Assembly (NCBI GenBank): GCA_965227695.1
Contig: OZ245760.1
Location: 88,580-152,579, forward strand
Length of the DNA stretch: 64,000 nucleotides
Direction of reading: 5' to 3'
Source of the DNA: Gammaproteobacteria bacterium
GTDB lineage: Bacteria; Pseudomonadota; Gammaproteobacteria; UBA4575
The position numbers and the translations under genes are program-made. The notes under the pieces are model-generated. The model was not told where the DNA came from. It saw nothing but the letters and a program-made list of their open reading frames with translations, and made no database searches. This document shows, one piece after another, positions 1 to 64,000 of the stretch. Each line of letters begins with the position of its first letter. Positions within the stretch are counted from its first letter, which is position 1.

Positions 1-176
1 TTGCAACCCGTTTGGACAATAATCCGCAAACTGATCTATTTGCAGATAGCTATTGGTATAGCTGACGATATCTTGCAATGCTGTCATGTTACTTGATCTA
101 TCTTAAGGTTAGACGTTTAATCATAGCAGGGGGTTATGCTGACGTCAGGCCATGCGCGTGATACTGTAGCGAACCC

Positions 177-1334
177 ATGTCCCCACGAAAAATACTTTTA
201 TTCCTGGCACAATCTGCGACCGTTGGCATCATTGCCGCAGCCGCATTGATTTTCATCATGCCCAGCACATGGCTGCAGATCGACAACAAGGAAAAAGACA
301 AAACAAAAACATCTGCCAGTGCCTTGCCTTCGGGGCCTTTTTCTTATGCTGATGCAGTATCAAAAGCCGCGCCCGCGGTTGTCAATATTTATACTAAAAA
401 ACTGGCAGCAGGCCCGCGTCGATTAACTGCCACCAACCCCCAGCTCGAGCGCCTGCTCAAAAACATATACGGTGAACAGCTGGATCGCACCGTCACAAGT
501 CTTGGCTCTGGAGTGATTGTGACACCACAGGGCCATATCCTGACGAATAATCACGTGATTGAAAATGCAGAAGAAATAGAAGTTTTTTTGGACGATGGAA
601 GACAATTGACTGCAGCCGTGGTTGGCGCAGACCCGGAGACTGATTTGGCCGTGCTGAAAATACAGGCTAACAACGTACCCAGTGTCAGCTTTCCGGCATC
701 CACCTCGCAGGCAGTGGGAGATGTGGTATTGGCGATTGGCAATCCTTTTGGCCTCGGCCAAACCGTTTCACAGGGAATCATCAGCGCAACAGGGCGAAAC
801 CAGCTGGGCATTAACGTTTTTGAAAATTATATCCAGACCGACGCCGCCATTAACCCGGGTAATTCAGGAGGGGCGCTGATCAATGCCAGGGGCGAATTGA
901 TTGGCATTAACACGATTACTTCATCAAAAAATGGCAATTCCGTCGGGATTGGCTTCGCAATTCCTATTGGACTTGCCCAACAAGTAATGTCTCACATGAT
1001 TGAATATGGCCGCGTGCTTCGTGGCTGGATCGGTATTCGCGTGCAAAATATTTCACCCCAGTTATCAGAATCATTTGGCCTGTCTGATGTCGGAGGGGTA
1101 CTGGTCTCCGGCATTGTTCGCGACGGGCCGGCTCACGCTGCCGGTCTGTATCCCGGAGACATCATCATTTCAATGAACAATCAAGCCATCAGTGAAGAAA
1201 AACAGGTATTATATGAAGTCATCCGCGTGCATCCGCAACAACCCCTTTATATCAAAGGCATCCGTCAGGGAAACATCAGGGAATGGAAAGTGGAGGTTGG
1301 CCAACGCCCGATTTATGGCTCTTTAACCTATTGA
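177..1334 (+). CDS. degS: Periplasmic serine endoprotease, DegS-like (trypsin-like domain plus one PDZ, N-terminal membrane anchor)
   Basis: GNSGGAL Ser-protease motif, His/Asp/Ser triad context, hydrophobic N-terminal helix, C-terminal PDZ-like region; 385 aa fits DegS rather than DegP. Confidence 0.8.
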   Translation: MSPRKILLFLAQSATVGIIAAAALIFIMPSTWLQIDNKEKDKTKTSASALPSGPFSYADAVSKAAPAVVNIYTKKLAAGPRRLTATNPQLERLLKNIYGEQLDRTVTSLGSGVIVTPQGHILTNNHVIENAEEIEVFLDDGRQLTAAVVGADPETDLAVLKIQANNVPSVSFPASTSQAVGDVVLAIGNPFGLGQTVSQGIISATGRNQLGINVFENYIQTDAAINPGNSGGALINARGELIGINTITSSKNGNSVGIGFAIPIGLAQQVMSHMIEYGRVLRGWIGIRVQNISPQLSESFGLSDVGGVLVSGIVRDGPAHAAGLYPGDIIISMNNQAISEEKQVLYEVIRVHPQQPLYIKGIRQGNIREWKVEVGQRPIYGSLTY

Positions 1335-1473
1335 TTATCATAAATCATTACACTTGCCGAATATATTGTGAACAATATTTATCGATATTTGTCAGAACGA
1401 ACTAATTTATCAATTTGATGCCCAATTTGAACCTTACCATATACTATTGGTTTTAATAGTCAGACCCTAATTT

Positions 1474-2010
1474 GTGAACATAAAGATACTAAACCTTGCA
1501 GTCATATTTTTAACCTGCACTCTGTTTTATACGCCTGTCAGCGCAGCCAAGCCACCAGCACGGGTGATTGCTGGCTGGGTTGAAAAGATTCAGTTAGAAA
1601 ACCACCCTCATCATATCAAGGCCAAACTCGACACTGGCGCCAAAACCTCTTCTATCTACGCCACAGATATTGAAGCGTTTAAAAAAGATGGACAAAGATG
1701 GGTGAGATTCACTTTACACTTGACAGATAGCGAAGGTAAGACATTCGAGCACTTGATGGAGAAGCCTCGCTCACGAAAAGCAAATATAAAAAATCATGAT
1801 GGTGATCATGATCAGCGTTATGTTGTGGATCTGAATATTTGCTTTAATGGCAACTATTATACAACTGAATTTACACTTGCCGACCGAAGTGAATTTATTT
1901 ATGGCATTTTGCTTGGAAGGAGATTTTTAAAGCTTACCGCACTGGTAGATGCGAACAAGACTTTCCTGACCACGCCGGCATGCAAGATCGATACAGCATT
2001 GCCCCAATAA
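1474..2010 (+). CDS. Retropepsin-like aspartic protease family protein (DUF785, 'ATP-dependent zinc protease' family), secreted/lipoprotein
   Basis: Signal peptide, D-T-G-A catalytic-like motif (KLDTGAKTS), conserved partner of the next two genes. Confidence 0.6.
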   Translation: MNIKILNLAVIFLTCTLFYTPVSAAKPPARVIAGWVEKIQLENHPHHIKAKLDTGAKTSSIYATDIEAFKKDGQRWVRFTLHLTDSEGKTFEHLMEKPRSRKANIKNHDGDHDQRYVVDLNICFNGNYYTTEFTLADRSEFIYGILLGRRFLKLTALVDANKTFLTTPACKIDTALPQ

Positions 2011-2025
2011 ACCTTATTAACACTC

Positions 2026-3561
2026 ATGTACAAAGCGCCTGTGGTTTTTTGGTCCATCGTTTTTATCACGATTGGTCTTGCCATATTCTCCTACAAAAGC
2101 ATTCAGCTGGGTTTTCCGTTGGCGGCAGACAGGCACACAGAAGCGTGGACCTTGCAAGCGTGTTTAAGCTTTGATGCTAACCAGCGTAATATCAAGGCAG
2201 CCCTGGATATACCGGATATCACGCCTGGATATACGCAACTGGAAGAATATTTTATCTCAGGTAAATTTGGCCTCAACGTTAAGGACAACCAGGACAATAA
2301 AACTGCCAGCTGGGCCATAAGAAATGCCAGCGGACGGCAAACTTTATACTACAGAACAACTGTTACCCGATCCGGCTCAAATAAAACCTGGTCAACAATC
2401 CCCAGCTATCCTTCGGCTCCGGAGTTCAAAGAACCTTATGCCACTGCCGTGCGCAAAATTATCGAAGATGTACGCAGTCAGTCAGCCGACACCTATACTT
2501 TCACCTTTGAGTTAATTAATCAGCTTAAATCATCGGATGCCAGTGAAAATATTTCCCTGATACGCGGACTTGCAGAGTCTGACCAGGAAATTGCAGACCT
2601 TGTGATCAAACTGCTCTCTGTTGCCCACATCCCCACACGCAAAGCCTGGGTGATTGCATTAACTGATGGTACCAATGATGCTCAGCCAAGAGTGCTGGTG
2701 CAGGCTTTCAACGGTGATGAGTGGCTTACTTTTGATCCAAGAAGTGGCAATGAAGGAATCCCGTCAAATCATTTTGTATGGAAAGTTGGGGACTCGCCTT
2801 TTTATCAGCTCCAGAATGCCAGGAACCCAGAGTTACAGTTCTCGGTGACAAAATCGTATATTGAATTACTGGATGTGGCAAAACAAAATGCAAAGCAAAG
2901 TGGATCGATGCTTGGAGCTCTCACCCTTTCCGCGCTTCCCATACAGAGCCAGAATACTTATAGGTTATTATTAATGGTACCACTTGGAGCCTTGCTTGTA
3001 GTATTTATGCGAACTCTCATAGGAGTGCAGACATTTGGGACTTTTATGCCTATCTTAATTGCCGTGGCATTTCGTGAGACACAATTATTTTGGGGGATTA
3101 TCCTTTTTACGGGTGTAGTACTGATTGGCCTGTTATTACGTTTTTACCTGGAACATTTAAGACTTCTGCTGATACCCAGGCTTGCCGTTATTCTGGTGAT
3201 TGTTGTAATTCTCATGCTAGCCATCAGCCTGATCACCAGCCACCTTGGCGTCGACAGACTGCTCTCAGTCTCTTTATTTCCGATGGTGATTTTAGCCATG
3301 ACGATTGAGCGTATGTCTATCACCTGGGAAGAGAGCGGCCCCCAGACTGCCTTTCTACAGGGATTTGGCAGTCTGGTGGTCGCCAGTTTTGGATATTTGC
3401 TGATGACCAGTGATCATTTGTCTTATTTAATGTTCGTGTTCCCCGAATTTCTATTAATAATACTGGGTGTTTGTCTGCTGATGGGAAGATACACAGGTTA
3501 TCGTCTGACTGAGTTATTTCGTTTTCGAGCAATGACCACAGAAAGTTCACGCTCACCATGA
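2026..3561 (+). CDS. Inactive transglutaminase-like domain fused to 7TM membrane domain (UUP1-type membrane protein)
   Basis: 511 aa; N-terminal soluble domain after one TM, C-terminal about 7 hydrophobic helices; stop overlaps start of downstream ATP-grasp gene (3558/3561). Confidence 0.55.
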   Translation: MYKAPVVFWSIVFITIGLAIFSYKSIQLGFPLAADRHTEAWTLQACLSFDANQRNIKAALDIPDITPGYTQLEEYFISGKFGLNVKDNQDNKTASWAIRNASGRQTLYYRTTVTRSGSNKTWSTIPSYPSAPEFKEPYATAVRKIIEDVRSQSADTYTFTFELINQLKSSDASENISLIRGLAESDQEIADLVIKLLSVAHIPTRKAWVIALTDGTNDAQPRVLVQAFNGDEWLTFDPRSGNEGIPSNHFVWKVGDSPFYQLQNARNPELQFSVTKSYIELLDVAKQNAKQSGSMLGALTLSALPIQSQNTYRLLLMVPLGALLVVFMRTLIGVQTFGTFMPILIAVAFRETQLFWGIILFTGVVLIGLLLRFYLEHLRLLLIPRLAVILVIVVILMLAISLITSHLGVDRLLSVSLFPMVILAMTIERMSITWEESGPQTAFLQGFGSLVVASFGYLLMTSDHLSYLMFVFPEFLLIILGVCLLMGRYTGYRLTELFRFRAMTTESSRSP

Positions 3562-4514
3562 TCAGATTCGCGACCCCAAGCACTTTGCGTAAATTCGGCA
3601 TACTCGGTATCAATCAGCGTAACAGCGATTATGTGATGCGTTACAATCCCCGCCACTTATACCCGCTCGTGGATGACAAGCTCACTACAAAAAAACTTGC
3701 CTTGGATGCTGGCATTGAAGTACCGCCATTGTATTCCATCATCACAATAAACCATCAAATCAATTCACTTGAAACTCTTCTGGCAGAACATGAAGAGGTA
3801 GTCATCAAACCTGCCAATGGCAGCGGGGGCAACGGAATCCTGGTTCTGGACGGAAAGGTAGGAAAATTATATAAAACGGCAGGCGGCAACTTAATTAGCC
3901 TGAGTTCAGCGAAACATTATGTATCCAATATTTTATCAGGCATGTATAGCCTGGGAGGACACTCTGACAAAGCCTTTTTAGAGTACCGCGTCAAACCTGA
4001 TCCTGTGTTTGACTCCATTAGTTTTAAAGGCGTCCCTGATATTCGCATTATCGTCTTCAAAGGAATTCCGGTGACCGCGATGATCCGTTTACCAACAAGT
4101 AAATCTGACGGCAAAGCCAATTTGCACCAGGGCGCGATTGGTGTCGGCATCAGTCTGGCAACCGGCAAAACCACCTATGCAGTTAATGGCAACCAAATGA
4201 CAACAACCCATCCCGATACCGGACACCTTATTCACGGTCTGGAAATTCCCCAGTGGGACAAAATTCTTGGAATCGCCATCAAATGTGCAGACACGGTGGG
4301 GCTTGGGTATCTGGGAGTCGATATGGTTCTTGATCATGAACTTGGACCTCTCATGCTGGAACTAAATGCACGACCCGGATTAAATGTTCAGCTCGCAAAC
4401 CAACAGGGTCTGAAGAAAATTCTGAAGAAAATTGAAAACGTCGGCCAGTTGCCCGCAGACATAAACCAGCGAATTTCTCTATCCAAATCACTGGCACTGA
4501 CTGACTTTCAATAA
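3558..4514 (+). CDS. Alpha-L-glutamate ligase-like ATP-grasp protein (RimK-related)
   Basis: ATP-grasp fold motifs (VVIKPANGSGGNGI, GVDMVLD...ELNARPG), 318 aa, conserved trio with the two upstream genes. Confidence 0.7.
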   Translation: MIRFATPSTLRKFGILGINQRNSDYVMRYNPRHLYPLVDDKLTTKKLALDAGIEVPPLYSIITINHQINSLETLLAEHEEVVIKPANGSGGNGILVLDGKVGKLYKTAGGNLISLSSAKHYVSNILSGMYSLGGHSDKAFLEYRVKPDPVFDSISFKGVPDIRIIVFKGIPVTAMIRLPTSKSDGKANLHQGAIGVGISLATGKTTYAVNGNQMTTTHPDTGHLIHGLEIPQWDKILGIAIKCADTVGLGYLGVDMVLDHELGPLMLELNARPGLNVQLANQQGLKKILKKIENVGQLPADINQRISLSKSLALTDFQ

Positions 4515-4656
4515 TAAAGCTTTGGATTGACGCTAAAGTCTGCGATATATGAAAGATCAGGTCGCAGTCATACCATGTAGCAATTCAACAATGCGTCCGC
4601 ATTTGACAAAATCGATAAATTGTTGCGAAGTTATGAAAGACCTCGGCAACAATCAT

Positions 4657-5736
4657 TCATTGTTCCGCCAAGGCTTTAGTTAACGCACTGCAAAAGATTT
4701 TATTTTCTTCTTTCGAGCCTACCGTGACACGCAGGCACTGATCAAGACCAGGCTGCCGGCTCAGGTTTTTAATCAAAACTTTTTGCTTTAATAATTTTTC
4801 AAACACGTCGTCTGCAGACTGCTCAAGCAGTCGGAAAAGAATAAAATTCGCCTCGCTGGGAAATGGTTGAATACCCTTGATGGCCGACATCTGCCCAAAT
4901 AGCGAGCCGCGCATTGATCTGATGGTGTCAGCCTGTTCTGAAAATACAGAATAGTGATCAAGCGCAAACTCAACCGTCAGCTGTGTTAGCTGGTTAATAT
5001 TATAAGGTAAGCGTATTTTATTTAATTCGGCGATCAATTCTTCATTACCTGCCAGCCAGCCAAACCTCACCGCCGCCAGACCAATTTTAGATGCAGTTCT
5101 TAACAACAGCATATTATTATGATCAGCCATATCCTCAACAAAACTGTCAGCAGCAAAAGGTCCATAGGCTTCATCTATCACTACCAGACCTTGACTCTTT
5201 TCAACAATATTGAGCACATCCCGGCGCTGCCATAAATTACCCGTTGGATTATTGGGATAAGCAATAAATATTAGGGCCGGATCATGCCGCTCTATCGCCT
5301 CTGACATAGACTGCATATCCAGCTGGTAATCCTCGGTTAACGGTACTATGTGACAGTCCACGCCAACTATGCGTGCGATCATTTGGTACATTGAAAAACT
5401 CGGGCTGACAGTCATTATCGATGCACCAGGCCTGGCTACTGCGAGGACCAGCAGCTGTATCAGTTCATCGGATCCATTCCCCAGCAAAATACTAGTAGCA
5501 CCTTCCGGACCAAATTGCTTTTTTAGTTTTTTCTTAAGTACGTCCGGATCCGGAGCAGGATAACGATTGATTTGTGCACGACTTATGTGTTCGAGCCACT
5601 GATCTCTCATACTCACAGGCCAGTTGAAAGGGTTTTCCATAGCATCCAGCTTGATCATGCCGGAAGCGTCTGGCACTTCATATGTCTGCAGTGCGAAAAT
5701 CTCTGAACGCAGGCGAGCAATAATTTGCTTGGTCAT
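4657..5736 (-). CDS. hisC: Histidinol-phosphate aminotransferase
   Basis: Class II aminotransferase, PLP Lys context, N-terminal similarity to HisC; overlaps hisD stop by 4 nt. Confidence 0.85.
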   Translation of the reverse strand: MTKQIIARLRSEIFALQTYEVPDASGMIKLDAMENPFNWPVSMRDQWLEHISRAQINRYPAPDPDVLKKKLKKQFGPEGATSILLGNGSDELIQLLVLAVARPGASIMTVSPSFSMYQMIARIVGVDCHIVPLTEDYQLDMQSMSEAIERHDPALIFIAYPNNPTGNLWQRRDVLNIVEKSQGLVVIDEAYGPFAADSFVEDMADHNNMLLLRTASKIGLAAVRFGWLAGNEELIAELNKIRLPYNINQLTQLTVEFALDHYSVFSEQADTIRSMRGSLFGQMSAIKGIQPFPSEANFILFRLLEQSADDVFEKLLKQKVLIKNLSRQPGLDQCLRVTVGSKEENKIFCSALTKALAEQ

Positions 5737-7043
5737 TTTTTTACAGAACGATTGCGCAGTTCTGCCGAGCGGGCATGCGCAGTAAGACCTTCACTATGTG
5801 CCAACTGGCTTGCGACGTTACTTAATGCCGCTGCGCCTTCATGACTGCAATTTAATATGGTCATGCGTTTCTGGAAATCATACACGCCAAGCGGTGAAGA
5901 AAATCTTGCCGTTGCATTGGTTGGTAATACATGATTTGGTCCCGCGCAATAATCGCCAAAGACTTCCGGTGTATGGTGCCCCATGAATACCGCGCCCGCA
6001 TGCGCAATATGTTTCAGCAAAGTATGCGGGTCTTCCACTGCCAGCTCTAAATGCTCCGGGGCCACACCATTACTGATTACTGCAGCCTGCTCCAGGCTCT
6101 CAACTTCAATAAAGCAGCCATATGAGTTCACTGCTTGCCTGATAATGTCTGCGCGCTCCAGTGTAGGCAGTAAACGATTCATTGACATTTCTACCTCATT
6201 TAATATGTCGGCTGAGGTTGAAATTAATGTCGTGCGTGCTAACACATCGTGCTCTGCCTGTGAGAACAGATCCATCGCCAACCAGTCCGGGTTGGCCGAC
6301 TCATCACAAATCACCAGCACCTCCGAAGGTCCGGCAATCATATCAATTCCGACTTTTCCAAATACCATGCGTTTTGCAGTGGCGACATAGATATTCCCTG
6401 GCCCCACTATCTTATCTACCGCAGGGATTGTCTGGGTGCCATAAGCCAGCGCTGCAACAGCCTGTGCACCGCCAATTGTAAACATTCGATCGACCCCTGC
6501 GATGGCAGCCGCAGCAAGCACCATTGGCTGAATAGCGCCATCAGGTGCCGGTGCCACCATAATAATTTCGGATACACCCGCCACCTTTGCCGGCACTGCA
6601 TTCATCAGTACCGAGGACGGGTAAGCGGCTGTTCCGCCTGGCACATAGATACCAACACGCTCAAGGGCTGTTACCCGCTGCCCTAACAGGGACCCATATT
6701 CATCTTCGTATTCCCATGACTGCAAGCGCTGATGCTCAGCATAATCCCTGACACGTCGATGAGCCTGCTCGAGTGCAGCACGCCGGTCCGGATCTAGACT
6801 GTCCAGAGCTTGCTGTAATCCAGTGGAATTAATTTCCAATTCGCGGGCATGTTTGACCGCGATGCGGTCATACTGTTTGGTAAGTTTAACGAGCGCGGCA
6901 TCACCCTGTTCGCGCACCTGCTCAAGTATCTCACTTACCTTATCAGTCACATCTGACTGGTGCTCGCTGTGCGTCCCTAAAAAACGGGTGAAATCATTTT
7001 TAAAATTCTCATGTCGGGCATCAAAACGTTGTATTGAAAGCAT
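5733..7043 (-). CDS. hisD: Histidinol dehydrogenase (start placed at internal Met MLSIQRFDAR; ORF extends to 7133)
   Basis: HisD motifs (GPGNIYV, QAEHD, zinc-binding His residues); longer ORF would overlap aroG-like gene. Confidence 0.85.
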   Translation of the reverse strand: MLSIQRFDARHENFKNDFTRFLGTHSEHQSDVTDKVSEILEQVREQGDAALVKLTKQYDRIAVKHARELEINSTGLQQALDSLDPDRRAALEQAHRRVRDYAEHQRLQSWEYEDEYGSLLGQRVTALERVGIYVPGGTAAYPSSVLMNAVPAKVAGVSEIIMVAPAPDGAIQPMVLAAAAIAGVDRMFTIGGAQAVAALAYGTQTIPAVDKIVGPGNIYVATAKRMVFGKVGIDMIAGPSEVLVICDESANPDWLAMDLFSQAEHDVLARTTLISTSADILNEVEMSMNRLLPTLERADIIRQAVNSYGCFIEVESLEQAAVISNGVAPEHLELAVEDPHTLLKHIAHAGAVFMGHHTPEVFGDYCAGPNHVLPTNATARFSSPLGVYDFQKRMTILNCSHEGAAALSNVASQLAHSEGLTAHARSAELRNRSVKK

Positions 7044-7051
7044 CACAGTTT

Positions 7052-8113
7052 TTACTTTACCAATTGACGACGAGCCTGAACCGCCCCGGCAAATTGTTTT
7101 AGCAGAACTACCGTACTTTCCCAATCGATGCATGCATCAGTCACACTCTGTCCATACGTTTCAGCTTTACCATCGACCACATTCTGGCGACCTGCCACGA
7201 TATTACTTTCAACCATTACCCCAAAGATTCTTTTTTCGCCTGCAGAAAGCTGATTACATATATCAGCACCGACCTCGAGTTGCTTTTCGTGCTGTTTTAA
7301 GCTGTTTGCATGACTGCAATCCACCATCACGCGTGGTTCAAGGTTGGCTTTCTGCAGACTCTCACATGCGGCCTTGATACTCGCGGAGTCATAGTTAGTA
7401 TTCTGGCCTCCACGCAGAATCACATGACAGTCAGGATTGCCGGCAGTGGAAAAGATTGCCGATTTTCCTTCTTTTGTGACAGATAAGAAATGATGTGGGC
7501 GTGTCGCTGACCCAATGGCATCAACAGCGACCTGCAGACCTCCGTCCGTCGCATTTTTGAATCCAACAGGGCAAGATAGTCCTGAAGACAATTCCCGGTG
7601 CACCTGGCTTTCTGTCGTTCGCGCCCCAATCGCACCCCAGCTAACAAGATCTGCGACATATTGAGGGCTGATCAAGTCGAGATATTCGGTCCCTGCCGGC
7701 ATACCCATTGTATTCAAGTCAAGCAATAGTTCGCGAGCCAGTCTTAGGCCTTTATTTATTTCAAAGCTGTTATCCAGGTTTGGGTCGTTGATAAGACCTT
7801 TCCAGCCCACTGTTGTGCGAGGTTTTTCAAAGTACACACGCATCACGATGAGCAGATCATCCGATAGCTCGTTCCTGAGTGATAACAGACGGTTGGCATA
7901 ATCACGTGCCGCAATCGGATCATGTATAGAACATGGACCGACGACTACGAGGAGACGGTCATCTTCACCATGTAAAACTTTTTGTATTTGTTCCCTGGCC
8001 TGAAATACACAACGAGACGACGCTTCTGTGACAGGAAATTCAGTAAGCACCTGCGTGGGCGGGCTTACTTCTTTCATTTCTACAATTCGTAAATCATCAG
8101 TTTGGTATTTCAT
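7052..8113 (-). CDS. aroG: 3-deoxy-7-phosphoheptulonate (DAHP) synthase, class I (AroG/AroF type)
   Basis: Near-colinear with E. coli AroG (DDLRI...LLVVIGPCSIHD...MRVYFEKPRTTVGWKGL...GARTTESQVHRE). Confidence 0.85.
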   Translation of the reverse strand: MKYQTDDLRIVEMKEVSPPTQVLTEFPVTEASSRCVFQAREQIQKVLHGEDDRLLVVVGPCSIHDPIAARDYANRLLSLRNELSDDLLIVMRVYFEKPRTTVGWKGLINDPNLDNSFEINKGLRLARELLLDLNTMGMPAGTEYLDLISPQYVADLVSWGAIGARTTESQVHRELSSGLSCPVGFKNATDGGLQVAVDAIGSATRPHHFLSVTKEGKSAIFSTAGNPDCHVILRGGQNTNYDSASIKAACESLQKANLEPRVMVDCSHANSLKQHEKQLEVGADICNQLSAGEKRIFGVMVESNIVAGRQNVVDGKAETYGQSVTDACIDWESTVVLLKQFAGAVQARRQLVK

Positions 8114-8127
8114 CTTTATAATATTTC

Positions 8128-8766
8128 CTAGTTTACTTTTGTGATTGCATCCTGGAACTGCTCAATCACACCTTGCAGTGTTTCAAATCTGACTTTTAGC
8201 GAAGCTTTGTTTGCAACCAGACGGGAACTAACATCCGCTATATGCTCGAGAGGCTGCAGACCATTTGCGCGTAACGTACTACCAGTATCAACCAAATCAA
8301 CAATCAGGTCGGCCAGACCTGTCATTGGTGCCAGCTCCATGGAACCATACAGCTTGATAATTTCAACCTGTTTACCTTGCTGGGCAAAATGCTGTTTGGC
8401 AGAACGCACGTATTTTGTCGCGATTTTCAATCGAGTACCAGTATTTGAAAATTCAGACTTGCCGGCGACCATCAGCCTGCACTTGCAGATACCCAGATCC
8501 AGGAGTTCATAGATCCCTTCGCCCCGGGATTCCATTAGAATGTCCTTGCCAGCAATACCCAGATCGGCCGCGCCATATTGAACATAGGTCGGGACATCGG
8601 TGGCCCGAATAACGACAACGCGCACCAGCGGATTCTCGGTATCGATTAAAAGCTTTCTTGTTTTATCCAGATCTTCCAGCGGGGCCATACCCATTCGTTC
8701 CAGCAATGGTATGGTGTCTTTAAGTATACGCCCCTTGGATATGGCTAAGGTAATTTTAGTATCCAT
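8128..8766 (-). CDS. hisG: ATP phosphoribosyltransferase, short form
   Basis: 212 aa, HisG-short motifs (LAISKGRIL, DLVDTGSTL). Confidence 0.85.
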   Translation of the reverse strand: MDTKITLAISKGRILKDTIPLLERMGMAPLEDLDKTRKLLIDTENPLVRVVVIRATDVPTYVQYGAADLGIAGKDILMESRGEGIYELLDLGICKCRLMVAGKSEFSNTGTRLKIATKYVRSAKQHFAQQGKQVEIIKLYGSMELAPMTGLADLIVDLVDTGSTLRANGLQPLEHIADVSSRLVANKASLKVRFETLQGVIEQFQDAITKVN

Positions 8767-8780
8767 ACTTATTAATAAAA

Positions 8781-10416
<1,636 letters not shown>

Positions 10417-10436
10417 GAAATAAGCAGTATTGGCAT

Positions 10437-11036
10437 TTATGCGGCATTGGTACTGGCCAGGCGCTGTATCAGGGCATCCAGCGAGGTTTCACTAATTTCC
10501 TGTGAAAAGCTGGTGCGGAAATTCTTCACAAGACTCAAGCCGTCAACGACCAGGTCAAAAACTCTCCAGGCATCGTCTTTTCGCCGAAATACGTAATCTA
10601 CCTGTAAAGGTGTCCCGGAGCCAATATCCAATTGGGATTTAACTCTGTGTCGCTTGCCTTTTTGCTCTCCCTGCGGGGGAAATACTGTGACTTTGGCATG
10701 CCCATAATCTGCAACCGATTTTGCATAGGTGCGAATCAGCATTGATTTAAATTCCTGTATGAACTGCTGTCTTTGTTGTTCGCTGGCAGTTTTCCAGTGT
10801 TTACCCAGGATCAGCTTGCCCATGGATTGCAGATCAATCACTGGCAAAATTAAATCATTGATCACCTGGTTTACATAACCTTCCTCATTTTTGATGCGGT
10901 CAGACTGTTCATTAATAATTTTCAGCAGCTCCGCCGAGGTTTGTTCGATAATCTGTTCGGGTGCTCTTTCGTCTGCAACAGACCATGAAGCATACGCGCT
11001 TAATATCAACAATAATACTGTGACTAATTTATTCAT
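10437..11036 (-). CDS. mlaC: Phospholipid-binding periplasmic protein MlaC (Ttg2D family)
   Basis: Signal peptide, about 200 aa, operon position. Confidence 0.7.
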   Translation of the reverse strand: MNKLVTVLLLILSAYASWSVADERAPEQIIEQTSAELLKIINEQSDRIKNEEGYVNQVINDLILPVIDLQSMGKLILGKHWKTASEQQRQQFIQEFKSMLIRTYAKSVADYGHAKVTVFPPQGEQKGKRHRVKSQLDIGSGTPLQVDYVFRRKDDAWRVFDLVVDGLSLVKNFRTSFSQEISETSLDALIQRLASTNAA

Positions 11037-11051
11037 GGAATTTCCTTAATT

Positions 11052-11510
11052 CTAGCTAGAACTTGCGTTTGATATAAATTTACTAATTATTTCCTCTAAA
11101 ACCACCGCCGACTGGGTAAATTCAATTTCATCACCGTCTGTTAGAGTGTCATCCTCTGCGCCAGGTTCCAGCGCTATATACTGCTCACCCAGCAGCCCCG
11201 CAGTATAGATACTGGCAGCGGTGTCTGTAGTGAAGTAATCATGTTTACGGTCCACGCGTAATGTCACCTTGGCCTGAAGCCGCTGAGGATCAAAAACAAT
11301 ATCACTTACCTGACCAACACGCACACCGGATACGGTGATCGCCGATCTTACCTTGAGCCCGCCGATATTCTCAAAATATGCAGTAAGGAAATACCCCTCT
11401 TTAGAGCTTAGCGAACCAAAATTACTGACATTCATTGCCAGTACAAATAGTGCCGCACCACCTATCACGACAAATAGCCCGACGGTTATTTCCATGAATC
11501 TTGTAGTCAT
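11052..11510 (-). CDS. mlaD: Outer-membrane lipid asymmetry maintenance protein MlaD (MCE domain)
   Basis: N-terminal TM plus MCE domain, 152 aa. Confidence 0.75.
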   Translation of the reverse strand: MTTRFMEITVGLFVVIGGAALFVLAMNVSNFGSLSSKEGYFLTAYFENIGGLKVRSAITVSGVRVGQVSDIVFDPQRLQAKVTLRVDRKHDYFTTDTAASIYTAGLLGEQYIALEPGAEDDTLTDGDEIEFTQSAVVLEEIISKFISNASSS

Positions 11511-11541
11511 AATTCTTCTCTCTTCACTCTATTTTTAATGA

Positions 11542-12324
11542 TTAGATATCTCCAAACATCAAGGCAGTCAAAATAAAATCGAGTCCCAGAACCGCAAGTG
11601 CTGAGCGTACAACCGTCCGAGTCGTGGCACGACTGACACCTTCAGCTGTTGGAACCGCGTCATAACCTTCATACAAAGCTATCCAGTTACAGGCAATGCC
11701 AAATACAATACTTTTGACAACACCATTAACGATATCCCCGGAAAAATCCACATTGGCCTGCATCTGTGACCAGTAGGAACCTGCATCGACGCCAAGCAGG
11801 ACAACGCCGACAAAGTAGCCGCCGAAAATACCAACAGCGCTAAAAATAGCCGCCAGCAAAGGCATGGAAATGATGCCAGCTAAAAATCTGGGCGCGATAA
11901 TACGGCGAATGGGATCAACCGCCATCATTTCCATTGATGCAAGCTGTTCGGTGGTCTTCATTAATCCGATTTCGGCAGTTAATGCCGAACCTGCGCGGCC
12001 TGCATACAAAAGCCCGGTCACGACCGGTCCCAATTCTCTGACCAGCGACAACGCGACAAAAATACCAAGGGACTCTTCCGCATTGAATTTGGAAAAGTTG
12101 ACATAACCCTGCAGACCTAAAACCATACCAACAAACAAGCCGGATATCGTTATGATAACTAGTGAGAGTACCCCAACTGAATAAATTTCCCGCAATGTGA
12201 GGCGAAAGCGGATAATCGCATGACCAATCCCCCGCAGGACAGCAAAAAAGAACATCACTGACCGGCCCAGCGATTCAAGCATGCGCAGGGAAACCTTGCC
12301 TATATTTTGCAACCAGTCGAGCAT
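11542..12324 (-). CDS. mlaE: Phospholipid ABC transporter permease MlaE
   Basis: 260-aa polytopic membrane protein, MlaE family. Confidence 0.8.
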   Translation of the reverse strand: MLDWLQNIGKVSLRMLESLGRSVMFFFAVLRGIGHAIIRFRLTLREIYSVGVLSLVIITISGLFVGMVLGLQGYVNFSKFNAEESLGIFVALSLVRELGPVVTGLLYAGRAGSALTAEIGLMKTTEQLASMEMMAVDPIRRIIAPRFLAGIISMPLLAAIFSAVGIFGGYFVGVVLLGVDAGSYWSQMQANVDFSGDIVNGVVKSIVFGIACNWIALYEGYDAVPTAEGVSRATTRTVVRSALAVLGLDFILTALMFGDI

Positions 12325-12326
12325 GT

Positions 12327-13169
12327 CTATCGTCCTGCCAGCAGATCTTCAATATAATCTGCGGCCGGATAATGGAAAGGAGCAGGGCCATCCGGATAGC
12401 CGTTTAAAAATTGCTGCACCCATTCAGACTTGCTGATACGCAAATCTGAAGGCGTCCCTGATTCTATGATTTCACCGTCTGAGATCACATAAATATAATC
12501 TGCAATGGAAAGAGTTTCTTCGACGTCATGAGATACAATAACGCTAGTCAAACCCATCGCACTATTTAATTGTTTTATCAAAGTCACTATGGTTCCTTTG
12601 GTAATCGGGTCTAATCCGGTGAAGGGCTCATCATACATAATCATCATTGGATCCAGCACTATGGCACGCGCCAGGGCCACACGACGTGCCATGCCACCTG
12701 ATAACTCACTGGGCATCAGTGTTCGAGCGCCTCTCAGGCCAACGGCTTCCAATTTCATGAGGACTAAATCACGCATGATCTGTTCAGGCAGTTGCGTATG
12801 CTCGCGTAACGGAAAAGCGACGTTTTCAAACACATTCAGGTCTGTCAGCAATGCACCACTTTGGAATAACATGCCCATCCGCTTGCGTAATTCAAAAAGT
12901 GCGGCACGAGAAATGGCATGCACATCCTGTCCCTCCACAAGAATTTTTCCACCTGATGGTTTTAGCTGCCCTCCTATCAGTTTTAGCAGAGTTGTCTTGC
13001 CTGTTCCGCTAGGGCCCATAAGTCCGGTTACCTGGCCATGCGGTATATCGAGACTGAGGCCTTTGAAGATCAGCCTGTTGGCACGGGCAAAATGCAGGTC
13101 GCGAATTTCAACAAGGGGTTCGGTTTTCATAGGTACATCGAAGTTGGTCATATCGATTTTTTCGCGCAA
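12327..13169 (-). CDS. mlaF: Phospholipid ABC transporter ATP-binding protein MlaF
   Basis: Walker A GPSGTGKTT, ABC signature LSGGMARR, Walker B. Confidence 0.85.
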   Translation of the reverse strand: MREKIDMTNFDVPMKTEPLVEIRDLHFARANRLIFKGLSLDIPHGQVTGLMGPSGTGKTTLLKLIGGQLKPSGGKILVEGQDVHAISRAALFELRKRMGMLFQSGALLTDLNVFENVAFPLREHTQLPEQIMRDLVLMKLEAVGLRGARTLMPSELSGGMARRVALARAIVLDPMMIMYDEPFTGLDPITKGTIVTLIKQLNSAMGLTSVIVSHDVEETLSIADYIYVISDGEIIESGTPSDLRISKSEWVQQFLNGYPDGPAPFHYPAADYIEDLLAGR

Positions 13170-13300
13170 TCATACGTTGTCTGCTGATTATATGGAATAT
13201 GACTATTAATTCATCATAATTAAAGTGCTTTTTGGACACCGGTAATCCTGTTGTCAAAATCAAAACATGTATAATCGCCACTTTCTCACATTGTTAATAT

Positions 13301-14251
13301 ATGATTGCCATTACTTTTGGTCTGCTGGCTGGATTTGCATTACTTATATGGAGTGCAGATCGCTTCGTTATCGGTGCAGTCGGCCTTGCCCATCACTTCA
13401 ATATCTCACCAATAGTCATCGGAGTCGTTGTCATTGGTTTTGGTACTTCAGCCCCTGAACTATTAATTTCAGGAGTATCTGCATGGCAGGGCAACAGCGG
13501 TCTGGCAATCGGCAATGCCCTGGGTTCAAATATTGCAAACATCGCCCTCATACTTGGCGTTACCGCGTTACTTACTCCCATTTGGGTCGCCCGCCAGACA
13601 TTACAAAGAGAGTTTCCTGTACTTTTTTTAGCCAGCCTGATTGTTTGGTTCACCCTGCAGGACTATCGCCTTTCATTCACTGACGCCTTGATTCTTATTT
13701 TTAGTCTGTTTGCGTTGATCGCCTATGTCGCAACTCATTCCGGCAAAGAGGAAGTTGAACCCAGCCAACCCAAATACGGTTTGGCAAAATCATTTTTATG
13801 GACACTAATAGGCCTGATTCTGCTATTGATCAGTTCCAGGATACTGGTTGATTCAAGCGTAAAGTTAGCCCAGGCTTTTGGCATTTCCGACCTTGTGATT
13901 GGTTTAACCATTGTTGCCATAGGCACCAGCCTGCCAGAACTCGCCGCATCCGTGACAGGCGCCTTAAAACACCATACCGATCTCGCCATCGGCAACGTGC
14001 TCGGCTCCAATATTTTTAATACCCTCGGGGTCGTTGGTGTGCCGGGGCTTATCCATATGTACAATATTCCGGAAGAAGTGCTTTCCCGCGACTTTCCCGT
14101 GATGATCGGATTAACTTTATTATTATTCATCTTTGCCCTGATTACACACAGGGGGAGTGGAATGCATAAGTTAACGGGACTGGCCTTACTGACCTGTTTT
14201 ATTGCTTTTCAGTTCACGGTTTATTATCAAAGTGTCAACCAGTCAATATGA
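13301..14251 (+). CDS. yrbG: Ca2+/Na+ antiporter family membrane protein (YrbG-like, CaCA)
   Basis: Two alpha-repeat motifs (GTSAPEL / GTSLPEL), conserved position upstream of kdsD. Confidence 0.8.
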   Translation: MIAITFGLLAGFALLIWSADRFVIGAVGLAHHFNISPIVIGVVVIGFGTSAPELLISGVSAWQGNSGLAIGNALGSNIANIALILGVTALLTPIWVARQTLQREFPVLFLASLIVWFTLQDYRLSFTDALILIFSLFALIAYVATHSGKEEVEPSQPKYGLAKSFLWTLIGLILLLISSRILVDSSVKLAQAFGISDLVIGLTIVAIGTSLPELAASVTGALKHHTDLAIGNVLGSNIFNTLGVVGVPGLIHMYNIPEEVLSRDFPVMIGLTLLLFIFALITHRGSGMHKLTGLALLTCFIAFQFTVYYQSVNQSI

Positions 14252-15228
14252 ATACCCTGCATCCTGACAAAGTCATTCAGATAGCCCAGGCTGTTATCAG
14301 GCAGGAAGCAGACGCAATCCACGATTTGGAGCACAGAATTAACGGTAATTTTGTTACTGCCTGTGAGCATATTGTTAATATAGCCGGACGCGTGGTTGTA
14401 ATGGGCATTGGAAAATCAGGACATATTGGCCGAAAAATTGCCGCCACGTTGGCCAGCACAGGCAGTCCGGCTTTTTTCGTTAGCGCTGCAGAAGCTGCTC
14501 ATGGTGATCTGGGGATGCTGAGCAAAGGCGATGTTGCGATTTTATTATCAAACTCAGGACAATCGGACGAACTGCTATCGTTATTGCCCCCGCTGAAAAG
14601 ACTGGGTATTCCGTTAATCGCCATGACAGGAAACCCGCAATCCTCACTGGCAACGAATGCCACCATTGCTCTGGACATCTCGGTAAAAAAAGAAGCATGT
14701 CCATTGGGCCTCGCGCCAACCACAAGTACGACTGCCATGCTGGCGATGGGTGATGCCCTGGCCATCGCACTACTGGATGCCCGCGGGTTTGATGAAAAAG
14801 ATTTTGCACGCTCACATCCGGCAGGTCGACTGGGCAAAAGATTGCTGATAAAAGTGACAGACATCATGCATACTGGTGACCAAATACCGCGTGTCTATGA
14901 GCACGTTGACTTAAAGCAGGGTTTACTGGAAATGACGAGTAAAGGACTGGGCATGACTGTTGTGACCAGCGAAGACAATCTGGTGTTGGGTATTTTTACA
15001 GATGGAGACCTGCGGCGGGTTCTGGACAAGGATATGGATATCCATGTTACCCGCATCAAGGATGTCATGACCCGCAATTGCCATACTGCTGACCAACATC
15101 AGCTTGCAGCAGAAATTCTCGAAGTCATGCAAAAATTACGCATCAATTCCATCCCCGTCACAGATAAAAATAACCGGCTTATCGGCGCACTGAATATGCA
15201 TGATCTCCTCAACGCTGGCGTGATATAG
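14248..15228 (+). CDS. kdsD: Arabinose-5-phosphate isomerase (SIS plus tandem CBS)
   Basis: SIS domain (VVVMGIGKSGHIGRKIAATLASTGSPAFF) plus CBS pair; synteny. Confidence 0.85.
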   Translation: MNTLHPDKVIQIAQAVIRQEADAIHDLEHRINGNFVTACEHIVNIAGRVVVMGIGKSGHIGRKIAATLASTGSPAFFVSAAEAAHGDLGMLSKGDVAILLSNSGQSDELLSLLPPLKRLGIPLIAMTGNPQSSLATNATIALDISVKKEACPLGLAPTTSTTAMLAMGDALAIALLDARGFDEKDFARSHPAGRLGKRLLIKVTDIMHTGDQIPRVYEHVDLKQGLLEMTSKGLGMTVVTSEDNLVLGIFTDGDLRRVLDKDMDIHVTRIKDVMTRNCHTADQHQLAAEILEVMQKLRINSIPVTDKNNRLIGALNMHDLLNAGVI

Positions 15229-15230
15229 CC

Positions 15231-15764
15231 ATGATGAATACAGAAACTGTTAACAAAATAGCGCGCACTATTGAATTAGTCGTTTTTGATGTCGATGGTG
15301 TATTTACCGATGGCATGATCTGGCTGAACCATTATGGCGAAGAGATCAAATCTTTTAATGTGCGCGATGGTCATGGTATTCGAATGTTGATGCACCACGG
15401 TATAGATGTCGCCGTTATTTCCGGCCGCCACTCACAGGCGGTCAATGTCCGCATGGAGGAGCTTGGTGTAACCACGATCATGCAGGGACATATCGATAAA
15501 CGTGTTGCTCTCACACAATTATTGGAAGACAAAAGTCTTCCGGCAGAAAAAACAGCCTTTGTCGGGGATGATATTATCGACGTTCCGGCCATGCAGATGG
15601 CAGGGTTATCAATCGCGGTTGCGGATGCGCACCCGTGGGTAATCAGCCACGCCAATCACATCACTAAAGCAAATGGAGGCAAAGGCGCCGTTCGAGAAGT
15701 TTGTGAACTGATCATGGATGCCCAGGGTCTACTGGCGAAAGCATTAAGCTACAATGTGCAATGA
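15231..15764 (+). CDS. kdsC: 3-deoxy-D-manno-octulosonate 8-phosphate phosphatase
   Basis: HAD motif FDVDGVFTDG, 177 aa. Confidence 0.85.
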   Translation: MMNTETVNKIARTIELVVFDVDGVFTDGMIWLNHYGEEIKSFNVRDGHGIRMLMHHGIDVAVISGRHSQAVNVRMEELGVTTIMQGHIDKRVALTQLLEDKSLPAEKTAFVGDDIIDVPAMQMAGLSIAVADAHPWVISHANHITKANGGKGAVREVCELIMDAQGLLAKALSYNVQ

Positions 15765-16318
15765 TTAAACCAATCCTGATAACATCAGCGACATGCCTGA
15801 TAATTGCAGGCCTAAGCCATTACCTGGTCTCTGTCGAGAAAAAATACAGCCAGCAGGTCATGGATCGCCCCGGACAACTCAATTACGAGCACATGTTCAA
15901 AGGCTTCTCTTTAACCAATACTGACGTCAATGGTTCTGCGCATTCTGTCATTCGCTCACCATCTACACGGGTACTGGTCGAACAACACAAAACCTATATG
16001 GATATGCCTGAAATTACGCTGAGTCAGGATCTCCAAACACCGATTGTTATTACCGCCAGATCGGCACAGATGCACCATAAGGACAATACCACTACTTTAA
16101 CCGGCAATGTCCGGGTAACACTGCCTAACGACCAGGATGAATCCGTGGTCATGATGACTGAAAAACTAGAGCTGAACAACATTACGCTCACTGCACAAAC
16201 CGATCTGGCAGCAACCATTATCCATGAAAGAGGTCATATGCAAGGAACAGGCATTGAATTCAACCCTCATCTCAGACAATTCCAGTTTTTAAATAATGTG
16301 CGTGGCATCTATGAATAG
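15761..16318 (+). CDS. lptC: LPS export protein LptC
   Basis: N-terminal TM anchor, about 185 aa, position between kdsC and lptA. Confidence 0.7.
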   Translation: MIKPILITSATCLIIAGLSHYLVSVEKKYSQQVMDRPGQLNYEHMFKGFSLTNTDVNGSAHSVIRSPSTRVLVEQHKTYMDMPEITLSQDLQTPIVITARSAQMHHKDNTTTLTGNVRVTLPNDQDESVVMMTEKLELNNITLTAQTDLAATIIHERGHMQGTGIEFNPHLRQFQFLNNVRGIYE

Positions 16319-16823
16319 CAAAATATATTTATTATTAATTTTCACCCTTTTTAATTATTCTGCCAGCTCTGTATTCGCACGCTCCGATGATAGTGAAAAA
16401 CCAATTCACATCACTGCAGATACTGCCGAATTAAACGATAAGACCGGCGTCAGCATATACCGCGGTGATGTACAAATGGTGCAGGGCACCACCATCCTCA
16501 CCGGAGACATTATTACTGTTTACACGGATAAAAACGAGGTTACCAAGATGATTTCTGTGGGCGATCTCGCAACCTATCAAGAAACCACGGATGATGGTGA
16601 TATTGTTTACGCCGAGTCTGAAGAAATGATTCATAATAACGTGGAAAAGAAAGTCGAATTATTCCGGCGAGGCAAAATAACGCAAGTTGGCAATGTGATA
16701 AAAAGTGACTACATCCTTTACCTCACAGAAGAGGGACTCATTGACACAGGAACCAAGAAAGACCGCATTCAGATCACCATCCAACCCCGTTCTGAGGTAG
16801 CCGACAAAGATGCTGAGCAGTAA
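16296..16823 (+). CDS. lptA: LPS transport periplasmic protein LptA
   Basis: Signal peptide, OstA-like beta-jellyroll, 170-175 aa. Confidence 0.75.
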
Positions 16824-17544
16824 CTCTCTATGGGCCCGACAACTGACAAAAACCTATAAAAAACGCCAGGTCGTCAATGGTGTCGATATCGAAGTTCACA
16901 GTGGCGAAATTGTTGGTCTGCTTGGGCCGAATGGTGCCGGAAAAACCACAAGTTTTTATATGATTGTAGGCCTGGTTCGATCAGACTCCGGTAGCATTGG
17001 TCTGAATGACCGGGAAATAACAAAACTACCCATGCATGCACGCGCTCAATGTGGCGTGGGTTATCTGCCTCAGGAAGCCTCGGTATTTCGTGGTCTGACT
17101 GTGGAACAAAATATTATTGCGGTCCTGCAACTGCGAAAAGACATCCACAAGACCATGCAACGTGAAATCTGTGATCGCCTTCTCCAGGAATTACAAATAG
17201 AACATATCAGAAACAGCAAAGGATACAGTTTGTCCGGCGGGGAACGCAGACGTGTTGAGATTGCCCGTGCACTTGCCATTCAGCCGCAATTTATTCTTCT
17301 GGATGAACCATTTGCCGGAGTGGATCCAATTTCGGTAATGGACATACAACGCCTGCTCAAACAACTTACCGATCGAGGCATCGGTTTATTGATCACTGAC
17401 CACAATGTGCGTGAAACCCTGGGTATCTGTAGCCGCGCGTATATACTCAACCATGGCCAAATTATCGCCGAAGGGACACCTGATCAGTTACTGGACGATC
17501 AACAGGTGCGTGATGTATATCTCGGAACAAATTTTAAGTTGTAG
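16810..17544 (+). CDS. lptB: LPS export ABC transporter ATP-binding protein LptB
   Basis: Walker [10 protein letters not shown], signature LSGGERRR. Confidence 0.9.
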
Positions 17545-17684
17545 CTCCCGGTAAGCGCTACCTCGCAGAAAAAATTGACCATTCCCCGTCGCTGGCAGCA
17601 CCGGCAAGTGCTTCTCAAGTCAATCTTTTTATGTAACTATCGGTTACCATAACAAATAACAAGCAATATCTACGCCAATAATTA

Positions 17685-19142
17685 ATGTTAAAACCATCAC
17701 TCCATTTGCGTGTCGGTCAGTCGCTGTCAATGACACCCCAGCTTCAGCAGGCAATAAAATTGTTGCAGCTTTCATCGCTGGAGTTACAGCAGGAAATACA
17801 ACAGATATATGAAACCAATCCAATGCTGGAAAAAGATGAAGAAAACACATCCGACAAACAGGAGTCTGGCGAAACCATCGATGACTCCACCAGCAGCCTT
17901 CCCGCTGAACAGGATATCACCCAGGCGTCTGACCAGATATCAGAAGACCTGCCAATAGATAGTAACTGGGATGATATCTATCAATCTTCCAATGTATATA
18001 GTGAAACCCCGAGAGAACCCCTGTCGGATATCTATGAAAATGAGAGTGATGACAGCAGTTCACTGCAAGATCATTTGCGCCAGCAAATTGATTTAATTCG
18101 GTTAAACGATACTGACCGTATTATTGGTATCACACTGATCGATGAAATCGATAATGACGGCTACTTGACTGACAGCATTGAAAATATTTACCAGGGGTTA
18201 CTGGAAACGTTCCCGGAATTGGAAATTGACGAGGTCGAAGCAGTCCGCCATCTGATACAACACCTTGACCCAATAGGAACCGCCGCCGTGAACCTGTCGG
18301 AGTGTCTGCAAATACAACTCAATACACTGCCACCAGATACATGCTTCCTCCAACATGCCAAACAGATTGTCAAACACTATATTGAAGCTCTTGGGAGTCG
18401 CAATACCAAACTTATCCAGAGAAAACTCGATTTAACAGAAAACGAACTTCACAGTGCCATCCTGTTAATCCAGGCTTTAAATCCAAGACCCGGCGCCCAG
18501 ATTACCAGTAGCCGCACTCAATACGTTATTCCGGATGTGACTGTATTCAAGCATGCAAATCAATGGCGAGTAGAGTTAAATGTCGAATCAACGCCAAAGC
18601 TGCGAATCAACAATACTTATGCAGATCTGATTAAACGCGCGGATAGCAGTGCCGATAACCACTACATGAAATCCCAGTTACAAGAAGCGCGCTGGTTTAT
18701 TAAAAGCCTGCAAAGCCGTAACGAAACGTTATTAAGGGTCGCCACTTCCATTGTCGAACACCAGCGGAAGTTTCTCGAATACGGCCCTGAAGCGATGAAA
18801 CCCCTCGTTCTGAGGGATATTGCTGAAGAGCTCGAATTGCATGAATCAACAGTCTCCCGTGTGACCACCAGCAAATACATGCACACACCACGTGGTATTT
18901 ACGAATTCAAGTACTTTTTCTCCAGTCATGTCGGCACGGCCGACGGGGGGGTTTGTTCCGCGACCGCCATTCGCGCCATGATAAAAAAACTGATAGAAGA
19001 CGAGAACCACCAGCGGCCGCTGAGTGACAGCAAATTGGCCCAACTGCTGGATGAAAAAGGCATAAAAGTCGCACGCAGAACAGTGGCCAAATATCGGGAA
19101 GCCCTTGCCATCCCCCCATCAAATGAACGCAAGCATCTGTAA
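17685..19142 (+). CDS. rpoN: RNA polymerase sigma-54 factor
   Basis: N-terminal LRLSQ..MTPQLQQAIKLLQLS, C-terminal RpoN box ARRTVAKYRE. Confidence 0.95.
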   Translation: MLKPSLHLRVGQSLSMTPQLQQAIKLLQLSSLELQQEIQQIYETNPMLEKDEENTSDKQESGETIDDSTSSLPAEQDITQASDQISEDLPIDSNWDDIYQSSNVYSETPREPLSDIYENESDDSSSLQDHLRQQIDLIRLNDTDRIIGITLIDEIDNDGYLTDSIENIYQGLLETFPELEIDEVEAVRHLIQHLDPIGTAAVNLSECLQIQLNTLPPDTCFLQHAKQIVKHYIEALGSRNTKLIQRKLDLTENELHSAILLIQALNPRPGAQITSSRTQYVIPDVTVFKHANQWRVELNVESTPKLRINNTYADLIKRADSSADNHYMKSQLQEARWFIKSLQSRNETLLRVATSIVEHQRKFLEYGPEAMKPLVLRDIAEELELHESTVSRVTTSKYMHTPRGIYEFKYFFSSHVGTADGGVCSATAIRAMIKKLIEDENHQRPLSDSKLAQLLDEKGIKVARRTVAKYREALAIPPSNERKHL

Positions 19143-19375
19143 TAAAACAATTTTTTCCTGACTTGTGAGCTATAACTATTTATGACTTGAGTCAAATTAA
19201 TCGACATTGGCCACACATTCACCAGCCATGCTACGTTATCATGTCACAGCAGAAGGGAGCAGGCAGCACGGACTGCAAAACATAATCTTCAGCGAAATAC
19301 AACTGGCGTTGTATCATCATGGGGGTTATAAATATACTTTGAATTAACCTTTAATTCACATACATGGAGGGATCA

Positions 19376-19696
19376 ATGCAGATAGAACTTACTGGGCACC
19401 ATCTCGAAATTACACCAGCTATTCGCAACTTCGTTCACGAAAAATTCAAGCGCCTGGAAAGACACTTTGACCATGTCATCAACACACACGTTGTATTGTC
19501 CGTTGAAAAGATTCGCCACCAGGCCGAGGCATCTATGCTGGTCAGCAGAAATAAAATTTTTGCCAACGCAACCGCCGATGATATGTATGTTGCCATTGAT
19601 GAACTCATCAATAAGCTTGACCGCCAGATCGTCAAACACAAAGAAAAAACCAAGGACCATCATAACCACGAAGGGATGCACCGCAACCTGACGTAG
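19376..19696 (+). CDS. hpf: Ribosome hibernation promoting factor
   Basis: MQIELTGHHLEITPAIRNFV typical HPF/RaiA N-terminus. Confidence 0.85.
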   Translation: MQIELTGHHLEITPAIRNFVHEKFKRLERHFDHVINTHVVLSVEKIRHQAEASMLVSRNKIFANATADDMYVAIDELINKLDRQIVKHKEKTKDHHNHEGMHRNLT

Positions 19697-19725
19697 GCCC
19701 CAATCGTCCAAACCTGATAGAAATT

Positions 19726-20202
19726 ATGGAAAATACTTCGCTCGCTCGCTACCTGGAGGCAGGCCGAATACTGCTGTTAGATGAAATTAGCAGTAAAAAG
19801 CGAGTGTTTGAGTTGCTTGGAGAACTGCTTGTTAAAGATCTGCCAAATATCCAGGCAACTCATGTGAGCGCAGCCCTGCAGGCAAGGGAGCGCCTCGGTT
19901 CTACAGCGCTTGGAGAAGGTGTGGCCATACCACACTGCCGCATCGACAGCATAAGCGAGATTCGCTGTGCCGTAATCAAGCTCCATCAAGGCGTTGACTT
20001 TGATGCTCCGGATAACCAGGATGTTGCGCTTTTCTATGCGCTCATGGTCCCGGAGGAGGCTACAGATGAGCACCTGAAAACCCTCGGCCTGCTTGCTGAA
20101 TACTTATCCAAGCAAGAAAACCGCAACAAACTGAGGCAGTGTGAAACGGCAGATGAATTACTAGACATATTTGCAGAAACCTCTGATAAGCATGCCGCAT
20201 AA
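19726..20202 (+). CDS. ptsN: PTS IIA-like nitrogen regulatory protein (EIIA-Ntr)
   Basis: EIIA fructose/Ntr-type fold with conserved His (AIPHCR), position after hpf. Confidence 0.8.
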   Translation: MENTSLARYLEAGRILLLDEISSKKRVFELLGELLVKDLPNIQATHVSAALQARERLGSTALGEGVAIPHCRIDSISEIRCAVIKLHQGVDFDAPDNQDVALFYALMVPEEATDEHLKTLGLLAEYLSKQENRNKLRQCETADELLDIFAETSDKHAA

Positions 20203-20263
20203 TACTGGCAGTCTGTAGCTATCACGCTTAGACTACGCGCTGTAATTCAATCATGCTGACCAG

Positions 20264-21208
20264 ATGGCAGACAAGACAACACCACAATCCATCCTAGACT
20301 CACTAAGCGGCGAGCTTGAGCTTTCTATATGGTACGGTGAAGAGTTTGTTGATCACCCTTTCTCGCATCACAGTTTCAATGACGACTCCGCCACACTGGT
20401 TGGCTATTTTAATTTAATTCACTCAAGCCAGGCACAGATACTCGGCAATGTTGAGTTAAACTATTTAAATTCACTCAGCAATCAAGAAAAACAGCGCGCT
20501 TACGAACGCCTGTTTGGTCGCGACACTATTGCTATTTTTTTTACAGACTGCCTAATGCCACCTTTGGAACTAAAGTCTTTGGCTGATAAATACAAAGTTC
20601 CAATCTTTTGTTCCAATGTTTCATCTACCGGCGTAATTACCCATTTGCGATATTTCTTATCGCGCGCACTTGCCGATAAAGTAACGCTACATGGTGTTTT
20701 CATGGAAGTCAGCAGTCTGGGCGTGATGCTTACCGGAGAAAGTGGACTGGGTAAAAGTGAACTGGCGCTGGAGCTTGTGACCCGGGGACACCGGTTAATT
20801 GCTGATGACGCTCCGGAATTCATGCGTATCGCCCCTGATATCATCATGGGCTCGTGTCCACCTCTGTTGAGAAACTTTCTCGAAGTGAGGGGTCTCGGAG
20901 TTCTGAACATCCGCAAAATGTATGGTGACAGCGCGATAAAATTCAGCAAGTATCTTCGCTTAATTATTCATCTGACGGCGATGCAGTCTATTCCCAAATC
21001 AGAAGACCGCTTATCAACACCACAACTTAAAAAAAATGTTCTCGGACTTGAGATACCTGTTATCAGGGTCCCTGTCGCGGCGGGCAGGAATCTCGCGGTG
21101 ATGACCGAGGCTGCGGTACGAAACCATCTGCTGACGCTGAAAGGGTATAATGCGGCAGATAACTTTATTCGCCTGCAACAGGAATCCATCAAAAAAGCGT
21201 CGTCATGA
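20264..21208 (+). CDS. hprK: HPr kinase/phosphorylase
   Basis: P-loop GESGLGKSELALEL and HprK C-terminal domain. Confidence 0.8.
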   Translation: MADKTTPQSILDSLSGELELSIWYGEEFVDHPFSHHSFNDDSATLVGYFNLIHSSQAQILGNVELNYLNSLSNQEKQRAYERLFGRDTIAIFFTDCLMPPLELKSLADKYKVPIFCSNVSSTGVITHLRYFLSRALADKVTLHGVFMEVSSLGVMLTGESGLGKSELALELVTRGHRLIADDAPEFMRIAPDIIMGSCPPLLRNFLEVRGLGVLNIRKMYGDSAIKFSKYLRLIIHLTAMQSIPKSEDRLSTPQLKKNVLGLEIPVIRVPVAAGRNLAVMTEAAVRNHLLTLKGYNAADNFIRLQQESIKKASS

Positions 21209-22065
21209 GAATCCTCATTATTACTGGCCTGTCTGGTTCGGGCAAATCTGTCGCCCTAAACACTCTGGAAGACGATGACTTTTATTGCGTCGATAACCTT
21301 CCGGTATCATTACTCCCAACACTGATTAACCAATGCCTGGAAGAAGAGAAACAGTATCATGAGAAAATTGCCATCGGGATTGATTCAAGGTCGGGCAATG
21401 CCAGCATTGACAAGTTAATTGATATTGTTCAAACCCTAAAAAATGATAATGTCCCTGTTGAAGTACTTTTTTTCAGTGCCGAAATCAATACACTCATCAA
21501 AAGATTCAGCGAAACACGTCGCAAGCATCCCTTAACCGCTCAGGATGTGCCACTAATCAAGGCAATTCACCTTGAGAAAGAAATGCTTAACAAAATTGCC
21601 GATTATGCAGATTTAAACATCGACACGACAAAAACCAATGTGCGCCAACTACGCGCACTTGTTAACAAGGTCGTTGCAAACAAATCCTCCGGCGACCTGA
21701 CCATCGTGCTCCAGTCATTTGGTTTCAAGCACGGTATTCCGAATGATTCCGATTTTATGTTTGATGTACGCTGTTTACCTAACCCTTACTGGCAACCCAA
21801 TTTGCGCCATTTGTCAGGCAAAGATACTGCCGTAATGAATTATCTGGGTTCATATAGCGAAGTTGACCGCATGATTCAGTCAATTATTGATTTCATGCAG
21901 ACATGGATACCTTTATTTGAGCAAGAGAATCGAAGTTACCTGACTGTTTCTATTGGCTGTACAGGTGGTCATCACCGTTCCGTGTACTGTATCAACCAAA
22001 TCGCTCATCAATTAGGCAAGAGCATTCATCAGCCAATCACCGTGCGACACAGGGAGTTTGAGTAA
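21205..22065 (+). CDS. rapZ: RNase adapter protein RapZ (YhbJ)
   Basis: Walker A GLSGSGKS at N-terminus, 286 aa. Confidence 0.85.
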   Translation: MRILIITGLSGSGKSVALNTLEDDDFYCVDNLPVSLLPTLINQCLEEEKQYHEKIAIGIDSRSGNASIDKLIDIVQTLKNDNVPVEVLFFSAEINTLIKRFSETRRKHPLTAQDVPLIKAIHLEKEMLNKIADYADLNIDTTKTNVRQLRALVNKVVANKSSGDLTIVLQSFGFKHGIPNDSDFMFDVRCLPNPYWQPNLRHLSGKDTAVMNYLGSYSEVDRMIQSIIDFMQTWIPLFEQENRSYLTVSIGCTGGHHRSVYCINQIAHQLGKSIHQPITVRHREFE

Positions 22066-22468
22066 ATACATGCCAGTAGGGGTTCTAATCATTACACATG
22101 GCGATATTGGAGAAGAATTGTTGCGCACCGCAACCTCCACGCTTGGTGGCAGCCTTCCGCTGCAATGTCGTGCATTGTCTATTGCTCCATCGTGTGATCC
22201 TGATCAGCAGCATGAAAAAGCACTTGCGATCATCTCGTCACTAAATGATGGTAGTGGCGTTTTAATATTAACCGACATGTTCGGCTCGACACCGAGCAAT
22301 ATTGCCAACCGTCTAAAACAGCAAAACGACGTCGAAGTAATCGCCGGGGTCAACCTGCCCATGTTTATTCGCATTTTAAATTATCCTGACGCGGACTTGA
22401 GCGAAATGAAACAAAAAGCGTTATCAGGCGGGCATGATGGCATCATTTCATGCAACGAGGGGAATTAA
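22058..22468 (+). CDS. PTS EIIA component, mannose/fructose family-like
   Basis: 136 aa, ITHGDIG N-terminal motif of EIIA-Man fold. Confidence 0.6.
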   Translation: MSKYMPVGVLIITHGDIGEELLRTATSTLGGSLPLQCRALSIAPSCDPDQQHEKALAIISSLNDGSGVLILTDMFGSTPSNIANRLKQQNDVEVIAGVNLPMFIRILNYPDADLSEMKQKALSGGHDGIISCNEGN

Positions 22469-22472
22469 AAGG

Positions 22473-22742
22473 ATGTTAGAAGACCAGGTAACGATTTGCA
22501 ACAAACTCGGCTTACATGCACGCGCCGCAGCCAAGTTTGTCGCCGCAGCAAGTGAATTTGAGTCTGAGATTGAAGTAGAAAAGGATGGCAAACGTGTAAA
22601 CGGTAAAAGTATTATGGGAGTAATGATGCTTGCGGCCAGCAAGGGCACAACCATCACCCTTTTTATCGAAGGCAATGACGCGCAGGCTGCCATGACCACA
22701 ATCAAACAGCTTGTGCTTGATCGTTTCGGAGAGGACGAGTAA
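22473..22742 (+). CDS. ptsO: Phosphocarrier protein HPr/NPr
   Basis: Active-site His context LGLHARAAAKFV; start placed at MLEDQ (ORF opens at 22434). Confidence 0.8.
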   Translation: MLEDQVTICNKLGLHARAAAKFVAAASEFESEIEVEKDGKRVNGKSIMGVMMLAASKGTTITLFIEGNDAQAAMTTIKQLVLDRFGEDE

Positions 22743-22764
22743 CTTCATACCAGTAGAAAATCAT

Positions 22765-24498
22765 ATGGCATTAATAATTAGCGGTCTGGGTGTTTCAAGA
22801 GGTATTGCCATCGGCAATGTCCATCTGCTACTTCGCAGTTCCCTCGAAGTCTATGAGCGAACCTTACACCCGGACGAGATAAATGCTGAAGTCAAACGCT
22901 TTAAGTCTGCTGTTGACCGGGCGGGCAAACAATTGCATAAGATTCAGGATTCGATCCCATCTGAAGCCCCCAAAGAAATTGCTTCTTTTATCGAATCTCA
23001 TCTGTTAATGCTGAATGATTCGATGTTATCCAAAGCGCCCATTGATATTATCAAGGAGGTTTACTGTAATGCCGAATGGGCATTGAAACTCCAGCGAGAT
23101 AAGCTGGTCGCTGTATTTGAGCAGATGGAAGATGAGTATCTGCAAACCCGCCAGAATGATATAGACCATGTCATCAACCTCATCCAGAAAATGCTTTTCG
23201 ACCAGCAATACGAAGTTGAAAAAGAAATACAGACATTGCGTGGCTCGATTATTGTTGCAGATGACTTAACACCTGCCGACACAGTCGTTCTACAACATCA
23301 GAATATCGCCGGGTTTGTCACTGAACTTGGCGGGCCATTATCTCATACGGCCATCATTGCCAGAAGCCTGGGGATACCGGCAATTGTTGGTATGCAGGAT
23401 GCCCGTCAGCTATTAAAAGAAAATGAACAAATAATTATCGATGGCACTGAAGGCATGGTGCTGGCGGGTGTTGATGATAAAACCATCAAAGAATATCGCT
23501 CCAAGCAAAAGGAGCAGAGACAGGCACGGCGACAGCTGGAATCGTTACGGGATGTTGAGGCTAAAACCAAAGACGGAGTGAAAATCAACCTGCAGGCAAA
23601 TATTGAATTGACTGATGACATAAAAGCCCTTAAGCACAGCGGTGCCAAAGGGGTTGGTTTATACCGCACCGAGTTTTTATATATTGACCGCGATGAACCA
23701 GCATCTGAAACCGAACAGCTAAACGCATACAAAAAAGTCATTCGCGCCCTAAAAGGCAGCCCAGTCACTATCCGCACTCTGGATCTGGGTGCAGAAAAAG
23801 AATTTGATCCCAAGTATAAAGGCCCCCTGGTACAAAATCCGGCACTTGGTTTAAGAGGTTTACGACGCTCGCTGAAAGATACTGAATTATTTAAATTACA
23901 GCTTCGTGCGATTCTGCGTGCCTCGGCACATGGGCCTGTTCGTGTCATGTTCCCGATGATAACCAGTCATGAAGAATTAATGTCCTCTTTAAGTATTCTG
24001 GACCAGGCCAAACGCGAACTAAAAGAAGAAGACAAGGAATTTGATAACGATATCCCGGTGGGCGTGATGATTGAGGTCCCTGCTGCCGCCCTGGTCGCCA
24101 ATCGCCTGGCAAAACAACTCGATTTCCTGTCTATAGGCACTAATGACCTGATTCAGTACACCCTGGCAATTGACCGTATCGATGAGTCCGTCAATTATCT
24201 ATACGATCCGCTCCATCCGGCGGTTCTAAAATTGATTCATCTCACTTTAAGAGCCGGCCTGCAGGCAAAAATTCCGGTGTCTATGTGCGGAGAAATGGCG
24301 GGTGATCCGCGCTATACACGCCTGCTCCTGGGAATGGGGTTAAGAGATTTTAGTGCTCATCCTGCCACCATACTCGATGTAAAATCCATAATTAATGACA
24401 GCTCAATAAAAAACCTCGAACCGCAATGCAAACGTATACTCAGTTCAGCGACACGACCAGATAAAATTCACACACTGGTTGAACAATTGAATGAATAA
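22765..24498 (+). CDS. ptsI: Phosphoenolpyruvate-protein phosphotransferase (Enzyme I)
   Basis: EI N-terminal HPr-binding, phosphohistidine (GGPLSHTAIIARSLGIP) and PEP-utilising C-terminal domains; start at MALIISGLGV. Confidence 0.85.
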   Translation: MALIISGLGVSRGIAIGNVHLLLRSSLEVYERTLHPDEINAEVKRFKSAVDRAGKQLHKIQDSIPSEAPKEIASFIESHLLMLNDSMLSKAPIDIIKEVYCNAEWALKLQRDKLVAVFEQMEDEYLQTRQNDIDHVINLIQKMLFDQQYEVEKEIQTLRGSIIVADDLTPADTVVLQHQNIAGFVTELGGPLSHTAIIARSLGIPAIVGMQDARQLLKENEQIIIDGTEGMVLAGVDDKTIKEYRSKQKEQRQARRQLESLRDVEAKTKDGVKINLQANIELTDDIKALKHSGAKGVGLYRTEFLYIDRDEPASETEQLNAYKKVIRALKGSPVTIRTLDLGAEKEFDPKYKGPLVQNPALGLRGLRRSLKDTELFKLQLRAILRASAHGPVRVMFPMITSHEELMSSLSILDQAKRELKEEDKEFDNDIPVGVMIEVPAAALVANRLAKQLDFLSIGTNDLIQYTLAIDRIDESVNYLYDPLHPAVLKLIHLTLRAGLQAKIPVSMCGEMAGDPRYTRLLLGMGLRDFSAHPATILDVKSIINDSSIKNLEPQCKRILSSATRPDKIHTLVEQLNE

Positions 24499-24653
24499 AC
24501 TGGTATATAAATTAGCCATCTAACCTCTCACCGTGACAAGTTCAAGTGAGCGGCGGATGACACGCCTGCATAAAATGGACTCACTTTTTTTGTTATCATA
24601 AAGGTCCCGGCTACACTGATAGCCAGCATACTTAATGTTTTCCCGGACTTTTT

Positions 24654-26000
24654 ATGTCAGATAACGCATCACGTGATAACCTGCAGATCATTTCTGAAGC
24701 ACTCGACTCTGGTGAGATGCAACGTGCAGCACGTATTCTAAATGCGTTCCATCCCGCAGAAATAGCCCACTTACTAGAATCACTACCACAATCCCAGCGC
24801 ATGTTCATCTGGAATATGCTGGATCATGATGATGACGGTGAAATTCTGTTGCATGTTGGTGATGAGGTACGCAGTGGCCTGATTGAGGTCATGAACAAAG
24901 ACCAGCTTATCTCTGCAACAGAAGGGCTCGACCTCGATGATCTTGCCGACCTGTTAGCTGACTTGCCAAGTGCTGTCACTGAGACAGCACTCAATAACCT
25001 AGATACCAGCGACAGGCTACGCCTTCAATCCGTACTATCATTTGACGAACACAGTGCCGGCGGTTTAATGAACACGGATACTGTGACTGTGCGCAAAGAT
25101 ATTACACTGGATGTCGTACAGAGGTATCTGCGCATGAGACAGCATTTACCTCGCCACACGGACAGTTTATTTGTCGTAGACCGCTACGAACACTATCTTG
25201 GCACACTGGCACTGACAGACGTGATAACTAACGATTCATCGACGCTGGTGAGTGATGTCATGGAAGCAAGTGTTGAACCCATTCTGGCGACAACGGAGGA
25301 TAATGAAGTTGCAAAAATATTCGAAAACCTGGATTTAATATCTGCACCGGTCGTTGATGAAAATAACCGTCTGTTGGGCCGCATCACCATAGATGATGTT
25401 GTCGACGTTATTCGTGATGAAGCCGAGCACTCGGTAATGAGTATGGCTGGACTAAATGAAGAGATTGATTTATTTGCTCCCATCACCAAGTCAACAAGGC
25501 GTCGTGCCTTATGGCTTGGCGTCAACATGTTAACTGCATTTCTGGCAGCCTGGGTAATCAGTCTTTTTCAGGGCACACTTGAAAAAATTATCGTGCTGGC
25601 TGTTCTCATCCCGGTTGTCGCCAGTATGGGTGGTATCGCCGGCAGCCAAACATTGACAATCGTTATCCGCGGACTGGCGCTCAAACAAATTGGTAAAAGC
25701 AATTCCAGAGTATTGCTTTTCAAGGAACTCGGTATTGGTATGCTCAACGGTTTATTATGGTCAGCGGTGGTTGCCTTAATAGCAATACTGTGGTTTCACG
25801 ATTTACAGCTCGGCGGAATTATTGCTCTGGCCATGATGGCAAATTTAATCTGCGCCGGACTTGCCGGAGTGCTGATTCCAATTGCACTGCGTAAATACGG
25901 TATTGATCCTGCGTTGGCGGGCGGCGTGGTGCTAACTACAATTACTGACGTCGTCGGAATATTCGCCTTCCTGGGCCTGGCTACCTGGTTTTTACTGTAA
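24654..26000 (+). CDS. mgtE: Magnesium transporter MgtE
   Basis: N-domain, CBS pair, C-terminal 5-TM MgtE domain. Confidence 0.85.
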   Translation: MSDNASRDNLQIISEALDSGEMQRAARILNAFHPAEIAHLLESLPQSQRMFIWNMLDHDDDGEILLHVGDEVRSGLIEVMNKDQLISATEGLDLDDLADLLADLPSAVTETALNNLDTSDRLRLQSVLSFDEHSAGGLMNTDTVTVRKDITLDVVQRYLRMRQHLPRHTDSLFVVDRYEHYLGTLALTDVITNDSSTLVSDVMEASVEPILATTEDNEVAKIFENLDLISAPVVDENNRLLGRITIDDVVDVIRDEAEHSVMSMAGLNEEIDLFAPITKSTRRRALWLGVNMLTAFLAAWVISLFQGTLEKIIVLAVLIPVVASMGGIAGSQTLTIVIRGLALKQIGKSNSRVLLFKELGIGMLNGLLWSAVVALIAILWFHDLQLGGIIALAMMANLICAGLAGVLIPIALRKYGIDPALAGGVVLTTITDVVGIFAFLGLATWFLL

Positions 26001-26189
26001 TCAACAATACAGCGTTAACCACTAAAAGTGATTAATGAACCTGCTAACGCGTTGTTAATACGCATCATTACGCGATTCCTCTTTACTTGCTGTGAATCCA
26101 GCCCCAGCAAATGTGGATGATCGATTAAAGGTTGTTAGTCCGCAGGTCGCCAGCACGCGCCGCATCGTGTAAAAAATATGTTTAGGTGA

Positions 26190-26756
26190 TCAGGCTTTTG
26201 GCAGGGTGACGCCTGTCTGCCCCTGATACTTACCTCCACGATCTTTATAGGACGTTTCACAGGGCTCGTCTGACTCAAAAAACAGCATTTGTGCAACCCC
26301 TTCATTTGCATAAATTTTTGCTGGCAGTGGTGTTGTATTCGAAAACTCGAGCGTGACATGTCCTTCCCATTCCGGCTCAAGCGGGGTCACATTGACAATA
26401 ATTCCACAACGCGCATAAGTCGATTTGCCCAGACAAACCGTCAATACTGACCTTGGTATGCGAAAATATTCAACTGTACTTGCAAGCGCAAAAGAATTGG
26501 GTGGAATAATACAAACGTCTCCCTCGAAATCGACAAAACTGTCAGATGCAAACGCTTTGGGGTCAACGACTGCTGAATTAATATTGGTAAAGATTTTAAA
26601 ATGGGTAGAGCAACGTACATCGTAACCATAGCTAGATGTACCGTAGGAGATGATTTTCTCATCATTGACATGTTTTATCTGGCCTGCGACGAATGGCTGG
26701 ATCATCTCCTGCTGTTGCGCCATTTGCCGGATCCAGCGATCAGACTTTATTGACAT
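26190..26756 (-). CDS. dcd: dCTP deaminase
   Basis: [14 protein letters not shown]-terminus and dUTPase-like fold motifs. Confidence 0.85.
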
Positions 26757-26762
26757 ATTTAT

Positions 26763-27230
26763 TTACAGTGGTGTCAGAAAAGGTAACTTAAAATCCCCTT
26801 TTTTACTAAACGGGATTGCATGACTAAAAATGGAGGTTTTTATGCTTCCTTTAACCATATAGTCCGCCGTTCCTGTGGCCAACACGTCGGGCAGTGTTTG
26901 TATTATCCCGAGATAGGAAAACCGCACCGGTAATTCGATGGTCTTACGTCCATAAGCAGGCACTGCAATTGACTGGTTGTCCTGTCCTGTCACCAGGCTG
27001 TTGCCCGATACAAACAGCTCATAACTCAGACCCCGTGCAGATAATGCCCTGTCATTCGGGTTATCAATATCCAGCGCGACGATGGCATCGACCCCTCCCA
27101 AAGTGGCATCGATCACCTGCAAGTCGCGCACCTGGACTTTAGGCTCCACCAGTGGCTTGGACAGGGGACCGCTACAGCCGGCACTGAAAAAAACCAGCGC
27201 GAAACACATTGCGATTTGGCGAATCTGCAT
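26763..27230 (-). CDS. LEA_2 / WHy-domain lipoprotein
   Basis: Lipobox FSAGC after start at MQIRQ, LEA14-like domain. Confidence 0.5.
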   Translation of the reverse strand: MQIRQIAMCFALVFFSAGCSGPLSKPLVEPKVQVRDLQVIDATLGGVDAIVALDIDNPNDRALSARGLSYELFVSGNSLVTGQDNQSIAVPAYGRKTIELPVRFSYLGIIQTLPDVLATGTADYMVKGSIKTSIFSHAIPFSKKGDFKLPFLTPL

Positions 27231-27240
27231 AATGTTTGCG

Positions 27241-28332
27241 TTAGTTATTCTGAATAACAATCTTGGGAAATTTGGCACTGTAATCTTTACCCTGGGATGC
27301 CAGTTTAGCGGCGGTTTTGCGTGCAATCTCCTTGTATATTTCGGTCACACGGCTGTCAGGTGTGGCAATCACGGTGGGTTCACCCCCATCAACCTGTTCT
27401 CGGATATTCATATCCAGTGGCAACTTGCCAAGCAACTCCACGTCATTCTCCAGCGCCATCTTTTCGCCGCCTCCAGTGCCAAATATAGACTCTTCATGTC
27501 CACATTGGCTACAGATATGTACGCTCATATTTTCAACAATACCAAGTACCGGAACCTCTACCTTTTCAAACATTTTCAGCCCTTTGCGAGCATCAAGCAA
27601 GGCAATATCCTGTGGCGTAGTCACAATCACCGCGCCACTGACAGGGATCTTTTGGGCCAGGGTCAGTTGCACATCACCGGTGCCGGGTGGCAGATCAACG
27701 ATCAGGTAGTCGAGATCTCTCCAGCGTGTGTCATTCAGTAATTGCTCCAGCGCCTGCGTCACCATGGGTCCTCGCCAGATCATCGGTGTTTCTTCATCAA
27801 TAAGAAAACCAATTGACATCGCCTGTATGCCATGGCCCATCATTGGCTCCAGGCTCTTGCCATCACTGGACTCGGGCTGGCCGGAAACACCCAGCATGCG
27901 GGGCTGACTTGGGCCATAAATGTCGGCGTCAAGAATGCCTACACTGGCGCCTTCTGCAGCCAGTGCCAGTGCCAGATTGACGGCTGTGGTTGATTTCCCC
28001 ACGCCTCCCTTGCCGGAAGCCACAGCAATAACATTTTTAATATTCTCCAGCGGCTTGAGACTTTTCTGGACCGAGTGCGCCTTGATATCCCAGTTAACTG
28101 CAATATCCACCTGATTGACGCCCTCTAATTGACTGACTTTGTCATTAATCAGGCTTGCCAGTGTTTCACGTATACTTTTTGCCGGATAGCCGAGCTCAAT
28201 ATCGATACTGACCTTGTCACCCTCAACGCGTATATCTTTAACGGCCTTGGAAGCCATAAAATTTTTGCCGGTATTCGGATCTTCTATTGTTTTCAGGGTA
28301 TCTTCAACTTGCTCTACGCTGACACTCGCCAT
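27241..28332 (-). CDS. apbC: Fe-S cluster carrier ATPase ApbC/Mrp
   Basis: Walker A SGKGGVGKST, CxxC motif (CSQCGH), N-terminal MIP18-like domain. Confidence 0.85.
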   Translation of the reverse strand: MASVSVEQVEDTLKTIEDPNTGKNFMASKAVKDIRVEGDKVSIDIELGYPAKSIRETLASLINDKVSQLEGVNQVDIAVNWDIKAHSVQKSLKPLENIKNVIAVASGKGGVGKSTTAVNLALALAAEGASVGILDADIYGPSQPRMLGVSGQPESSDGKSLEPMMGHGIQAMSIGFLIDEETPMIWRGPMVTQALEQLLNDTRWRDLDYLIVDLPPGTGDVQLTLAQKIPVSGAVIVTTPQDIALLDARKGLKMFEKVEVPVLGIVENMSVHICSQCGHEESIFGTGGGEKMALENDVELLGKLPLDMNIREQVDGGEPTVIATPDSRVTEIYKEIARKTAAKLASQGKDYSAKFPKIVIQNN

Positions 28333-28501
28333 AGGGGAATCCTTTATTATTAATCTATTGATCAAGACGACGAGTTAACCACTCCGGGCCCCGGCTGCCT
28401 AGCCCCTGATCGAGATATTTGCCGGCTACCCCTTTCATCTAGCCGCGTTATGAGGAAGCTGGTAAGGTACGCGCTCAATCAGTACTTGGTTACATAAACA
28501 C

Positions 28502-30526
28502 GTGGATATTAGAAGAATTTTAGTTACCAGTGCATTACCCTATGCGAATGGCTCCATTCATCTGGGACATCTCGTAGAGTACATACAGACAGATATCTGG
28601 GTGCGTTTTCAGAAAATGTGCGGACATGAATGCATCTATGTCTGTGCCGACGATGCGCACGGAACACCAATTATGTTGCGCGCACAACAGCAAGGAGTGA
28701 CTCCCGAAGAACTGATTGCTGACACCAAAAAGGAACACGAGCAGGATTTCTCAGATTTCCATATTTCCTTTGATAATTTCCACAGTACTCACTCCGATGA
28801 GAACCATTATTTCTCAACCGAAATTTTCAGAACCCTGCAACAAAACGATTACATAAAAACAGATATCGTCACGGATCTCTTTGATCCACAGGAAAAAGTA
28901 TTTTTACCCGACCGCTTTGTGCGTGGTACATGTCCAAAATGCCACGCCGAAGATCAATACGGGGATAACTGCGAAGCCTGTGGTGCGACCTACAGCCCCG
29001 CTGACTTGATAAACCCCCGTTCGGCACTGAGCGGCAGCCAACCAGTGCAAAAAGAGAACTTGCACTACTTTTTCAGGCTCAGCGCGCTGGAACCAGCCCT
29101 GCGGGAATGGACCCAGTCGGGACGACTGCAACCTGAAATTGCCAATAAAATTTCTGAGTGGTTTACCGGCGGTCTGCAAGACTGGGATATCTCGCGGGAT
29201 GCACCTTATTTTGGCTTTGAAATCCCCGATGCGCCGGGCAAATATTTTTACGTCTGGCTGGATGCACCGATTGGCTACATGGCCAGTTTCAAGCACTACT
29301 GTGACCGTACAGGTGTTGATTTTGGCGATTACTGGAAGCCGGATAGCCAGGCCGAGCTATACCACTTTATCGGCAAAGACATTGCTTACTTCCATACCCT
29401 GTTCTGGCCCGCAATGCTGATGGGCTCGGGATGGCGTACACCCACCAGTGTTTTTTGCCATGGATTCCTGACTGTCAACGGGCAAAAAATGTCCAAATCG
29501 CGTGGCACGTTCATTAAGGCCAGGACTTACCTGAACCACCTGGCACCGGAATACCTGCGATATTACTTTGCTGCCAAATTAAATGATGGCATCTCTGACA
29601 TTGACCTGAACCTCGATGATTTCCAGCAACGTGTCAATAGTGACGTGGTAGGCAAAGTCGTCAATATTGCCAGCCGCTGCGCAGGATTTATCAACAAAAA
29701 ATATGCGTCTCAATTAACAGATCAATTTAATTCGGCAGAGACAAAAGAAGCGTTCGATGCGGCTGTTAGCTACAGTGATGCCATTAAAGAGTGTTATGAA
29801 AACAGAAAATACTCTGAGGCCATAAGGATCATAATGACTATTGCAGATTCTGCTAATCAGGTCATAGACAAAAACAAACCATGGGAACGCATAAAAAGCG
29901 AGCATAACCAAGAAGAAGTACAGCAAGTGTGCAGCTTTGGCATTAATGTCTTTCGACTTCTTATAGGATATTTAAAACCGGTAATGCCGCAACTTGCAGC
30001 ACAGTCTGAAGACTTTTTAAACAGTAAAGCGACCTGGAATGACCTGGCCTGCGGACAACCTCTCCCTGCCGGACATACGATTAAAAAATTTAAGCCTCTT
30101 ATAACCCGAATCGAGAAACAGGCGATCGAGAACATGGTTGAAGAAAGCAAACAGGTCACGACTCTTAAGGCACCCGATCCAATTTCCGAGCAAATCTCGT
30201 TTGATGATTTTACCAGACTGGATTTGCGTGTCGCACGTATTGTCAGTGCAAAACTGGTAGAAGGTGCTGATAAACTCGTTCAACTGACCCTGGACCTGGG
30301 TGAACCTGCCGGTGGCATACAAAAAAATGTTTTTGCCGGGATTAAAAGTGCTTACAGCCCCGAGGACCTCGAGGGCAAACTTGTTGTGATGGTCGCAAAC
30401 CTGGCACCACGTAAAATGCGGTTTGGTTTATCCGAAGGCATGGTTCTGGCCGCCAGCGGGGAAGACAGTGGGCTTTTCCTGATACACCCCGATCGCGGAG
30501 CGTCGCCCGGAATGCGTGTAAAGTAA
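28502..30526 (+). CDS. metG: Methionine--tRNA ligase
   Basis: HLGH motif, zinc knuckle [24 protein letters not shown]-terminal tRNA-binding domain; divergent from apbC as in E. coli. Confidence 0.95.
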
Positions 30527-30532
30527 ACATCG

Positions 30533-31162
30533 ATGCAGGTACCGGTTTCCTATAGCAAAACACTGGCAGTGATCGATGAAAATCACTGTATAGGGTGCAC
30601 ATTATGCATCAAGGCATGTCCCTTTGATGCCATCATTGGCGCATCAAAACATCTTCATACTGTTGTGCAATCTTACTGTACTGGTTGCAAATTATGTATT
30701 GAACCCTGTCCTGTGGACTGCATCACCATGCAGGAAAATCCTGCGGCAAATCAGCTGAAACCGGAAAAACCCGACTTCGCTTCTCACCAGGCCTGCATCC
30801 ATTGTAATGAATGTGTGACAGTGTGTCCTGCTCACATCAAGCCGGATTTTTTATACTCTCTCATTGCCAAACAGAAACTCCATAGCGCCCAGCACAATGC
30901 TGTCGAATCATGCACATTGTGTGGCAAATGCGACAATGCGTGTCCAAGCAAAATACCTTTGACATATTCTTTCTCGTACGCAATCGAAACGCTTAAACTG
31001 AAAAAAAACCGCAAAAATTTCACCATTGGCTGCAAACAGCGCAGACAATCGAGAGACAGAAGAATCAATCAACAGAAAAGAAAACAGCAGGCACAGTTGT
31101 CCAGCAATAAGCAAAATTTGGCCGCCAAGATAGAAGCACTCAAAAATGCGTCCTCTGGTTAA
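30533..31162 (+). CDS. Polyferredoxin related to the C-terminal half of RnfB/RsxB, with four CxxCxxCxxxCP motifs and a basic tail
   Basis: [26 protein letters not shown]...[12 protein letters not shown] closely matches RsxB ferredoxin domain; two further 4Fe-4S motifs; lies where rnf operon precedes nth in other gammaproteobacteria. Confidence 0.6.
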
Positions 31163-31188
31163 TTTTTCAATCATAGTAGCCAAACAAT

Positions 31189-31824
31189 GTGAATAAAGAA
31201 AAACGCATTAAAATTTTTCGCCGCTTATACCAGCAGAACCCTCATCCTACCACTGAGCTTCATTACAACAATGTTTTTGAACTACTGATCTCGGTAATGC
31301 TCTCTGCGCAGGCCACCGACATCAGTGTCAATAAAGCCACCGGCCCTTTATTCGGTGTCGCGAACAGTCCTGAAAAAATACTCCAGCTTGGTGAGAAAAA
31401 ATTAAGGAACCATATCAAAACCATCGGACTGTACAATACAAAAGCCAAAAACATTATCCAGACTTGCAAGATTTTAGTTGAAAAGCACCATAGCCATGTT
31501 CCACAGGATCGCTCAGCACTCGAAGCATTGCCAGGTGTCGGACGCAAAACTGCAAATGTGGTTTTAAATACCGGCTTCGGTCTTCCAACCATTGCAGTCG
31601 ATACTCATATTTTTCGTGTCAGTAACCGGACCGGTATTGCACCTGGTAAAAATGTGACTGAAGTTGAAAAACGCTTAATGCGGCTGGTGCCCGATGAATT
31701 CAAGCAGGATGCTCACCACTGGTTGATACTACTCGGACGCTATACTTGTCTTGCACGCAAACCAAAATGCCCTGACTGCGTAATAAATGACCTTTGCGAA
31801 TACAAAAAGAAAACAATAGTTTAA
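31189..31824 (+). CDS. nth: Endonuclease III
   Basis: HhH-GPD (LPGVGRKTANVVL) and C-terminal 4Fe-4S Cys ligands (C-x6-C-x2-C-x5-C). Confidence 0.9.
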   Translation: MNKEKRIKIFRRLYQQNPHPTTELHYNNVFELLISVMLSAQATDISVNKATGPLFGVANSPEKILQLGEKKLRNHIKTIGLYNTKAKNIIQTCKILVEKHHSHVPQDRSALEALPGVGRKTANVVLNTGFGLPTIAVDTHIFRVSNRTGIAPGKNVTEVEKRLMRLVPDEFKQDAHHWLILLGRYTCLARKPKCPDCVINDLCEYKKKTIV

Positions 31825-32060
31825 TCGGATCGTTTGAACACTGCCTATGTCCGTATCATTGCCATGGAACTCAAACACACCTTGAAACTCTAATTTACAT
31901 GGTCGGGCTATAACCCTGATTATATATAAGGCTATTTATCCCTTCTTTGTCATTGTAATATAATGCGACTGCGAAGGGTCTTTTACTCACTGGAAGCCTG
32001 CTTCCAGACGATACACTCAATAAAATCTCGAACCAACTTAAACTCGTATGGAGATACTCA

Positions 32061-32396
32061 ATGTCAAAAAAAAATGAACTCAAGCCTATCGCTGCCGCTG
32101 TCGGCGCTGCATTAACAGCCAGCGTCATTGCACTACCGACTGCAAACGCAGATGCCAACCCATTTGCCATGACAGAGCTGTCTTCAGGCTACATGGTTGC
32201 GGATAGCCATGAAGGCAAGTGTGGCGAAGGGAAATGCGGCGAAGGCAAGTGTGGCGAAGGGAAATGCGGCGAAGGCAAGTGCGGTGAAGGGAAATGCGGC
32301 GAAGGCAAGTGCGGTGAAGGCAAGTGCGGTGAAGGGAAATGCGGTGAAGAAAAGTCCGGTGAAGGGAAATGCGGCGAAGGTAAGTGCGGCTCTTAA
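32061..32396 (+). CDS. Secreted Cys-repeat RiPP-like precursor: Sec signal peptide plus 12 tandem G-K-C-G-E pentapeptides
   Basis: Signal peptide ending ALPTANA, then HEGKCGE(GKCGE)n...GKCGS; followed by DoxX, DUF692/MNIO and DUF2063 genes. Confidence 0.7.
   Translation: MSKKNELKPIAAAVGAALTASVIALPTANADANPFAMTELSSGYMVADSHEGKCGEGKCGEGKCGEGKCGEGKCGEGKCGEGKCGEGKCGEGKCGEEKSGEGKCGEGKCGS
32211..32390 (+). repeat. Tandem 15-nt (30-nt super-unit) in-frame repeat encoding the GKCGE units
   Basis: gaaggcaagtgtggc / gaagggaaatgcggc alternate with synonymous differences. Confidence 0.9.
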
Positions 32397-32416
32397 GCAG
32401 GACCAGATAACCCGAA

Positions 32417-32446
32417 GTCAAGGTGTTAAAAAAACACCTTGACTTT
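32417..32446 (+). terminator. Stem-loop (about 11-bp stem) followed by TTT after the precursor stop; candidate intrinsic terminator/attenuator
   Basis: gtcaaggtgtt-aaaaa-aacaccttgac then ttt. Confidence 0.45.
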
Positions 32447-32740
32447 AATCAATCACTAAAATGCAATCACACTGTAATATAGCACATAGCCGACTGTATC
32501 CTGATCTTGCCAGTGAGTCATCGACTTGCTTTTAAGGCTTTTAATTCCGGAACGCACAACAGAACATTATCAACCGTTATATCAGTCATTTTCCCCACCC
32601 AAAATTGATGAATTGGCCAATCCGTGATGTAAGAAAATACCAACCATCTCAGGTCTCATAAGTGGCAAGACTATATGCCATAACTTTTACCACAGCACAG
32701 ATGCAGCCACTTGAAGCACTGCTACCATTTGGGAGTCACT

Positions 32741-33355
32741 ATGATCAGCCTCATTGATAATATTAATCACATTTTCGACAAACTTCGTGCACTGGACTTT
32801 TTAGCTCCCTTGTTGCTGCGTTTATTTCTTGCCCCAATAATGATTTATGCCGGACTTTCTAAACTTGGCGATGTAAGCAATACCGCCCTGTGGTTTGAGC
32901 ACTCGCTTAACCTGCCTCTTCCAACCTTGATGGTTTATCTTTCAGGAGGCGCCGAGTTCTTCGGCGGTATCGCACTGCTTATAGGTTTTGCAGTGCGCTG
33001 GGTAGCCATCCCGCTGATGATTACGATGGTTGTTGCTGCAACCACGGCCCACTGGGAGAATGGCTGGCATCAGTTCCACGAAGCCAATCAAACGGTTCCC
33101 TGGGAGTGGCGTACCGACCTGATTGAAGAGGGAAACAAACGCAAATCCATCATAAAGAATGTACTGCGAGAGCACGCTAATTATCAATATTTGAGTGAAA
33201 CCGGCAGCATTACCATTCTTAAAAATGGCATTGAAGTGGCCACGGCTTATTTCATTATGTTACTGGCGCTATTCTTTACGGGAGCAGGTAGGTTTTTAAG
33301 CGTCGACTATTACTTATCTCTAATGTACCCTAGAAATTCGATTTCAAATAGTTGA
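32741..33355 (+). CDS. DoxX-family membrane protein with C-terminal extension
   Basis: DoxX-type 4-TM core (LLLRLFLAPIMIYAGLSKL...); GGGAG RBS before ATG at 32741 (ORF opens at 32711). Confidence 0.6.
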   Translation: MISLIDNINHIFDKLRALDFLAPLLLRLFLAPIMIYAGLSKLGDVSNTALWFEHSLNLPLPTLMVYLSGGAEFFGGIALLIGFAVRWVAIPLMITMVVAATTAHWENGWHQFHEANQTVPWEWRTDLIEEGNKRKSIIKNVLREHANYQYLSETGSITILKNGIEVATAYFIMLLALFFTGAGRFLSVDYYLSLMYPRNSISNS

Positions 33356-33370
33356 ATCTGGCCAATAATC

Positions 33371-34243
33371 ATGGAACATCATGTGCACGCTTCACAGTAC
33401 CGGGTAAACGGGGCAGGTCTTGGGCTCAGACGTGGGCATATGCTGGACACGCTGCTGGAAGCAAACCCCTCACAAATACAGTTTATGGAAGTCGCGCCCG
33501 AAAACTGGATTGGTGTTGGCGGACGCCTTGGAAAACGTTTTCAAGAGTACACAGAACGTTACCCTTTTGTCACGCATGGTTTATCATTATCGATCGGTGG
33601 ACCCACACCAATTGATACCAACCTGGTGAAAGATATCAGGGCATTTCTGGAACAACACAAAATAATACAGTACACAGAGCACCTTACTTACTGCTCAGAC
33701 ACGGGCCATCTATATGACTTGATGCCAATCCCTTTTACGTCTGAAGCGGTTCACTACGTTGCTGACCGCATTAACCAGGTGCAGGATATTCTTGGTCAGC
33801 GCATCGCGATGGAAAATGCCTCATATTACGCAGCACCAGGTCAGGAAATGGAAGAAATCGACTTTATCAAAGCCGTGCTGGAAGAGTCCGATTGTCAACT
33901 GCTACTCGACATTAACAACATCTATGTTAATTCTGTCAACCACAACTATGACCCAGTGGCGTTCCTGTCAGCGCTGCCCAAAGAACGTATTACTTATGCA
34001 CATATTGCAGGACACTATAACGAAGCTGAGGATTTAATTGTCGATACCCACGGCGCAGATGTCATTGATCCGGTATGGAACCTGCTAGATAAAGCTTACG
34101 AAGTGTTTGGTGTCTTCCCCACGCTCCTGGAACGGGATTTCAACATCCCGGAAGTCCCTGTTCTATTGAAAGAGGTAAACCAGATATGCACTTTACAAAG
34201 CAAGTGGGCGCAACCCGACAACATGATACAAGTACATGCCTGA
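33371..34243 (+). CDS. DUF692 (UPF0276) family protein, MNIO-type RiPP maturase candidate
   Basis: TIM-barrel DUF692 hallmarks (GAGLGLRRGH, ENWIGVGG, conserved His/Asp/Glu metal ligands); 290 aa. Confidence 0.75.
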   Translation: MEHHVHASQYRVNGAGLGLRRGHMLDTLLEANPSQIQFMEVAPENWIGVGGRLGKRFQEYTERYPFVTHGLSLSIGGPTPIDTNLVKDIRAFLEQHKIIQYTEHLTYCSDTGHLYDLMPIPFTSEAVHYVADRINQVQDILGQRIAMENASYYAAPGQEMEEIDFIKAVLEESDCQLLLDINNIYVNSVNHNYDPVAFLSALPKERITYAHIAGHYNEAEDLIVDTHGADVIDPVWNLLDKAYEVFGVFPTLLERDFNIPEVPVLLKEVNQICTLQSKWAQPDNMIQVHA

Positions 34244-35006
34244 TACCGACCCGGGTTTTAAAAATATACAATATCGCTTTACCGCTCATTTAAGAGACCC
34301 GGAGAACAACCCGGCTCCTGGTGAGATTGAAGACCGCCGAATGGAAATATATCGGGGCCTAATCTACCGGAATATACAGAATTTTTTGTCAAATGCATTC
34401 CCCGTCACCAGAATGCTTTATAGTGATGATCACTGGCATAAGCTGGTAAGGCATTTTTTCTCTGCTCACCAATGCCATTCACCTTACTTTAAAGACATTT
34501 CAAAAGAATTCATTGATTATTTAACTAATGAACATCAAGCACAACCTGAAGATCCACCATTTCTATACGAGCTGGCCCACTACGAATGGATCGAAATTGT
34601 CCTGACACTGATGGATGGCGAGATTGATTGGAGTCGAATTAACAAAAAGGGCAATCTGCTGAAGGATATCCCGATACTGACCCCTTTTATGCAGCTGCAA
34701 AGTTACGAGTATCCCGTGCATAAAATTACACCGGATTTTCAGCCAGAAACACCAGGCCAAAGTCCTACTTTCATACTCATATATCGAGACTTAAAAGATA
34801 AAGTTGGATTTCTGGAGCTAAACCCTATCACTGCACGATTGGTTGAACTGATCAGTGAAAATCAATCACGGACAAGTGAGGACATATTAACCAGCATCGC
34901 CGAGCAGATACCCGGATTAACAAAAGAGTCTGTTCTCCATGGTGGACATATCGCCCTGAATGAATTATTCGGGAAAGATATCTTTTTAGGGACAAGAAAG
35001 GCTTAA
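34236..35006 (+). CDS. DUF2063-family protein (MbnC/BufC-like RiPP recognition partner)
   Basis: 256 aa, overlaps DUF692 gene by 8 nt; conserved pairing of DUF692 with DUF2063. Confidence 0.65.
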   Translation: MPDTDPGFKNIQYRFTAHLRDPENNPAPGEIEDRRMEIYRGLIYRNIQNFLSNAFPVTRMLYSDDHWHKLVRHFFSAHQCHSPYFKDISKEFIDYLTNEHQAQPEDPPFLYELAHYEWIEIVLTLMDGEIDWSRINKKGNLLKDIPILTPFMQLQSYEYPVHKITPDFQPETPGQSPTFILIYRDLKDKVGFLELNPITARLVELISENQSRTSEDILTSIAEQIPGLTKESVLHGGHIALNELFGKDIFLGTRKA

Positions 35007-35038
35007 CCCAATGCAGCAAATTTTCTGAATCGAATCAT

Positions 35039-36058
35039 TTACCCCAGGCGGGCAATAATATTTTCAGCAAAGGTGGTGGTACTCGCGCTACCACCCAAAT
35101 CTACAGTCAGTCCCTCACCACTTCTGAGCTGTGCATCCAGTGCCTCTCGTAATCGCGTGGCCTTATCCGCCTGATCGACATGGTCAAGCATCAAGGCAGC
35201 CGCCAGCATTAGCGCCGTCGGGTTGGCGATTTTTTTACCTGCAATATCTGGAGCAGAACCATGTACCGCTTCAAATATGGAAGCATCCCGACCAATATTC
35301 CCGGACGGTGCCAGACCAAGGCCGCCAACAAGTCCTGCGATTTCATCAGATAGAATATCGCCAAACATATTGGTGGTGATCAGCACGTCGAACTGGTTGG
35401 GATTCAGGACCAGCTGCATAGCGCAGTTATCCACGATTCTCTCTTCGACTTCGATTTGCCCTTCATATTTCTTGCCTAGTTCTGTGGCTGTTTCCAGAAA
35501 CAGCCCTGTTAATTTTTTAAGGATATTCGCCTTATGGACAATGGTCACTTTTTTGCGCTTATTCTTGATCGCCCAGTTGAATGCAAACTCCGCAAAGCGG
35601 GTGCAACCATAGCGGGTAATTATTCCTGAAGCCTCAGCGACGGCTTTTGGATCACCGGCAATCGGAATATAGTGCTCGACCCCTACATAAAGTCCTTCAA
35701 GGTTTTCGCGGATCAAAACAAGGTCTACGTTTTCAAATCGGCCACCCAGCAGGAAGCTTCTGGCAGGTCTTACATTGGCAAACAATTCAAATTCCTCTCG
35801 CAAACGCACGTTGATAGATCTGAAGCCACTGCCGACTGGTGTTGTCAGGGGCCCTTTTAGCGCTAATTTGGTGCGGCGAATACTTTCCAGCGTTGCCTGG
35901 GGCAGCGGATCTCCACAAGCCTGCTCGGCTGCCACGCCGGCCAGCTGCTCATCCCAATCAAAGGATGCACCAAGGGCATCGAGTACCTTAAGTGTCGCGT
36001 TTACGATCTCAGGGCCGATACCATCACCCGGTATTAAAGTGGCAGGGATTTTTTGCAT
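35039..36058 (-). CDS. Isocitrate/isopropylmalate dehydrogenase family enzyme, likely NAD-dependent isocitrate (or homoisocitrate) dehydrogenase
   Basis: 339 aa, IPGDGIGPE N-terminus and metal/substrate motifs (NMFGDILSD) resembling IDH3/HICDH-type short enzymes. Confidence 0.6.
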   Translation of the reverse strand: MQKIPATLIPGDGIGPEIVNATLKVLDALGASFDWDEQLAGVAAEQACGDPLPQATLESIRRTKLALKGPLTTPVGSGFRSINVRLREEFELFANVRPARSFLLGGRFENVDLVLIRENLEGLYVGVEHYIPIAGDPKAVAEASGIITRYGCTRFAEFAFNWAIKNKRKKVTIVHKANILKKLTGLFLETATELGKKYEGQIEVEERIVDNCAMQLVLNPNQFDVLITTNMFGDILSDEIAGLVGGLGLAPSGNIGRDASIFEAVHGSAPDIAGKKIANPTALMLAAALMLDHVDQADKATRLREALDAQLRSGEGLTVDLGGSASTTTFAENIIARLG

Positions 36059-36281
36059 GTGGCTCTATCCTTGTATTATTGGCGATAGCGATGGATAAAA
36101 ATTAAACTTCCCGTGTCAGGTATTAATATTATCTCTTTTATTTATGTTTATTAAAACCAATTTTCGCGGTAGATATTAGGCTTAATATCGTTTGAATGGT
36201 TAACAAGACTGGCGAGATCGAAACTGTTTATACACAGGGGCGCAGGTAGAATAGCGGGTGTTTATTGATCATTCGCACGGT

Positions 36282-36446
36282 TTACTGATCCTGATTTTTG
36301 ACAAAATCACGAATGAATCTTCTGATTTCTCGTGCTGCACTTGTATCGAGCTCATCACATAAAGACACAAAGTCATCACGCTCTTTTTGATTAATCCGAA
36401 TAACAAGCTGACTATCTTTACTTTTATTCTTTTTCTTGTCGCCCAT
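36282..36446 (-). CDS. Unlisted 54-aa ORF, ribbon-helix-helix (CopG/Arc)-like small DNA-binding protein
   Basis: Translated by hand: MGDKKKNKSKDSQLVIRINQKERDDFVSLCDELDTSAAREIRRFIRDFVKNQDQ; beta-strand then two helices; ATATAC direct repeats upstream. Confidence 0.4.
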   Translation of the reverse strand: MGDKKKNKSKDSQLVIRINQKERDDFVSLCDELDTSAAREIRRFIRDFVKNQDQ

Positions 36447-36467
36447 AACAGATGCACGGTTTAATTA

Positions 36468-36495
36468 GATATACAATGTATATACATTATATACC
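36468..36495. promoter_or_regulatory. Three direct (T)ATATAC repeats at 10-bp spacing immediately upstream of the RHH-like ORF; candidate operator
   Basis: gATATACaatgTATATACattATATAC. Confidence 0.35.
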
Positions 36496-36922
36496 TTTCA
36501 TCCTCGACAGGTCAATTTCATTAACAGACTTCGTTTAGCCTTAAACACCTATAAAAAAGCATCAAACTAGCTTGTTATTTGAAAATCATCCTGGGGTGAA
36601 AGCCTGAATCGCATTTTAACAAACCATAATTTTACACATAAATGATTATAATTGTGGTTCATTACGATCAGATGAATTTAATATAATCAGACATGTATGA
36701 TGTTTCAGCAAATGAAGCAACACGGCGCACAGGGCCTGGCGCGCCATGTTGATTTTATTGGCTCTATTGGTCTCAGCAGAGCACGATATCGAAGATCGAT
36801 ACCACATTGCTTTTTAGCGATGAAAGACTATCAGATCAACCCCGTTTTTTAATTTCGGGTGATTGACATTTACGTGAATTATTTATTAATTGCACATTAA
36901 CAGTGTGCCTGCAAAACGATCG

Positions 36923-38245
36923 CTATATCAATGATCCTGTCAGATCATATTCACCTGCCTCCTCGATACGGACTGGTACAATATCACCCACATTACATTG
37001 ACGATGGCCATAAACATGTACAGTCCCATCTATCTCGGGCGCATCTGCATAACTTCTGCCAATGGCAACTTCTTCATTCACTTCATCAATAAGTACTTCT
37101 AATACACGACCAACTTTCTGTTCAAGTTTATCTTCACTGATTTCCTGCTGAAGCTGCATTAACTTATGCCAGCGTTGCTGTTTAATTTCGTCTTCAATCT
37201 GCCCATCAAGCAGATTCGACTGCGCACCCTCCACGGGAGAATACTGAAAACAGCCCACACGGTCGAGCCTGGCTTCACGCAAAAAATCAAGCAATTCATC
37301 AAAATCACTGTCTGTTTCTCCAGGAAAACCAACAATGAATGTGCTACGTATGACAATATCTGGGCATCGTTCACGCCAGCGCTGTATATGATCGAGCGTC
37401 TTTTCACTGCAGGCCGGGCGCCGCATTCTTTTCAGGACACGATGGCTCGCGTGCTGAAAGGGAACATCAATGTATGGCAGGATTTTTCCCTCGGCCATCA
37501 AAGGGATTACATCTTCAACATGCGGATATGGATAAACATAATGCAGACGAATCCAGATACCCAGTTCGCCCAGCGCATTACATAAATCAAGCAAGTTATT
37601 GTGATAAATCCTGCCATTCCATAATTGAGTTTCATGCCTGATATCCAGACCATACGCACTGGTATCCTGCGAAATTACCAACAGCTCTTTTACACCAGCA
37701 GCAGCCAGCTGCTCCGCTTCATGCATCACTTCATGTAGCGGGCGACTTTTTAACTTGCCCCGCATTGATGGAATAATGCAAAAGGAACACTTGTGGTTGC
37801 ACCCCTCCGAAATTTTAATATAGGCATAATGTTCTGGTGTAAGCTTGATTCCCTGGGGAGGCGTCAGATTTATATACGGATTGTGATTCACAGGAACTGC
37901 CTGGCGCACCGCGGTCATGACTGTATCAACATCCTGAGGGCCAGAAATGCTCAGAACATCTCGTGGTATTGACTTTAAATCTCCCTGATTGACGCCCATA
38001 CAGCCGGTGACAATCACCTTACCATTAACACTCAGCGCCTCGCTGATGACTTCAAGGGATTCCTGCTTGGCAGCATCAATGAAGCCACAGGTGTTAACAA
38101 TAACAGCATCAGCGCCTTCATAACTGTCTGAGATCAGATAACCTTCACTGCGCAGCTGTGTAATAATTCTTTCAGAGTCAACCAGTGCTTTAGGGCAACC
38201 GAGGCTGATCATTCCAATGGCAGGATGACTGTTTTTGTGGGACAT
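36923..38245 (-). CDS. rimO: Ribosomal protein S12 methylthiotransferase
   Basis: MTTase N-domain, radical-SAM CxxxCxxC (CNHKCSFC), TRAM domain; 440 aa. Confidence 0.9.
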
Positions 38246-38333
38246 TATTATTGATTACGGGTAGTACTTATTTATATACATATATAGTAGGCTATTATTG
38301 TATTGATTCAGAATCTTTTATAACCAAAAACAT

Positions 38334-39689
38334 ATGGGGCAAATATTCTTTTCCGCAGCTCACAAATCCTCTGGTAAAACCGTTATTACAGCAGGTGTTT
38401 GCGCCGCTCTCACCGCACAGAATAAAACTGTACAGCCTTTCAAGAAAGGGCCAGATTATATCGATCCGATGTGGCTGGCAACAGCATCCCGGCGACACTG
38501 CTACAATCTGGACTTCTGGACACAATCCAATCAGGAAATCCTTGAACTATATTACCGAAAAAGTTCATCCGCAGATATCTCAATCACTGAAGCCAATAAA
38601 GGTTTGTATGACGGTCTCGATCTTGACGGCAGCAATAGCAATGCAGAATTAGCCAAGCTGTTGAAAGCACCGGTCGTGCTTATCCTGGATTGCCGCGGCA
38701 CAACCCGCGGGATTGCCCCGTTATTGCAGGGTTATCAGCACTTTGATCCTGGTGTCAACATACAGGGGGTTATTTTAAATTTTGTAGGTGGCAACCGCCA
38801 CGAAAGCAAACTTCGCAGTGTGGTTGAGCATTACACCGATATAAAGGTGTTAGGCAGTATCCAGAAACATGGTGATATGGCCCTTGAAGAGAGATACTTA
38901 GGACTCATGCCCAGCAATGAAACAGACAAAGCCAGGGAAAAAACGCAAGCACTTGCTAATATAATCGCACAACAGGTTGACCTTAATGCCATCCTTGCCA
39001 TGAGTACCGATATCCCTGCCGTCAATATTACCCCCGGCAACTCGAACTATCGCTGCAACTTGCGTATTGGTTATGCACGCGACAAAGCATTCGGCTTTTA
39101 CTATCCTGACGATCTCGAAACTTTCAGGCAATTGGGAGCAACACTTGTACCCTTCAACACACTCACAGATAAATGCTTACCGGATGTCGATGGAGTCTTT
39201 TTTGGTGGTGGATTCCCCGAGAAATGCATGCAATCACTCGAAGCCAATAAGCCTATGCGCGATCATGTTTACCAGGTGCTCAACGCAGGCATGCCGGCAT
39301 ATGCTGAATGCGGGGGACTGATGTATTTATGTAATCAGATTCACTATGGGGGGCAAAGCGCCAAGATGGTCGGGCTGATTGATACCGATTGTGAAATGAC
39401 GCCCAGGCCACAAGGGCGTGGCTATATACAGTTCAATGCAAATCAGTCTGCATTCTGGCCGGACTCACAGCCCCGTTTTATCAATGCCCATGAGTTCCAT
39501 TATTCCAGATTAGTGAACTTGCCCGCAGATACAAGCATGGTGTTTGATATTGTACGCGGACAAGGCATTATGAATCAAAAGGATGGTATTCATATCCACA
39601 ATACCCTTGCCTGCTATTCTCATCAACGTCACACTAGCAGCAACCCGTGGATAGAACAATTTCTCAAATTCGTTGAATCACGTCGATAA
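38334..39689 (+). CDS. Cobyrinate a,c-diamide synthase family amidotransferase (CbiA/CobB; DsrN-like possible)
   Basis: N-terminal P-loop ATPase domain (SGKTVITAG), C-terminal GATase1 domain with Cys (AECGGLMYL); stands alone. Confidence 0.7.
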   Translation: MGQIFFSAAHKSSGKTVITAGVCAALTAQNKTVQPFKKGPDYIDPMWLATASRRHCYNLDFWTQSNQEILELYYRKSSSADISITEANKGLYDGLDLDGSNSNAELAKLLKAPVVLILDCRGTTRGIAPLLQGYQHFDPGVNIQGVILNFVGGNRHESKLRSVVEHYTDIKVLGSIQKHGDMALEERYLGLMPSNETDKAREKTQALANIIAQQVDLNAILAMSTDIPAVNITPGNSNYRCNLRIGYARDKAFGFYYPDDLETFRQLGATLVPFNTLTDKCLPDVDGVFFGGGFPEKCMQSLEANKPMRDHVYQVLNAGMPAYAECGGLMYLCNQIHYGGQSAKMVGLIDTDCEMTPRPQGRGYIQFNANQSAFWPDSQPRFINAHEFHYSRLVNLPADTSMVFDIVRGQGIMNQKDGIHIHNTLACYSHQRHTSSNPWIEQFLKFVESRR

Positions 39690-39749
39690 TCTATATTTTT
39701 CTACAACATGGGAAAACACGCCAACAAACCAAACAGGTAGTCACACATT

Positions 39750-40088
39750 ATGGAAGAAGTATCTATCACCGAAGCAGCAGCAAACATCATCAAAAAATCG
39801 GCACTTGAAGCGCAGATGGACAATTTGCCTTTACGTATTGCCGTGACTAAAAAGCAAGACGGGTCTTTTCACTATGGCATGGGCTTTGATGATGTTGGCA
39901 ACACGGAAAGCCGCGATATCACATTTCATTCTCACGGCATTGACATGGTGATAGCAGAATCCAGTATCGACCTGCTTAAAGGAACGATCATAGATTATGT
40001 CGAGTTAGAACCAAAACAGTTCCATTTTGTATTCCTTAATCCCAATGACCCAAATTACACTCCAGGCAAGCCAGAGTCGGATGAATAA
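39750..40088 (+). CDS. HesB/IscA-like fold protein lacking the three conserved cluster-ligating cysteines
   Basis: Aligns to A-type carrier core (LRIAVTKK...FHFVFLNPN) but no Cys anywhere in the 112 aa. Confidence 0.5.
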   Translation: MEEVSITEAAANIIKKSALEAQMDNLPLRIAVTKKQDGSFHYGMGFDDVGNTESRDITFHSHGIDMVIAESSIDLLKGTIIDYVELEPKQFHFVFLNPNDPNYTPGKPESDE

Positions 40089-40102
40089 CCTGCGATAAAA
40101 TC

Positions 40103-41620
40103 ATGGAGAGGCTAACCAACACAGTCCACATTACACTCATCGGAATCGTCGTCGGGGTCTCACTGATAATCAGTACATTAGTCTTCACTGTTTATTCCGC
40201 ATGGTTATTGATTGCGGGCGTGGTTATCATTTTATTCACTTTTTGGTATATCCATATATGCTATATTGTTCCCGCGGTACACGTAACACACTGGACGCAA
40301 ATGATTCGGGCAGGCGATCTTGCAGCCCGGTTTTCTCACCGGCCAACGGGTGAATATGTCAATATATACCAGGATCTGCAGTTCATTGGCGAAATGTTGC
40401 AGTCGCTGTCATCGGATGCTGAAGCTCAGGTACAGCGGCATACTCAGCATATCGCACAAAAAACCCGCTCACTATCAATTCTGTATGAGGTTGCAAGCAG
40501 CATCAATCTTTCTCGCGACGTTGAATCACTGCTAAGTCAATTTCTGTTTAACATTACTGAACTTGTCGATGCACAGGCAGCAGCAGCCTATTTAATCAAA
40601 GATGAAAATCAGGTTGAACATCTCACTCACATTAACTGCAGCGAAGAACTCATTCATAACCATGGCAAGCATTGCCTTTTTAGTCGCGATAATATTTTAA
40701 ACAAGGGCAGTTCAGGAATCTTAAACGTAAAACTGCTGGAGTGCGATGATGAGTGGTGCAAAAACTACTTCCATGATCAGGAGATATATATACTGATTGT
40801 TCCTTTGCAATACCAGCAACATTTACTCGGCGCCTATCATTTTTATATCCTTAAAGACTCACTGGATGATTTTGAAGACTTCGATGAGCTGTTTACAAGC
40901 ATTGGTCGACATCTGGGGGCCGCGATAGAAAAGTCACACCTTGACGAGGAAACTACATCGTTATCTATCATGCGCGAACGCACGCATATCGCTAACGAAT
41001 TACACGACTCTCTGGCGCAAACACTGACCAGCATCCGTTTTCAGGTGCGTGTACTCGACGAAACTTTACACCAGGGTGATGAAGCAAGAACCTGGGCTGA
41101 AATGGAGAAGATTGAAGCCTCCATTAATGAGGCTCACACTGAAATCCGCGAATTAATTGCACATTTTCGCTCGCCAACCGTGTTGGTCAGTCTGATCGCC
41201 TCTGTAGAACAAACCATTGATCGTTTTCGACAGGTTAATGACGAAATTCAGGTTTTTTTCCAGAATGAATGGCCAGACGTAAACTTGCCAGCCGAAACAG
41301 AGTTTCATATCCTTCGAATTATTCAGGAATCACTGACCAATATTCGCAAGCATAGCGATGCTGAAAACGTTCGAATCATGATGTGCTCGACCGCACCTAA
41401 TGAATATATGGTGTTAATCGAGGACGATGGTGTAGGCTTTACAAAGCCACAAAAAAGCCAGCACTCCGGAGAACATATTGGCTTATCGATCATGCGCGAC
41501 CGGGCCAAACGCTTTGGTGGAGAATTGACTGTAGAAAGCGAACCCGGCGAAGGGACTCGAATTATTCTGGAATTCAGCCATAATGCACATCAAGATCAAC
41601 AATATAACAATATCTCATGA
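40103..41620 (+). CDS. Sensor histidine kinase, NarX/NarQ-like (HisKA_3) with N-terminal TM pair and GAF-like region
   Basis: H-box ERTHIANELHDSLAQ, HATPase_c motifs (DDGVGF, GIGL), two N-terminal TMs. Confidence 0.75.
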   Translation: MERLTNTVHITLIGIVVGVSLIISTLVFTVYSAWLLIAGVVIILFTFWYIHICYIVPAVHVTHWTQMIRAGDLAARFSHRPTGEYVNIYQDLQFIGEMLQSLSSDAEAQVQRHTQHIAQKTRSLSILYEVASSINLSRDVESLLSQFLFNITELVDAQAAAAYLIKDENQVEHLTHINCSEELIHNHGKHCLFSRDNILNKGSSGILNVKLLECDDEWCKNYFHDQEIYILIVPLQYQQHLLGAYHFYILKDSLDDFEDFDELFTSIGRHLGAAIEKSHLDEETTSLSIMRERTHIANELHDSLAQTLTSIRFQVRVLDETLHQGDEARTWAEMEKIEASINEAHTEIRELIAHFRSPTVLVSLIASVEQTIDRFRQVNDEIQVFFQNEWPDVNLPAETEFHILRIIQESLTNIRKHSDAENVRIMMCSTAPNEYMVLIEDDGVGFTKPQKSQHSGEHIGLSIMRDRAKRFGGELTVESEPGEGTRIILEFSHNAHQDQQYNNIS

Positions 41621-42282
41621 GTTCTAATTTACGTGTACTAATTATTGATGACCACACTCTGTTCAGAGACGGTCTGGAAAGTTTACTTGAAAGGCACAAC
41701 ATTGAGGTTGTTGGCTCTCTTGGCGATGGCCATGAAGGCATACGGCTGGCCCAGGAACTCAAACCGGATATTGTTCTACTCGATATGCGCATGCCAAATA
41801 TCACTGGCCTGGAAGTCCTGAAGCAGCTACAGCTACATAATTTCCAGGCGCCTATCGCGATGCTGACAACCAGCAATGACGAACGTGATCTGGTCGAAGC
41901 CTTGCGTAATGGTGCAAAAGGCTATCTTTTAAAAGACATGGAGCCTGATGACGTCGTCGCCGCCTTACGCGAAATTGTAAAAGGTGAGACGGTGGTAGCT
42001 CCCAATCTGACCCAGATACTCGCCCGTGTTGTCAAAGGTGAGCCAATTTTAGAAACCGAACCCAGCCCGATTGATGATCTGACACCTCGTGAAGCTGAAA
42101 TTCTCAGCTTGCTCGCTGAAGGACAAAGCAATAAAGTCATCGCCAGGAATCTTGGCATCTCTGATGGAACAGTAAAATTGCATGTCAAAGCAATACTAAG
42201 AAAACTCAACATCCACTCTCGTGTAGAGGCTGCCGTCATCGCTGTTGAGCATGGATTACGCGCAAATAAAAACTCACTCTAG
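41617..42282 (+). CDS. NarL/FixJ-family response regulator (REC plus LuxR HTH)
   Basis: REC domain with Asp (VLLDMRMP), C-terminal LuxR-type HTH; overlaps kinase stop by 4 nt. Confidence 0.85.
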   Translation: MSSNLRVLIIDDHTLFRDGLESLLERHNIEVVGSLGDGHEGIRLAQELKPDIVLLDMRMPNITGLEVLKQLQLHNFQAPIAMLTTSNDERDLVEALRNGAKGYLLKDMEPDDVVAALREIVKGETVVAPNLTQILARVVKGEPILETEPSPIDDLTPREAEILSLLAEGQSNKVIARNLGISDGTVKLHVKAILRKLNIHSRVEAAVIAVEHGLRANKNSL

Positions 42283-42292
42283 TCTTTAAGGA

Positions 42293-42733
42293 ATGAAAAC
42301 CTACGATCAGCTTATTGCTGAAGCAGCTGGCTATATTCCAGAATTAATGCCCTGGGATTTAGCTGAGCTTGTGAGTCAGCAGCCAGCACCATTATTAATC
42401 GATGTGCGAGAACCGGACGAGTTCCACGCCATGCGCATTGCCAACTCATACAATATTCCACGCGGCGTACTGGAACAGGCATCTGAGCCAGGTTATGACG
42501 AAAGTCACCCTGTTTTAATGGCTGCACGTAATAAACAGGTCATTGTATTATGTCGATCTGGCAAGCGCAGTTGCCTGGCTGCCTACACGCTCCATCAATT
42601 AGGTTATCAGCACGTGGCTTCACTTAAAACCGGTCTGCGTGGCTGGAATGATTTTGACCAGCCCTTGCTAGATAGTAACAATAATGAAATTGATGGCGAC
42701 AAGGCAGAAGAATTTCTCCGACCCAGAGTGTAA
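42293..42733 (+). CDS. Rhodanese-domain sulfurtransferase
   Basis: Active-site loop CRSGKRS. Confidence 0.75.
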   Translation: MKTYDQLIAEAAGYIPELMPWDLAELVSQQPAPLLIDVREPDEFHAMRIANSYNIPRGVLEQASEPGYDESHPVLMAARNKQVIVLCRSGKRSCLAAYTLHQLGYQHVASLKTGLRGWNDFDQPLLDSNNNEIDGDKAEEFLRPRV

Positions 42734-42855
42734 TAAACTGCGTTCTGTTTGCCTATTGGAACACCGGATAAAAAATATAATATAAAGCTTTGTGATTTAG
42801 CACCGAGTAAACTATTCTTTAAACAGACAAACACATCCGCGGAATCAGCAATACC

Positions 42856-43026
42856 ATGAGACCTTGGCAAAGAAATCGATTCGCACTCGTCGCAGCGATT
42901 TTCGCTTCAGTGGCAACCATTACCATGACAGGTTTTACCAACTCGCAAATATTCTCGCTCATCGCGTTATATTTTTTATTATTTTATCTTTATGTGAAGT
43001 TTTTTAACCGATACGACAAGAAATAG
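42856..43026 (+). CDS. Possible 56-aa two-TM small membrane protein (unlisted ORF)
   Basis: Hand translation MRPWQRNRFALVAAIFASVATITMTGFTNSQIFSLIALYFLLFYLYVKFFNRYDKK; weak. Confidence 0.2.
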   Translation: MRPWQRNRFALVAAIFASVATITMTGFTNSQIFSLIALYFLLFYLYVKFFNRYDKK

Positions 43027-43160
43027 CCTGACAGGGTGACTGGATAATCCATGCGGTCACAACAGTAATCCCAGATTAAAACCCGGCTTACCGGCAACGA
43101 TGGAAACGACAAGCCGCGACGCAGGCACGGGCAATAAGCATCATTAACCTGTGACTTAAA

Positions 43161-43505
43161 TCAATCGTAATGCTTATGATATTTTCGGCGCGTCCCTGCC
43201 CGTTGGGTAATCACACCGCGTACAACACCCGGCCCTTCGACTTGCACAGATCGATAACCCTCATTAACTGCTTTTAGAAAATAGTTATCGCCATCCTGAA
43301 TGAATTGTCGAAATATATACTCGCCATCAAGCTCGGCAATCACATATTTGCCATGCTCGGCATTGGCCGAGGGATCAATAATGATAATACAGCCATCGTT
43401 GAACTCTGGCTCCATGCTATCACCAAGCACGCGCAGGGCAAATGGCTCATCGTTCGCACATCCACCACCTGTATCGAGTTGAGTTAAATCAGAAATATCC
43501 GCCAT
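43161..43505 (-). CDS. S24 peptidase (LexA/UmuD C-terminal domain-like) standalone protein
   Basis: GDSMEP Ser motif and downstream Lys; start at MADISD with AAAGGGG RBS (ORF opens with GTG at 43526, overlapping ABC stop). Confidence 0.6.
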   Translation of the reverse strand: MADISDLTQLDTGGGCANDEPFALRVLGDSMEPEFNDGCIIIIDPSANAEHGKYVIAELDGEYIFRQFIQDGDNYFLKAVNEGYRSVQVEGPGVVRGVITQRAGTRRKYHKHYD

Positions 43506-43522
43506 TTGCACCCCTTTACCTG

Positions 43523-45310
43523 TCACTGCTGGGCACTTTTCTGCTGTAAGGCCCAGAGCTGAGAGTATAACCCATTACTGGCAAGGAGGCATTCATGAGT
43601 CCCCTGCTCAATAATTTTGCCTGAGTCCATTACGTAAATTTTATCCGCATCGACGATAGTGGATAAGCGATGCGCGATCATCAAAGATGTTACCTTTGTG
43701 GTCGCTTTTTGTATGGCTTTCATGACAGCAATTTCAGTGTGGCTGTCCAGACTTGAAGTGGCTTCATCAAACACCATGATTGCCGGTTTCTTGAGAATTG
43801 CTCTGGCGATAGCCACCCGCTGTATCTCGCCTCCTGATAATTTCAGACCGCGTTCACCAACCACTGTATCGAGGCCCTCGGGCAACCGCGAAATTAATGC
43901 ATCAAGATTTGCCAGAGATATCGCCTGACCGATTTCTTCTTCGCTGGCCTGCGGATTTCCATACTGCACGTTATAACGAATACTCTCGTTAAACAGTACC
44001 GTATCCTGCGGTACCATACTTATATGCTGGCGCAGACTATCCTGCGTACACTTTGTTATGTTCTGGTGATCAATATATATTGACCCCTCGGTAACATCAT
44101 AAAACCTGAATAACAGGCGCGCCAGTGTCGATTTACCAGAGCCGGAAGGCCCCACTATCGCGACTTTTTGACCTGGCAAAATTTGCAGATTAATATCCTC
44201 AAGTATTTTGCGTTCAGGGGTATAACTAAAGCTCACGTGTACAAATTTGATCGCACCTTGCGCAACATTTAGCGCTTGCGCATGAATATTATCTTCCACC
44301 TCCGGGGTCTGTTTTAATAAAGTCGCCAGCAGATCCATATCTGCGAGCGAATAAGTAATCTGCCGATAGACAATCCCCAACATATTCATGGGTACGAATA
44401 ACTGTAACATCAGCGCGTTTACCAGCACCAAATCCCCGATAGTCATTTCACCGGCAACCACACCCTGGGCAGCAAATATCATGATACCAGTCACACCTAG
44501 CGCGATAATGACTGCCTGGCCAAAATTGAGCAGTGACATTGTATAAGTGCTTTTGATGGACGCCTGTTCCCACTGATTCAGTGTACTGCTATAACGCTCG
44601 ACTTCCAGTTTTTCATTGTTAAAGTATTTGACCGTTTCATAATTAAGCAGACTATCGACCGCCTGTGAATGTGCCGCAGAGTCAAGCTTATTTGCCAGAT
44701 GCCGGTAATGCATGCGCCAATTAGTGAACATAATCGTAAAGATCACATATATCACGACAGTAATCAGGGTGATTAAAGTAAACTGAGGCCTGTAGGAAGA
44801 AAACAAAATACCTGTGACCAGTAATACCTCAAACACCGTTGGGATGACTACAAATACAAAGTAATTAGATAACGAACTTAAACTCTGGGTGCCGCGCTCC
44901 AAATCCCGGGTTACCGAACCTGTACGGCGATCCAAATGATAACGCAGTGACAATTGATGCAAATGCCACAGAACTTCCGAGGATAAACGACGCACGGCAT
45001 GAAACCGTGCGCGGGCAAACAAAACGTCCCGAAGCTCGTTGAACAGTCCGGTTGATAGACGCAACGCACCATAACCAAGCAGGAGTGCAATAGGTAATTG
45101 AAGGGCAATTTTTTCAACATCCAGGGAATCCACAACATGCTTCAACACCACGGGCACACTTACCGTGGCCACCTTCGCGACCATCAGGCTAACTAGCGCG
45201 AGGAGAATGCGCCCCCGGTATTCCCACAGATAGGGAAATAGCCGACGCAAATTTTGCCAGTCGGTCCGGGCAGTATGCGGCTCTTCAATCCTTGGATGGA
45301 TTCCTCTCAT
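43523..45310 (-). CDS. ABC exporter, fused permease-ATPase (ABCB/Atm1-HMT-like)
   Basis: 6-TM domain plus Walker A GPSGSGKST, signature LSGGEIQR, Walker B; 595 aa. Confidence 0.85.
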   Translation of the reverse strand: MRGIHPRIEEPHTARTDWQNLRRLFPYLWEYRGRILLALVSLMVAKVATVSVPVVLKHVVDSLDVEKIALQLPIALLLGYGALRLSTGLFNELRDVLFARARFHAVRRLSSEVLWHLHQLSLRYHLDRRTGSVTRDLERGTQSLSSLSNYFVFVVIPTVFEVLLVTGILFSSYRPQFTLITLITVVIYVIFTIMFTNWRMHYRHLANKLDSAAHSQAVDSLLNYETVKYFNNEKLEVERYSSTLNQWEQASIKSTYTMSLLNFGQAVIIALGVTGIMIFAAQGVVAGEMTIGDLVLVNALMLQLFVPMNMLGIVYRQITYSLADMDLLATLLKQTPEVEDNIHAQALNVAQGAIKFVHVSFSYTPERKILEDINLQILPGQKVAIVGPSGSGKSTLARLLFRFYDVTEGSIYIDHQNITKCTQDSLRQHISMVPQDTVLFNESIRYNVQYGNPQASEEEIGQAISLANLDALISRLPEGLDTVVGERGLKLSGGEIQRVAIARAILKKPAIMVFDEATSSLDSHTEIAVMKAIQKATTKVTSLMIAHRLSTIVDADKIYVMDSGKIIEQGTHECLLASNGLYSQLWALQQKSAQQ

Positions 45311-45505
45311 ATTGTCCTTTTTTCATCAATCATAGCGATTAAATTATGCCCGCTGGTTAATAAAAATTTTCTATTGGCCTTGGGCCTGTCTGATTGTGAT
45401 GCTTGCATGGGTGGTGACTCAATATGTAAGTCCGCGATAGTACACAGCATTTTTATCACCGGCGCACTGCTGCACAGGTTATCCACAGCTTAATGACAAC
45501 TCTAT

Positions 45506-45521
45506 CCACAATATATTGGGG
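45506..45521. promoter_or_regulatory. Candidate NrdR box upstream of nrdA
   Basis: ccaCAATATATTGggg matches the core of the reported NrdR palindrome; about 120 bp upstream of nrdA start. Confidence 0.3.
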
Positions 45522-45636
45522 TTGACTGGTTATCCCACCTCAACTTATAGTGTTGATCGATTGGCCGGGGACCAAAAGACACGCGCCAATAAGTACAAAA
45601 TTCCACGAATAATCATAAAGTTCCAAGAGAATCTTA

Positions 45637-48537
45637 ATGCAACCTGATAATACAATAACAACATATGAAAATGGCCGCTCACATACCGCGGCAGATGCTC
45701 CGTCTGACTCTCCAAGTGAACTGGAACTGCAGTCGACCGCACCTGGCCACTATCGTGTGATTCGTCGCAATGGCAAAGTCACCAACTTTGACCGTAACAA
45801 AATCACGATTGCTGTCACCAAGGCATTTCTGGCCGTGGAAGGGGGAGAAGCAGCAGCCTCTACGCGTGTACATGATACTGTTGCTCAATTATCAGCACAT
45901 ATTGAGCAAGCTCTGACCCGTAACCGTCCCGATGGCGGCACATTCCATATAGAGGACGTGCAGGATCAGGTCGAGCTTGCCTTAATGCGTGGTGGACATC
46001 ATAAAGTCGCCCGTGCCTACGTGCTTTACCGCGAACGACGCGCTCAGGAACGCGCTGAAAAACAGCAGCCTTCCGTTAACCCCGATCATGCCAAACTCAA
46101 TGTTACCGATGCACACGGGCGCAAGAAACCGATCGACATAGACAGGCTCACGGCCGTCGTGAACAGTGCATGTGAAGAACTCAGCAGCGTCGAATCCCAG
46201 CCCATCATCGATGAAACATTAAGGAACCTATACGATGGCGTGCCTGAAAGTGACGTCGCCACGGCTGTCACCATGAGTGCACGTACACTGATTGAGAGAG
46301 AGCCTAACTATACCTATGTCGCAGCACGCCTGCTGCTGGATAATCTTCGCTGTGAAGCCCTCAGCTACTTAAATGGTAAACCCAGCAAGGCAACCCAGGA
46401 GGAAATGTCTGGCCAGTATGCTGATTATTTTGAGAACTACATACATGAAGCTGCGCGCCTTGAACTCATTGACCCAAAACTGGCCATGGACTATGACCTG
46501 AAAATTCTGGGCGAAGCACTTGAACCGGCCCGTGATTATCAGTTCACATATCTTGGCTTGCAAACATTATATGACCGCTATTTTATCCACACAGACGGAA
46601 CGCGAATTGAGCTGCCTCAGGCTTTCTTTATGCGCGTTGCAATGGGGCTGGCCGTGAATGAAATCGAACGCGAAAAACGCACGATTGAGTTTTATCGTTT
46701 GCTGTCTTCTTTTGACTTCATGAGTTCTACGCCGACTTTATTCAATTCAGGCACGCTTCGCCCCCAGCTGTCATCCTGTTATCTCACTACAGTTCCAGAC
46801 GATCTACATGGTATTTTTGACGCGATTAAAGATGATGCCATGTTATCGAAGTTTGCCGGCGGACTGGGGAATGACTGGACCCGTGTCCGTTCCATGGGAT
46901 CCCATATCAAGGGTACCAATGGCAAATCGCAGGGTGTTGTTCCGTTTCTAAAAGTCGCTAACGATACTGCTGTCGCCGTTAACCAGGGCGGAAAGCGCAA
47001 AGGCGCCATGTGCGCATATCTGGAGACCTGGCATCTCGATATTGAAGAATTTCTCGATCTGCGCAAAAACACAGGTGACGATCGTCGCCGGACACATGAC
47101 ATGAATACGGCTAACTGGATTCCTGATTTATTCATGAAACGTGTAAGCGAGCAGCAAAACTGGACTTTATTCTCACCTGACGATACTCCAGATCTCCACG
47201 ATCTGTATGGCGCCGATTTCGAGGCACGCTACTGCCATTATGAACAACTTGCCGAGCAGGGTGAGATCAAAAACTACAAGCGTATAGCTGCGACTGATCT
47301 ATGGCGCAAGATGCTTGGCATGCTCTATGAAACCGGGCACCCATGGATGACTTTCAAGGATCCGTGCAATATTCGATCTCCGCAAGGCCACGTCGGGACT
47401 GTGCATTCATCCAATTTGTGCACTGAAATTACTCTTAACACCTCAGATGATGAAATTGCAGTATGCAATCTCGGGTCGGTCAACCTTGCTGCCCATATCA
47501 CTAATGGTCAACTCGATCGCAACAAGCTTGAAAAGACCATCAATACGGCAATTCGCATGCTTGACAACGTGATTGACTATAATTACTACAGCGTTAACAA
47601 AGCCCGCACCTCAAATTTGCGTCATCGTCCAATCGGTCTTGGGCTGATGGGCTTTCAGGATGCGTTATATAAACTGCGTATCCCCTATGCCAGCGAACAG
47701 GCTGTTGAGTTTGCAGACAATTCCATGGAAATGATCAGCTACTACGCCATCCAGGCCTCAACCGACCTGGCAGCAGAGCGTGGAACTTACCTGTCTTACG
47801 AAGGTTCATTATGGTCTCAGGGCATTTTACCAATAGACTCTATTGCGCTACTTGAAAAACAGCGCGGCGGGTTTATGAACATGGATCGCTCAAGCACTCT
47901 TGACTGGGATGCATTGCGTGCACGCGTTAAAGCCGTCGGCATGCGCAATTCAAACACTATGGCGATTGCACCTACAGCAACGATATCCAACATATGTGGA
48001 ATTACCCAAAGTATTGAGCCGACCTATCAGAACCTGTTTGTTAAGTCGAATCTGTCTGGAGAGTTCACCGTTTCAAATCCTTTCCTGATCTCCGACCTGA
48101 AGCGTCTTAACCTTTGGGACAACGTCATGATTAATGACCTTAAATATTATGATGGTAGCGTGCAAAACATTGACCGGATTCCTGAAGATGTGAAAAGCAT
48201 TTATAGAACCGCTTTTGAAATTGATCCACGCTGGCTCATCGAAGCGGCGTCGCGCCGACAGAAATGGATAGACCAGGCCCAGTCGCTGAATTTATACATG
48301 TCTGAACCTTCTGGCCAGAAAATGGATAACCTGTACAAACTAGCGTGGGTGCGGGGCCTGAAAACCACGTACTACTTGCGCTCGGTCGGTGCAACTCATG
48401 TAGAAAAAAGCACCATGGAAAATCATCAGCAAGGCAAGCTTAATGCGGTGCAACAATCTGATGTAACTCAAACCAATGGAAGCGCAGCACCAAGTGCATG
48501 CTCGTTGCTTGAGCCTGATTGTGAGGCTTGTCAGTAA
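45637..48537 (+). CDS. nrdA: Ribonucleoside-diphosphate reductase alpha subunit, class Ia, with ATP-cone
   Basis: ATP-cone N-terminus, catalytic Cys motifs, C-terminal Cys pair (CSLLEPDCEAC); 966 aa. Confidence 0.95.
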   Translation: MQPDNTITTYENGRSHTAADAPSDSPSELELQSTAPGHYRVIRRNGKVTNFDRNKITIAVTKAFLAVEGGEAAASTRVHDTVAQLSAHIEQALTRNRPDGGTFHIEDVQDQVELALMRGGHHKVARAYVLYRERRAQERAEKQQPSVNPDHAKLNVTDAHGRKKPIDIDRLTAVVNSACEELSSVESQPIIDETLRNLYDGVPESDVATAVTMSARTLIEREPNYTYVAARLLLDNLRCEALSYLNGKPSKATQEEMSGQYADYFENYIHEAARLELIDPKLAMDYDLKILGEALEPARDYQFTYLGLQTLYDRYFIHTDGTRIELPQAFFMRVAMGLAVNEIEREKRTIEFYRLLSSFDFMSSTPTLFNSGTLRPQLSSCYLTTVPDDLHGIFDAIKDDAMLSKFAGGLGNDWTRVRSMGSHIKGTNGKSQGVVPFLKVANDTAVAVNQGGKRKGAMCAYLETWHLDIEEFLDLRKNTGDDRRRTHDMNTANWIPDLFMKRVSEQQNWTLFSPDDTPDLHDLYGADFEARYCHYEQLAEQGEIKNYKRIAATDLWRKMLGMLYETGHPWMTFKDPCNIRSPQGHVGTVHSSNLCTEITLNTSDDEIAVCNLGSVNLAAHITNGQLDRNKLEKTINTAIRMLDNVIDYNYYSVNKARTSNLRHRPIGLGLMGFQDALYKLRIPYASEQAVEFADNSMEMISYYAIQASTDLAAERGTYLSYEGSLWSQGILPIDSIALLEKQRGGFMNMDRSSTLDWDALRARVKAVGMRNSNTMAIAPTATISNICGITQSIEPTYQNLFVKSNLSGEFTVSNPFLISDLKRLNLWDNVMINDLKYYDGSVQNIDRIPEDVKSIYRTAFEIDPRWLIEAASRRQKWIDQAQSLNLYMSEPSGQKMDNLYKLAWVRGLKTTYYLRSVGATHVEKSTMENHQQGKLNAVQQSDVTQTNGSAAPSACSLLEPDCEACQ

Positions 48538-48675
48538 ATTTTTTATACATACAACTAGAGGAGAAGGGCTGTTATTCGCGGTCCTGTCAGCCGGAGATAA
48601 CACTGTTGTACCGGGAGTTTAGGTGTCAACAGTGCTGTCTTCCGCCTCCATAACCAATAGAGGAGAATCATTAAT

Positions 48676-49896
48676 ATGTTCAATTGGGACGACCCGTTAG
48701 CCGATGCCAATTCGTCAGGGCAACAAAATCCTGCTGCCAATATGCCAACAAAATTCAGTGCCACAGACTCACCTGCTATGGGTACAGATACACCTGTAGC
48801 CCAAACCGCCTCTCCACAAACCATGCCTGTCACAAACGAATCTGCCGGTGCCACCGGACTTGAAGATATAGAGATGGGCGCTGCGCGCATTCGCGTTGAT
48901 GATAAAAAAATTATCAATTGCCGTGCAGACCTGAACCAGCTCGTTCCTTTCAAGTATGACTGGGCATGGCAAAAATACCTGGATGGCTGCGCCAATCACT
49001 GGATGCCTCAGGAAATCAATATGACTCAGGATATCGCGCTCTGGAAAAGCACTGATGGCTTAACAGAGGATGAGCGGACGGTAATCAAGCGCAATTTGGG
49101 TTTCTTCTCAACAGCAGATTCCCTTGTTGCCAATAATCTCGTGTTGGCCGTCTACAAACACATCACCAATCCAGAATGCCGTCAGTATTTATTACGCCAG
49201 GCATTCGAAGAGGCTTTACATACTCATGCGTACCAGTATTGTATTGAATCACTTGGCCTGGATGAAGGTGAAGTTTTCAACATGTACCGTGAAGTCCCGG
49301 CAGTCGCCAAAAAGGCTGAGTGGGCACTTCCGTTTACACAAAGTCTGGGAGACCCTCACTTTGCAACAGGCACCCCTGATATGGACCAGCGTCTTCTTCG
49401 CGACCTGATTGCATTCTATGTAGTTTTTGAAGGCATTTTCTTCTATGTGGGTTTTGTGCAAATACTGTCTATGGGGCGGCGCAATAAAATGACAGGCGTG
49501 GCCGAGCAGTTTCAGTATATTTTACGGGACGAGTCAATGCATATGAACTTCGGCATTGACGTCATTAATCAAATTAAACTTGAAAACCCGCACTTGTGGA
49601 ACAGCAGTTTTCAGCAGGAAATGGTCAAGCTGATCACTGAAGCTGTGGAGCTTGAAATTCAATATGCACAAGATACCATGCCTCGTGGCATTCTTGGTCT
49701 AAACGCTAACATGTTTGCAGAATACCTGCACTTCATTGCTAACCGTCGCTGTGCGCAAATTGGTTTGCCGGAGCAGTATCCAGGGGCAACAAATCCTTTC
49801 CCGTGGATGTCGGAAGTTCTGGATCTGAAGAAAGAGAAAAATTTCTTTGAAACACGTGTTACTGAATATCAAACAGGCGGTGCACTCGTCTGGTAA
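48676..49896 (+). CDS. nrdB: Ribonucleoside-diphosphate reductase beta subunit with low-complexity N-terminal extension
   Basis: Di-iron ligands (EEALH, ESMH), Tyr radical region, C-terminal tail; about 60-aa Ala/Thr/Pro-rich N-terminus. Confidence 0.9.
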
Positions 49897-49956
49897 CCAA
49901 GTGCAGCGGTAGCCTGTGTCTCCGGGTTATGGGGCCACCGCACGGTGGTAAAGTTA

Positions 49957-49983
49957 GGCGGCAAACCTTTTGCCGCCTTTTTT
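49957..49983 (+). terminator. Rho-independent terminator after nrdB
   Basis: ggcggcaaa-cctt-ttgccgcc followed by TTTTTT. Confidence 0.75.
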
Positions 49984-49997
49984 ATTATTTCAATGTG

Positions 49998-50426
49998 CTA
50001 TTCAACGGTAATAGTAATTTTCTCGGAGATTACAGGTTTGTCGTGCGGAATATGATTATGATCACCGAGCAGCAACTGTAACGTATGTTGTCCGGGCTCA
50101 AGTGTAAGCACGGTTTCTGTTTGCCCCCCACCAAAATGTTTTATATTTTCATTCGCGGGTAACGGTTTTGATAAATCGGGAAGCGTTTCAAGATTAATCA
50201 ATATGTGATGATGCCCGGTATGTTCACGATCTGTACCTGCCGGGGCAACACCCATCCCCGTTAACCCAAATTTTACAGTAAAAGTTGCAGGGACAGTCGC
50301 ACCATCCGCAGGTTCAATGAAATAGACCTTAGCTCCTTCAGGGGCTTTTGAATAATTTAGCGACTCAGAGTAGGTTACATTGATTAAACCACTGAACATG
50401 AGTATACATAAAAAAAGTCGGGACAT
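49998..50426 (-). CDS. DUF4399-like secreted protein, His-rich
   Basis: Signal peptide, HTGHHHILIN and DHNHIPHD motifs; 142 aa. Confidence 0.45.
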   Translation of the reverse strand: MSRLFLCILMFSGLINVTYSESLNYSKAPEGAKVYFIEPADGATVPATFTVKFGLTGMGVAPAGTDREHTGHHHILINLETLPDLSKPLPANENIKHFGGGQTETVLTLEPGQHTLQLLLGDHNHIPHDKPVISEKITITVE

Positions 50427-50737
50427 AATGATTCCTTATGATATTAATAGCAAATCTTCATCAGCCTAGGTGGCGATAATAGCCACAAAAATCTACAGGA
50501 TTAACACTGATTCTTTATTTAACACTAAGACCCGTTAAACGATATAACATTCAATCAAATAAATCCATATCATGCCGCCGCCCTGTCATTTTATGTTTTA
50601 GGATAGGACCGCTTGCACATGTACCGCATTTGTTATTTGTTTTATCTCACCGGCGCGTTTTCCCGTGATGAAGAACATGACTCAAGCGGCAAAATAAATT
50701 ACATACTGTTGTTTAATTTAAATCATACAAAAACAAA

Positions 50738-51169
50738 ATGAATACCAGTATCTGGGACATATATATCAATTCATACATTGGTTCAAAAGGCTGTGTATGG
50801 GCTGGTCCAGATGCCGTTAGTCTTCCGCTGACTACGCCAGTTCATATAATCACCGCATGGAATCCTTATGAAAAAATTCTTTCACTTTCACAAAATACTA
50901 AACGCAATCGCGACTTACTGGATATGCTGAATCAATATAATATAGAAGTACTCGATGTCGTAGGTTATTCGCCAGGTGAAAAATGGAAAGAAGAGAGTTT
51001 TGCCGTTTCCGGTCTCAGTCGTAATCAGGCATGTCAAATAGCTATTAGATATGGACAACGGGGGATTTTTGAAATTCTTGAAGACATCCTGCTTGTTATA
51101 GAAGTCAATTCTCAAAAAATAAGACGAAGTCGACCTAGAATTATCAGGAATAAGTGTTACCATGTATGA
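50738..51169 (+). CDS. DUF3293-like hypothetical protein
   Basis: HIITAWNP motif; 143 aa. Confidence 0.4.
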   Translation: MNTSIWDIYINSYIGSKGCVWAGPDAVSLPLTTPVHIITAWNPYEKILSLSQNTKRNRDLLDMLNQYNIEVLDVVGYSPGEKWKEESFAVSGLSRNQACQIAIRYGQRGIFEILEDILLVIEVNSQKIRRSRPRIIRNKCYHV

Positions 51170-51193
51170 ACAGCAAATCACTGAGTCTACCTT

Positions 51194-51532
51194 ATGAGCA
51201 AGCATATTAAATCTTCTCTTTCTACAACTGAGTACGAACCATTCATGGTCGGCGACAAGCAGGCAGGCGAAGTGCATTGGCTAACAACACAAAACTCCAG
51301 TGGCGCACCGACATACTCGGGTTTATGGCGTTGTGAACCGATGACTTTTGAGTACGAATTTCCTGGCGACGAAATATTTCATATTATCGAAGGCACGCTG
51401 AAAATAGATCTTGAGGATGGCAGCAGCGTGACCGTCAGCGAGGGCGATATTATTTCGTTTGACAAAGGCGTCAAGTCGACATGGACAGTACAGAGCTCAT
51501 TCAAGAAATTTTTTGTGATTTCAAACTGTTAA
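51194..51532 (+). CDS. Cupin-domain protein (DUF861-type)
   Basis: Small cupin barrel (GDEIFHIIEGTLKI ... GDIISFDKG). Confidence 0.5.
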   Translation: MSKHIKSSLSTTEYEPFMVGDKQAGEVHWLTTQNSSGAPTYSGLWRCEPMTFEYEFPGDEIFHIIEGTLKIDLEDGSSVTVSEGDIISFDKGVKSTWTVQSSFKKFFVISNC

Positions 51533-51715
51533 GACAGCTTAAGTCTTCTTTGCTGAGACATGTGTATTCATCGCATATAGAGTGAGTAATGGAAAAGATA
51601 ATATTGAATCCATAAATAGGGATGTCAGCAAATACCATGGTCATGTATTAAAGCATTTATACTGATTTATAATTTATTGGCCACTATTGAAATAAAACAG
51701 ACTCATACATTATTG

Positions 51716-52321
51716 TTATAGTTGATTCCACTTCTTCTTACGCTGCCAGGGAATTCTGGTTAGAACAATTCCGAAAATCATACTGACAACCACTACGATT
51801 GCGCCTCGCGTAAACCATTCCCGATCTTTCATCGGTGATTTTAGCACTTCACTCTCAGCGGCCAACTTGTCAAATCGCTGTTTCTCCAGGGCCAGCTGAG
51901 ACTTGAGGCGATCATTTTCTCTTTGTAGTTCCAGTGGACGTTGTGCAATTTCCTTAAGTTGCTGTATTTCTTTTTGCATTGCCGCCTTCTCTTGTGCGAC
52001 AGCCTGATCAAATTTTGTTTTAAGCGTTTCAAACCGTTTTTCAAGTTTCGCCAAGCGCTCCCGGCCTGACGGCTCATTCATTAGATAACGTGATAGCACC
52101 CACCCTTCTCTGCCATTTTGCATTCGCACCCGGCTATAGCCTTCACTTTCCTCTAATACCTGCAATGGCGTACCACTTTTTATCTGACGAATTATTTCAT
52201 GCTTGGTACTTTGACCCGTTCGCAGCATGATTTCAAATTCATCAGTGACATATTTTGTTTCTGAGGATGCCACCTGGCTTGCGACAAGCAAACCAATAGC
52301 AAAACATTGTTTAACTAACTT
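51716..52321 (-). CDS. Bacterial SH3-domain protein, YgiM-like (coiled coil plus C-terminal TM)
   Basis: Signal peptide, SH3b region, coiled coil, C-terminal hydrophobic helix then basic tail. Confidence 0.6.
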   Translation of the reverse strand, partial: KLVKQCFAIGLLVASQVASSETKYVTDEFEIMLRTGQSTKHEIIRQIKSGTPLQVLEESEGYSRVRMQNGREGWVLSRYLMNEPSGRERLAKLEKRFETLKTKFDQAVAQEKAAMQKEIQQLKEIAQRPLELQRENDRLKSQLALEKQRFDKLAAESEVLKSPMKDREWFTRGAIVVVVSMIFGIVLTRIPWQRKKKWNQL

Positions 52322-52334
52322 CATCTTATTATTG

Positions 52335-53252
52335 TCAGATATCAACACGTGAAACGGTGTAACCATCTTTTTCCATTAATGCAAGTACTCCTTTATCACC
52401 ATACAGGTGCACGGCACCAACTGCAATGAAGGTATCACCAAGACGCATCGGTTTGCGCATGTAATGCTCCATCACAATATTCCGAATTTCTATTACATGA
52501 CGCAGGTATATTTGCCGCCACTGCTCATTTTCAGGCTCATTCGGAATAAAACTTGTACTGATTTCATACATGCTTTTCAAATCCTGTTGCAGGTATGCAT
52601 TTAACATTTCTTCTATAATATTGTGCATTCTTTCATAGCTGTTGACCGTAAATTTCAACAGGGCCACCTGGGCATCGATCGGCATTTCCTGCAAGGTAAC
52701 AATAAATTCCTCAATTGACTCTACTTGATATAATTCTTTTCGCTGGTCAGCAGCACGCTCCAGCAAAGCATAATCAAGGATGATATCATTTGTTTTAGCG
52801 CGTACAGCAAAACTGCGCATTGCCGCCCATGGCCTCAAGGTTTTTACCAACTCAGGCTGCATACCTAAATCATCTACCAGTATTGTCTGTATCTTTTGAA
52901 AGGTTTCCCGGTCAACATACTTATCCAGCGTCTCCCCCCTGGGTAGTACCATGTCGTGTTTGATTAATTGACCGCCCTGGTATGGATTCCAGTAATGATC
53001 GCTCGGGAAGGCTTCCATAGCAAAACTTTTAGAGTCGTCAAGCACTCTGCTTACCTTCTCATGCAGCTTGCCAATGCGCGCATCATTCATATGTAATGTG
53101 CCAAAGATATGGCCCACGTATTTTCCGTCTTTTTCAATCTTCCAGAACAATCCCTTGTCAAAGCTCTGCCCGTCTTCCTTGGCGGATACATGGATAATCA
53201 TAATCATTGCTATGATTAATACGCAAAGTATGTAAATTTTATTTTTCATCAT
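52335..53252 (-). CDS. TraB/GumN family protein
   Basis: LFWKIEKDGK..GHIFGTLH motif; start at MMKNK. Confidence 0.6.
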   Translation of the reverse strand: MMKNKIYILCVLIIAMIMIIHVSAKEDGQSFDKGLFWKIEKDGKYVGHIFGTLHMNDARIGKLHEKVSRVLDDSKSFAMEAFPSDHYWNPYQGGQLIKHDMVLPRGETLDKYVDRETFQKIQTILVDDLGMQPELVKTLRPWAAMRSFAVRAKTNDIILDYALLERAADQRKELYQVESIEEFIVTLQEMPIDAQVALLKFTVNSYERMHNIIEEMLNAYLQQDLKSMYEISTSFIPNEPENEQWRQIYLRHVIEIRNIVMEHYMRKPMRLGDTFIAVGAVHLYGDKGVLALMEKDGYTVSRVDI

Positions 53253-53302
53253 GCTCTCCCGACACGCTACTGACAATTATAGAGAAAACTACTTTTTAAC
53301 AA

Positions 53303-53340
53303 TAAAAAAAGCCGCTACAGGTTAATGTAGCGGCTTTTTT
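53303..53340. terminator. Bidirectional rho-independent terminator (A-run, hairpin, T-run)
   Basis: aaaaaaa-gccgctaca-ggttaa-tgtagcggc-tttttt; terminates the minus-strand flavoprotein gene. Confidence 0.75.
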
Positions 53341-53371
53341 GTGTCTTGACCAACTGACAAAATATGCAATG

Positions 53372-54490
53372 CTAGATTTTACGCAATGTTTTAGGCACCT
53401 GCTCATAAGCAGGTGAAATGGCATCATGCGGACATGCGTCCACGCAAGCATAGCATCTGATGCACTCGGTCTCATCAATGAACAGTGAATTGTAATAAAG
53501 CCCTGAAGTATGCCCTGGACGCACACGCTCAAAATCAGTCACATCATCGTTACTTACTTTGAAGTTTGTCGCCTCAACAATACAGTTCTTTATGGGTTTT
53601 GCCATTAGACACTCATCACAAAGCACGCATTTAACATTATCTATGACAGGCGCAGGGGAACGTGCATCTTCAAACTTATCATAATATATATCAGATGACG
53701 AAAGCCCGGCTTCCTTTAATACCTGAACACCATGATCAATCATTGGAGGTGGACCACAGAAAAATGCTTTGATATTTTCTGCATTCACGACCCCCTTATT
53801 GAGGTACTCTTCCTGGAAATACTGTGTAACGAAACCGCGCGGCCCATCCCAGTCACTATCTTCAGGCTCCTCTGACAGCACCGGAATAAATTTAAATGTC
53901 CTGCCGCCCGGCCACTCATGCTCAAACGCTTTAAGTTCATCGACCAGATAGAGATCTTTTTGGGTACGGGCACCGTAAAAGAAGTAAAAATCACGTTCAA
54001 TGCCCTGCACTTTAGCTTGCTGGGCAATCGCATTAATCGCGCTCATTCCGGAACCACCGGCGATACCTACAATGGTCTTGCTGGAATCATCAAGCCCGAA
54101 CTTACCCATCGGTCCTGAAAGCTCAACCTTTTCACCTGTTCGATCTTTTTGCGCCAGCCAGCTGGACAATTCACCGCCTTCAACCAGCCGGATAAAGAAT
54201 GTGTACTCATTTGGATTTTCCATCTCCGGTGTTTGGGCAAATGAGTAAGAGCGCGGCTTCTTGATTCCGTCAACCTTAATTGTGCCATACTGTCCAGCAC
54301 GTGCGCTGAGCTTGTATGAACCTTCAGGACACTTAATGACAACCCGATAGGTATCGTATGTAAGATTTTCAAACTTGGTAATCTCACCTTCATTAGTATG
54401 CACACGCAGTGTCTGAACATCCGGGTTTGGTTCCGGCAAAGTTCGAATATATATATCAAATGGATCGTTAAATGTTTCTAGCTTTGCCAT
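53372..54490 (-). CDS. FNR-family flavoprotein (FAD/NAD(P)-binding) with C-terminal 2x[4Fe-4S] ferredoxin domain
   Basis: FAD-binding barrel (RSYSFA), NAD-binding GIAGGSGM, C-terminal CxxCxxC...C and CxxCxxCxxxCP. Confidence 0.7.
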   Translation of the reverse strand: MAKLETFNDPFDIYIRTLPEPNPDVQTLRVHTNEGEITKFENLTYDTYRVVIKCPEGSYKLSARAGQYGTIKVDGIKKPRSYSFAQTPEMENPNEYTFFIRLVEGGELSSWLAQKDRTGEKVELSGPMGKFGLDDSSKTIVGIAGGSGMSAINAIAQQAKVQGIERDFYFFYGARTQKDLYLVDELKAFEHEWPGGRTFKFIPVLSEEPEDSDWDGPRGFVTQYFQEEYLNKGVVNAENIKAFFCGPPPMIDHGVQVLKEAGLSSSDIYYDKFEDARSPAPVIDNVKCVLCDECLMAKPIKNCIVEATNFKVSNDDVTDFERVRPGHTSGLYYNSLFIDETECIRCYACVDACPHDAISPAYEQVPKTLRKI

Positions 54491-56811
54491 TAGTTAAACA
54501 CTCCTAGATGTAATTGTTCTGCCTGTTTGAGTATCTCTTCATCAGTGGCTTCAACACCCTGATTCCGTGGATCATCACGCCACTTCCTGATATACCCTTC
54601 TTTGCCTCCCCATTCCTGGAGTAAGGCCTGTTTGCGCATTTTTTCGTCTGCTTTTTCGACTTCGACCAAGACCGAATAAAATGTGGGACTCATACCAAAA
54701 TCGGTCAGCATTTCTGTGTTCAGCGCATTGATGTTGACACCGCCAGGTGTATTACTGCCTTTGAACTGCTTTTGTGTTGAGCACATTCCAGACAACATTC
54801 CTTCGATAATGACAGCGTAGGCGTAGGTTTCGCCACGATCATTATACAATCGACACAGATCACCATCCTGCAAGCCCCGCTTGGATGCTTCCTCGGGACT
54901 GAGTTCTACCGTCGGCCGTGACATCATGGCCTGTAAGCGAGGCACAGACTGGAAAGAGTCTCCAATGAAGTAATGAGAGGCACTTGAGAGCACCTGTAGA
55001 GGATACTTGTCGCGTTTTGGATCTTCCTGACCTTCGATTTCAGGCACATAGCTTGGCAGCGGATCAACCCCTTCTTCCTTGAGTGCTTCACTATAAATTT
55101 CAATTTTTCCGCTAGGTGTCGGCCAGCCATTTTTCATGAAGTTGCGGCGGTCGGACTCGGTATTTGCTCGTGCCCACCCGTTCTTTTTGAGGTCTTCGTA
55201 CTTGATACCTTCCATCAATGGATTGACTTCATCCTGGACCAGGATATCGCGGATGATCTCCTCATCAGTTTGTGTGAACGCATTGTCAGTGTCCTTGTCA
55301 TACCCCATCTTCTTGGCCAGCATGCGGAATAATTCCGAGTTACGTACACTCTCGCCTTCAGGCTCGATAATGGGCTCGTTCATGACGTAATACCAGTTAC
55401 CGTAAGTGGCAACCAGGTCCATTCTTTCGAGCTGCGTGTCGGCTGGCAGCACAATATCGGCGTATTCACACGAATCCGTCCAGAACGTTTCATGGACTGC
55501 CACAAATAGATCATCGCGCATCAGGCCACGTCGCACCCCGTTGGAATTTGGAGCACAGTTCGCCGGATCACTGTTGTAGATAAAAATCGATTTAATGGGC
55601 GGATCCATTTTTTCGCCATCCGAGCCGATATCTTCATCCAGCGCACGACCGATTTGCACCATGTTTACCACCCGCTTTGAGGCACGGTCACCCAGGTCTG
55701 GACGGTGAAGTTTGGCCAGGTCATGACGTAACCACATTTCTTCGAGATTACCAAAGCTGGCGCCACCACAGCGATGTCTCCAGGAACCGGTTATACAGGG
55801 CAGTATGAGAACCGCCCGACACATTTGCCCGGCATTCTGGTGTCGGTTTAAACCGTAGTTGGCACGTATCACCGCGATTTTGGCTGAAGCATATTCGGTG
55901 GCAAGTTTTTCTATGTCTGCGGCAGGGACCCCGGTTATTTTCTCCACTTTGTCAAGCGGGTAATCAGGGAGCTTGGTTTCCAGAAGCGCTTCCCACCCCA
56001 GTGTTTGTTCTTTCAGAAATTCAATATCATGCATTCCCTTATCGACAATGACCTTCATCATTCCCAGCGCCAGTGCCGCGTCTGTTCCGGGTCGTGGCTG
56101 TATATGCCAGTCAGCCATCATTGTTGTACGCGTTTGACGTGGATCAATAACAACCAGTTTGGCGCCGCGTTCCTTGGCTTCACGTATGAATGGGATCGCA
56201 TGCACCCCTGTGCTTACAAGATTTGCCCCCCACAGGATAATGTAATCAGCTTCCTGCGCGGCCTCGTGAATTGAGGTGTTGGCGTGTGCCATGCCGTATG
56301 TATGCAAACCAGCCCACATCGCCGCATAAATGCAGATAGATTGTTCAAGACGTGCAGCTTCCATTTTATTCCAGAAGCGCTGATCCATCGTCCAGAAGCC
56401 AACCATGCCCATAGTGCCGGAGTAGGAATACGGCTGTACTGCTTCAGAGCCATATTTTTCAATTGTCTCTTTAAAATTGTTGGTGATGGTATCAAGCGCT
56501 TCATCCCAGCTGATTCGTTCAAACTTGGCGCCGGGGCCTTTGGGGCCAACACGCTTGTGGGGATACATGACACGATTTTCGTTATAGACAAAATCGAGAT
56601 AATGATTGACTTTGTTACATAAGTATCCGCGTGTAATAGGATGGGTCGGATCACCCTGCACACGCACCGCTTTCCCCGTGGCGTCGTCGCGTGTCACCAG
56701 CATGGAGCATGAGTCCGGGCAATCATGCGGGCAGAATGAATGATGTACTGAATAGCCTTCCGGAACTTTTATGCGATCGCTGACTGCGGTGATTTTATTG
56801 CTGTCTGTCAT
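54490..56811 (-). CDS. Cytoplasmic molybdopterin (bis-MGD) oxidoreductase family protein, substrate unknown
   Basis: N-terminal Fe-S motif C-x3-C-x3-C...C (FCPHDCPDSC...C), MopB domains, no Tat signal; stop overlaps start of downstream flavoprotein gene (TAATG). Confidence 0.7.
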   Translation of the reverse strand: MTDSNKITAVSDRIKVPEGYSVHHSFCPHDCPDSCSMLVTRDDATGKAVRVQGDPTHPITRGYLCNKVNHYLDFVYNENRVMYPHKRVGPKGPGAKFERISWDEALDTITNNFKETIEKYGSEAVQPYSYSGTMGMVGFWTMDQRFWNKMEAARLEQSICIYAAMWAGLHTYGMAHANTSIHEAAQEADYIILWGANLVSTGVHAIPFIREAKERGAKLVVIDPRQTRTTMMADWHIQPRPGTDAALALGMMKVIVDKGMHDIEFLKEQTLGWEALLETKLPDYPLDKVEKITGVPAADIEKLATEYASAKIAVIRANYGLNRHQNAGQMCRAVLILPCITGSWRHRCGGASFGNLEEMWLRHDLAKLHRPDLGDRASKRVVNMVQIGRALDEDIGSDGEKMDPPIKSIFIYNSDPANCAPNSNGVRRGLMRDDLFVAVHETFWTDSCEYADIVLPADTQLERMDLVATYGNWYYVMNEPIIEPEGESVRNSELFRMLAKKMGYDKDTDNAFTQTDEEIIRDILVQDEVNPLMEGIKYEDLKKNGWARANTESDRRNFMKNGWPTPSGKIEIYSEALKEEGVDPLPSYVPEIEGQEDPKRDKYPLQVLSSASHYFIGDSFQSVPRLQAMMSRPTVELSPEEASKRGLQDGDLCRLYNDRGETYAYAVIIEGMLSGMCSTQKQFKGSNTPGGVNINALNTEMLTDFGMSPTFYSVLVEVEKADEKMRKQALLQEWGGKEGYIRKWRDDPRNQGVEATDEEILKQAEQLHLGVFN

Positions 56812-56973
56812 TTGGTGTTGACCTCCTATCTACGCTGTGGTTTGGCGCTTTAATGATTATATTACTGATACCGAATCCGTTACTTCAAACATACTACAAG
56901 CCCATTTTTAGAACAACTTCAGGTGTCCATTTTGAACAAATGTAAAGCAAAATTTACGAAATTAACCCCCTGT

Positions 56974-58047
56974 TCACAATAAGGGTATCTGCCTTCCCTC
57001 CACCAGCTCCGAATCTGGCATTAAATTTGATGCGGAAATACCCAGCAAACGCACAGGTAAGTGCTTTACGATAGCATTATCCAGTAGCTCGGGTATCACG
57101 TGGATTATCGACTCTGAAGTGCGAAACCCTGAATGGCGGGAATAACTCCGCGTGACTTGTGTGAAGTCCGAAAACTTGACCTTGATCGTAATGGTTTTTG
57201 CCATCCCTCCAAACTGGCTGAGTTGCTGCTCTAATTGCTTGCTCTGTAAACTGAATACATTGAGCATTTCTTCATGCGTATTTAAATCTACCTCAAACGT
57301 ATCCTCTGTACCGATGGATTTTCGCAAACGGTCGGCTTCTACCGCCCGATTATCCACCCCTTTTGCCGCATGATAATAATAATGCGCGGACTTGCCGAAA
57401 ACTGGCTGTAATGCCTCAAGTTCCCAGGCAGCCAGGTCAGCTCCAGTATAAATTCCAAGGCCGTTCATTTTTTCTTCAGTTGCCGGCCCTATACCAAAGA
57501 ATTCACGGATATTTAGGGACTTGACGAACTCCGGACCTTCTTTTGGTGAAATATACAGCAACCCGCTTGGCTTACATCGACCTGATGCAATCTTGGCCAG
57601 AAATTTATTATAAGACACACCCGCCGAGGCAGTTAATCCTGTGTGACGCCTGATTTGCTGGCATATATCCTTTGCTATCAGGACACCCGAACCGCCGCGG
57701 GTCATTTCCGCCGTGACATCCAGATAGGCCTCATCCAGCGCGAGCGGCTCGATCAATTCTGTATAATTCGCAAGAATTGTTTTTATTTGTGCGGATACAT
57801 CCCGGTAGACAGCAAAGCGTGGTTTAACGAATATTGCTTGCGGGCAAATGCGTTTGGCCACCGCGCACGGCATCGCCGAGTGAACACCAAATTCTCGTGC
57901 CTCGTAGCTACACGTCGCCACAACACCACGATGCTCCGGATCACCACCGACGATCAACGGCTGGTTTCGATAACATGGAAAGTCCCGCTGCTCGATGGCA
58001 GCGTAAAAAGCATCCATATCAATATGGATGATGCTTCTTTCAGACAT
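56974..58047 (-). CDS. dinB: DNA polymerase IV
   Basis: IIHIDMDAFYAAIE N-terminus, Y-family palm/fingers/little-finger. Confidence 0.9.
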   Translation of the reverse strand: MSERSIIHIDMDAFYAAIEQRDFPCYRNQPLIVGGDPEHRGVVATCSYEAREFGVHSAMPCAVAKRICPQAIFVKPRFAVYRDVSAQIKTILANYTELIEPLALDEAYLDVTAEMTRGGSGVLIAKDICQQIRRHTGLTASAGVSYNKFLAKIASGRCKPSGLLYISPKEGPEFVKSLNIREFFGIGPATEEKMNGLGIYTGADLAAWELEALQPVFGKSAHYYYHAAKGVDNRAVEADRLRKSIGTEDTFEVDLNTHEEMLNVFSLQSKQLEQQLSQFGGMAKTITIKVKFSDFTQVTRSYSRHSGFRTSESIIHVIPELLDNAIVKHLPVRLLGISASNLMPDSELVEGRQIPLL

Positions 58048-58251
58048 CGCAAGCTGAATCCCTCATTTGCCAACGCAATTATGTTGGCATTCGCCTTTAA
58101 CAAACCTTGATAACTCACAAATGTGAGCGGATCGCGTTGACCCGCCATGCGGTTAAACGTAGCATTTAGTGTAACGGATTTTAACCCTGCGGGCTTATAC
58201 TTTTGGAACCTGATCATCTACGATCACCCATAACACTGGAGACACACTATA

Positions 58252-58920
58252 ATGAGCAGTTCAAGTTCAACTCTTCCAGCCACCATTCTGGTGGTGGTTG
58301 CAATCATCCTTTTAGGCATTTTTTATTACCTTGACCGCTCGGCGGACAACTCAGACCTTTCTGCTATCACCGAAACTGCAGACACCGACAGCATGATTGC
58401 AAAAAAGAAAAAGTATGAAGCCAACAAATCGGCCTTCTCTCACTCCGGTTTTGACGGTTCCATGCAGGATTATCTCGGTTATGTAGAAAGCGGCATGAAA
58501 CCAGACGCGGACGTTGTATCACATACCGGTTTTAGCGGCACTGGTAGCGACTATGCACAACAGCATCGTGATAAAGAAATCACCCAGATTATTAAAAATG
58601 TTGGTGACCATCATGGCTTTAGTGGCTCCATGAACGATTATGCCGCAGGCAAATTCGGTTCAGGTTATACAGGCAAATCCGCAGATGGCACCAAGTATAA
58701 AGTAGCCAACAACGCTGGCGATGATAAGGCAGCTAACCATGGCGGGTTCAGTGGTTCGATGAAGGACTACGAAAAAGGTAATTATGGCGTAAAAGCTTCC
58801 AGCCAGGAAACTGGCAAGGCACAGTCAACTAAGATGCCTGCCAAGACTGATTCCGCTAACAATGCCTCTCACAGTGGGTACACCGGCTCAATGGATGATT
58901 ATTTAAAGAAGCACCAGTAG
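58252..58920 (+). CDS. Membrane-anchored repeat protein with five H-x-G-F/Y-S/D/T-G-S-M-x-D-Y units
   Basis: N-terminal TM (LPATILVVVAIILLGIFYYL), repeats SHSGFDGSMQDYL / SHTGFSGTGSDYA / HHGFSGSMNDYA / NHGGFSGSMKDYE / SHSGYTGSMDDYL. Confidence 0.5.
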   Translation: MSSSSSTLPATILVVVAIILLGIFYYLDRSADNSDLSAITETADTDSMIAKKKKYEANKSAFSHSGFDGSMQDYLGYVESGMKPDADVVSHTGFSGTGSDYAQQHRDKEITQIIKNVGDHHGFSGSMNDYAAGKFGSGYTGKSADGTKYKVANNAGDDKAANHGGFSGSMKDYEKGNYGVKASSQETGKAQSTKMPAKTDSANNASHSGYTGSMDDYLKKHQ

Positions 58921-58921
58921 A

Positions 58922-59629
58922 CTAATTCACTGGCAATCTGGCACGTAATTCATCGCGGTCAATCCACCAGCTGCGACCTACAATGGCATCAATGACCTTA
59001 CCTAGACGGGCAAATAACTCGTCTAGGTTGTTCAGCTCCAGCATTTCAATCCAGATCTGAATAGACTCTTCATCTTCAATTCCTCGATGGCGCTTGGCCA
59101 CCATGGCAATAAGCTGCTTGGCTAAGAACATCAGGCTGTCTTTATCTTCGTCCGGGGCGCGCAATTCTGCCAGGTATAACGCCGCGACACTCGCAACAGC
59201 TGCTCCATCAGAGTTATCTGGTGTTTCTTCAACGATATAAGAGAGCATATCTACTGATAATGCTGGATCAATGGGGTAGGTGACCGCCAGCCAACAACCA
59301 TGTCCCAATGCAATAATCGAGTCCTCCTGTTCGGCTAAATAAAGCAACTCACATGCCTCAACGGCTTGCTGGTAGGATTCAGCTTCAACAAACGTTTTCA
59401 CCAGCGGACGCGCTTCCTGCCAACAGGTGGCATTCTCACCCAGCCCCAGCCTGGCTCTGGCTATACCGAGCTTTGTCCTGGCAACCTCAACAGGTTCTGC
59501 ATCATTACCAAGGTCTGCTAACTGTTGCATGTACGTCTGCAACTCTTTCTCAAAGAATACCCGTGCATCACCGAGGTCCTGACCACTCAGGGTTTCCGAC
59601 ATTGCCCTGGAAAGAATTTCTCTACTCAT
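58922..59629 (-). CDS. Hypothetical acidic protein, no recognised domain
   Basis: 235-aa ORF with good coding character; function unknown. Confidence 0.4.
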   Translation of the reverse strand: MSREILSRAMSETLSGQDLGDARVFFEKELQTYMQQLADLGNDAEPVEVARTKLGIARARLGLGENATCWQEARPLVKTFVEAESYQQAVEACELLYLAEQEDSIIALGHGCWLAVTYPIDPALSVDMLSYIVEETPDNSDGAAVASVAALYLAELRAPDEDKDSLMFLAKQLIAMVAKRHRGIEDEESIQIWIEMLELNNLDELFARLGKVIDAIVGRSWWIDRDELRARLPVN

Positions 59630-59805
59630 AATATATTTAATCTATATATTTTTAATCCGCGCTGATTAAGGAAGATTATTTTCAAAGGTAGCGATTAATG
59701 AGCCGATCATGTCGCCAATACTGGTCCCTGACCGATTGTATTACCGCGATCTATTTGGTATTGATCGATAGTGGATATCACCAACATTAGTGGCTAGCAT
59801 GTGCG

Positions 59806-59836
59806 AAAATCCGACCAAAAAAAAGCCCCCAAATGG
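59806..59836. terminator. Bidirectional rho-independent terminator
   Basis: aaaaaaaa-gccccca-aa-tgggggc-ttttt. Confidence 0.75.
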
Positions 59837-59872
59837 GGGCTTTTTATTTAGCACGCTTAGTACTTAAGGGAA

Positions 59873-61015
59873 TTATGCGTAGCCGGCGACCTGATTAATT
59901 TCAGCCGCCACCTTGCGCTCGCCTTCTGAGGCCATCTCTTCATCCCATTTGCCTAATTGCTCTTCCATATACTTGTGCCAGATCGGCGGAAGCAATGTCA
60001 GCGCAAACAGCGTAAAGTACCCGCGACCACAGTTCGGCGACCCTACTTCGTCCAGCTCCCAAAAATGGGTCTCGCCTCGGTCATGATGATCGCCCTGACG
60101 GCCAATCTCTATGAAAAACCAGCTCGTAAACGCCGTGCTGTTATCCCAGCTGTGACGATAGTCAATCGGCTGACCCTTCTCGCGGATTAACCCATAATGC
60201 TCCAGATAGTTCAGCGCTTCCAGCTCAAAGTTGGAAATCAGCCACACAATCGCCAAACAGCCAATGCCAACCCAGCCACCAACAAACCAGAATAACAATA
60301 CCGTCGGTAACGACATCATGTAGCCGCGTATCCAGCGATTCTGCCATGACAAAAAGGGTACGCCCAATCGCTCCAGACGCTGCTTCTCCATCATGAACAA
60401 AAACTTGCTCTGACCAATCCCGGACAACGGATAATGCTTGAATAAACTGCGTCCGCGCGGCGATGTCGCCGGATCATCCTGATGGCCCAGCTCCAAATGA
60501 TGGTTGTATACGTGCGCATAACAAAAATGCGCCTTGCCTGACAACGCCATCATCCAGCGCGCAATCACAAAACTGAACCCTTTCGTATGCGCCAGCTCAT
60601 GCCCGTAGATAATACCAATCCCGGCAAATATCCCTGTCGATATCGTCGCACCAATTAACTGACTCCCGGTAATCCCGTCCTGTATCGTTAACCCCAGTAA
60701 TGTCGACTCGCCAATCGGTACGCCAGTCATGTACTGAAATATCCGCCATGCCAGCGTGATCTGAAGCAATACGAATATGCCTAGCATCCCGTACATCACA
60801 CCATTGTGTAACGCCGGTATCCCGTATAACTCGCCATTCTCGTCAAATCCAGCACCCGGTGTCTGCGCCTTCGTCAGCGTGTCCACCACAATCCCAATGC
60901 CCAGCAAGGCTACACCAGTCCACACCCACGGACCGCCTGCCAATACTCCAAACATCGCCGCCAGTATCATCAATGGCGCTAAAAAATAGCGTACGTTGAT
61001 TAAAAATCTCTTCAT
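59873..61015 (-). CDS. AlkB-family integral-membrane non-heme di-iron hydroxylase (alkane 1-monooxygenase / fatty-acid desaturase superfamily)
   Basis: His boxes HELAH, HVYNHH and NYLEHYGL motif; N-terminal TM helices; 380 aa. Confidence 0.65.
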   Translation of the reverse strand: MKRFLINVRYFLAPLMILAAMFGVLAGGPWVWTGVALLGIGIVVDTLTKAQTPGAGFDENGELYGIPALHNGVMYGMLGIFVLLQITLAWRIFQYMTGVPIGESTLLGLTIQDGITGSQLIGATISTGIFAGIGIIYGHELAHTKGFSFVIARWMMALSGKAHFCYAHVYNHHLELGHQDDPATSPRGRSLFKHYPLSGIGQSKFLFMMEKQRLERLGVPFLSWQNRWIRGYMMSLPTVLLFWFVGGWVGIGCLAIVWLISNFELEALNYLEHYGLIREKGQPIDYRHSWDNSTAFTSWFFIEIGRQGDHHDRGETHFWELDEVGSPNCGRGYFTLFALTLLPPIWHKYMEEQLGKWDEEMASEGERKVAAEINQVAGYA

Positions 61016-61239
61016 CGGTACCTCCTTACAGTCACCACTAGAAGTTTAATTTTATTGTTTTAGATATAGCTTTGTATCTGACACTAACTATACCAAAAAG
61101 ATTCTTAATTACCAATGCCATACAAACAAATGATAATCTTTTGTCTTGTACATTAGACTGACAATGTACTAAAATTGTTCCATTAAACTGAACATATCAA
61201 GTACATAAACTTAGACAAACGATTAACAAGACAAGCGTC

Positions 61240-62214
61240 ATGAGTTTAGAGACTAACGTCACAAATCCACAGCACCCGATTCAGGTTGTCGCCAGAAGGA
61301 CCGGGCTGACCGCCGACGTTATTCGCGCCTGGGAACGGCGCTATCGGGCGGTCACGCCGCAACGTGCAGCCAACAGTCGCCGATTATACTCGGATCTTGA
61401 TGTTGAAAAGCTAAGCCTGCTAAGAAGAGCCACTGCCGCGGGCCGGCGCATTGGCGATATCGCCAGCTATAGTATTGAAGAACTTTATCGCCTGGTGGAT
61501 AATGATGAAAGTGCCGCCGCCCAGGCGCGTAACCTCCCGGCAGAACGTCCCAACACAGGCTCAGTCATGGAACACTTTGAAGAGTGTCTTGATGCCATTA
61601 ACCACATGCAACCTAACGCACTGAAAGCCAGCTTGGTGAAAGCTGCGAATACTCTAGGGATCCCTTTTCTGCTGGAGGATTTGCTGCGTCCACTTATCGC
61701 TTACGTGAAAGATGAGTGTCGTCGGGGGACCATGCGTTTGTCACAGGAGCGCATGGCAACGTCTATGGTACGGTCGTATATGTGCACACTGACTGCTTCG
61801 GAAGTAAAGCATGACCGCCAGCCTTCGCTGATTGTCACCACACCCATCGGCCAAAAGCATGATCTTATTGCGCTAAGAATGGCGGTAGCTGCCAATTCTT
61901 ATGGATGGAACACGATCTTTTTGGGCACGGAACTACCCGCAGATGAAATAGTTTTTGCCTGCATACACTCTCAGTCTATTGCCGTCGCGCTGGGCATTGC
62001 CAGGCCGGCAGATGACCCACATTTACCCAATGTAATCAGGCAGATTAAAAGCTCACTACCAGAAAATATCACTTTGATTGTATGCGGTAGTGCCGTATCA
62101 GGTTACACTGAAGTGATTGAGGAGGTGGGCGCCATTGTCGTGCAAACCATGGGAGAATTGCGACTGGAACTTGACCGGCTGAAGCGACCCATCGCCGCTT
62201 TCCTGGATCAATGA
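61240..62214 (+). CDS. MerR-family transcriptional regulator with C-terminal B12-binding-like domain (CarH/LitR-like)
   Basis: MerR HTH (IQVVARRTGLTADVIRAWERRY), C-terminal Rossmann-like B12-binding region (GQKHDLIAL...GWNTIFLG). Confidence 0.6.
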   Translation: MSLETNVTNPQHPIQVVARRTGLTADVIRAWERRYRAVTPQRAANSRRLYSDLDVEKLSLLRRATAAGRRIGDIASYSIEELYRLVDNDESAAAQARNLPAERPNTGSVMEHFEECLDAINHMQPNALKASLVKAANTLGIPFLLEDLLRPLIAYVKDECRRGTMRLSQERMATSMVRSYMCTLTASEVKHDRQPSLIVTTPIGQKHDLIALRMAVAANSYGWNTIFLGTELPADEIVFACIHSQSIAVALGIARPADDPHLPNVIRQIKSSLPENITLIVCGSAVSGYTEVIEEVGAIVVQTMGELRLELDRLKRPIAAFLDQ

Positions 62215-62273
62215 CCTCAACTGAAACTAAACGACTACCAACAACAATAACTATTAAATAATAACGAATAACT

Positions 62274-62789
62274 ATGAGTCGACCATCCCGCTTCACTTAC
62301 AATGAACTTCTTGCCTGCGGACATGGAGACATGTTTGGCCCGGGTAATGCGCAATTACCCACACCCAACATGCTGATGATGGACCGTATCACCACCATTA
62401 ATGAAGATGGCGGTCAATATAAAAAAGGCAAAATAATCGCGGAACTGGACATTAAACCTGAACTGTGGTTTTTTGAGTGCCATTTTCCAGGTGACCCGGT
62501 GATGCCTGGCTGCCTGGGTCTTGATGCCATGTGGCAGTTGGTCGGATTTTACCTTGCCTGGCGTGATAATCCCGGTAAAGGACGTGCTTTAGGCGTTGGT
62601 GAAGTGAAATTCAGCGGCCAGGTGTTGCCTTCTGCAAAGAAAGTGACCTACGAAATTGATATCAAAAGGGTCATCACACGCGGGGTTTCACTGGGTATTG
62701 CTGATGGAATCATGCTGGTTGATGATCGTGAGATTTATCGTGCGAAAGATTTACGGGTAGGACTGTTCACATCAACGGATGATTTTTAG
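62274..62789 (+). CDS. fabA: 3-hydroxydecanoyl-ACP dehydratase/isomerase
   Basis: Active-site [22 protein letters not shown] closely matches FabA. Confidence 0.9.
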
Positions 62790-62837
62790 CCATATACTTC
62801 ATGCCCATATGCACCTTAAACGTGAAACTCTGTTGAA

Positions 62838-64000
62838 TTAAAATGCATGTCCCGGTCCCAGAGGCCACGCCATAAACACCCATAAAGACAGCAACATCAA
62901 CCAGCCAGCAAGAAAAGCCATGCTGTAGGGCAGAGTCAGGCTGATCAATGTGCCAATACCGGCATGGCGCTGATATTTCTGTAGCATTGCCAATATTATT
63001 ACCATATATGGATTCAGTGGCGTGATCACATTTGTCACCGAATCACCGATACGATAGGCCACTTGTGTTAACTCAGGCGCAACACCCGCCTGCATCAGCA
63101 TAGGCACGAACACGGGCGCCATAAATGCATATTTCGCAGACATGGAACCTATCAGCATATTGCCAAGACAGGCCAGCAAAACAAACCCAAGTATTAATAG
63201 GGTGACATCTATTTGCAAAGAAGACAGCCAGCTACCACCCGACAGGGCAAGCATCTCTCCGAGTCGAGTATACTTAAATACTGCAATAAACTGTGACGCA
63301 AAAAATGCCAAAACAATATAGGGGCCCAGGTCGGCAAGTGTATCCGCAAGATGACGGGCCATCTGTTTGCCACTGGTAACCGTGTTGGCACGCCACCCGT
63401 ACACCACTGCGGGGACTATAAATAAAATAAATAACAGCGGGACGGTGACCTCAACCCAGCGGGCAAATCGCGCCCCCTGCCCATACAGGGGTGCACCCGG
63501 GATATTCGCAGCCATGACGACCAGGCAAAGCAACGACAAAAATACCAAAGCCGCACTTAGCAGGGCCTGTTTTTGGCATGAATCGAGTAAAGGAACAGAT
63601 ATTGAATCACACCCGGGGCCTTGCTCGAATTTTCTGGTTTGTGGTTCCACCCAGTATACTGTCACCCACCAGCCGACCAGTGTGAGCATCACTGTCGAGG
63701 CGATCATAAACCACCAGTTACTGGTGACGGCCACCTGGTAATCAGCATCCAGCAATTGTGCCGCAGACTCTGTGAAGCCAGCCAGCAAAGGATCAATACT
63801 GGTGATAAACAGATTGGCGCCAAACCCGGCAGACACGCCCGCAAAAGCGGCCACAATTCCAAGCACCGGTGAATAACCCATCGACATAAACAGTACTGCC
63901 GCGATTGGCGGTAATACGACATAGCCAGCATCCAGTGCAAGTGAAGACATGATGCCAACAAATATAATCGCCGGAATCAGGTAAGCCTGCTTAATCGCCC
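62838..64000 (-). CDS. AbgT-family transporter (p-aminobenzoyl-glutamate/MtrF family), N-terminus beyond window edge
   Basis: C-terminal LPYSMAFLAGWLMLLSLWVFMAWPLGPG matches AbgT C-terminus; frame stays open to position 64000. Confidence 0.75.
   Translation of the reverse strand, partial: AIKQAYLIPAIIFVGIMSSLALDAGYVVLPPIAAVLFMSMGYSPVLGIVAAFAGVSAGFGANLFITSIDPLLAGFTESAAQLLDADYQVAVTSNWWFMIASTVMLTLVGWWVTVYWVEPQTRKFEQGPGCDSISVPLLDSCQKQALLSAALVFLSLLCLVVMAANIPGAPLYGQGARFARWVEVTVPLLFILFIVPAVVYGWRANTVTSGKQMARHLADTLADLGPYIVLAFFASQFIAVFKYTRLGEMLALSGGSWLSSLQIDVTLLILGFVLLACLGNMLIGSMSAKYAFMAPVFVPMLMQAGVAPELTQVAYRIGDSVTNVITPLNPYMVIILAMLQKYQRHAGIGTLISLTLPYSMAFLAGWLMLLSLWVFMAWPLGPGHAF

Follow-up and report, generated by a model that had tools for sequence, protein, structure and literature searches.

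The locus presented here has its closest described counterpart in Pseudomonas aeruginosa, in the operon rloABC (PA14_41690/41710/41730; Lormand et al., 2025, mBio, PMC12239564), and no literature on the rlo operon later than that study was found. The P. aeruginosa RloA cuts runs of at least eight α-glutamates in vitro, as shown on ribosomally encoded (α-linked) Glu runs, and this cleavage requires K46, D48, R114 and R137; a retropepsin-like dimer has been shown only for the Pseudomonas RloA orthologues (PMC12239564). The operon was linked to hypo-osmotic survival, biofilm formation, β-lactam tolerance and cell shape. Loss of all RloA paralogues (ΔrloA1-3) was lethal in hypo-osmotic medium, and this defect was suppressed by ΔrloB or ΔrloC (PMC12239564). 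The view in the initial annotation of the present DNA that this conserved gene trio has no experimentally defined function is therefore outdated, the more so as NCBIfam models for RloA, RloA2, RloA3 and RloB exist.

A second point of reference is the rimABK system acting on ribosomal protein S6, in which RimK makes poly-α-L-glutamate, a synthesis that RimB stimulates besides trimming polyglutamate tails (PMC11957791). No genetic interaction of ΔrimB with rloA mutants was observed (PMC12239564). Both systems pair a known or putative ATP-grasp α-L-glutamate ligase with a retropepsin-like polyglutamate endopeptidase. RloA differs from the cytoplasmic RimB in its signal peptide and disulfide pair; moreover, rloB sits between the protease and ligase genes, and an RloB-like membrane protein is not described for the rim locus. 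Functionally analogous is PgsBCA of Bacillus with its depolymerase, which likewise combines an amide ligase at the cytoplasmic face, a membrane component, an extracytoplasmic depolymerase and an anionic glutamate polymer. The product in that case is poly-γ-glutamate, with γ rather than α linkages, and PgsB is of the Mur-ligase type and not of the ATP-grasp type.

Gene order and genomic setting

The window (the whole stretch of DNA analysed, 64 kb) belongs to the chromosome (~2.7 Mb) of an uncultured gammaproteobacterium from a small-genome lineage. Independent gene calls on the 2,725,066-bp NCBI/ENA contig gave identical RloA, RloB and RloC sequences. The three genes were confirmed as co-directional and tightly linked at exactly the coordinates first reported (Table 1), with a 15-nt spacer between rloA and rloB and a 4-nt ATGA overlap at the rloB/rloC junction. 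Judged by its sequence, the trio is an orthologous and typical copy of rloABC, already known in kind. It agrees with the P. aeruginosa operon in all three architectures and in their order: an RloA with PF05618, DTGA, the basic residues, a signal peptide and a Cys pair; an RloB consisting of an inactive transglutaminase domain and a 7TM module (PF14400 and PF14402); and an RloC that is a cytoplasmic, RimK-related ATP-grasp protein. Differences are that the proteins are only distant relatives of the Pseudomonas ones, and that an extra rloA paralogue was not seen in the window, where neither rlo paralogues nor a rimK/rimB pair were found elsewhere.

Table 1. Coordinates of the rlo genes and of their sequence features within the window.
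Feature	Position	Strand	Description
Intergenic region, degS-like gene to rloA	1335..1473	+	139 nt
rloA	1474..2010	+	178 aa, GTG start; predicted secreted retropepsin-like aspartic endopeptidase
RloA putative signal peptide, residues 1-24 (MNIKILNLAVIFLTCTLFYTPVSA, followed by AKPP)	1474..1545	+	Hydrophobic N-terminal segment, then V-S-A
RloA catalytic motif D53-T54-G55-A56	1630..1641	+	DTGA at residues 53-56
rloB	2026..3561	+	511 aa; predicted inner-membrane protein with N-terminal TM helix, predicted inactive transglutaminase-fold periplasmic domain, 7TM module
RloB periplasmic domain, residues 28-300	2107..2925	+	Transglutaminase/papain-like fold without catalytic triad
RloB 7TM module (residues 305-486) and conserved C-terminal helix GRYTGYRLxELxRFR (residues 487-501)	2938..3528	+	
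rloB stop/rloC start, ATGA overlap	3558..3561	+	Predicted translational coupling
rloC	3558..4514	+	318 aa; predicted cytoplasmic RimK-related ATP-grasp ligase
RloC Mg/ATP-binding motif D255...E268-x-N270	4320..4367	+	Aligned with RimK GVDI...EVNASPGL

The region upstream of rloA was poorly conserved among the closest relatives. A promoter and terminator scan of it detected no σ70-like site or terminator above the shuffled-sequence expectation, an Rfam scan gave no credible match, and no plausible small ORFs were present.

The co-occurrence and neighbourhood conservation claimed at the outset were borne out across genomes. Of 80 species loci, 79 encoded RloC immediately downstream of RloB, the single exception being a contig end, and 68 encoded RloA immediately upstream of RloB. 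The remaining 12 species carried rloBC without an adjacent rloA; an HMM search detected no divergent RloA in these loci, and the genes upstream of their rloBC were unrelated metabolic enzymes. At the rloB/rloC junction, 41 of 79 loci had a 4-nt overlap and 10 an overlap of 1 nt; in 76 tallied loci the junction lay within 15 nt. Relatives were confirmed at no fewer than 589 places in a one-genome-per-species collection. About 510 clusters (50% identity) matched at E≤1e-30, and the best 150 of these ~510 were all full-length proteins of ~500 aa. The three genes, co-directional and in the order A-B-C, probably form one operon.

Insertion of the trio between degS and hisC was confined to the closest relatives; the neighbours of rloBC identified elsewhere were acyl-CoA dehydrogenases or FAD oxidoreductases. 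This placement would speak for a cassette that is mobile or serves anti-phage defence, or for genes adjacent by chance without shared function. This explanation was considered effectively refuted, in view of the near-universal synteny, the overlapping junctions and the absence of any match of PADLOC models to RloA, RloB or RloC. It is further contradicted by the GC content, which at 0.40–0.47 in the trio against 0.43–0.50 in the flanks gave no island signature, by the setting in a core region that also carries his, murA, mla and rpoN genes, and by the genetic epistasis in P. aeruginosa (PMC12239564).

The protease and the membrane protein

The retropepsin, transglutaminase-like, 7TM and ATP-grasp domains named in the initial annotation were each recovered with matches far beyond chance (PF05618, PF14400, PF14402, PF14397 and TIGR02291). 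In RloA, PF05618 matched at 9e-37. The NCBIfam RloA3, RloA2, RloA and RimB models matched RloA across its full length and under their curated cutoffs: RloA3 was the best of the Rlo models with 150.1 bits (cutoff 210), the other two (RloA/RloA2) scored 103.7 (cutoff 250) and 102.5 (cutoff 280), and the RimB model matched at 1.3e-22. RloB was matched by NF052267 at 2.4e-137 over model positions 13–506 of 508, with 458.7 bits vs. a cutoff of 900. The NCBIfam RloA, RloA2, RloA3 and RloB models are narrow equivalog or exception models, and scores below their cutoffs (150 vs. 210 for RloA, 459 vs. 900 for RloB) indicate that these proteins are family members, not proven equivalogs of their Pseudomonas counterparts.

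In the PDB, RloA matched the published RloA crystal structures, 9g59 (3e-24) and 9g58 (9e-21), together with 2pma (4e-12). The description of RloA as a secreted DTGA protein held, both for the motif and for the signal-peptide-like N-terminus. Cleavage probably occurs after residue 24, and the crystal-structure chains aligned to RloA only from residue ~31 on. Among 69 RloA sequences, D53, G55 and A56 were conserved at 98%, K51 at 88%, and R115 and R138 at 100%; by position, K51, D53, R115 and R138 are likely the equivalents of K46, D48, R114 and R137 of P. aeruginosa. The Cys pair was conserved at 92% (C123) and 71% (C170). Each RloA chain contains one DTG, consistent with the homodimers of clan AA retropepsins, in which each subunit contributes a single catalytic Asp. 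PF05618 was also the sole domain in the long RloA ORFs of loci L078, L069 and L080, whose extra length is attributable to the most upstream start codon having been taken.

RloB matched PF14400 (2.5e-47) and PF14402 (6.8e-97) and had no solved homologue detectable by sequence, the only hit, to NKG2-D (E 0.012), being spurious. The block-mean pLDDT of the AF2 model was mostly 68–88 in the periplasmic domain, with both edges lower, and this domain resembled transglutaminase-like and papain-fold proteins in Foldseek searches: 3isr (1.6e-9) and TgpA (6g4h, 7.5e-4), followed by weaker matches to 3kd4, TglA and vasohibins. Whereas 3isr, TgpA and vasohibins are known or predicted Cys-His-Asp enzymes, in residues 25–300 of RloB the Cys content stayed below 20% in every column and an invariant His was absent across 80 homologues, and the transglutaminase-like domain is predicted to be catalytically dead. 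Transamidation or "tagging" by this domain is unlikely for that reason. The earlier proposal of a peptide tagging or processing system at the membrane thus retains its logic of ligase, membrane module and peptidase, but loses the part assigned to the transglutaminase-like domain.

Within the system, constraint was strongest in the 7TM module and the C-terminal helix of RloB, with mean identities of 65% and 88%, respectively, vs. 38% in the periplasmic domain. Conservation reached at least 95% in 64 of the 182 columns of the 7TM module; the highly conserved residues include R329, R350, E351, T352, R372, R385, E428, R429, E435, E436 and E474 in the module and R488, R493, E496 and R499 in the helix. 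From the number of TM segments, the C-terminal tail would be cytoplasmic. The AF2 model of the 7TM module was of low confidence (pLDDT 40–66). A Pfam scan of this region at E≤10 returned only PF14402, and the module appears to resemble no known transporter. Comparison of the RloB profile with Bacillus PgsC gave no evidence of homology (hhalign probability 0.1), in what was a weak test with an approximate PgsC query.

The ATP-grasp protein and its possible substrates

RloC matched TIGR02291 with 438.9 bits, above the curated cutoff of 314.2, and PF14397 at 3.5e-88, and contained no TM segment. The AF2 model (pLDDT 82, pTM 0.84) was matched in Foldseek by ArgX first (3vpb, 1e-10), then by RimK (5zk6, 5zct, 4iwx and 7qys) and LysX; the nearest folds to RloC are those of these α-carboxyl Glu ligases. 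RloC also shares the Mg/ATP motif of RimK, and D255, E268, N270, K84 and G185-K-A-N-L-H-Q-G were invariant in 80 homologues. Only the C-terminal motif aligns with RimK, and RloC is no RimK equivalog: its scores were under the cutoffs of the RimK models (53.7 vs. 143.4 for TIGR00768 and 27.1 vs. 331 for PRK10446). The N-terminal domain of RimK is missing from RloC, of which residue 39 aligned to residue 98 of RimK, so that acceptor recognition may differ.

The missing acceptor-side domain, the presence of D-Ala-D-Ala ligases among the fold matches and the Pfam name of the RloC family, "sugar-transfer associated ATP-grasp", would all suit a different, rather unlikely scheme, in which RloC is an amidoligase attaching amino acids to a non-protein envelope precursor (for example a peptidoglycan precursor or lipid-linked glycan), RloA trims the added peptide, and RloB is either a scaffold or a carrier of the flippase type, polyglutamate being only an approximation of the substrate in vitro. 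The cell-shape and β-lactam phenotypes of the P. aeruginosa mutants, for which the authors raised peptidoglycan homeostasis (PMC12239564), point in the same direction, as does the hypervesiculation that resulted from disruption of a Shewanella gene of the same architecture (PMC12096838). On the other hand, a polyglutamate chain suits both the conserved basic channel of RloA and the strict requirement of this protease for eight or more consecutive Glu, the best RloC fold matches are α-Glu ligases that act on peptide C-termini, and no glycosyltransferase or mur genes adjoined rloBC among the flanks examined.

RimK, ArgX and LysX all extend the C-terminal Glu of a protein, and proteins polyglutamylated after translation were considered as possible substrates in the P. 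aeruginosa study (PMC12239564). By analogy with RimK and its substrate RpsF, RloC could add polyglutamate to one particular protein, RloB or another envelope protein, and RloA would remove the tail in a reversible regulatory switch instead of degrading a free polymer; the translational coupling of rloB and rloC, which suggests a complex of the two proteins, would agree with this. We nevertheless regard such a switch as improbable. The extreme C-terminus of RloB was unconserved (10% identity) and lacked a terminal Glu, the last residue of RloA was not Glu either, and no small precursor-peptide ORFs with acidic tails were found in or beside the operon. Moreover, with the ligase in the cytoplasm and the protease in the periplasm, the modified segment would still have to cross the membrane.

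Proposed function and significance

We consider it likely that RloC, RloB and RloA act in the synthesis, the translocation or presentation, and the periplasmic turnover of poly-α-glutamate, respectively. RloC, as a member of the RimK/ArgX/LysX lineage, would use ATP to form α-linked Glu chains in the cytoplasm, yielding either free poly-α-L-glutamate or a polyglutamyl tail on an acceptor. RloB would take this product and translocate it or present it at the periplasmic face. In RloB, invariant charged residues are present in the 7TM module, the basic C-terminal helix is probably cytoplasmic and a candidate docking site for RloC, and the dead transglutaminase-fold domain may have a binding, not a catalytic, function. 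RloA, exported by Sec, would dimerize in the manner of a retropepsin, with a basic channel for the substrate, and cut runs of at least eight Glu; that the RloA of this window cleaves polyglutamate is inferred from the conservation of K51, D53-T-G-A, R115 and R138. Turnover of the product would keep the envelope tolerant to low osmolarity, and the genetics of P. aeruginosa indicate that the RloBC product is harmful when the protease is missing.

More tentatively, RloB and RloC could constitute a new type of polymer synthase-exporter, in which RloC docks on the RloB helix and poly-α-glutamate passes through the 7TM module. The polyanion might then be a periplasmic osmotic solute, with RloA setting its chain length and amount, and would be a functional counterpart of the osmoregulated periplasmic glucans. 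The data are compatible with this possibility, because the 7TM module and the helix are under the strongest constraint, no likeness to transporters was found and the rloB/rloC junction is translationally coupled. If true, this would represent a new route of secretion across the membrane and the first physiological role of free poly-α-glutamate in Gram-negative bacteria. As regards the synthase-exporter, the window adds nothing beyond what the P. aeruginosa study could test.

For annotation, the names rloA, rloB and rloC should replace "ATP-dependent zinc protease", "transglutaminase" and "alpha-L-glutamate ligase-like". The conservation map of RloB singles out, as targets for mutagenesis, charged TM residues that are invariant and the helix GRYTGYRLxELxRFR. 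In hundreds of gammaproteobacterial species, the present uncultured lineage with its small genome among them, the architecture is almost invariant, which shows that the rlo system has a general function in the envelope and is not a peculiarity of Pseudomonas.

Identity of the trio

The three forward-strand genes lie exactly where the initial annotation had placed them, with a 15-nt spacer between rloA and rloB and, as it had stated, a 4-nt overlap of rloB and rloC (a common ATGA). Independent calls on the NCBI/ENA contig gave identical proteins, including the 178-aa product with a GTG start. The domain-level assignment in the initial annotation was also correct for all three: in Pfam, RloA matched PF05618 'Zn_protease' (formerly DUF785; 9.3e-37), RloB matched PF14400 (2.5e-47) and PF14402 (6.8e-97), and RloC matched PF14397 (3.5e-88) and, more weakly, RimK, GSH-S and ATP-grasp_3. 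In NCBIfam, RloC exceeded the curated cutoff of TIGR02291 'alpha-L-glutamate ligase-like' (438.9 vs. 314.2 bits), and window proteins matched the RloA, RloA2, RloA3, RimB and 'osmotic stress tolerance membrane protein RloB' models. Since RloA and RloB scored below the narrow cutoffs (150 vs. 210 and 459 vs. 900, respectively), they are taken as orthologues by architecture and context rather than as established equivalogs. Among the matches listed, no species-level relative exceeded 82% identity, the closest being MAGs labelled as Gammaproteobacteria or Thiotrichales.

The Rlo model names go back to a study of Pseudomonas aeruginosa (Lormand et al., 2025, mBio; PMC12239564), which described the operon, so that the trio can no longer be said, as in the initial annotation, to lack an experimentally defined function; a literature search returned no later paper on the rlo system. 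In P. aeruginosa, rloA-rloB-rloC form one operon encoding a secreted retropepsin-like aspartic protease (RloA), RloB, and a cytoplasmic ATP-grasp protein that is 24% identical to RimK (RloC), and RloA is redundant with two unlinked paralogues (PMC12239564). The triple rloA mutant did not grow in salt-free LB, the catalytic Asp being needed, and deletion of rloB or rloC fully suppressed this hypo-osmotic defect (PMC12239564). RloA dimerises, has a basic channel and bears a periplasm-specific disulfide; it cleaves Glu runs of ≥8 in vitro, and R114 and R137 are required in vitro and in vivo (PMC12239564). The window trio is very probably the orthologue of rloABC, and it is a typical member of this system, named and partly characterised in 2025, without unusual features.

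RloA of the window has an N-terminus resembling a Sec signal peptide (MNIKILNLAVIFLTCTLFYTPVSA|AKPP), a DTGA motif at residues 53–56 and a basic mature form (pI 9.06), and could be aligned to the RloA crystal structures 9g59 (3e-24) and 9g58 (9e-21) and to Legionella 2pma. Among 69 operon-linked RloA sequences, conservation was 100% for R115 and R138, 98% for D53, G55, A56 and R101, 92% for C123, 88% for K51 and 71% for C170. By position, K51, D53, R115 and R138 would correspond to K46, D48, R114 and R137 of P. aeruginosa.

Features of the rlo locus and its surroundings, with conservation of RloB segments
Feature	Window position	Strand	Residues	Mean identity	Columns ≥95% conserved	Source
degS/algW-like gene	177-1334	+
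rloA (178 aa, GTG start)	1474-2010	+				ORF list
rloB (511 aa)	2026-3561	+				ORF list
RloB transglutaminase-fold domain			28-300	38%	25/273
RloB 7TM module			305-486	65%	64/182
RloB following helix, GRYTGYRLxELxRFR			487-501	88%	9/15
RloB 7TM module plus helix	2938-3528		305-501
RloB last ten residues			502-511	10%
rloC (318 aa)	3558-4514	+				ORF list
RloC conserved helical N-terminus	3558-3671		1-38
hisG / DAHP synthase / hisD / hisC run	5733-8766	-
DAHP synthase gene (between hisD and hisG)	7052-8113	-

Linkage and chromosomal surroundings

A pattern scan from the RloB alignment, with one genome per species, found relatives at ≥589 places, and neighbourhoods were counted in the best 80 of these. 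The co-occurrence stated in the initial annotation holds: RloC was encoded directly downstream of RloB in 79 of the 80 loci (the exception being a contig end) and RloA directly upstream in 68. The rloB stop and rloC start overlapped by 4 nt in 41/79 loci and by 1 nt in 10/79, and the junction was ≤15 nt in the 76 loci tallied. No rloA was found within ~6 kb of rloBC, HMM search included, in 12 of the 80 loci (L027, whose sequence ends ~630 nt upstream of rloB, L036, L038, L042, L043, L055, L060, L061, L063, L075, L076 and L079), where acyl-CoA dehydrogenases or FAD oxidoreductases lay upstream instead; this would fit P. aeruginosa, in which two of three rloA copies lie away from the operon. 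Searched exhaustively with HMMER, 1.84 billion cluster representatives yielded 510 clusters at E≤1e-30; the best 150 were mostly full-length (~500 aa), with a handful shorter and apparently truncated, and none was a fusion.

The locus of Methylocaldum sp. GT1BB (L035; NZ_CP194902.1) lies on a record titled 'plasmid unnamed', almost certainly a mislabelled chromosome given its 5.30 Mb. A full rloABC locus on a MAG labelled Spirochaetaceae (L078; CAYWGW010000084.1) suggests either contamination in binning or horizontal transfer, since 96% of RloB matches are in Proteobacteria (PMC12239564).

The window region is core chromosome (hisC, hisD, DAHP synthase, hisG, murA, mlaCDEF, rpoN) in which no compositional island was found, and the trio had no defence-system match; that it is a defence cassette, or adjacent by chance, is extremely improbable. 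Its flanks (degS-like upstream, hisC downstream) were common, among the best 80 loci, only to the three closest relatives. The DegS/AlgW-like HtrA-family protease, encoded 139 nt upstream of rloA on the same strand, has an N-terminal TM helix, a trypsin domain and a single PDZ domain and scored below the DegS equivalog cutoff (346.7 vs. 422.95); besides the window, its adjacency to rloABC was seen only in those relatives (L001, L002 and L005). Because no terminator was found in the 139 nt, transcription may read through into rloABC. Farther downstream, the longest hisD ORF (466 aa) overlaps the DAHP synthase gene by 82 nt; its start is probably over-extended, as the Histidinol_dh domain starts only at residue 56.

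RloB and RloC

RloB begins with a single TM helix, which is followed by a soluble domain (~270 residues) and then by a C-terminal half that is hydrophobic; its AF2 model could be used over the soluble part (pLDDT about 70–88) but was poor over the membrane part (40–66). The initial annotation had described a transglutaminase-like soluble domain joined to a 7TM module. This architecture was borne out by PF14400/PF14402 and by Foldseek matches of the soluble domain in the PDB to transglutaminase/papain folds (3isr, 1.6e-9; TgpA periplasmic domain, 7.5e-4; more weakly 3kd4, TglA and vasohibins), but the domain lacks a catalytic triad: across 80 homologues, residues 25–300 contained no column with even 20% Cys and no invariant His. 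Conservation along RloB was strongly uneven, the name-giving 'inactive transglutaminase' domain being conserved far less than the 7TM module and C-terminal helix. Many invariant residues of the membrane half are charged (R329, R350, E351, T352, R372, R385, E428, R429, E435, E436, E474), and R488, R493, E496 and R499 are invariant in the helix, which suggests that the membrane module and juxtamembrane helix are the functional core of RloB. With one TM helix plus seven, this helix should be cytoplasmic.

No TM segment was found in RloC, whose AF2 model was good (pLDDT 82, pTM 0.84). Its closest folds were ArgX (1e-10), RimK of several species and LysX, followed by PsnB, Ddl and CphA1. In the alignment, the RimK motif GVD...E-x-N falls on D255, E268 and N270, which, together with K84 and a G-K-A-N-L-H-Q-G loop, are invariant in 80 homologues; from these Mg/ATP-type residues, RloC should be enzymatically active. 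Assignment as RimK itself was rejected, both RimK models scoring below cutoff (53.7 vs. 143.4 and 27 vs. 331). Unlike RimK, RloC lacks the N-terminal domain preceding the ATP-grasp, its residue 39 aligning with RimK residue 98, and carries the conserved helical N-terminus instead. Since acceptor binding by ATP-grasp ligases is generally aided by the N-terminal domain, RloC may plausibly leave the handling of acceptor or product to RloB. The RloB conservation map and the RloC N-terminus extend the description by Lormand et al. (2025).

A possible poly-alpha-glutamate pathway

Cytoplasmic RloC would polymerise L-Glu through alpha-peptide bonds, as its family, its fold and the specificity of its protease partner suggest. 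The charged 7TM module of RloB would couple polymerisation to the periplasm, with the dead transglutaminase fold as a putative binding module. Secreted RloA would then cut Glu runs of ≥8 residues, as shown for the P. aeruginosa orthologue, the relevant residues being conserved here, and, judging from P. aeruginosa genetics, undegraded product would become harmful at low osmolarity. Taken as a whole, this four-step mechanism is tentative, with close to an even chance of being right. As an alternative, RloC might be an amidoligase that decorates a precursor of peptidoglycan or of a glycan, but this is unlikely. Polyglutamylation of a specific protein is slightly less likely again: the C-termini of RloB and RloA are neither acidic nor conserved, and a search in and beside the operon for a small ORF with an acidic tail found none. 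The modest interest that the trio retains comes only from what RloC makes and from what the 7TM module of RloB does.

Follow-up and report, generated by a model that had tools for sequence, protein, structure and literature searches.

The window analysed here is a 64,000-nt stretch of DNA, in which four genes and their associated elements lie at the following positions.

31954..31964, plus strand: probable -10 region of hvfA, TGTAATATAAT (alignments of upstream regions)
32050..32053, plus strand: Shine-Dalgarno sequence GGAG, 7 nt 5' of the hvfA start codon (read from the sequence)
32061..32396, plus strand: hvfA-family precursor gene, 111 aa, 11 Cys (NCBIfam NF050137 and homologues)
32061..32150, plus strand: predicted Sec-type signal peptide, residues 1-30 (sequence features)
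32151..32210, plus strand: conserved non-repeat segment DANPFAMTELSSGYMVADSH, 20 aa, NPF...SGYM (motif conservation)
32211..32390, plus strand: 12 contiguous 15-nt units, 11 encoding EGKCG and unit 10 encoding EEKSG (Tandem Repeats Finder and unit table)
32415..32445, plus strand: perfect 13-bp hairpin followed by TTTAAT, 19 nt 3' of the hvfA stop codon
32741..33355, plus strand: hvfX, DoxX-like membrane protein, 204 aa (NF050144, Pfam DoxX, hydropathy)
33371..34243, plus strand: hvfB, MNIO (DUF692) peptide maturase, 290 aa (NF003818, PF05114, PDB 3BWW)
34236..35006, plus strand: hvfC, DUF2063/RRE partner protein, 256 aa (NF050145, PF09836, PF22106)

The product of the open reading frame (ORF) at 32061-32396(+) reads MSKKNELKPIAAAVGAALTASVIALPTANA up to the predicted cleavage site, then DANPFAMTELSSGYMVADSH and finally (EGKCG)9-EEKSG-(EGKCG)2-S. 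The original prediction had described a secreted ORF whose entire mature region consists of pentapeptide repeats; the 12 tandem units and 11 Cys were found as described, but the mature region is not all repeat, since the NPF...SGYM segment precedes the array. By sequence rules, an N-terminal Sec-type signal peptide is predicted, with a basic n-region (MSKKNELKP), a hydrophobic core and A-N-A at the cleavage site, and the signal peptide of HvfA has been seen experimentally to be cleaved (PMC11252979). Of 120 homologues, 114 have an A-x-A with NPF 1-8 residues behind it and 108 have the motif NPF-x4-5-[LMH]-x-[SGAN]GY, while the distance from NPF to the first Cys motif is 19-21 residues in 100 of 115. 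By analogy with published systems (PMC11252979, PMC12538549), the 20-aa segment is probably the recognition sequence for the RRE domain of HvfC. The precursor scored 58.9 bits with NF050137 ('HvfA family'; cut-off 19.5) but 49.7 bits with the HvfA equivalog model NF050188, under its cut-off of 95, and is therefore a member of the HvfA family rather than an orthologue of HvfA of NTHi. AlphaFold2 in single-sequence mode gave no fold (mean pLDDT 43), an uninformative result that is consistent with disorder.

The one unusual trait of the locus is its uninterrupted 12-unit array. Tandem Repeats Finder delimited it to 32211-32390 with a period of 15 and 12.0 copies; the EEKSG unit lies at 32346-32360, and no spacers separate the units. 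The units pair up into an underlying 30-nt period (EGKCGEGKCG), identity being 0.90 at 30 nt versus 0.81 at 15 nt. Among the 120 closest homologues this spacerless array is the longest. Eight or more contiguous units, with up to 12 contiguous KCG motifs, occur on six metagenome contigs with three other leader types (L087-L092). A near-identical contig, L081, carries 9 units versus 12 at the present locus, so that the unit count is either polymorphic or affected by assembly uncertainty.

Each of the four products exceeds the curated NCBIfam cut-off for its family (HvfA, HvfX, HvfB or HvfC), and Pfam agrees. The DoxX, DUF692 and DUF2063 genes that had been placed downstream on the same strand were confirmed by their respective models. 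HvfX scored 185.2 bits with NF050144 (cut-off 80), in agreement with Pfam DoxX. Its start is most likely the ATG at 32741 (204 aa, with GGGAG 6 nt upstream) rather than the TTG at 32711; the Shine-Dalgarno sequence and start codon are kept in relatives, and the public protein collection holds the 204-aa form. Hydropathy indicates hydrophobic stretches at residues ~15-42, ~63-103 (room for two helices) and ~159-189, the latter two separated by a His/Trp-rich hydrophilic stretch of ~55 residues. What had been taken for a long C-terminal extension of the DoxX protein is a family trait, since positions 1-164 of the 165 in the HvfX model match residues 30-202. HvfB scored 439.6 bits with NF003818 (cut-off 360) and matched the DUF692/MNIO model PF05114 (E = 3.9e-102) and PDB 3BWW (E = 6.7e-72). 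Against the iron-ligand set of MNIOs (PMC9060507), equivalents of all nine ligands are present (H69, H104, E148, D180, N183, H211, D225, H227 and E254). Site-3 residues are essential in characterised HvfB. HvfC scored 293.6 bits with NF050145 (cut-off 142), with matches to both PF09836 and PF22106 as well as to PDB 3DEE (E = 3.4e-9). The gap of 15 nt between hvfX and hvfB and the overlap of 8 nt between hvfB and hvfC indicate co-translation.

Alignments of upstream regions showed the GGAG ahead of hvfA to be invariant among relatives, as is the TGTAATA core of the -10-like box in diverged ones, and this box is probably the -10 region of an hvfA promoter. A generic promoter (sigma-70) and terminator scan found sites no more numerous than in shuffles and picked out neither the box nor the hairpin behind hvfA. 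The hairpin (-23 kcal/mol, z -6.4) lacks a proper U-tract and did not satisfy the T-tract rule used in that scan; canonical terminators lie 3' of hvfA in related loci. It is probably a weak terminator or attenuator, or else an mRNA-stabilising stem. The possibility that a perfect inverted repeat at 31990-32007, CTGGAAGC-CT-GCTTCCAG, acts as an operator was rejected, since the dyad is not conserved in relatives. An Rfam scan of 28000-39000 (E <= 1) returned no match.

The gene order A-X-B-C, which had been regarded as a variation, is shared by 14 of 80 related loci and is one of four common orders. Relatives share both the locus and the synteny metG, ferredoxin, nth, hvfA, hvfX, hvfB, hvfC, and no copper-related or regulatory genes were found beside the locus. 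A Glu_synthase-family gene lies upstream of hvfX in 23 of the 80 related loci. When the 344-bp spacer between hvfA and hvfX was compared by BLASTN with six loci of this kind, no remnant of that gene was seen, and the Glu_synthase protein had no significant TBLASTN match anywhere in the window. The composition profile is free of GC or skew anomalies, and nothing in it marks the region as an island of recent acquisition.

What the locus itself shows is its gene content, the family membership of its products and the conservation of residues. Our best explanation, which we hold to be very probable, is that hvfA-hvfX-hvfB-hvfC form a cluster of the oxazolin or Buf_EGKCG ('captophorin', Lys-Cys group) ribosomal metallophore family, native to an uncultured Thiotrichales-like gammaproteobacterium and operating by an oxazolin-type mechanism. 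Curated HMMs and the literature support the kind of locus that had been predicted: one for an MNIO-type RiPP metallophore, with a Cys-repeat precursor exported by Sec, a DUF692 enzyme, a DUF2063 partner and DoxX.

Expression, modification, export and metal binding would follow those of characterised homologues. A promoter of its own would drive hvfA and a strong Shine-Dalgarno site its translation, with the hairpin curbing read-through such that precursor message would exceed enzyme message. In the cytoplasm, the HvfC RRE domain would bind the NPF...SGYM segment and offer the repeat array to HvfB, expected to be an O2-dependent mixed-valent di-iron enzyme, which would convert each K-C-G Cys by four-electron oxidation to a 5-thiooxazole (-4 Da each) at up to 11 sites, for a total of about -44 Da. 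The HvfA/EGKCG peptide was indeed found to lose 4 Da per Cys, to require both B and C and to bind Cu(I), with only ~35% of HvfA fully modified (PMC11252979). The 5-thiooxazole assignment, together with the double repeat as minimal substrate, comes from later work (PMC12668002; bioRxiv 10.64898/2026.06.05.730506), and this product is expected here instead of the heterocycle and thioamide chemistry first proposed. The modified peptide would be exported via Sec and cut after Ala30, yielding an 81-aa periplasmic or secreted peptide, probably without further processing because no protease gene is present. Its thiooxazole N/S donors would bind Cu(I), resulting in copper sequestration or buffering with a capacity of perhaps 5-11 Cu per peptide, by analogy with HvfA (6 sites, ~6 Cu). 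HvfX may be an accessory membrane protein, possibly redox-active, on which modification itself would not depend; DoxX is dispensable for modification in bufferin 1 (PMC11626156).

The reading of the repeat ORF as no real gene, but a spurious or non-coding tandem repeat, is effectively refuted. The exact 111-aa precursor is absent from a public collection of 15 billion proteins that contains the products of its three neighbours, and antisense and off-frame ORFs also span the array. However, all 111 codon-position differences in pairwise comparison of the 11 EGKCG units are synonymous, which, together with conservation of the leader in hundreds of hvfA homologues, marks the ORF as no chance feature; its Shine-Dalgarno sequence and signal peptide are also conserved, and it matches a curated HMM and 394 homologues of similar length. 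The low-complexity precursor was apparently missed by gene callers, and such clusters may consequently be annotated as orphan MNIO operons. It is very unlikely that a genuine peptide acts unmodified, as a periplasmic metallothionein-like Cys-thiolate sponge for copper or other metals, with the MNIO and its partner serving another substrate or being dispensable. Unmodified HvfA does retain 2-3 Cu(I), yet only the modified form competed with BCA (PMC11252979); physical linkage is loose, since hvfX-hvfB-hvfC occur without an adjacent precursor in 19 of the 80 related loci, but HvfB here has the full ligand set and shares a syntenic block with the precursor, and genomes with EGKCG precursors almost always contain MNIO and partner genes (PMC12452194). 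Conversion of the Cys residues to oxazolone/thioamide pairs, as in methanobactin, is likewise highly improbable. HvfA was at first assigned such pairs (PMC11252979), and their mass change, -4 Da, is identical to that for 5-thiooxazole, but alkylation-assisted HMBC and selective 13C/15N labelling led the authors of that work, as well as an independent group, to reassign the product (PMC12668002; bioRxiv 10.64898/2026.06.05.730506), and the HvfB studied here is close to the HvfB/BufB group and far from MbnB (TIGR04159, 45.5 bits, under the cut-off of 325).

The purpose of the same chemistry leaves more room for alternatives. A role other than copper detoxification is possible, if somewhat unlikely: the peptide might acquire copper or deliver it to periplasmic cuproenzymes, protect against thiol or oxidative stress, or act at the surface or on a host like the NTHi virulence factor. 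The Microbulbifer cluster (mmr) showed no copper induction and only weak to marginal protection (PMC12538549), HvfA was found as a host-invasion factor (PMC11252979), MNIO-PME1 clusters have been tied to oxidative stress (PMC12668002), and no copper-resistance genes flank the present locus. On the other hand, every characterised EGKCG product binds Cu(I) (PMC12668002, PMC11252979, PMC12538549), and the related bufferins guard against copper stress (PMC11626156). A more speculative and doubtful proposal, going beyond the oxazolin-type reading, is that the (EGKCG)n array is a hypervariable module that tunes copper capacity and that its run of 11 thiooxazoles forms a cooperative polynuclear Cu(I) chain or cluster. 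Unit number may change between near-identical strains by slippage or unequal recombination, as between the present locus and L081, and a polynuclear-Cu(I) product of an uninterrupted array might be of another type than the products examined to date, with their discrete two-heterocycle cassettes. The hypervariable-module proposal also takes similar long arrays to have originated independently with at least three other leader types (L087-L092).

With the copper-binding oxazolin-type assignment preferred, the locus is an ordinary addition to the HvfA/oxazolin family with an unusually long uninterrupted repeat. About 2,000 members (HvfA/oxazolin precursors) have been catalogued and four characterised. 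The earlier belief that EGKCG-repeat precursors were known only computationally is out of date: oxazolin/HvfA (2024; PMC11252979), fontiphorin and gonophorin (2025; PMC12668002) and bulbicupramide (2025; PMC12538549) have been produced and studied by MS and NMR, and their binding of Cu has been demonstrated. The locus adds an environmental Thiotrichales-like member to this family and matters little beyond correct annotation; its spacerless 11-Cys array would nevertheless provide a clean model substrate for the questions of MNIO processivity and Cu stoichiometry per heterocycle raised by oxazolin and fontiphorin.

The bufferin- or methanobactin-like system originally envisaged can be narrowed to the HvfABCX type. 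Methanobactin (MbnABC) clusters resemble the present locus in that their MNIO modifies Cys and has an identical set of iron ligands, and their product binds copper, as is expected here. They employ an MbnC partner, a short leader-cleaved precursor without a Sec signal and oxazolone/thioamide chemistry, whereas here the partner is DUF2063, the precursor is large and of Sec type, and 5-thiooxazoles are expected; membership was rejected on the MbnB score given above, the DUF2063 partner and the signal peptide. Bufferins (BufABCD, Caulobacter; PMC11626156) have in common with the present locus a Sec-exported precursor, a closely related MNIO, a DUF2063 partner and an optional DoxX, and their 5-thiooxazole chemistry and copper-buffering role would be shared by analogy. 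Their precursors (DUF2282, Buf_6/12Cys) are unrelated in sequence to the one described here, for which no Pfam match, DUF2282 included, was obtained, and unlike bufferin loci this one has no sigma/anti-sigma genes. Bufferin membership was rejected on the lack of a Pfam match and an HvfB score of 261.3 bits with BufB model NF050167, under its cut-off of 310.

The NTHi hvfXABC/oxazolin locus (NTHI1440-1444; PMC11252979) comprises the same four gene families, with the EGKCGEGKCG double motif as repeat unit in both. NTHi HvfA has three AEGKCGEGKCG cassettes with spacers, six modified Cys and an N-terminal disulfide pair, whereas the 12 contiguous units here have neither spacers nor extra Cys. Judging from the locus tags, DoxX (NTHI1440) comes before the precursor (NTHI1441) in NTHi, in contrast to A-X-B-C, and NTHi is a pathogen whereas the probable host here, a Thiotrichales-like bacterium, is free-living. 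Fontiphorin (FonA/FonBC, Fontimonas thermophila) and gonophorin (Neisseria gonorrhoeae) are 'captophorins' of the Lys-Cys group, in which an MNIO-PME1 pair converts EGKCG 5-mers to Cu-binding 5-thiooxazoles (PMC12668002). The requirement of FonBC for two adjacent repeats agrees with the 30-nt double-unit periodicity observed here; FonA has seven sites, while the present array, known from sequence alone, is longer and uninterrupted. Bulbicupramide (MmrABC, Microbulbifer; PMC12538549) has a conserved leader and di-Cys cassettes that are separated by spacers, in contrast to the spacerless array, and the only genes described in its paper are mmrA-C, with no mention of DoxX, whereas a DoxX-like gene is present here. 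A Microbulbifer protein (P0117) is among the precursor homologues. The 5-8 Cys in EGKCG units of bulbicupramide vary in number by strain, a variation that parallels the 9 units of L081 versus 12 at the present locus.

The precursor gene of the locus is followed on the same strand by three further genes, with the repeat array placed as listed.

32061-32396, plus strand: hvfA, precursor ORF, 111 aa (ORF list and raw sequence)
32211-32390: single repeat array within hvfA, period 15, 12.0 copies (Tandem Repeats Finder)
32711-33355, plus strand: hvfX, DoxX-like ORF, 214 aa as first listed (ORF list)
33371-34243, plus strand: hvfB, 290-aa protein (ORF list)
34236-35006, plus strand: hvfC, 256-aa protein, overlapping hvfB by 8 nt (ORF list)

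The hvfA product reads MSKKNELKPIAAAVGAALTASVIALPTANA / DANPFAMTELSSGYMVADSH / (EGKCG)9-EEKSG-(EGKCG)2-S. The ORF, its 12.0-copy array, its 11 Cys and the three same-strand ORFs downstream were all as described in the original prediction, which had also taken the mature region to be entirely repeat; since a conserved 20-residue non-repeat segment lies N-terminal to the array, the mature region is not wholly repeat. All of the 111 pairwise codon differences between the 11 EGKCG units are synonymous (111/111), and deviation at the protein level is limited to unit 10 (EEKSG); the array is under selection at the protein level. Self-identity of the array DNA was 0.90 at a 30-nt offset versus 0.81 at 15 nt, so the evolutionary unit is the double motif EGKCGEGKCG. 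AlphaFold2 gave the precursor a pLDDT of 43. The exact 111-aa precursor was missing from a 15-billion-protein collection in which HvfX, HvfB and HvfC of the same 2.73-Mb contig are present; gene calling in the source annotation probably missed the low-complexity hvfA.

Families were assigned by NCBIfam models with curated cut-offs. The precursor scored 58.9 bits against NF050137 (HvfA family; cut-off 19.5, passed) and 49.7 bits against the HvfA equivalog NF050188 (cut-off 95, not passed). The HMM searches proposed with the original prediction placed all three downstream proteins above their cut-offs: the DoxX-like protein with NF050144 (HvfX family; 185.2 bits, cut-off 80), the 290-aa protein with NF003818 (HvfB family MNIO; 439.6 bits, cut-off 360) and the 256-aa protein with NF050145 (HvfC; 293.6 bits, cut-off 142). 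The 290-aa protein did not pass the BufB (261.3 bits, cut-off 310) or MbnB (45.5 bits, cut-off 325) models. Pfam matches were DoxX, MbnB_TglH_ChrH (E = 3.9e-102) and DUF2063 plus NGO1945_C, and the closest solved structures were 3BWW for HvfB (E = 6.7e-72) and 3DEE for HvfC. The functional class first proposed, an MNIO-type RiPP metallophore-like locus, was right. The predicted start of the DoxX-like gene (32711) was moved to ATG 32741, most likely the true start, which has GGGAG 6 nt upstream and would give a 204-aa product; its Shine-Dalgarno sequence and start are kept in relatives, and the public protein collection holds the 204-aa form. Positions 1-164 of the 165 in the HvfX model align to residues 30-202 of the 214-aa ORF.

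The iron ligands of MbnB (H54, H90, E133, D163, N166, H192, D208, H210 and E239; PMC9060507) were transferred to HvfB through HMMER alignments, and 9/9 positions are kept (H69, H104, E148, D180, N183, H211, D225, H227 and E254). Site-3 residues are essential to HvfB (bioRxiv 10.64898/2026.07.17.739211). Every step of the proposed mechanism is drawn from homologues. HvfC would bind the leader of the precursor, and in the cytoplasm HvfB with O2 would oxidise each K-C-G Cys to a 5-thiooxazole; the peptide would then be exported via Sec and cleaved by signal peptidase after Ala30, and the 81-aa product would bind Cu(I). HvfX may serve as an accessory membrane protein; modification of bufferin 1 proceeds without DoxX (PMC11626156). 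Among the best 120 of 394 precursor homologues, 108 carry the leader motif NPF-x4-5-[LMH]-x-[SGAN]GY, and 100 of 115 have their first Cys motif beginning 19-21 residues past NPF. This NPF segment is likely the HvfC recognition sequence.

A GGAG lies 7 nt upstream of the hvfA start codon, and the core of a TGTAATATAAT box at 31954-31964 is invariant in diverged relatives. On the 3′ side of the hvfA stop there is a hairpin with a perfect 13-bp stem (32415-32445; -23 kcal/mol, z = -6.4), followed by only a weak T-tract; related loci have canonical terminators downstream of hvfA. From sequence signals we infer either that hvfA is transcribed as a separate unit at a higher level, with part of the transcription continuing into hvfXBC, or that an hvfXBC promoter lies in the 344-bp spacer. 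The 5′ region of hvfA also holds a perfect 8-bp inverted repeat, CTGGAAGC-CT-GCTTCCAG, at 31990-32007; of its two arms, relatives conserve only the left (GGAAGC), which makes a role as operator doubtful. An Rfam search of the locus region gave no match. Many ABC- and ABCX-type loci with hvfA directly next to hvfB (letters denoting hvfA, hvfX, hvfB and hvfC; for example L018:4990-5020, L037, L063 and L070) have, within the 70 nt that follow the hvfA stop, a CATGAAC...GTTCATG inverted repeat covering the hvfB start codon as well as codons 8-10. By sequestering the hvfB start, this repeat could control translation. The A-X-B-C arrangement of the window is without it.

A genome scan with HvfB returned at least 589 loci; among species genomes, the best was an uncultured Thiotrichales MAG (78% identity). 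The best 80 of these loci carried precursor, DoxX, MNIO and DUF2063 genes in several orders (ABC 20, XBC 19, ABCX 15, AXBC 14, BCX 6, a few others). A-X-B-C, once regarded as an added variation, is therefore common. Close relatives share a syntenic block of metG, an RnfB-like ferredoxin gene, nth, hvfA, hvfX, hvfB and hvfC; in the window, housekeeping genes flank the locus on both sides (dcd, apbC, metG, ferredoxin and nth; icd, rimO and cobB). Base composition at the locus is unremarkable, so it looks native to its host.

Several further observations concern the surroundings of hvf genes. Immediately 5′ of hvfX in 23/80 related loci is a gene of about 503 aa of the Glu_synthase family (PF01645, E = 6e-88; L001:2810-4320, where it is seemingly split in two ORFs, L002:2810-4321 and 21 others), which lies between hvfA and hvfX wherever those loci have hvfA. 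It is absent from the window, and no remnant of it was found in the hvfA-hvfX spacer there. The MNIO landscape paper does not mention this gene, which may represent an accessory component of hvf clusters that has gone unrecognised. Some relatives with XBC loci, L006 (OZ244849.1) among them, have nth directly adjoining hvfX and lack a precursor gene at that place; for L006, an HvfA-family protein (P0070) is apparently encoded elsewhere on its 2,045,000-bp chromosome, which suggests an unlinked, stand-alone precursor gene. In the window, a 54-aa ORF (MGDKKKNKSKDSQLVIRINQKERDDFVSLCDELDTSAAREIRRFIRDFVKNQDQ; 36282-36446, minus strand) lies in the AT-rich gap between icd and rimO. It had no NCBIfam match, but the near-identical assembly L086 has it annotated as a gene at the corresponding position.

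The contiguous KCG run in the window is 9, or 12 units counting the degenerate one; the longest strictly contiguous run was 6 in the best 120 of the 394 homologues and 3 across the 80 genome loci. A metagenome-wide pattern scan for at least 8 contiguous EGKCG units returned six contigs, whose leaders are of three other types; in one contig 12 KCG motifs are contiguous (HKCG, then 11 EGKCG). Arrays of such length without spacers are therefore rare, yet they recur. Over 31793-32755 the DNA of the window is almost the same as that of metagenome contig L081, which lacks 45 nt in frame, giving 9 units (L081:419-553) versus 12, and L086, a third near-identical assembly and the same locus at strain level, ends in the hvfA-hvfX spacer, 143 nt upstream of hvfX and about 200 nt from the array. 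The unit count is therefore either a copy-number polymorphism or uncertain through short-read assembly artefact.

In nontypeable H. influenzae, the hvf operon comprises genes for HvfX (a DoxX homologue), the HvfA precursor, the MNIO HvfB and its RRE partner HvfC; HvfA combines a Sec signal with three AEGKCGEGKCG motifs, its six Cys each lose 4 Da by the joint action of HvfB and HvfC, and about six Cu(I) are bound by the modified peptide, oxazolin (PMC11252979). First assigned as oxazolone/thioamide, the modification was subsequently revised to 5-thiooxazole (PMC12668002; bioRxiv 10.64898/2026.06.05.730506). Fontiphorin and gonophorin (PMC12668002) and bulbicupramide (PMC12538549) have also been characterised, so the earlier belief that EGKCG precursors were known only computationally is out of date. 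About 2,000 members of the Buf_EGKCG/oxazolin family are catalogued (31-506 residues, up to 58 Cys), in clusters that mix precursor, MNIO, DUF2063 and DoxX genes "in various combinations" (PMC12452194); across the family, these peptides may serve in detoxification, in acquisition or in some other role. The window locus belongs to this known, experimentally characterised kind of system, and its sole distinction is its unusually long uninterrupted repeat array.

Follow-up and report, generated by a model that had tools for sequence, protein, structure and literature searches.

Alternating synonymous codons in the EGKCG repeat of an HvfA-family precursor gene: a probable footprint of two-unit block duplication

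The window analysed here, a 64-kb stretch of gammaproteobacterial DNA whose numbering is used throughout, carries a cluster of exactly four genes: one for a small RiPP precursor and, adjoining it, genes for an HvfX protein, an HvfB-type MNIO and an HvfC partner, each of the latter three scoring above its curated NCBIfam cut-off (Table 1). The precursor ORF matches the HvfA family metallophore domain model (NCBIfam NF050137) in two stretches, with 58.9 bits against a cut-off of 19.5, and falls below the cut-off of the HvfA equivalog model (NF050188, 49.7 versus 95 bits); judged by these profile scores, it is a member of the HvfA family and not an equivalog of Haemophilus influenzae HvfA. The MNIO fails the BufB and MbnB models on the NCBIfam cut-offs (261 versus 310 bits and 45 versus 325 bits, respectively). 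A protein search with the precursor returned 394 homologues at E<=1e-5, which several source databases label "uncharacterized low-complexity protein". Five of these homologues (P0063, P0081, P0090, P0104 and P0112) carry EF-hand domains (PF13405, PF13499, PF13202), in agreement with the second Buf_EGKCG type of PMC12452194. An otherwise anonymous low-complexity ORF can thus be assigned to a recently characterised copper-binding RiPP class, together with a complete four-gene maturation cluster.

Its neighbours are nth on the upstream side and, downstream, a gene for isocitrate/isopropylmalate dehydrogenase in convergent orientation. The cluster sits among same-strand housekeeping genes (28502..31824), which include metG (674 aa), an RnfB/4Fe-4S-type poly-ferredoxin gene (30533..31162) and an endonuclease III gene (31189..31824). 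The start of hvfX is ambiguous: the TTG that opens the ORF at 32711 is followed ten codons on by an in-frame ATG (MISLIDN..., within 32711..32743), and the HvfX model aligns from residue 30 onward only. Rfam and tRNA scans of the whole 64-kb window found no rRNA, tRNA or Rfam family.

Table 1. Features of the precursor gene, its repeat and the maturation cluster (window positions)
Feature	Position	Strand	Basis or remark
GGAAC-N18-TCTAA, sigma-E/ECF-like candidate promoter	31866..31893	+	~170-195 nt 5' of the start codon; conservation
TGTAATATAAT, -10-like element (putative)	31954..31964	+	TGTAATA.A invariant in 7 relatives
Shine-Dalgarno GGAGA	32050..32054	+	6 nt before ATG; GGAGA invariant in the alignment of relatives
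hvfA-like RiPP precursor gene	32061..32396	+	111 aa + stop; NCBIfam NF050137 match
Sec-type signal peptide (putative), residues 1-30 (MSKKNELK / PIAAAVGAALTASVIALP / TANA)	32061..32150	+	sequence inspection
Conserved N-region DANPFAMTELSSGYMVADSH (NPF..L.SGY)	32151..32210	+	conservation in 50 homologues
12 x 15-nt in-frame array: 11 EGKCG (11 Cys) + one Cys-less unit	32211..32390	+	Tandem Repeats Finder, translation
Degenerate unit 10, GAA GAA AAG TCC GGT = EEKSG	32346..32360	+	same in L081
14-bp hairpin, weak U-tract	32414..32446	+	18 nt past the precursor stop; dG -20.6 kcal/mol
hvfX, DoxX-family membrane protein	32711..33355	+	NF050144 185.2 bits vs cut-off 80; Pfam DoxX
hvfB, MNIO (DUF692) maturase	33371..34243	+	NF003818 439.6 bits vs cut-off 360; PF05114 341 bits
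hvfC, DUF2063/RRE partner protein	34236..35006	+	NF050145 293.6 bits vs cut-off 142; PF09836 + PF22106

By inspection, the precursor begins with a putative signal peptide that has three Lys residues in its n-region, an 18-residue hydrophobic stretch and a predicted cleavage site after A-N-A, before Asp31; K3, K4, K8, P9, A28 and A30 are nearly invariant among 50 homologues, and for HvfA itself the signal peptide has been demonstrated experimentally (PMC11252979). The N-region that follows is strongly conserved in the same 50 sequences, with F35, S41, S42, G43 and Y44 invariant and N33, P34 and L40 at least 90% conserved, and is probably the recognition region for the HvfBC complex. AlphaFold2, run on the 50-sequence alignment, returned a model of the precursor with a pLDDT of 45.7, no secondary structure and no confident fold. 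This outcome is uninformative, yet would fit a flexible substrate peptide; it lends no structural support to a two-unit module in the window precursor.

Upstream of the precursor gene, the GGAAC and TCTAA columns of the ECF-like element are invariant in an alignment with seven close relatives, and the strict pattern recurs at equal distance in four loci (L001-L003 and L037). We regard the element as a candidate stress-responsive promoter of the cluster. A family-wide promoter motif of this kind was ruled out: the strict form GGAAC-N17-20-TC[T/A/C]AA is confined to the close clade and occurs at 4 of the 108 family loci, where it lies 155-182 nt ahead of the start codon; its background rate is 0.001 per 300 nt. 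The precursor 5' UTR also contains a perfect 8+2+8 palindrome, CTGGAAGC-CT-GCTTCCAG (31990..32007); its interpretation as an operator or hairpin was dropped, as the left arm (CAGGAAG) alone is conserved in relatives. Downstream of the precursor stop codon, the hairpin listed in Table 1 is more stable than expected from its composition (z = -6.6), and none of 200 shuffled sequences folds equally well. Relatives have hairpins of other sequence in the same place (L001 1665..1686, L002 1664..1680, L003 1667..1684, L162 840..854, and also L163), so that the position, ~18-22 nt after the stop codon, is conserved and the sequence is not; a clear U-tract is seen in none of them. A generic terminator scan did not call the hairpin after hvfA, because it is not GC-rich and lacks a T-run. 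Located between the precursor and the maturation genes, it is probably a partial terminator or an mRNA-stabilising stem, and its presence suggests that the precursor transcript would be favoured over those of the enzyme genes through attenuation or stabilisation.

The core of the precursor is a single tandem array. Tandem Repeats Finder reports one array of period 15 with 12.0 copies, 81% matches, no indels and a score of 213, and this is the only substantial tandem repeat in the window. It lies in frame 0 of the precursor ORF and reads EGKCG nine times, EEKSG once and EGKCG twice more, followed by Ser and the stop codon. The sequence-only reading that preceded this analysis had described an in-frame 15-nt repeat written in two synonymous versions with a single degenerate unit devoid of Cys, and both points hold. 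Version A is GAAGGCAAGTG[T/C]GG[C/T], that is, GAA GGC AAG TG[T/C] GG[C/T]; version B is GAAGGGAAATGCGG[C/T], that is, GAA GGG AAA TGC GG[C/T]. Along the array the units follow the order A B A B A B A A B x B A', where x is the Cys-less unit 10. Alternation is strict only in units 1-7, and units 7 and 8 are identical. Self-identity of the array is 0.81 at a lag of 15 nt and 0.90 at a lag of 30 nt, and the description of the DNA as effectively a 30-nt repeat is therefore fair for the 5' two-thirds. Unit 10 corresponds to the EEKAE/EGKAE spacer units of relatives, which have EEKAE, EGKAE or EGKDA at comparable places.

Several properties of the array bear on how it arose. The number of runs in the A/B order is the highest that can occur, for which P = 0.0076 if unit 10 is classed by its Lys codon and P = 0.09 if it is left out. 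The codons for Gly-2 and Lys-3 are perfectly linked: six units have GGC/GGT with AAG, five have GGG with AAA, and there are no recombinants (P = 0.002). The four sites that vary among the 11 canonical units are all in the third position of their codon (P = 0.004). Units 1-2 are identical to units 3-4, and the array still contains exact direct repeats, 41 nt long at an offset of 30, 29 nt long at an offset of 45 and 20 nt long at an offset of 15. Sub-variants of A cluster by position, with A1 in units 1 and 3 and A2 in units 5, 7 and 8; in A2 (GAAGGCAAGTGCGGT), the first 11 nt are those of A and the last 4 nt those of B'. All six frames of the consensus unit are free of stop codons, and the ORFs that overlap the array in other frames are thus by-products of the repeat. 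Two such ORFs had been called antisense artefacts: the artefact part of that statement stands for both, and 32125..32421 is indeed antisense, but 32197..32442 lies on the + strand in the +1 frame; the antisense ORFs over the array are 32125..32421 and 32189..32323.

The number of units differs between closely related strains. One homologue (P0001, encoded on contig L081) has a leader and tail identical to those of the window protein but is 96 aa long. At the DNA level, L081 shows 2 mismatches in 418 nt upstream, a leader that is 100% identical and ~3% divergence downstream, the flanks being about 99% identical overall; within the array it differs by a 45-nt indel (9 versus 12 units) and 3 substitutions. 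Its units, in the order A1 B' A1 B A1 B' x B A', alternate strictly, and the extra units in the window are of subtype A2. A2 would be the expected product of an out-of-register exchange between A and B', although it could also have arisen by two point substitutions. Protein clusters at 90% identity show the same behaviour, with proteins that share a leader having lengths of 72/92/102/107, 72/82/97 and 92/95/100/105/115 aa, mostly whole-unit (5-aa) steps. As far as these sequences allow the locus to be judged, it is a real variable intragenic tandem repeat, in which copy number changes while flanks and frame are kept, as had been anticipated from the window alone.

A third contig (L166 1..773, ENA ERZ27256790 k141_899617) is essentially identical to the window over its first ~210 nt, which cover the 5' UTR, the leader and units 1-3, and then continues into a divergent core, EGKKAK EGKCG EGKCG GKN. 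A strong terminator follows, and a minus-strand gene with a Nitro_FeMo-Co domain occupies the place where hvfX would be. L166 represents either another precursor copy that stands alone or a chimeric contig whose junction lies within the repeat.

The latter possibility raises the question of whether the count of 12 units, or of 9 in L081, might itself be an error of assembly, in which the repeat was collapsed or expanded. Both counts come from assemblies, L081 being a short-read metagenome contig; L081 and L166 are short k141 contigs, and L166 could be an example of such an error. However, collapse is unlikely because the longest exact internal repeat is only 41 nt, far below the k of 141 given in the contig name and below usual read lengths. 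Moreover, the order of unit variants is unique to each array, and protein lengths that differ in steps of 5 aa are seen again in many clusters and samples that are independent of one another. We therefore attach very little probability to an assembly artefact.

Comparison with more distant relatives places the window array at one extreme of its family. No public assembly has an exact copy of the window's HvfB on record, and an HvfB scan of GTDB species genomes yielded 80 loci, the best being 78% identical and from an uncultured Thiotrichales MAG. The three closest loci have the window's leader with cores that are shorter and interrupted, and most relatives have the doublet-plus-spacer form, EGKCGEGKCGG followed by a Lys-rich spacer. 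For the longest stretch of EGKCG without interruption, the mode across 276 sampled family proteins is 2; the nine units of the window are the maximum, and the next longest are two runs of 8. The window gene is thus a new family member with an unusually long spacer-less array. A metagenome scan with the precursor gave, among the matches listed, mostly distant family members instead of strain variants, and served as a replication set for the tests described below.

The synonymous pattern itself is unevenly distributed in this family. Alternation is present in L081, and is absent from the sister clade (L162-L165), in which abutting units are identical and the second run has 3, 4 or 5 units. Long uninterrupted runs in two independent family members likewise lack it: the run of 8 in L098 is made of three identical and then five identical 15-nt units, so that perfect 15-nt repetition extends over as much as 75 nt, and the run of 6 in L153 has a three-unit, 45-nt higher-order period. 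Family members therefore differ in their modes of expansion.

The repeat is the core of an HvfA-family precursor, and taken together, these observations make it probable that the alternation is the footprint of two-unit block duplication in an unstable array under selection on the peptide. The perfect linkage of Gly and Lys codons indicates copying from two templates, and the exact repeats of 41, 29 and 20 nt show that the array is still a good substrate for slippage. In our reconstruction of the order of events, an abutting pair of units would first have diverged at synonymous sites; such a pair would correspond to the two-Cys cassette, which in relatives serves as the functional unit and as the minimal substrate. 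Slipped-strand mispairing or unequal recombination would then have multiplied this pair in blocks of 30 nt. Subsequent events of 15 and 45 nt, including the formation of A/B' chimeric units, would account for the irregularity of the 3' half and for the difference of 12 versus 9 units between strains. Throughout, purifying selection on EGKCG would have restricted surviving differences to third codon positions. Selection on the peptide had also been part of the initial proposal, and it is upheld by the exclusively synonymous differences among the 11 canonical units and by the conservation of EGKCG in hundreds of relatives.

The initial proposal went further and viewed the alternation as a device against slippage. 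On that account, codon diversification is selected and maintained, as it would lower the loss of units through slipped-strand mispairing or recombination at constant peptide sequence. The maximal number of runs in the A/B order is in keeping with it. Nevertheless, the exact repeats of 41, 29 and 20 nt persist in the window array, a near-identical strain has an array that differs from it by 45 nt, and a periodicity of 30 nt itself makes an array ideally suited to slippage by 30 nt. The nearest sister clade and the independent long runs show no A/B alternation, and perfect codon linkage and spatially clustered sub-variants point instead to copying of a two-unit template. As an explanation of the window's pattern, a protective role of the alternation is poorly supported.

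Selected diversification does receive some backing from the family at large. We compared abutting EGKCG units with same-gene pairs taken from different runs in the same relative register, with the window and L081 left out; under a null of register-preserving duplication and neutral change, both kinds of pair have the same expected difference. A shuffle of all units within each gene was discarded as a null because block duplication biases it, and register-matched pairs and a register-preserving permutation were used in its place. In 121 genes, abutting units differ by 2.00 nt and cross-run pairs by 1.79 nt (Wilcoxon P = 5.6e-4). The excess is seen in genomes (P = 0.002), in the separately fetched metagenome matches listed (P = 0.03) and in doublets only (P = 0.007). 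Register-preserving permutation over 107 genes, dereplicated by leader DNA, gave 630 observed differences against 573 +/- 12 (z = 4.7), and all four variable codons contribute to the excess. At about 10% the effect is small, and the genes tested are not phylogenetically independent. Furthermore, identical abutting pairs are not depleted in the family set (10.6% versus 11.8%), abutting units show no excess of differences relative to global codon frequencies, and several loci (L098, L107, L133 and L162-L165) are counter-examples to recurrent synonymous diversification. Pure neutral block duplication does not predict the family-wide excess, which to this modest extent qualifies our interpretation. 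The data give a weak indication that diversified abutting units persist longer across the family, which does not explain the pattern in the window. On balance, we consider it unlikely that the alternation was selected for its effect on stability.

A cause at the level of translation or mRNA would be another way to account for the codon usage. Mixing GGC with GGG and AAG with AAA might spread the demand on tRNA-Gly isoacceptors, or avoid strong mRNA structure or ribosome slippage. Gly does account for 23 of the 60 array codons, GGG is used in 5 of 11 cases at position 2 compared with 16% of Gly codons in the long ORFs of the window, and the family-wide excess is not specific to a DNA-level mechanism. 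In gammaproteobacteria, however, AAA and AAG are decoded by one tRNA-Lys, and the Lys codons of the array nonetheless alternate in perfect linkage with those for Gly, which is better accommodated by template copying. Long homogeneous runs also occur in relatives (L098). A translational origin accordingly appears highly improbable to us.

Two further readings may be taken jointly: selection or differential survival could keep the abutting units of a copper site synonymously different throughout the EGKCG metallophore family, and gain and loss of whole units in arrays that lack spacers, such as the one in the window, could tune periplasmic copper capacity. We hold these readings to be unlikely. 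Were the first to apply, synonymous difference between abutting units would genetically stabilise the di-Cys cassette; were the second to apply, the tuning would act at the population level, and the difference between the 9- and 12-unit alleles would be functional and not neutral noise. The 12-unit and 9-unit alleles in near-identical strains form a natural pair for testing copper capacity or tolerance against unit number. More generally, where synonymous codons alternate in a coding repeat, duplication history should be the first reading, and adaptive codon design should be invoked only if independent lineages repeat the pattern.

The relevance of unit number follows from what is known of characterised relatives. 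In H. influenzae HvfA, six Cys residues in three AEGKCGEGKCG motifs each lose 4 Da in the presence of HvfB and HvfC, and the modified protein binds Cu(I) at ~1 ion per pair of modifications (PMC11252979). The product, initially described as oxazolone/thioamide, has been reassigned to 5-thiooxazole (PMC12668002; bioRxiv 10.64898/2026.06.05.730506; 10.64898/2026.07.17.739211). With FonBC in vitro, a truncated FonA containing two EGKCG repeats is modified and one with a single repeat is not (PMC12668002). Thiooxazole conversion and Cu(I) binding are known for HvfA, FonA, NgoA and MmrA only. By analogy with these proteins, the window precursor would be made with a Sec signal peptide, HvfB, as a multinuclear non-haem iron oxidase, would act with HvfC to turn each EGKCG Cys into a 5-thiooxazole, and the exported product would bind Cu(I) at roughly one ion per pair of heterocycles. 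Unit number would then set copper capacity, with 11 Cys residues corresponding to about 5 sites. The chemistry and copper binding given here for the window organism are inferred from these relatives. The 30-nt block of the array coincides with the two-Cys cassette, the functional unit in these relatives.

The EGKCG peptide repeat, its function and its variability between species have already been described, and only two elements are new here, namely the 9/12 polymorphism between strains and the small synonymous excess between abutting units across the family. In the literature on these systems we found no discussion of the DNA-level repeat pattern or of strain-level polymorphism, and the Microbulbifer paper (PMC12538549) is silent on slippage, synonymous codons and copy number.

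Among known systems, HvfA/oxazolin of nontypeable Haemophilus influenzae has in common with the window a Sec signal peptide, EGKCG Cys sites and, in hvfX-hvfA-hvfB-hvfC, the same four-gene set (DoxX, precursor, MNIO and DUF2063 partner). HvfA, however, has three spacer-separated AEGKCGEGKCG cassettes and an N-terminal disulfide pair, whereas the window protein has 12 abutting five-residue units with 11 Cys and no N-terminal Cys; the window cluster begins with the precursor gene and that of H. influenzae with hvfX. A wider group is formed by Buf_EGKCG type 1 (PMC12452194), FonA and the captophorins (PMC12668002) and MmrA of Microbulbifer (PMC12538549). A survey counts ~2,000 Buf_EGKCG/oxazolin precursors (PMC12452194). 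As in the window, EGKCG is repeated in these proteins and the core BGC of the Buf_EGKCG, fontiphorin, captophorin and MmrA systems comprises precursor, MNIO, DUF2063 protein and DoxX. Repeats vary between species (in Microbulbifer, precursors have five to eight Cys; PMC12538549), and the two-Cys cassette is the working unit. Buf_EGKCG type 1 proper is defined by repeats of 17 residues that comprise two EGKCG motifs plus a spacer, and by a beta-helix AF2 model (PMC12452194); the window array differs in both respects, with units that abut without spacers and the low-confidence AF2 model noted above.

Bufferins (BufA; DUF2282 / Buf_6/12Cys) and methanobactin (MbnA) likewise depend on an MNIO and a partner protein that oxidise Cys to a copper-binding heterocycle, and bufferins resemble the window cluster in their signal peptides and DoxX neighbours. 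The BufA and MbnA precursors belong to different families and have no EGKCG tandem array. At the DNA level, the closest parallel is E. coli tolA, which, like the window gene, contains an in-frame, imperfect array of ~15-nt units with strain-variable copy number and a retained peptide repeat. The 13 imperfect 15/18-bp repeats of tolA still contract at 6.9e-5 (PMC3477136), a measured rate that belongs to tolA and not to the window locus; we count this contraction, too, on the side of duplication history. The two arrays differ in what they encode, as the repeat of tolA is a structural Lys/Ala-rich spacer, whereas the unit in the window is a putative maturase substrate site and metal ligand.

Follow-up and report, generated by a model that had tools for sequence, protein, structure and literature searches.

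A probable NAD(P)H-linked cytoplasmic molybdoenzyme from an unnamed MopB clade, encoded with its flavoprotein partner in a UBA4575 gammaproteobacterium

Results

Organization of the two-gene unit

We analysed a 64,000-nucleotide window of contig OZ245760.1 (GenBank assembly GCA_965227695.1), in which a MopB gene and a gene for an FNR-type flavoprotein are adjacent on the minus strand. The features of the locus are given in Table 1. Both open reading frames lie where a sequence-only reading had placed them, and their Pfam domains agree with the families that it had assigned. The overlap it described was also borne out at the junction (...AAC TAA TGG...), where the stop codon TAA (54492..54490) and the start codon ATG (54490..54488) have one base in common. 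An AGGAG is located about 10 nt 5' of the partner-gene start codon, and the MopB gene has a Shine-Dalgarno sequence, AGGAGG, at approximately 56827..56822. Neither a terminator nor a convincing promoter was found between dinB and the MopB gene, and an Rfam search of the region 5' of the MopB gene gave zero matches, Moco riboswitch included. The terminator proposed to follow the pair corresponds to a terminator-like hairpin with a T-run. The locus context is of the dinB, TraB/GumN type. No MoaA homologue and no second MopB were found by tblastn over the window.

Table 1. Features of the gene pair and its flanks (positions in the window).
Feature	Coordinates	Strand	Basis or detail
MopB catalytic subunit ORF, 773 aa	54490..56811	-	ORF list and Pfam
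Partner FNR-type flavoprotein ORF, 372 aa	53372..54490	-	ORF list and Pfam
TAATG stop/start overlap, MopB gene to partner gene	54488..54492	-	Sequence read
Intergenic region 5' of MopB gene	56812..56973	-	Between dinB (56974..58047) and MopB start
FS0 [4Fe-4S] binding segment (predicted)	56617..56733	-	C27-x3-C31-x3-C35 ... C65, then K67
Codon of Cys160, predicted Mo ligand, followed by Ile161	56332..56334	-	Alignment and profile
C-terminal extension of MopB, ~50 aa (residues 723-773), three predicted helices	54493..54645	-	Alignment, BLASTP, AF2
FNR-type FAD/NAD(P)H module, residues about 30-275	53666..54403	-	R80-x-Y-S83, AGGSGM and FCGPP motifs; Pfam
C-terminal 2x[4Fe-4S] ferredoxin tail of partner	53375..53644	-	Pfam Fer4 and alignment
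Intrinsic-terminator-like hairpin closing the two-gene unit	53305..53340	-	15-bp stem, 6 G-C pairs, then T-run

The MopB subunit

On sequence grounds, the 773-aa protein is a cytoplasmic enzyme of the DMSO-reductase superfamily (MopB) with a predicted Mo/W-bisPGD cofactor. The molybdopterin-binding signatures expected by the sequence-only reading are present, with Molybdop_Fe4S4 (47.5 bits), Molybdopterin (138.5 bits) and Molydop_binding (51.5 bits) all above their Pfam gathering cutoffs. The AF2 model (pLDDT 91.4, pTM 0.91) matches solved MopB enzymes with TM-scores of 0.68-0.77. At the N-terminus the motif reads C27-PHD-C31-PDS-C35, and residue 65 supplies the fourth cysteine. The spacing is the NarG-type one, with Cys replacing His, that had been noted earlier. 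A twin-arginine signal was not found in the 26 residues ahead of C27, in agreement with the earlier claim that the protein has no Tat signal. In an alignment of 40 diverse family members C27, C31, C35, C65, K67 and C160 are invariant, and D33, two residues after the second FS0 cysteine, shows conservation of at least 90%. The family profile aligns Cys160 with the Cys/Sec ligand of FdhF-type enzymes and with Cys173 of polysulfide reductase. The C-terminal extension is modelled by AF2 at a pLDDT of about 81-90 and is missing from most of the wider family, including the 724-aa Hyphomicrobium methylovorum orthologue (alignment; BLASTP). It may serve in docking the partner.

The C-x3-C-x3-C motif had been described as unusual. 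This holds relative to Fdh, Nas and Nap but not within the protein's own clade, where the motif is the rule (118 of about 125 N-terminally complete representatives). Judged from these sequences, it is the hallmark of a very large, unnamed MopB clade comprising thousands of proteins. The subunit may belong to CDD cd02766 'MopB_3', a group of uncharacterised MopB proteins. MopB_3 appears as a clade label in PMC13524816. In the literature, we found no biochemical or genetic study of any clade member.

The partner flavoprotein

Pfam identifies FAD_binding_6, NAD_binding_1 and Fer4 domains in the 372-aa protein, all above gathering cutoffs. Within the FNR module, R80, S83, G145-G148, C245 and G246 are invariant in the alignment, Y82 is at least 90% conserved, and AF2 gives a pLDDT >90 over most of the length. 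The nearest solved structures to this module are BenC, GcoB, MmoC and NqrF, which are NADH-oxidising electron donors. The C-terminal 2x[4Fe-4S] tail reported by the sequence-only reading has the pattern C288-x2-C-x2-C-x8-C303, an insert of ~39 residues, then C343-x2-C-x2-C-x3-C353-P. All eight cysteines (C288, C291, C294, C303, C343, C346, C349 and C353) are invariant across 28 homologues; the tail is poorly modelled by AF2, with a pLDDT <50.

The partner shares its FNR-type FAD/NAD module with class IB/III oxygenase reductases (BenC, XylA, MmoC, GcoB), NqrF and Hcp-Hcr, and would, like them, be a private NADH-oxidising donor encoded beside its metalloenzyme. These proteins carry a plant-type [2Fe-2S] domain, usually N-terminal, whereas the partner has a C-terminal bacterial-type 2x[4Fe-4S] tail with x8 spacing and the long insert, and its acceptor would be a molybdoenzyme. 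Membership of the BenC/XylA class was rejected since Pfam finds no Fer2 domain and the tail is present instead; the BenC model scores 144 bits against a cutoff of 430.

Conservation of the pairing and proposed electron pathway

Among 80 genome loci, 76 have the partner gene immediately 3' of the MopB gene. Of the four exceptions, two are truncated where the contig ends and two represent second copies, in MAGs already holding the pair. A one-base overlap of the two genes is seen in about 30 of 66 related loci, with gaps of 0-71 nt in the remainder. The pair spans three phyla, from marine bacteria to H. methylovorum (MopB orthologue 72% identical), Pseudonocardia and one methylotroph contig. One 71%-identical MopB copy and two paralogues have no partner nearby, and an ArsR-type regulator adjoins a partner-less paralogue. 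Most carriers of the pair come from seawater and sponges, and many bear the names of sulfur-oxidiser lineages (Porisulfidus, Thiothrix, Thiotrichales).

Other redox partners accompany MopB in related clades. One sister clade has a GltD-like flavoprotein fused to a homologous 2x[4Fe-4S] tail (42-44% identity to the partner tail), a sister-clade locus (L100) has a [2Fe-2S]-FNR (Fer2-FNR) protein, and the cluster of an Agrobacterium homologue contains a ferredoxin, Pyr_redox_2 and MoaA. A chain running from NAD(P)H through FAD and Fe-S clusters to Mo is supported by the conserved gene pair and by the repeated occurrence of NAD(P)H flavoproteins in sister clades, and with it the earlier proposal that the MopB protein has a dedicated NAD(P)H flavoprotein. 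The Pseudonocardia gene string also includes the Moco genes moaA and moeA, which, like the moaA of the Agrobacterium cluster, are indirectly in keeping with a bound Mo- or W-bisPGD cofactor.

The pair is probably a soluble cytoplasmic Mo-bisPGD oxidoreductase of two subunits, with NAD(P)H as its electron source. NAD(P)H would be oxidised at the FNR-type FAD site of the 372-aa subunit, whose pair of [4Fe-4S] clusters would relay single electrons to FS0, the [4Fe-4S] cluster of the 773-aa subunit (C27/C31/C35/C65). From FS0 the electrons would travel by way of Lys67 and the pterin to molybdenum ligated by Cys160, the proposed site of substrate reduction. We infer that the subunits form a complex and that the metal is molybdenum. 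The direction of electron flow is proposed by analogy with the relatives of the flavoprotein only, and gene order suggests that the chain may be self-contained, as the sequence-only reading had it.

Comparison with known molybdoenzyme families

The MopB subunit fell within no characterised clade: every NCBIfam model scores far below its cutoff, and its PDB relatives are all 15-24% identical. The active-site signatures of Fdh, Nas/Nap, DMSO reductase and NarG are all absent. The pair represents a familiar type of enzyme in an uncharacterised form, and its MopB subunit belongs to an uncharacterised branch of the superfamily.

A sequence-diverged, unconventional assimilatory nitrate reductase or formate dehydrogenase would likewise be a cytoplasmic MopB protein in which FS0 is combined with Cys ligation of the metal. 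Nas and Fds systems linked to NAD(P)H are known, a Foldseek search with the model ranks Fdh1 of M. extorquens first, and the higher NCBIfam scores include those of Fdh-alpha (TIGR01591, 257 bits) and NasC (228 bits). These scores are far under their cutoffs of 666 and 1100, however, as is that of NasA_Halo (116 against 1000), and the FS0 motif is C-x3-C-x3-C rather than C-x2-C-x3-C. Ile follows Cys160 and the consensus has no His at this position; the PLRGxNNVQG-type Arg motif is also absent, the FdhF 'PLRGQNNVQG' region reading GGxxxxTS. In the gene orders of about 100 orthogroup and sister-clade loci examined, the pair is not adjoined by genes for a nitrite reductase or a nitrate transporter, or by any formate-linked gene. 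We therefore rejected both Nas (NasA/NasC/NarB) and formate dehydrogenase, along with the FdhF/YdeP family (TIGR01701, 72 bits; cutoff 582). The missing catalytic residues largely refute this reading, which we regard as highly improbable, and the earlier statement that the layout is not that of a canonical Nas or Fdh stands. The likeness to NAD(P)H-linked Nas is one of logic, with soluble transfer from NAD(P)H through flavin, Fe-S and FS0 to Cys-ligated Mo for non-respiratory reduction in aerobes. Nas enzymes differ in MopB clade, in FS0 spacing and in having the Nas/Nap active-site motif, and their partners are NirB-like or diflavin reductases rather than FNR with 2x[4Fe-4S]. Known arrangements are NasC or NasA with a NasB- or NasC-type flavoprotein, and a fused NasN in mycobacteria.

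In Type II enzymes (NarG, PcrA, EbdA, SerA) the first three FS0 ligands have the same x3/x3 spacing, and PcrA is the second-best PDB sequence match. In contrast to these enzymes, the subunit is cytoplasmic, much smaller and has Cys rather than His as first ligand. The Asp ligand of PcrA aligns with Leu168, no four-cluster beta subunit was seen in the loci examined, no NarJ-type chaperone is nearby, and narG scores 79 against a cutoff of 1084. This family (NarG/PcrA/EbdA) was also rejected.

The top NCBIfam score is that of dmsA_ynfE, with 301 bits over a full-length alignment (cutoff 777.7), while bisC_fam reaches 211 (cutoff 1017) and TorA 136 (cutoff 909). BisC/BSOR, DorA, TorA and DmsA are Mo-bisPGD enzymes that reduce small S- or N-oxides, and BisC/BSOR is cytoplasmic and NADPH-linked. 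They have a Ser ligand where Cys is found here, BisC, DorA and TorA lack FS0, and a DmsB/DmsC-type or TorC-type partner is absent from the pair. The Cys ligand and the scores under cutoff led us to reject membership of the S-/N-oxide reductase families. This result lowers the case for membership and not the possibility of a similar reaction.

Acetylene hydratase as a relative

The best sequence match among solved structures is acetylene hydratase (AH), at 194 bits, or 364 bits with the family profile, and 24% identity. An AH-type non-redox hydratase, with an alkyne, nitrile, cyanide or cyanamide-like triple bond as its target, would use the flavoprotein as an activase or maintenance reductase that holds Mo/W(IV) reduced in aerobic cells, and not as a catalytic donor. 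Cys160-Ile161 mirrors Cys141-Ile142 of AH, and the nearly invariant D33 is near the position of the AH catalytic Asp13. Like AH of Pelobacter (Syntrophotalea) acetylenicus (PDB 2e7z; 'AH-like' group), the subunit is cytoplasmic, has no Tat signal and one FS0, and combines a Cys metal ligand followed by Ile with a conserved Lys between cluster and pterin and an acidic residue beside the second FS0 cysteine. The literature on AH also fits: no AH has been characterised from aerobic acetylenotrophs, the R. opacus enzyme is Mo-dependent, and Fe-S proteins and transporters adjoin AH genes (PMC7858054). Further along, the Pseudonocardia gene string encodes a YaaH-family channel and a CoA-acylating semialdehyde dehydrogenase, and other loci have amide, urea or ammonium transporters, which would suit such a hydratase.

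Against this, AH is distant in sequence, and the MopB subunit is structurally equidistant from AH, Fdh, Nap, DMSO reductase and PcrA. The FS0 motif of AH is C-x2-C-x3-C, its catalytic Asp is at +1 after the cysteine whereas Asp33 is at +2, its hydrophobic-ring residues are not evidently conserved here, and its Trp179 aligns with Gly, although with low confidence in a pairwise alignment. No dedicated NAD(P)H flavoprotein is known for AH. Three different NAD(P)H flavoprotein solutions and translational coupling resemble stoichiometric redox partners more than activases, and acetylene is scarce in the seawater and sponge habitats of most carriers. We consider the hydratase unlikely. If it were one, the pair would be the uncharacterised 'aerobic-type' Mo hydratase, with a private NAD(P)H reductase to maintain its activity.

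Neighbouring genes and candidate substrates

Sulfur genes lie near the pair in some lineages. In 14 Porisulfidus-type loci a co-oriented YeeE gene is directly 5', SoxY and TusA are <10 kb from the pair in Porisulfidus, and TauE, SQR-like, persulfide-dioxygenase-like and FCSD genes are <10 kb from the Hyphomicrobium copy. Sox-like-looking proteins are found 5' in L100, as judged from one 5_nucleotid_C match (a SoxB-like protein) and inspection. These neighbours, the sulfur-oxidiser names of carriers, the ArsR-type regulator beside a partner-less paralogue, a Cys Mo ligand as in Psr/Phs/Ttr and the place of polysulfide reductase among the better profile matches would fit a cytoplasmic enzyme of inorganic sulfur. 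Such an enzyme could run in the reverse direction, as a sulfite dehydrogenase that reduces NAD(P)+, or it could use NAD(P)H to reduce thiosulfate, tetrathionate or polysulfide, in the latter case with substrate brought in by YeeE-type transporters in sulfur-oxidising bacteria. The sulfur neighbours are, however, lineage-specific and absent from the dinB, TraB/GumN, Pseudonocardia and methylotroph contexts, and their proximity is likely due to chance because such genes are common in sulfur oxidisers. The score for PhsA, 183, falls short of its cutoff of 694, FNR modules of the BenC/NqrF kind normally oxidise NADH, and thiosulfate reduction by NAD(P)H is unfavourable by standard potentials. An inorganic-sulfur role is as doubtful as the hydratase.

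Channels and transporters, which vary among loci, also flank the pair. AmiS/UreI channels adjoin it in two lineages and are 66% identical to each other, a TorF-family porin and a Liv/Urt-like ABC transporter occur nearby, and Amt and an MFS transporter are among the neighbours in some loci. Together with the sulfur genes, these flanking proteins (AmiS/UreI, YaaH-family, porins, Liv/Urt-like ABC, Amt, YeeE) hint at an S- or N-oxide that is small and polar, for example DMSO. No accessory gene was found that is kept across all locus contexts, so the case for a substrate is a patchwork of lineage-specific neighbours, part of which may be chance synteny.

For the NAD(P)H-driven oxidoreductase we offer a low-confidence guess at the substrate: a polar S- or N-oxide that carries no charge and is small. 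DMSO is the leading candidate, and dimethylsulfone, TMAO and hydroxylamine- or hydroxyurea-type compounds are working alternatives. Uptake would be through the variable channels, and reduction would be oxygen-tolerant and non-respiratory. The Ser ligand of known S-/N-oxide reductases counts against this guess, as do the usual substrates of MopB enzymes with a Cys ligand, namely nitrate, formate, acetylene and species of sulfur or arsenic. Soluble NADH-dependent DMSO reductase activity was reportedly described decades ago in aerobic Hyphomicrobium and Arthrobacter, and to our knowledge no gene has been assigned to it. It is conceivable, though we would not expect it, that this orthogroup encodes the soluble DMSO (or dimethylsulfone) reductase whose NADH-dependent activity has been reported from aerobic methylotrophs. 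If true, marine bacteria and sponge or coral symbionts would reduce DMSO to DMS in the cytoplasm by an oxygen-tolerant route that has gone unrecognised. Elsewhere in the window, the first 19 kb consist of housekeeping genes.

Organisation of the gene pair

The two minus-strand genes listed first in the table encode a molybdoenzyme subunit (MopB) and an FNR-type flavoprotein with a ferredoxin tail (FNR-Fd, hereafter the partner). The pair represents a familiar kind of enzyme in a form that has yet to be characterised, and is not a new kind of system. In the junction, AAC-TAA-TGG, the last A of the TAA stop is also the first base of the ATG. The partner ATG is preceded by an AGGAG at about 10 nt, and the MopB ATG by an AGGAGG at nine bases. 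The earlier description of both ORFs, their overlap and a terminator proved accurate. Upstream on the same strand is dinB, separated from the MopB gene by a 162-bp spacer that contains neither a terminator nor a convincing promoter and has no Rfam match, and hence no molybdenum cofactor (Moco) riboswitch or other RNA element. Searches by tblastn with Agrobacterium MoaA and with the MopB itself revealed no MoaA and no second MopB in the window, the 1-19 kb portion of which consists of housekeeping genes (his, mla, lpt, rpoN).

G+C content beside the pair is 0.40-0.42, against about 0.46 elsewhere. This stretch includes small ORFs, a 216-aa protein, the TraB/GumN gene and the 3' portion of FNR-Fd, and may have been acquired recently or be variable.

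Coordinates of the gene pair, other features of the window, and features of comparison loci
Feature	Location	Strand	Description
MopB	54490..56811	-	ORF, 773 aa
FNR-Fd partner	53372..54490	-	ORF, 372 aa, directly after MopB
Hairpin	53340..53305	-	15-bp stem and T-run, 3' of partner gene
Low-G+C stretch	50001..54000
Small ORFs (examples)	50738..51169, 51194..51532		in low-G+C stretch
TraB/GumN gene	52335..53276		in low-G+C stretch
AlkB-like hydroxylase	59873..61015	-	Pfam FA_desaturase, 380 aa
MerR-family regulator	61240..62214	+	divergent from AlkB-like gene
Repeat protein	58252..58920	+	222 aa
Neighbour of repeat protein	58922..59629	-	235 aa
Three-gene cluster	1474..4514	+
Putative ribonucleotide reductase genes	45637..49896	+	966 aa and 406 aa
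Partner-less second MopB	L041:7995-10295		in a MAG that also holds the pair
Partner-less second MopB	L080:8007-10307		in a MAG that also holds the pair
Tandem FNR-2x[4Fe-4S] paralogues	L081:10001-12712		Hyphomicrobium methylovorum, after MopB
AlkB-like protein and [2Fe-2S]-FNR	L100:7686-9970	same as MopB	sister-clade locus, directly 5' of MopB

Conservation and spread of the pair

Scanning a single genome for each GTDB species yielded 95 confirmed relatives, from which 80 loci were retained. The coupled MopB and FNR-ferredoxin pair proposed by the sequence-only reading holds across this set: by tblastn the partner lies directly 3' of MopB in 76 of the 80 loci. Of the remaining four, two are truncated by contig ends and two are additional copies from MAGs in which the pair is also present. 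In about 30 of 66 loci the two genes have the one-base overlap, and in the remainder gaps of 0-71 nt separate them. When all ORFs of the 80 genome loci were clustered, no further conserved genes were found around the pair. TraB/GumN and DinB were considered as conserved accessory genes and rejected, as their recurrence is plain synteny of close relatives.

A search of the public gene collection gave no exact match to the window MopB; its best relative is 94% identical and comes from a marine gammaproteobacterial MAG. At 70% identity or above, the pair spans Gammaproteobacteria, Alphaproteobacteria and Actinobacteria, and occurs in a Hyphomicrobium methylovorum isolate (MopB of 724 aa, 72% identical), a Pseudonocardia assembly and a methylotroph contig that also carries H4MPT-pathway genes. 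Such identity in three further settings points to horizontal spread under strong constraint.

Several loci depart from the simple arrangement. In H. methylovorum, two tandem FNR-2x[4Fe-4S] paralogues, 53% identical, follow the MopB gene. The partner-less second MopB of two MAGs is 76% identical and divergent from an adjoining ArsR-family regulator, with an ABC exporter and His-rich periplasmic proteins nearby. A 7-kb contig from a Winogradskyella-labelled MAG (L088; JANQOM010000054.1) has a 71%-identical MopB without the FNR-Fd partner, 21 nt after a lipoyl-domain dihydrolipoamide-dehydrogenase-like gene; the contig may be mis-binned, or its flavoprotein may be a fourth kind of partner.

The MopB subunit lies outside the characterised clades

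The Pfam domains Molybdop_Fe4S4, Molybdopterin and Molydop_binding each score above cutoff in MopB, so molybdopterin signatures are present. MopB stays well below cutoff for all 18,950 NCBIfam models; the top score is 301 for dmsA_ynfE (cutoff 777.7), followed by Fdh-alpha (257/666), NasC (228/1100), BisC (211/1017), PhsA (183/694) and YdeP (72/582). MopB therefore belongs to no characterised clade. No twin-arginine signal precedes the cluster motif, as first read. An AlphaFold2 model built on 40 relatives (pLDDT 91.4, pTM 0.91) resembles solved MopB enzymes of all classes at TM 0.68-0.77 and only 15-24% identity, with Fdh1, PcrA, DMSO reductase, TorA, NapA, FdhH and acetylene hydratase (AH) at roughly the same structural distance. 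Residues 723-773 form a helical extension that is missing from most of the family.

The N-terminal C-x3-C-x3-C spacing had been singled out as unusual. The motif is present, typically as CP(H/L/R)DCPDxC, but it is clade-wide rather than peculiar to this gene, occurring in 118 of about 125 N-terminally complete sequences among the best 150 matches, and it therefore marks a very large family. Exhaustive searching with HMMER gave 2,062 cluster representatives at E <= 1e-30 and 19,418 at E <= 0.001, the latter taking in other MopB families too. Members carrying the motif (in Paenibacillus, Agrobacterium, Acidobacteria, Ktedonobacteria and others) are named only 'molybdopterin-containing oxidoreductase family protein', and names across the wider family are all generic. 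We found no paper characterising a member of this clade.

C27, C31, C35, C65, K67, R80, R87 and C160 are among the residues invariant in an alignment of 40 diverse members. In the 40-member profile, C160 aligns with the Cys/Sec metal ligand of FdhF-type enzymes and with Cys173 of polysulfide reductase. It is followed by Ile, where formate dehydrogenases have His; the segment opposite the FdhF Arg motif 'PLRGQNNVQG' is unrelated in sequence, and Leu168 stands opposite the Asp ligand of PcrA. From the spacing, Cys160 and the missing dyads, MopB is predicted to be a mixed enzyme with NarG-like cluster spacing (Cys for His), a Cys ligand and no known catalytic dyad. Nitrate reductase and formate dehydrogenase are effectively excluded, since their catalytic residues are missing, as are their expected neighbours in the gene orders of roughly 100 loci; this upholds the original view that the pair is not a canonical Nas or Fdh system.

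By sequence, the closest solved relative is AH (194 bits), followed by PcrA and FdhF. This makes a hydratase, kept reduced by the flavoprotein, an attractive reading: AH and MopB have in common a Cys-Ile pair and a nearby Asp, and, according to PMC7858054, aerobic acetylenotrophs have yet to yield a characterised AH and AH genes have Fe-S proteins and transporters as neighbours. Identity to AH is only 24%, however, AH is structurally no closer than other clades, and the partner appears stoichiometric. The position of the Asp also differs, as the catalytic residue of AH is one residue past the second cluster cysteine, whereas the nearly invariant D33 of MopB is two residues past it. In Wells et al. 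2023 (PMC10100899), a large phylogeny of MopB enzymes, there is an 'AH (?)' family with poorly supported monophyly, where best-hit logic would probably place this MopB. CDD has an uncharacterised 'MopB_3' group (mentioned in PMC13524816).

NAD(P)H flavoproteins as recurrent partners

Residues ~30-275 of the partner form an FNR-type FAD/NAD module by Pfam, modelled mostly at pLDDT above 90. The nearest solved relatives of this module are BenC, GcoB, MmoC, CarAd and NqrF, electron donors that oxidise NADH. BenC-type reductases have a plant-type [2Fe-2S] domain, whereas the partner has at its C-terminus a tail in which the cysteines fall into two groups, C288-x2-C-x2-C-x8-C303 and C343-x2-C-x2-C-x3-C353-P. 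The eight cysteines are invariant across 28 homologues with identity down to 49%; the model of the tail itself is poor (pLDDT below 50) and too weak for use.

Sister clades are wired differently. MopBs 55-61% identical are paired with a GltD-like flavoprotein (Fer4_20 + Pyr_redox_2), whose C-terminus is 42-44% identical to the window ferredoxin tail and whose gene, in two loci, runs into the start of the MopB gene. At L100, a 58%-identical MopB is preceded by a [2Fe-2S]-FNR and an AlkB-like membrane hydroxylase, and downstream of the 41%-identical Agrobacterium MopB come a ferredoxin, a Pyr_redox_2 reductase and MoaA. The soil family at ~40% identity, which makes up the bulk of the metagenome scan matches, has no constant neighbour or partner. 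The three independent NAD(P)H flavoprotein wirings, with a constant ferredoxin module, make the strongest case for NAD(P)H coupling as the selected function. The proposed NAD(P)H coupling through FNR-ferredoxin is supported, with the correction that several NAD(P)H modules are interchangeable in this role and the FNR-ferredoxin partner is just one such type. Flavoprotein modules swapped around a constant ferredoxin tail are a clear case of modular electron-transfer partner evolution.

An AlkB-like membrane di-iron hydroxylase is also encoded in the window, ~3 kb upstream of the MopB gene, with a divergent MerR-family regulator. The gene has the same position in 12 related loci, and the L100 protein is 28% identical to it. 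A functional link to MopB, through a shared reductase or pathway, is possible.

Gene neighbourhoods and candidate substrates

The pair occurs in about ten types of neighbourhood. In the window's own type, dinB precedes the pair and a TraB/GumN protein follows it; a second type has htpG and hsp33 upstream and dodecin and yaaA downstream. In one Piscirickettsiaceae MAG, an AmiS/UreI channel and a TorF-family porin are directly upstream. The methylotroph contig carries an AmiS/UreI channel 66% identical to that one, together with OmpW and an unnamed 443-aa protein, porin-like by inspection, which has no homology to a 432-aa neighbour in Hyphomicrobium. Pseudonocardia has a Gpr1/Fun34/YaaH-family channel, moaA, moeA and a CoA-acylating semialdehyde dehydrogenase; Hyphomicrobium has a Liv/Urt-like ABC transporter near the pair; and a Thiothrix-like group has an MFS transporter upstream and Amt downstream. 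Regulators noted for these systems are a GntR in Pseudonocardia and an AraC in Agrobacterium. YeeE is upstream in 14 Porisulfidus-type loci, sulfur-oxidation genes lie within 10 kb of the pair in Porisulfidus and Hyphomicrobium, and Sox-like proteins (by look, with a family match for the SoxB-like one only) are upstream at L100. What recurs across these contexts is a theme of small polar solute uptake; a link to sulfur metabolism comes second. A cytoplasmic sulfur enzyme, either a sulfite dehydrogenase or a thiosulfate/tetrathionate reductase, would match the sulfur-gene neighbours but not the other contexts.

A soluble NADH-dependent DMSO reductase activity has reportedly been described in aerobic Hyphomicrobium and Arthrobacter, with no gene assigned. 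DMSO is plentiful in seawater and in sponge and coral holobionts, and most carriers of the pair live in these habitats. Because of the solute-uptake theme, this activity and the abundance of DMSO, a small S- or N-oxide, DMSO first, is the leading candidate substrate, albeit a doubtful one. The predicted Cys ligand argues against membership in the Ser-ligated S-oxide reductases, while the chemistry would still be compatible. If DMSO or a related oxide is the substrate, the pair would contribute DMS by an aerobic, cytoplasmic route, both in the sea and in sponge holobionts.

Many steps in the nitrogen, sulfur, carbon, arsenic and selenium cycles are carried out by MopB enzymes, and a substrate assignment here would allow annotation of a large set of entries now labelled 'molybdopterin oxidoreductase family protein'. 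With two soluble gene products, probable direct use of NAD(P)H and at least one cultured methylotroph (Hyphomicrobium methylovorum), the pair is unusually tractable; being compact, soluble, widespread and strongly conserved across phyla, and occurring in such an organism, it has a function that can be tested directly.

Other features of the window

A 222-aa protein has an N-terminal membrane helix and five H-x-G-(F/Y)-(S/D/T)-G-(S/T)-(M/G)-x-D-Y repeats; it has no Pfam match at E <= 1e-5, and its 235-aa neighbour likewise has none in Pfam. A conserved three-gene cluster, poorly understood as a module, encodes a putative ATP-dependent Zn protease (PF05618), an inactive-transglutaminase/7TM protein and a sugar-transfer-associated ATP-grasp protein. 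Two further ORFs look by sequence like ribonucleotide reductase large and small subunits, the putative small subunit bearing a low-complexity N-terminal extension of ~70 residues.
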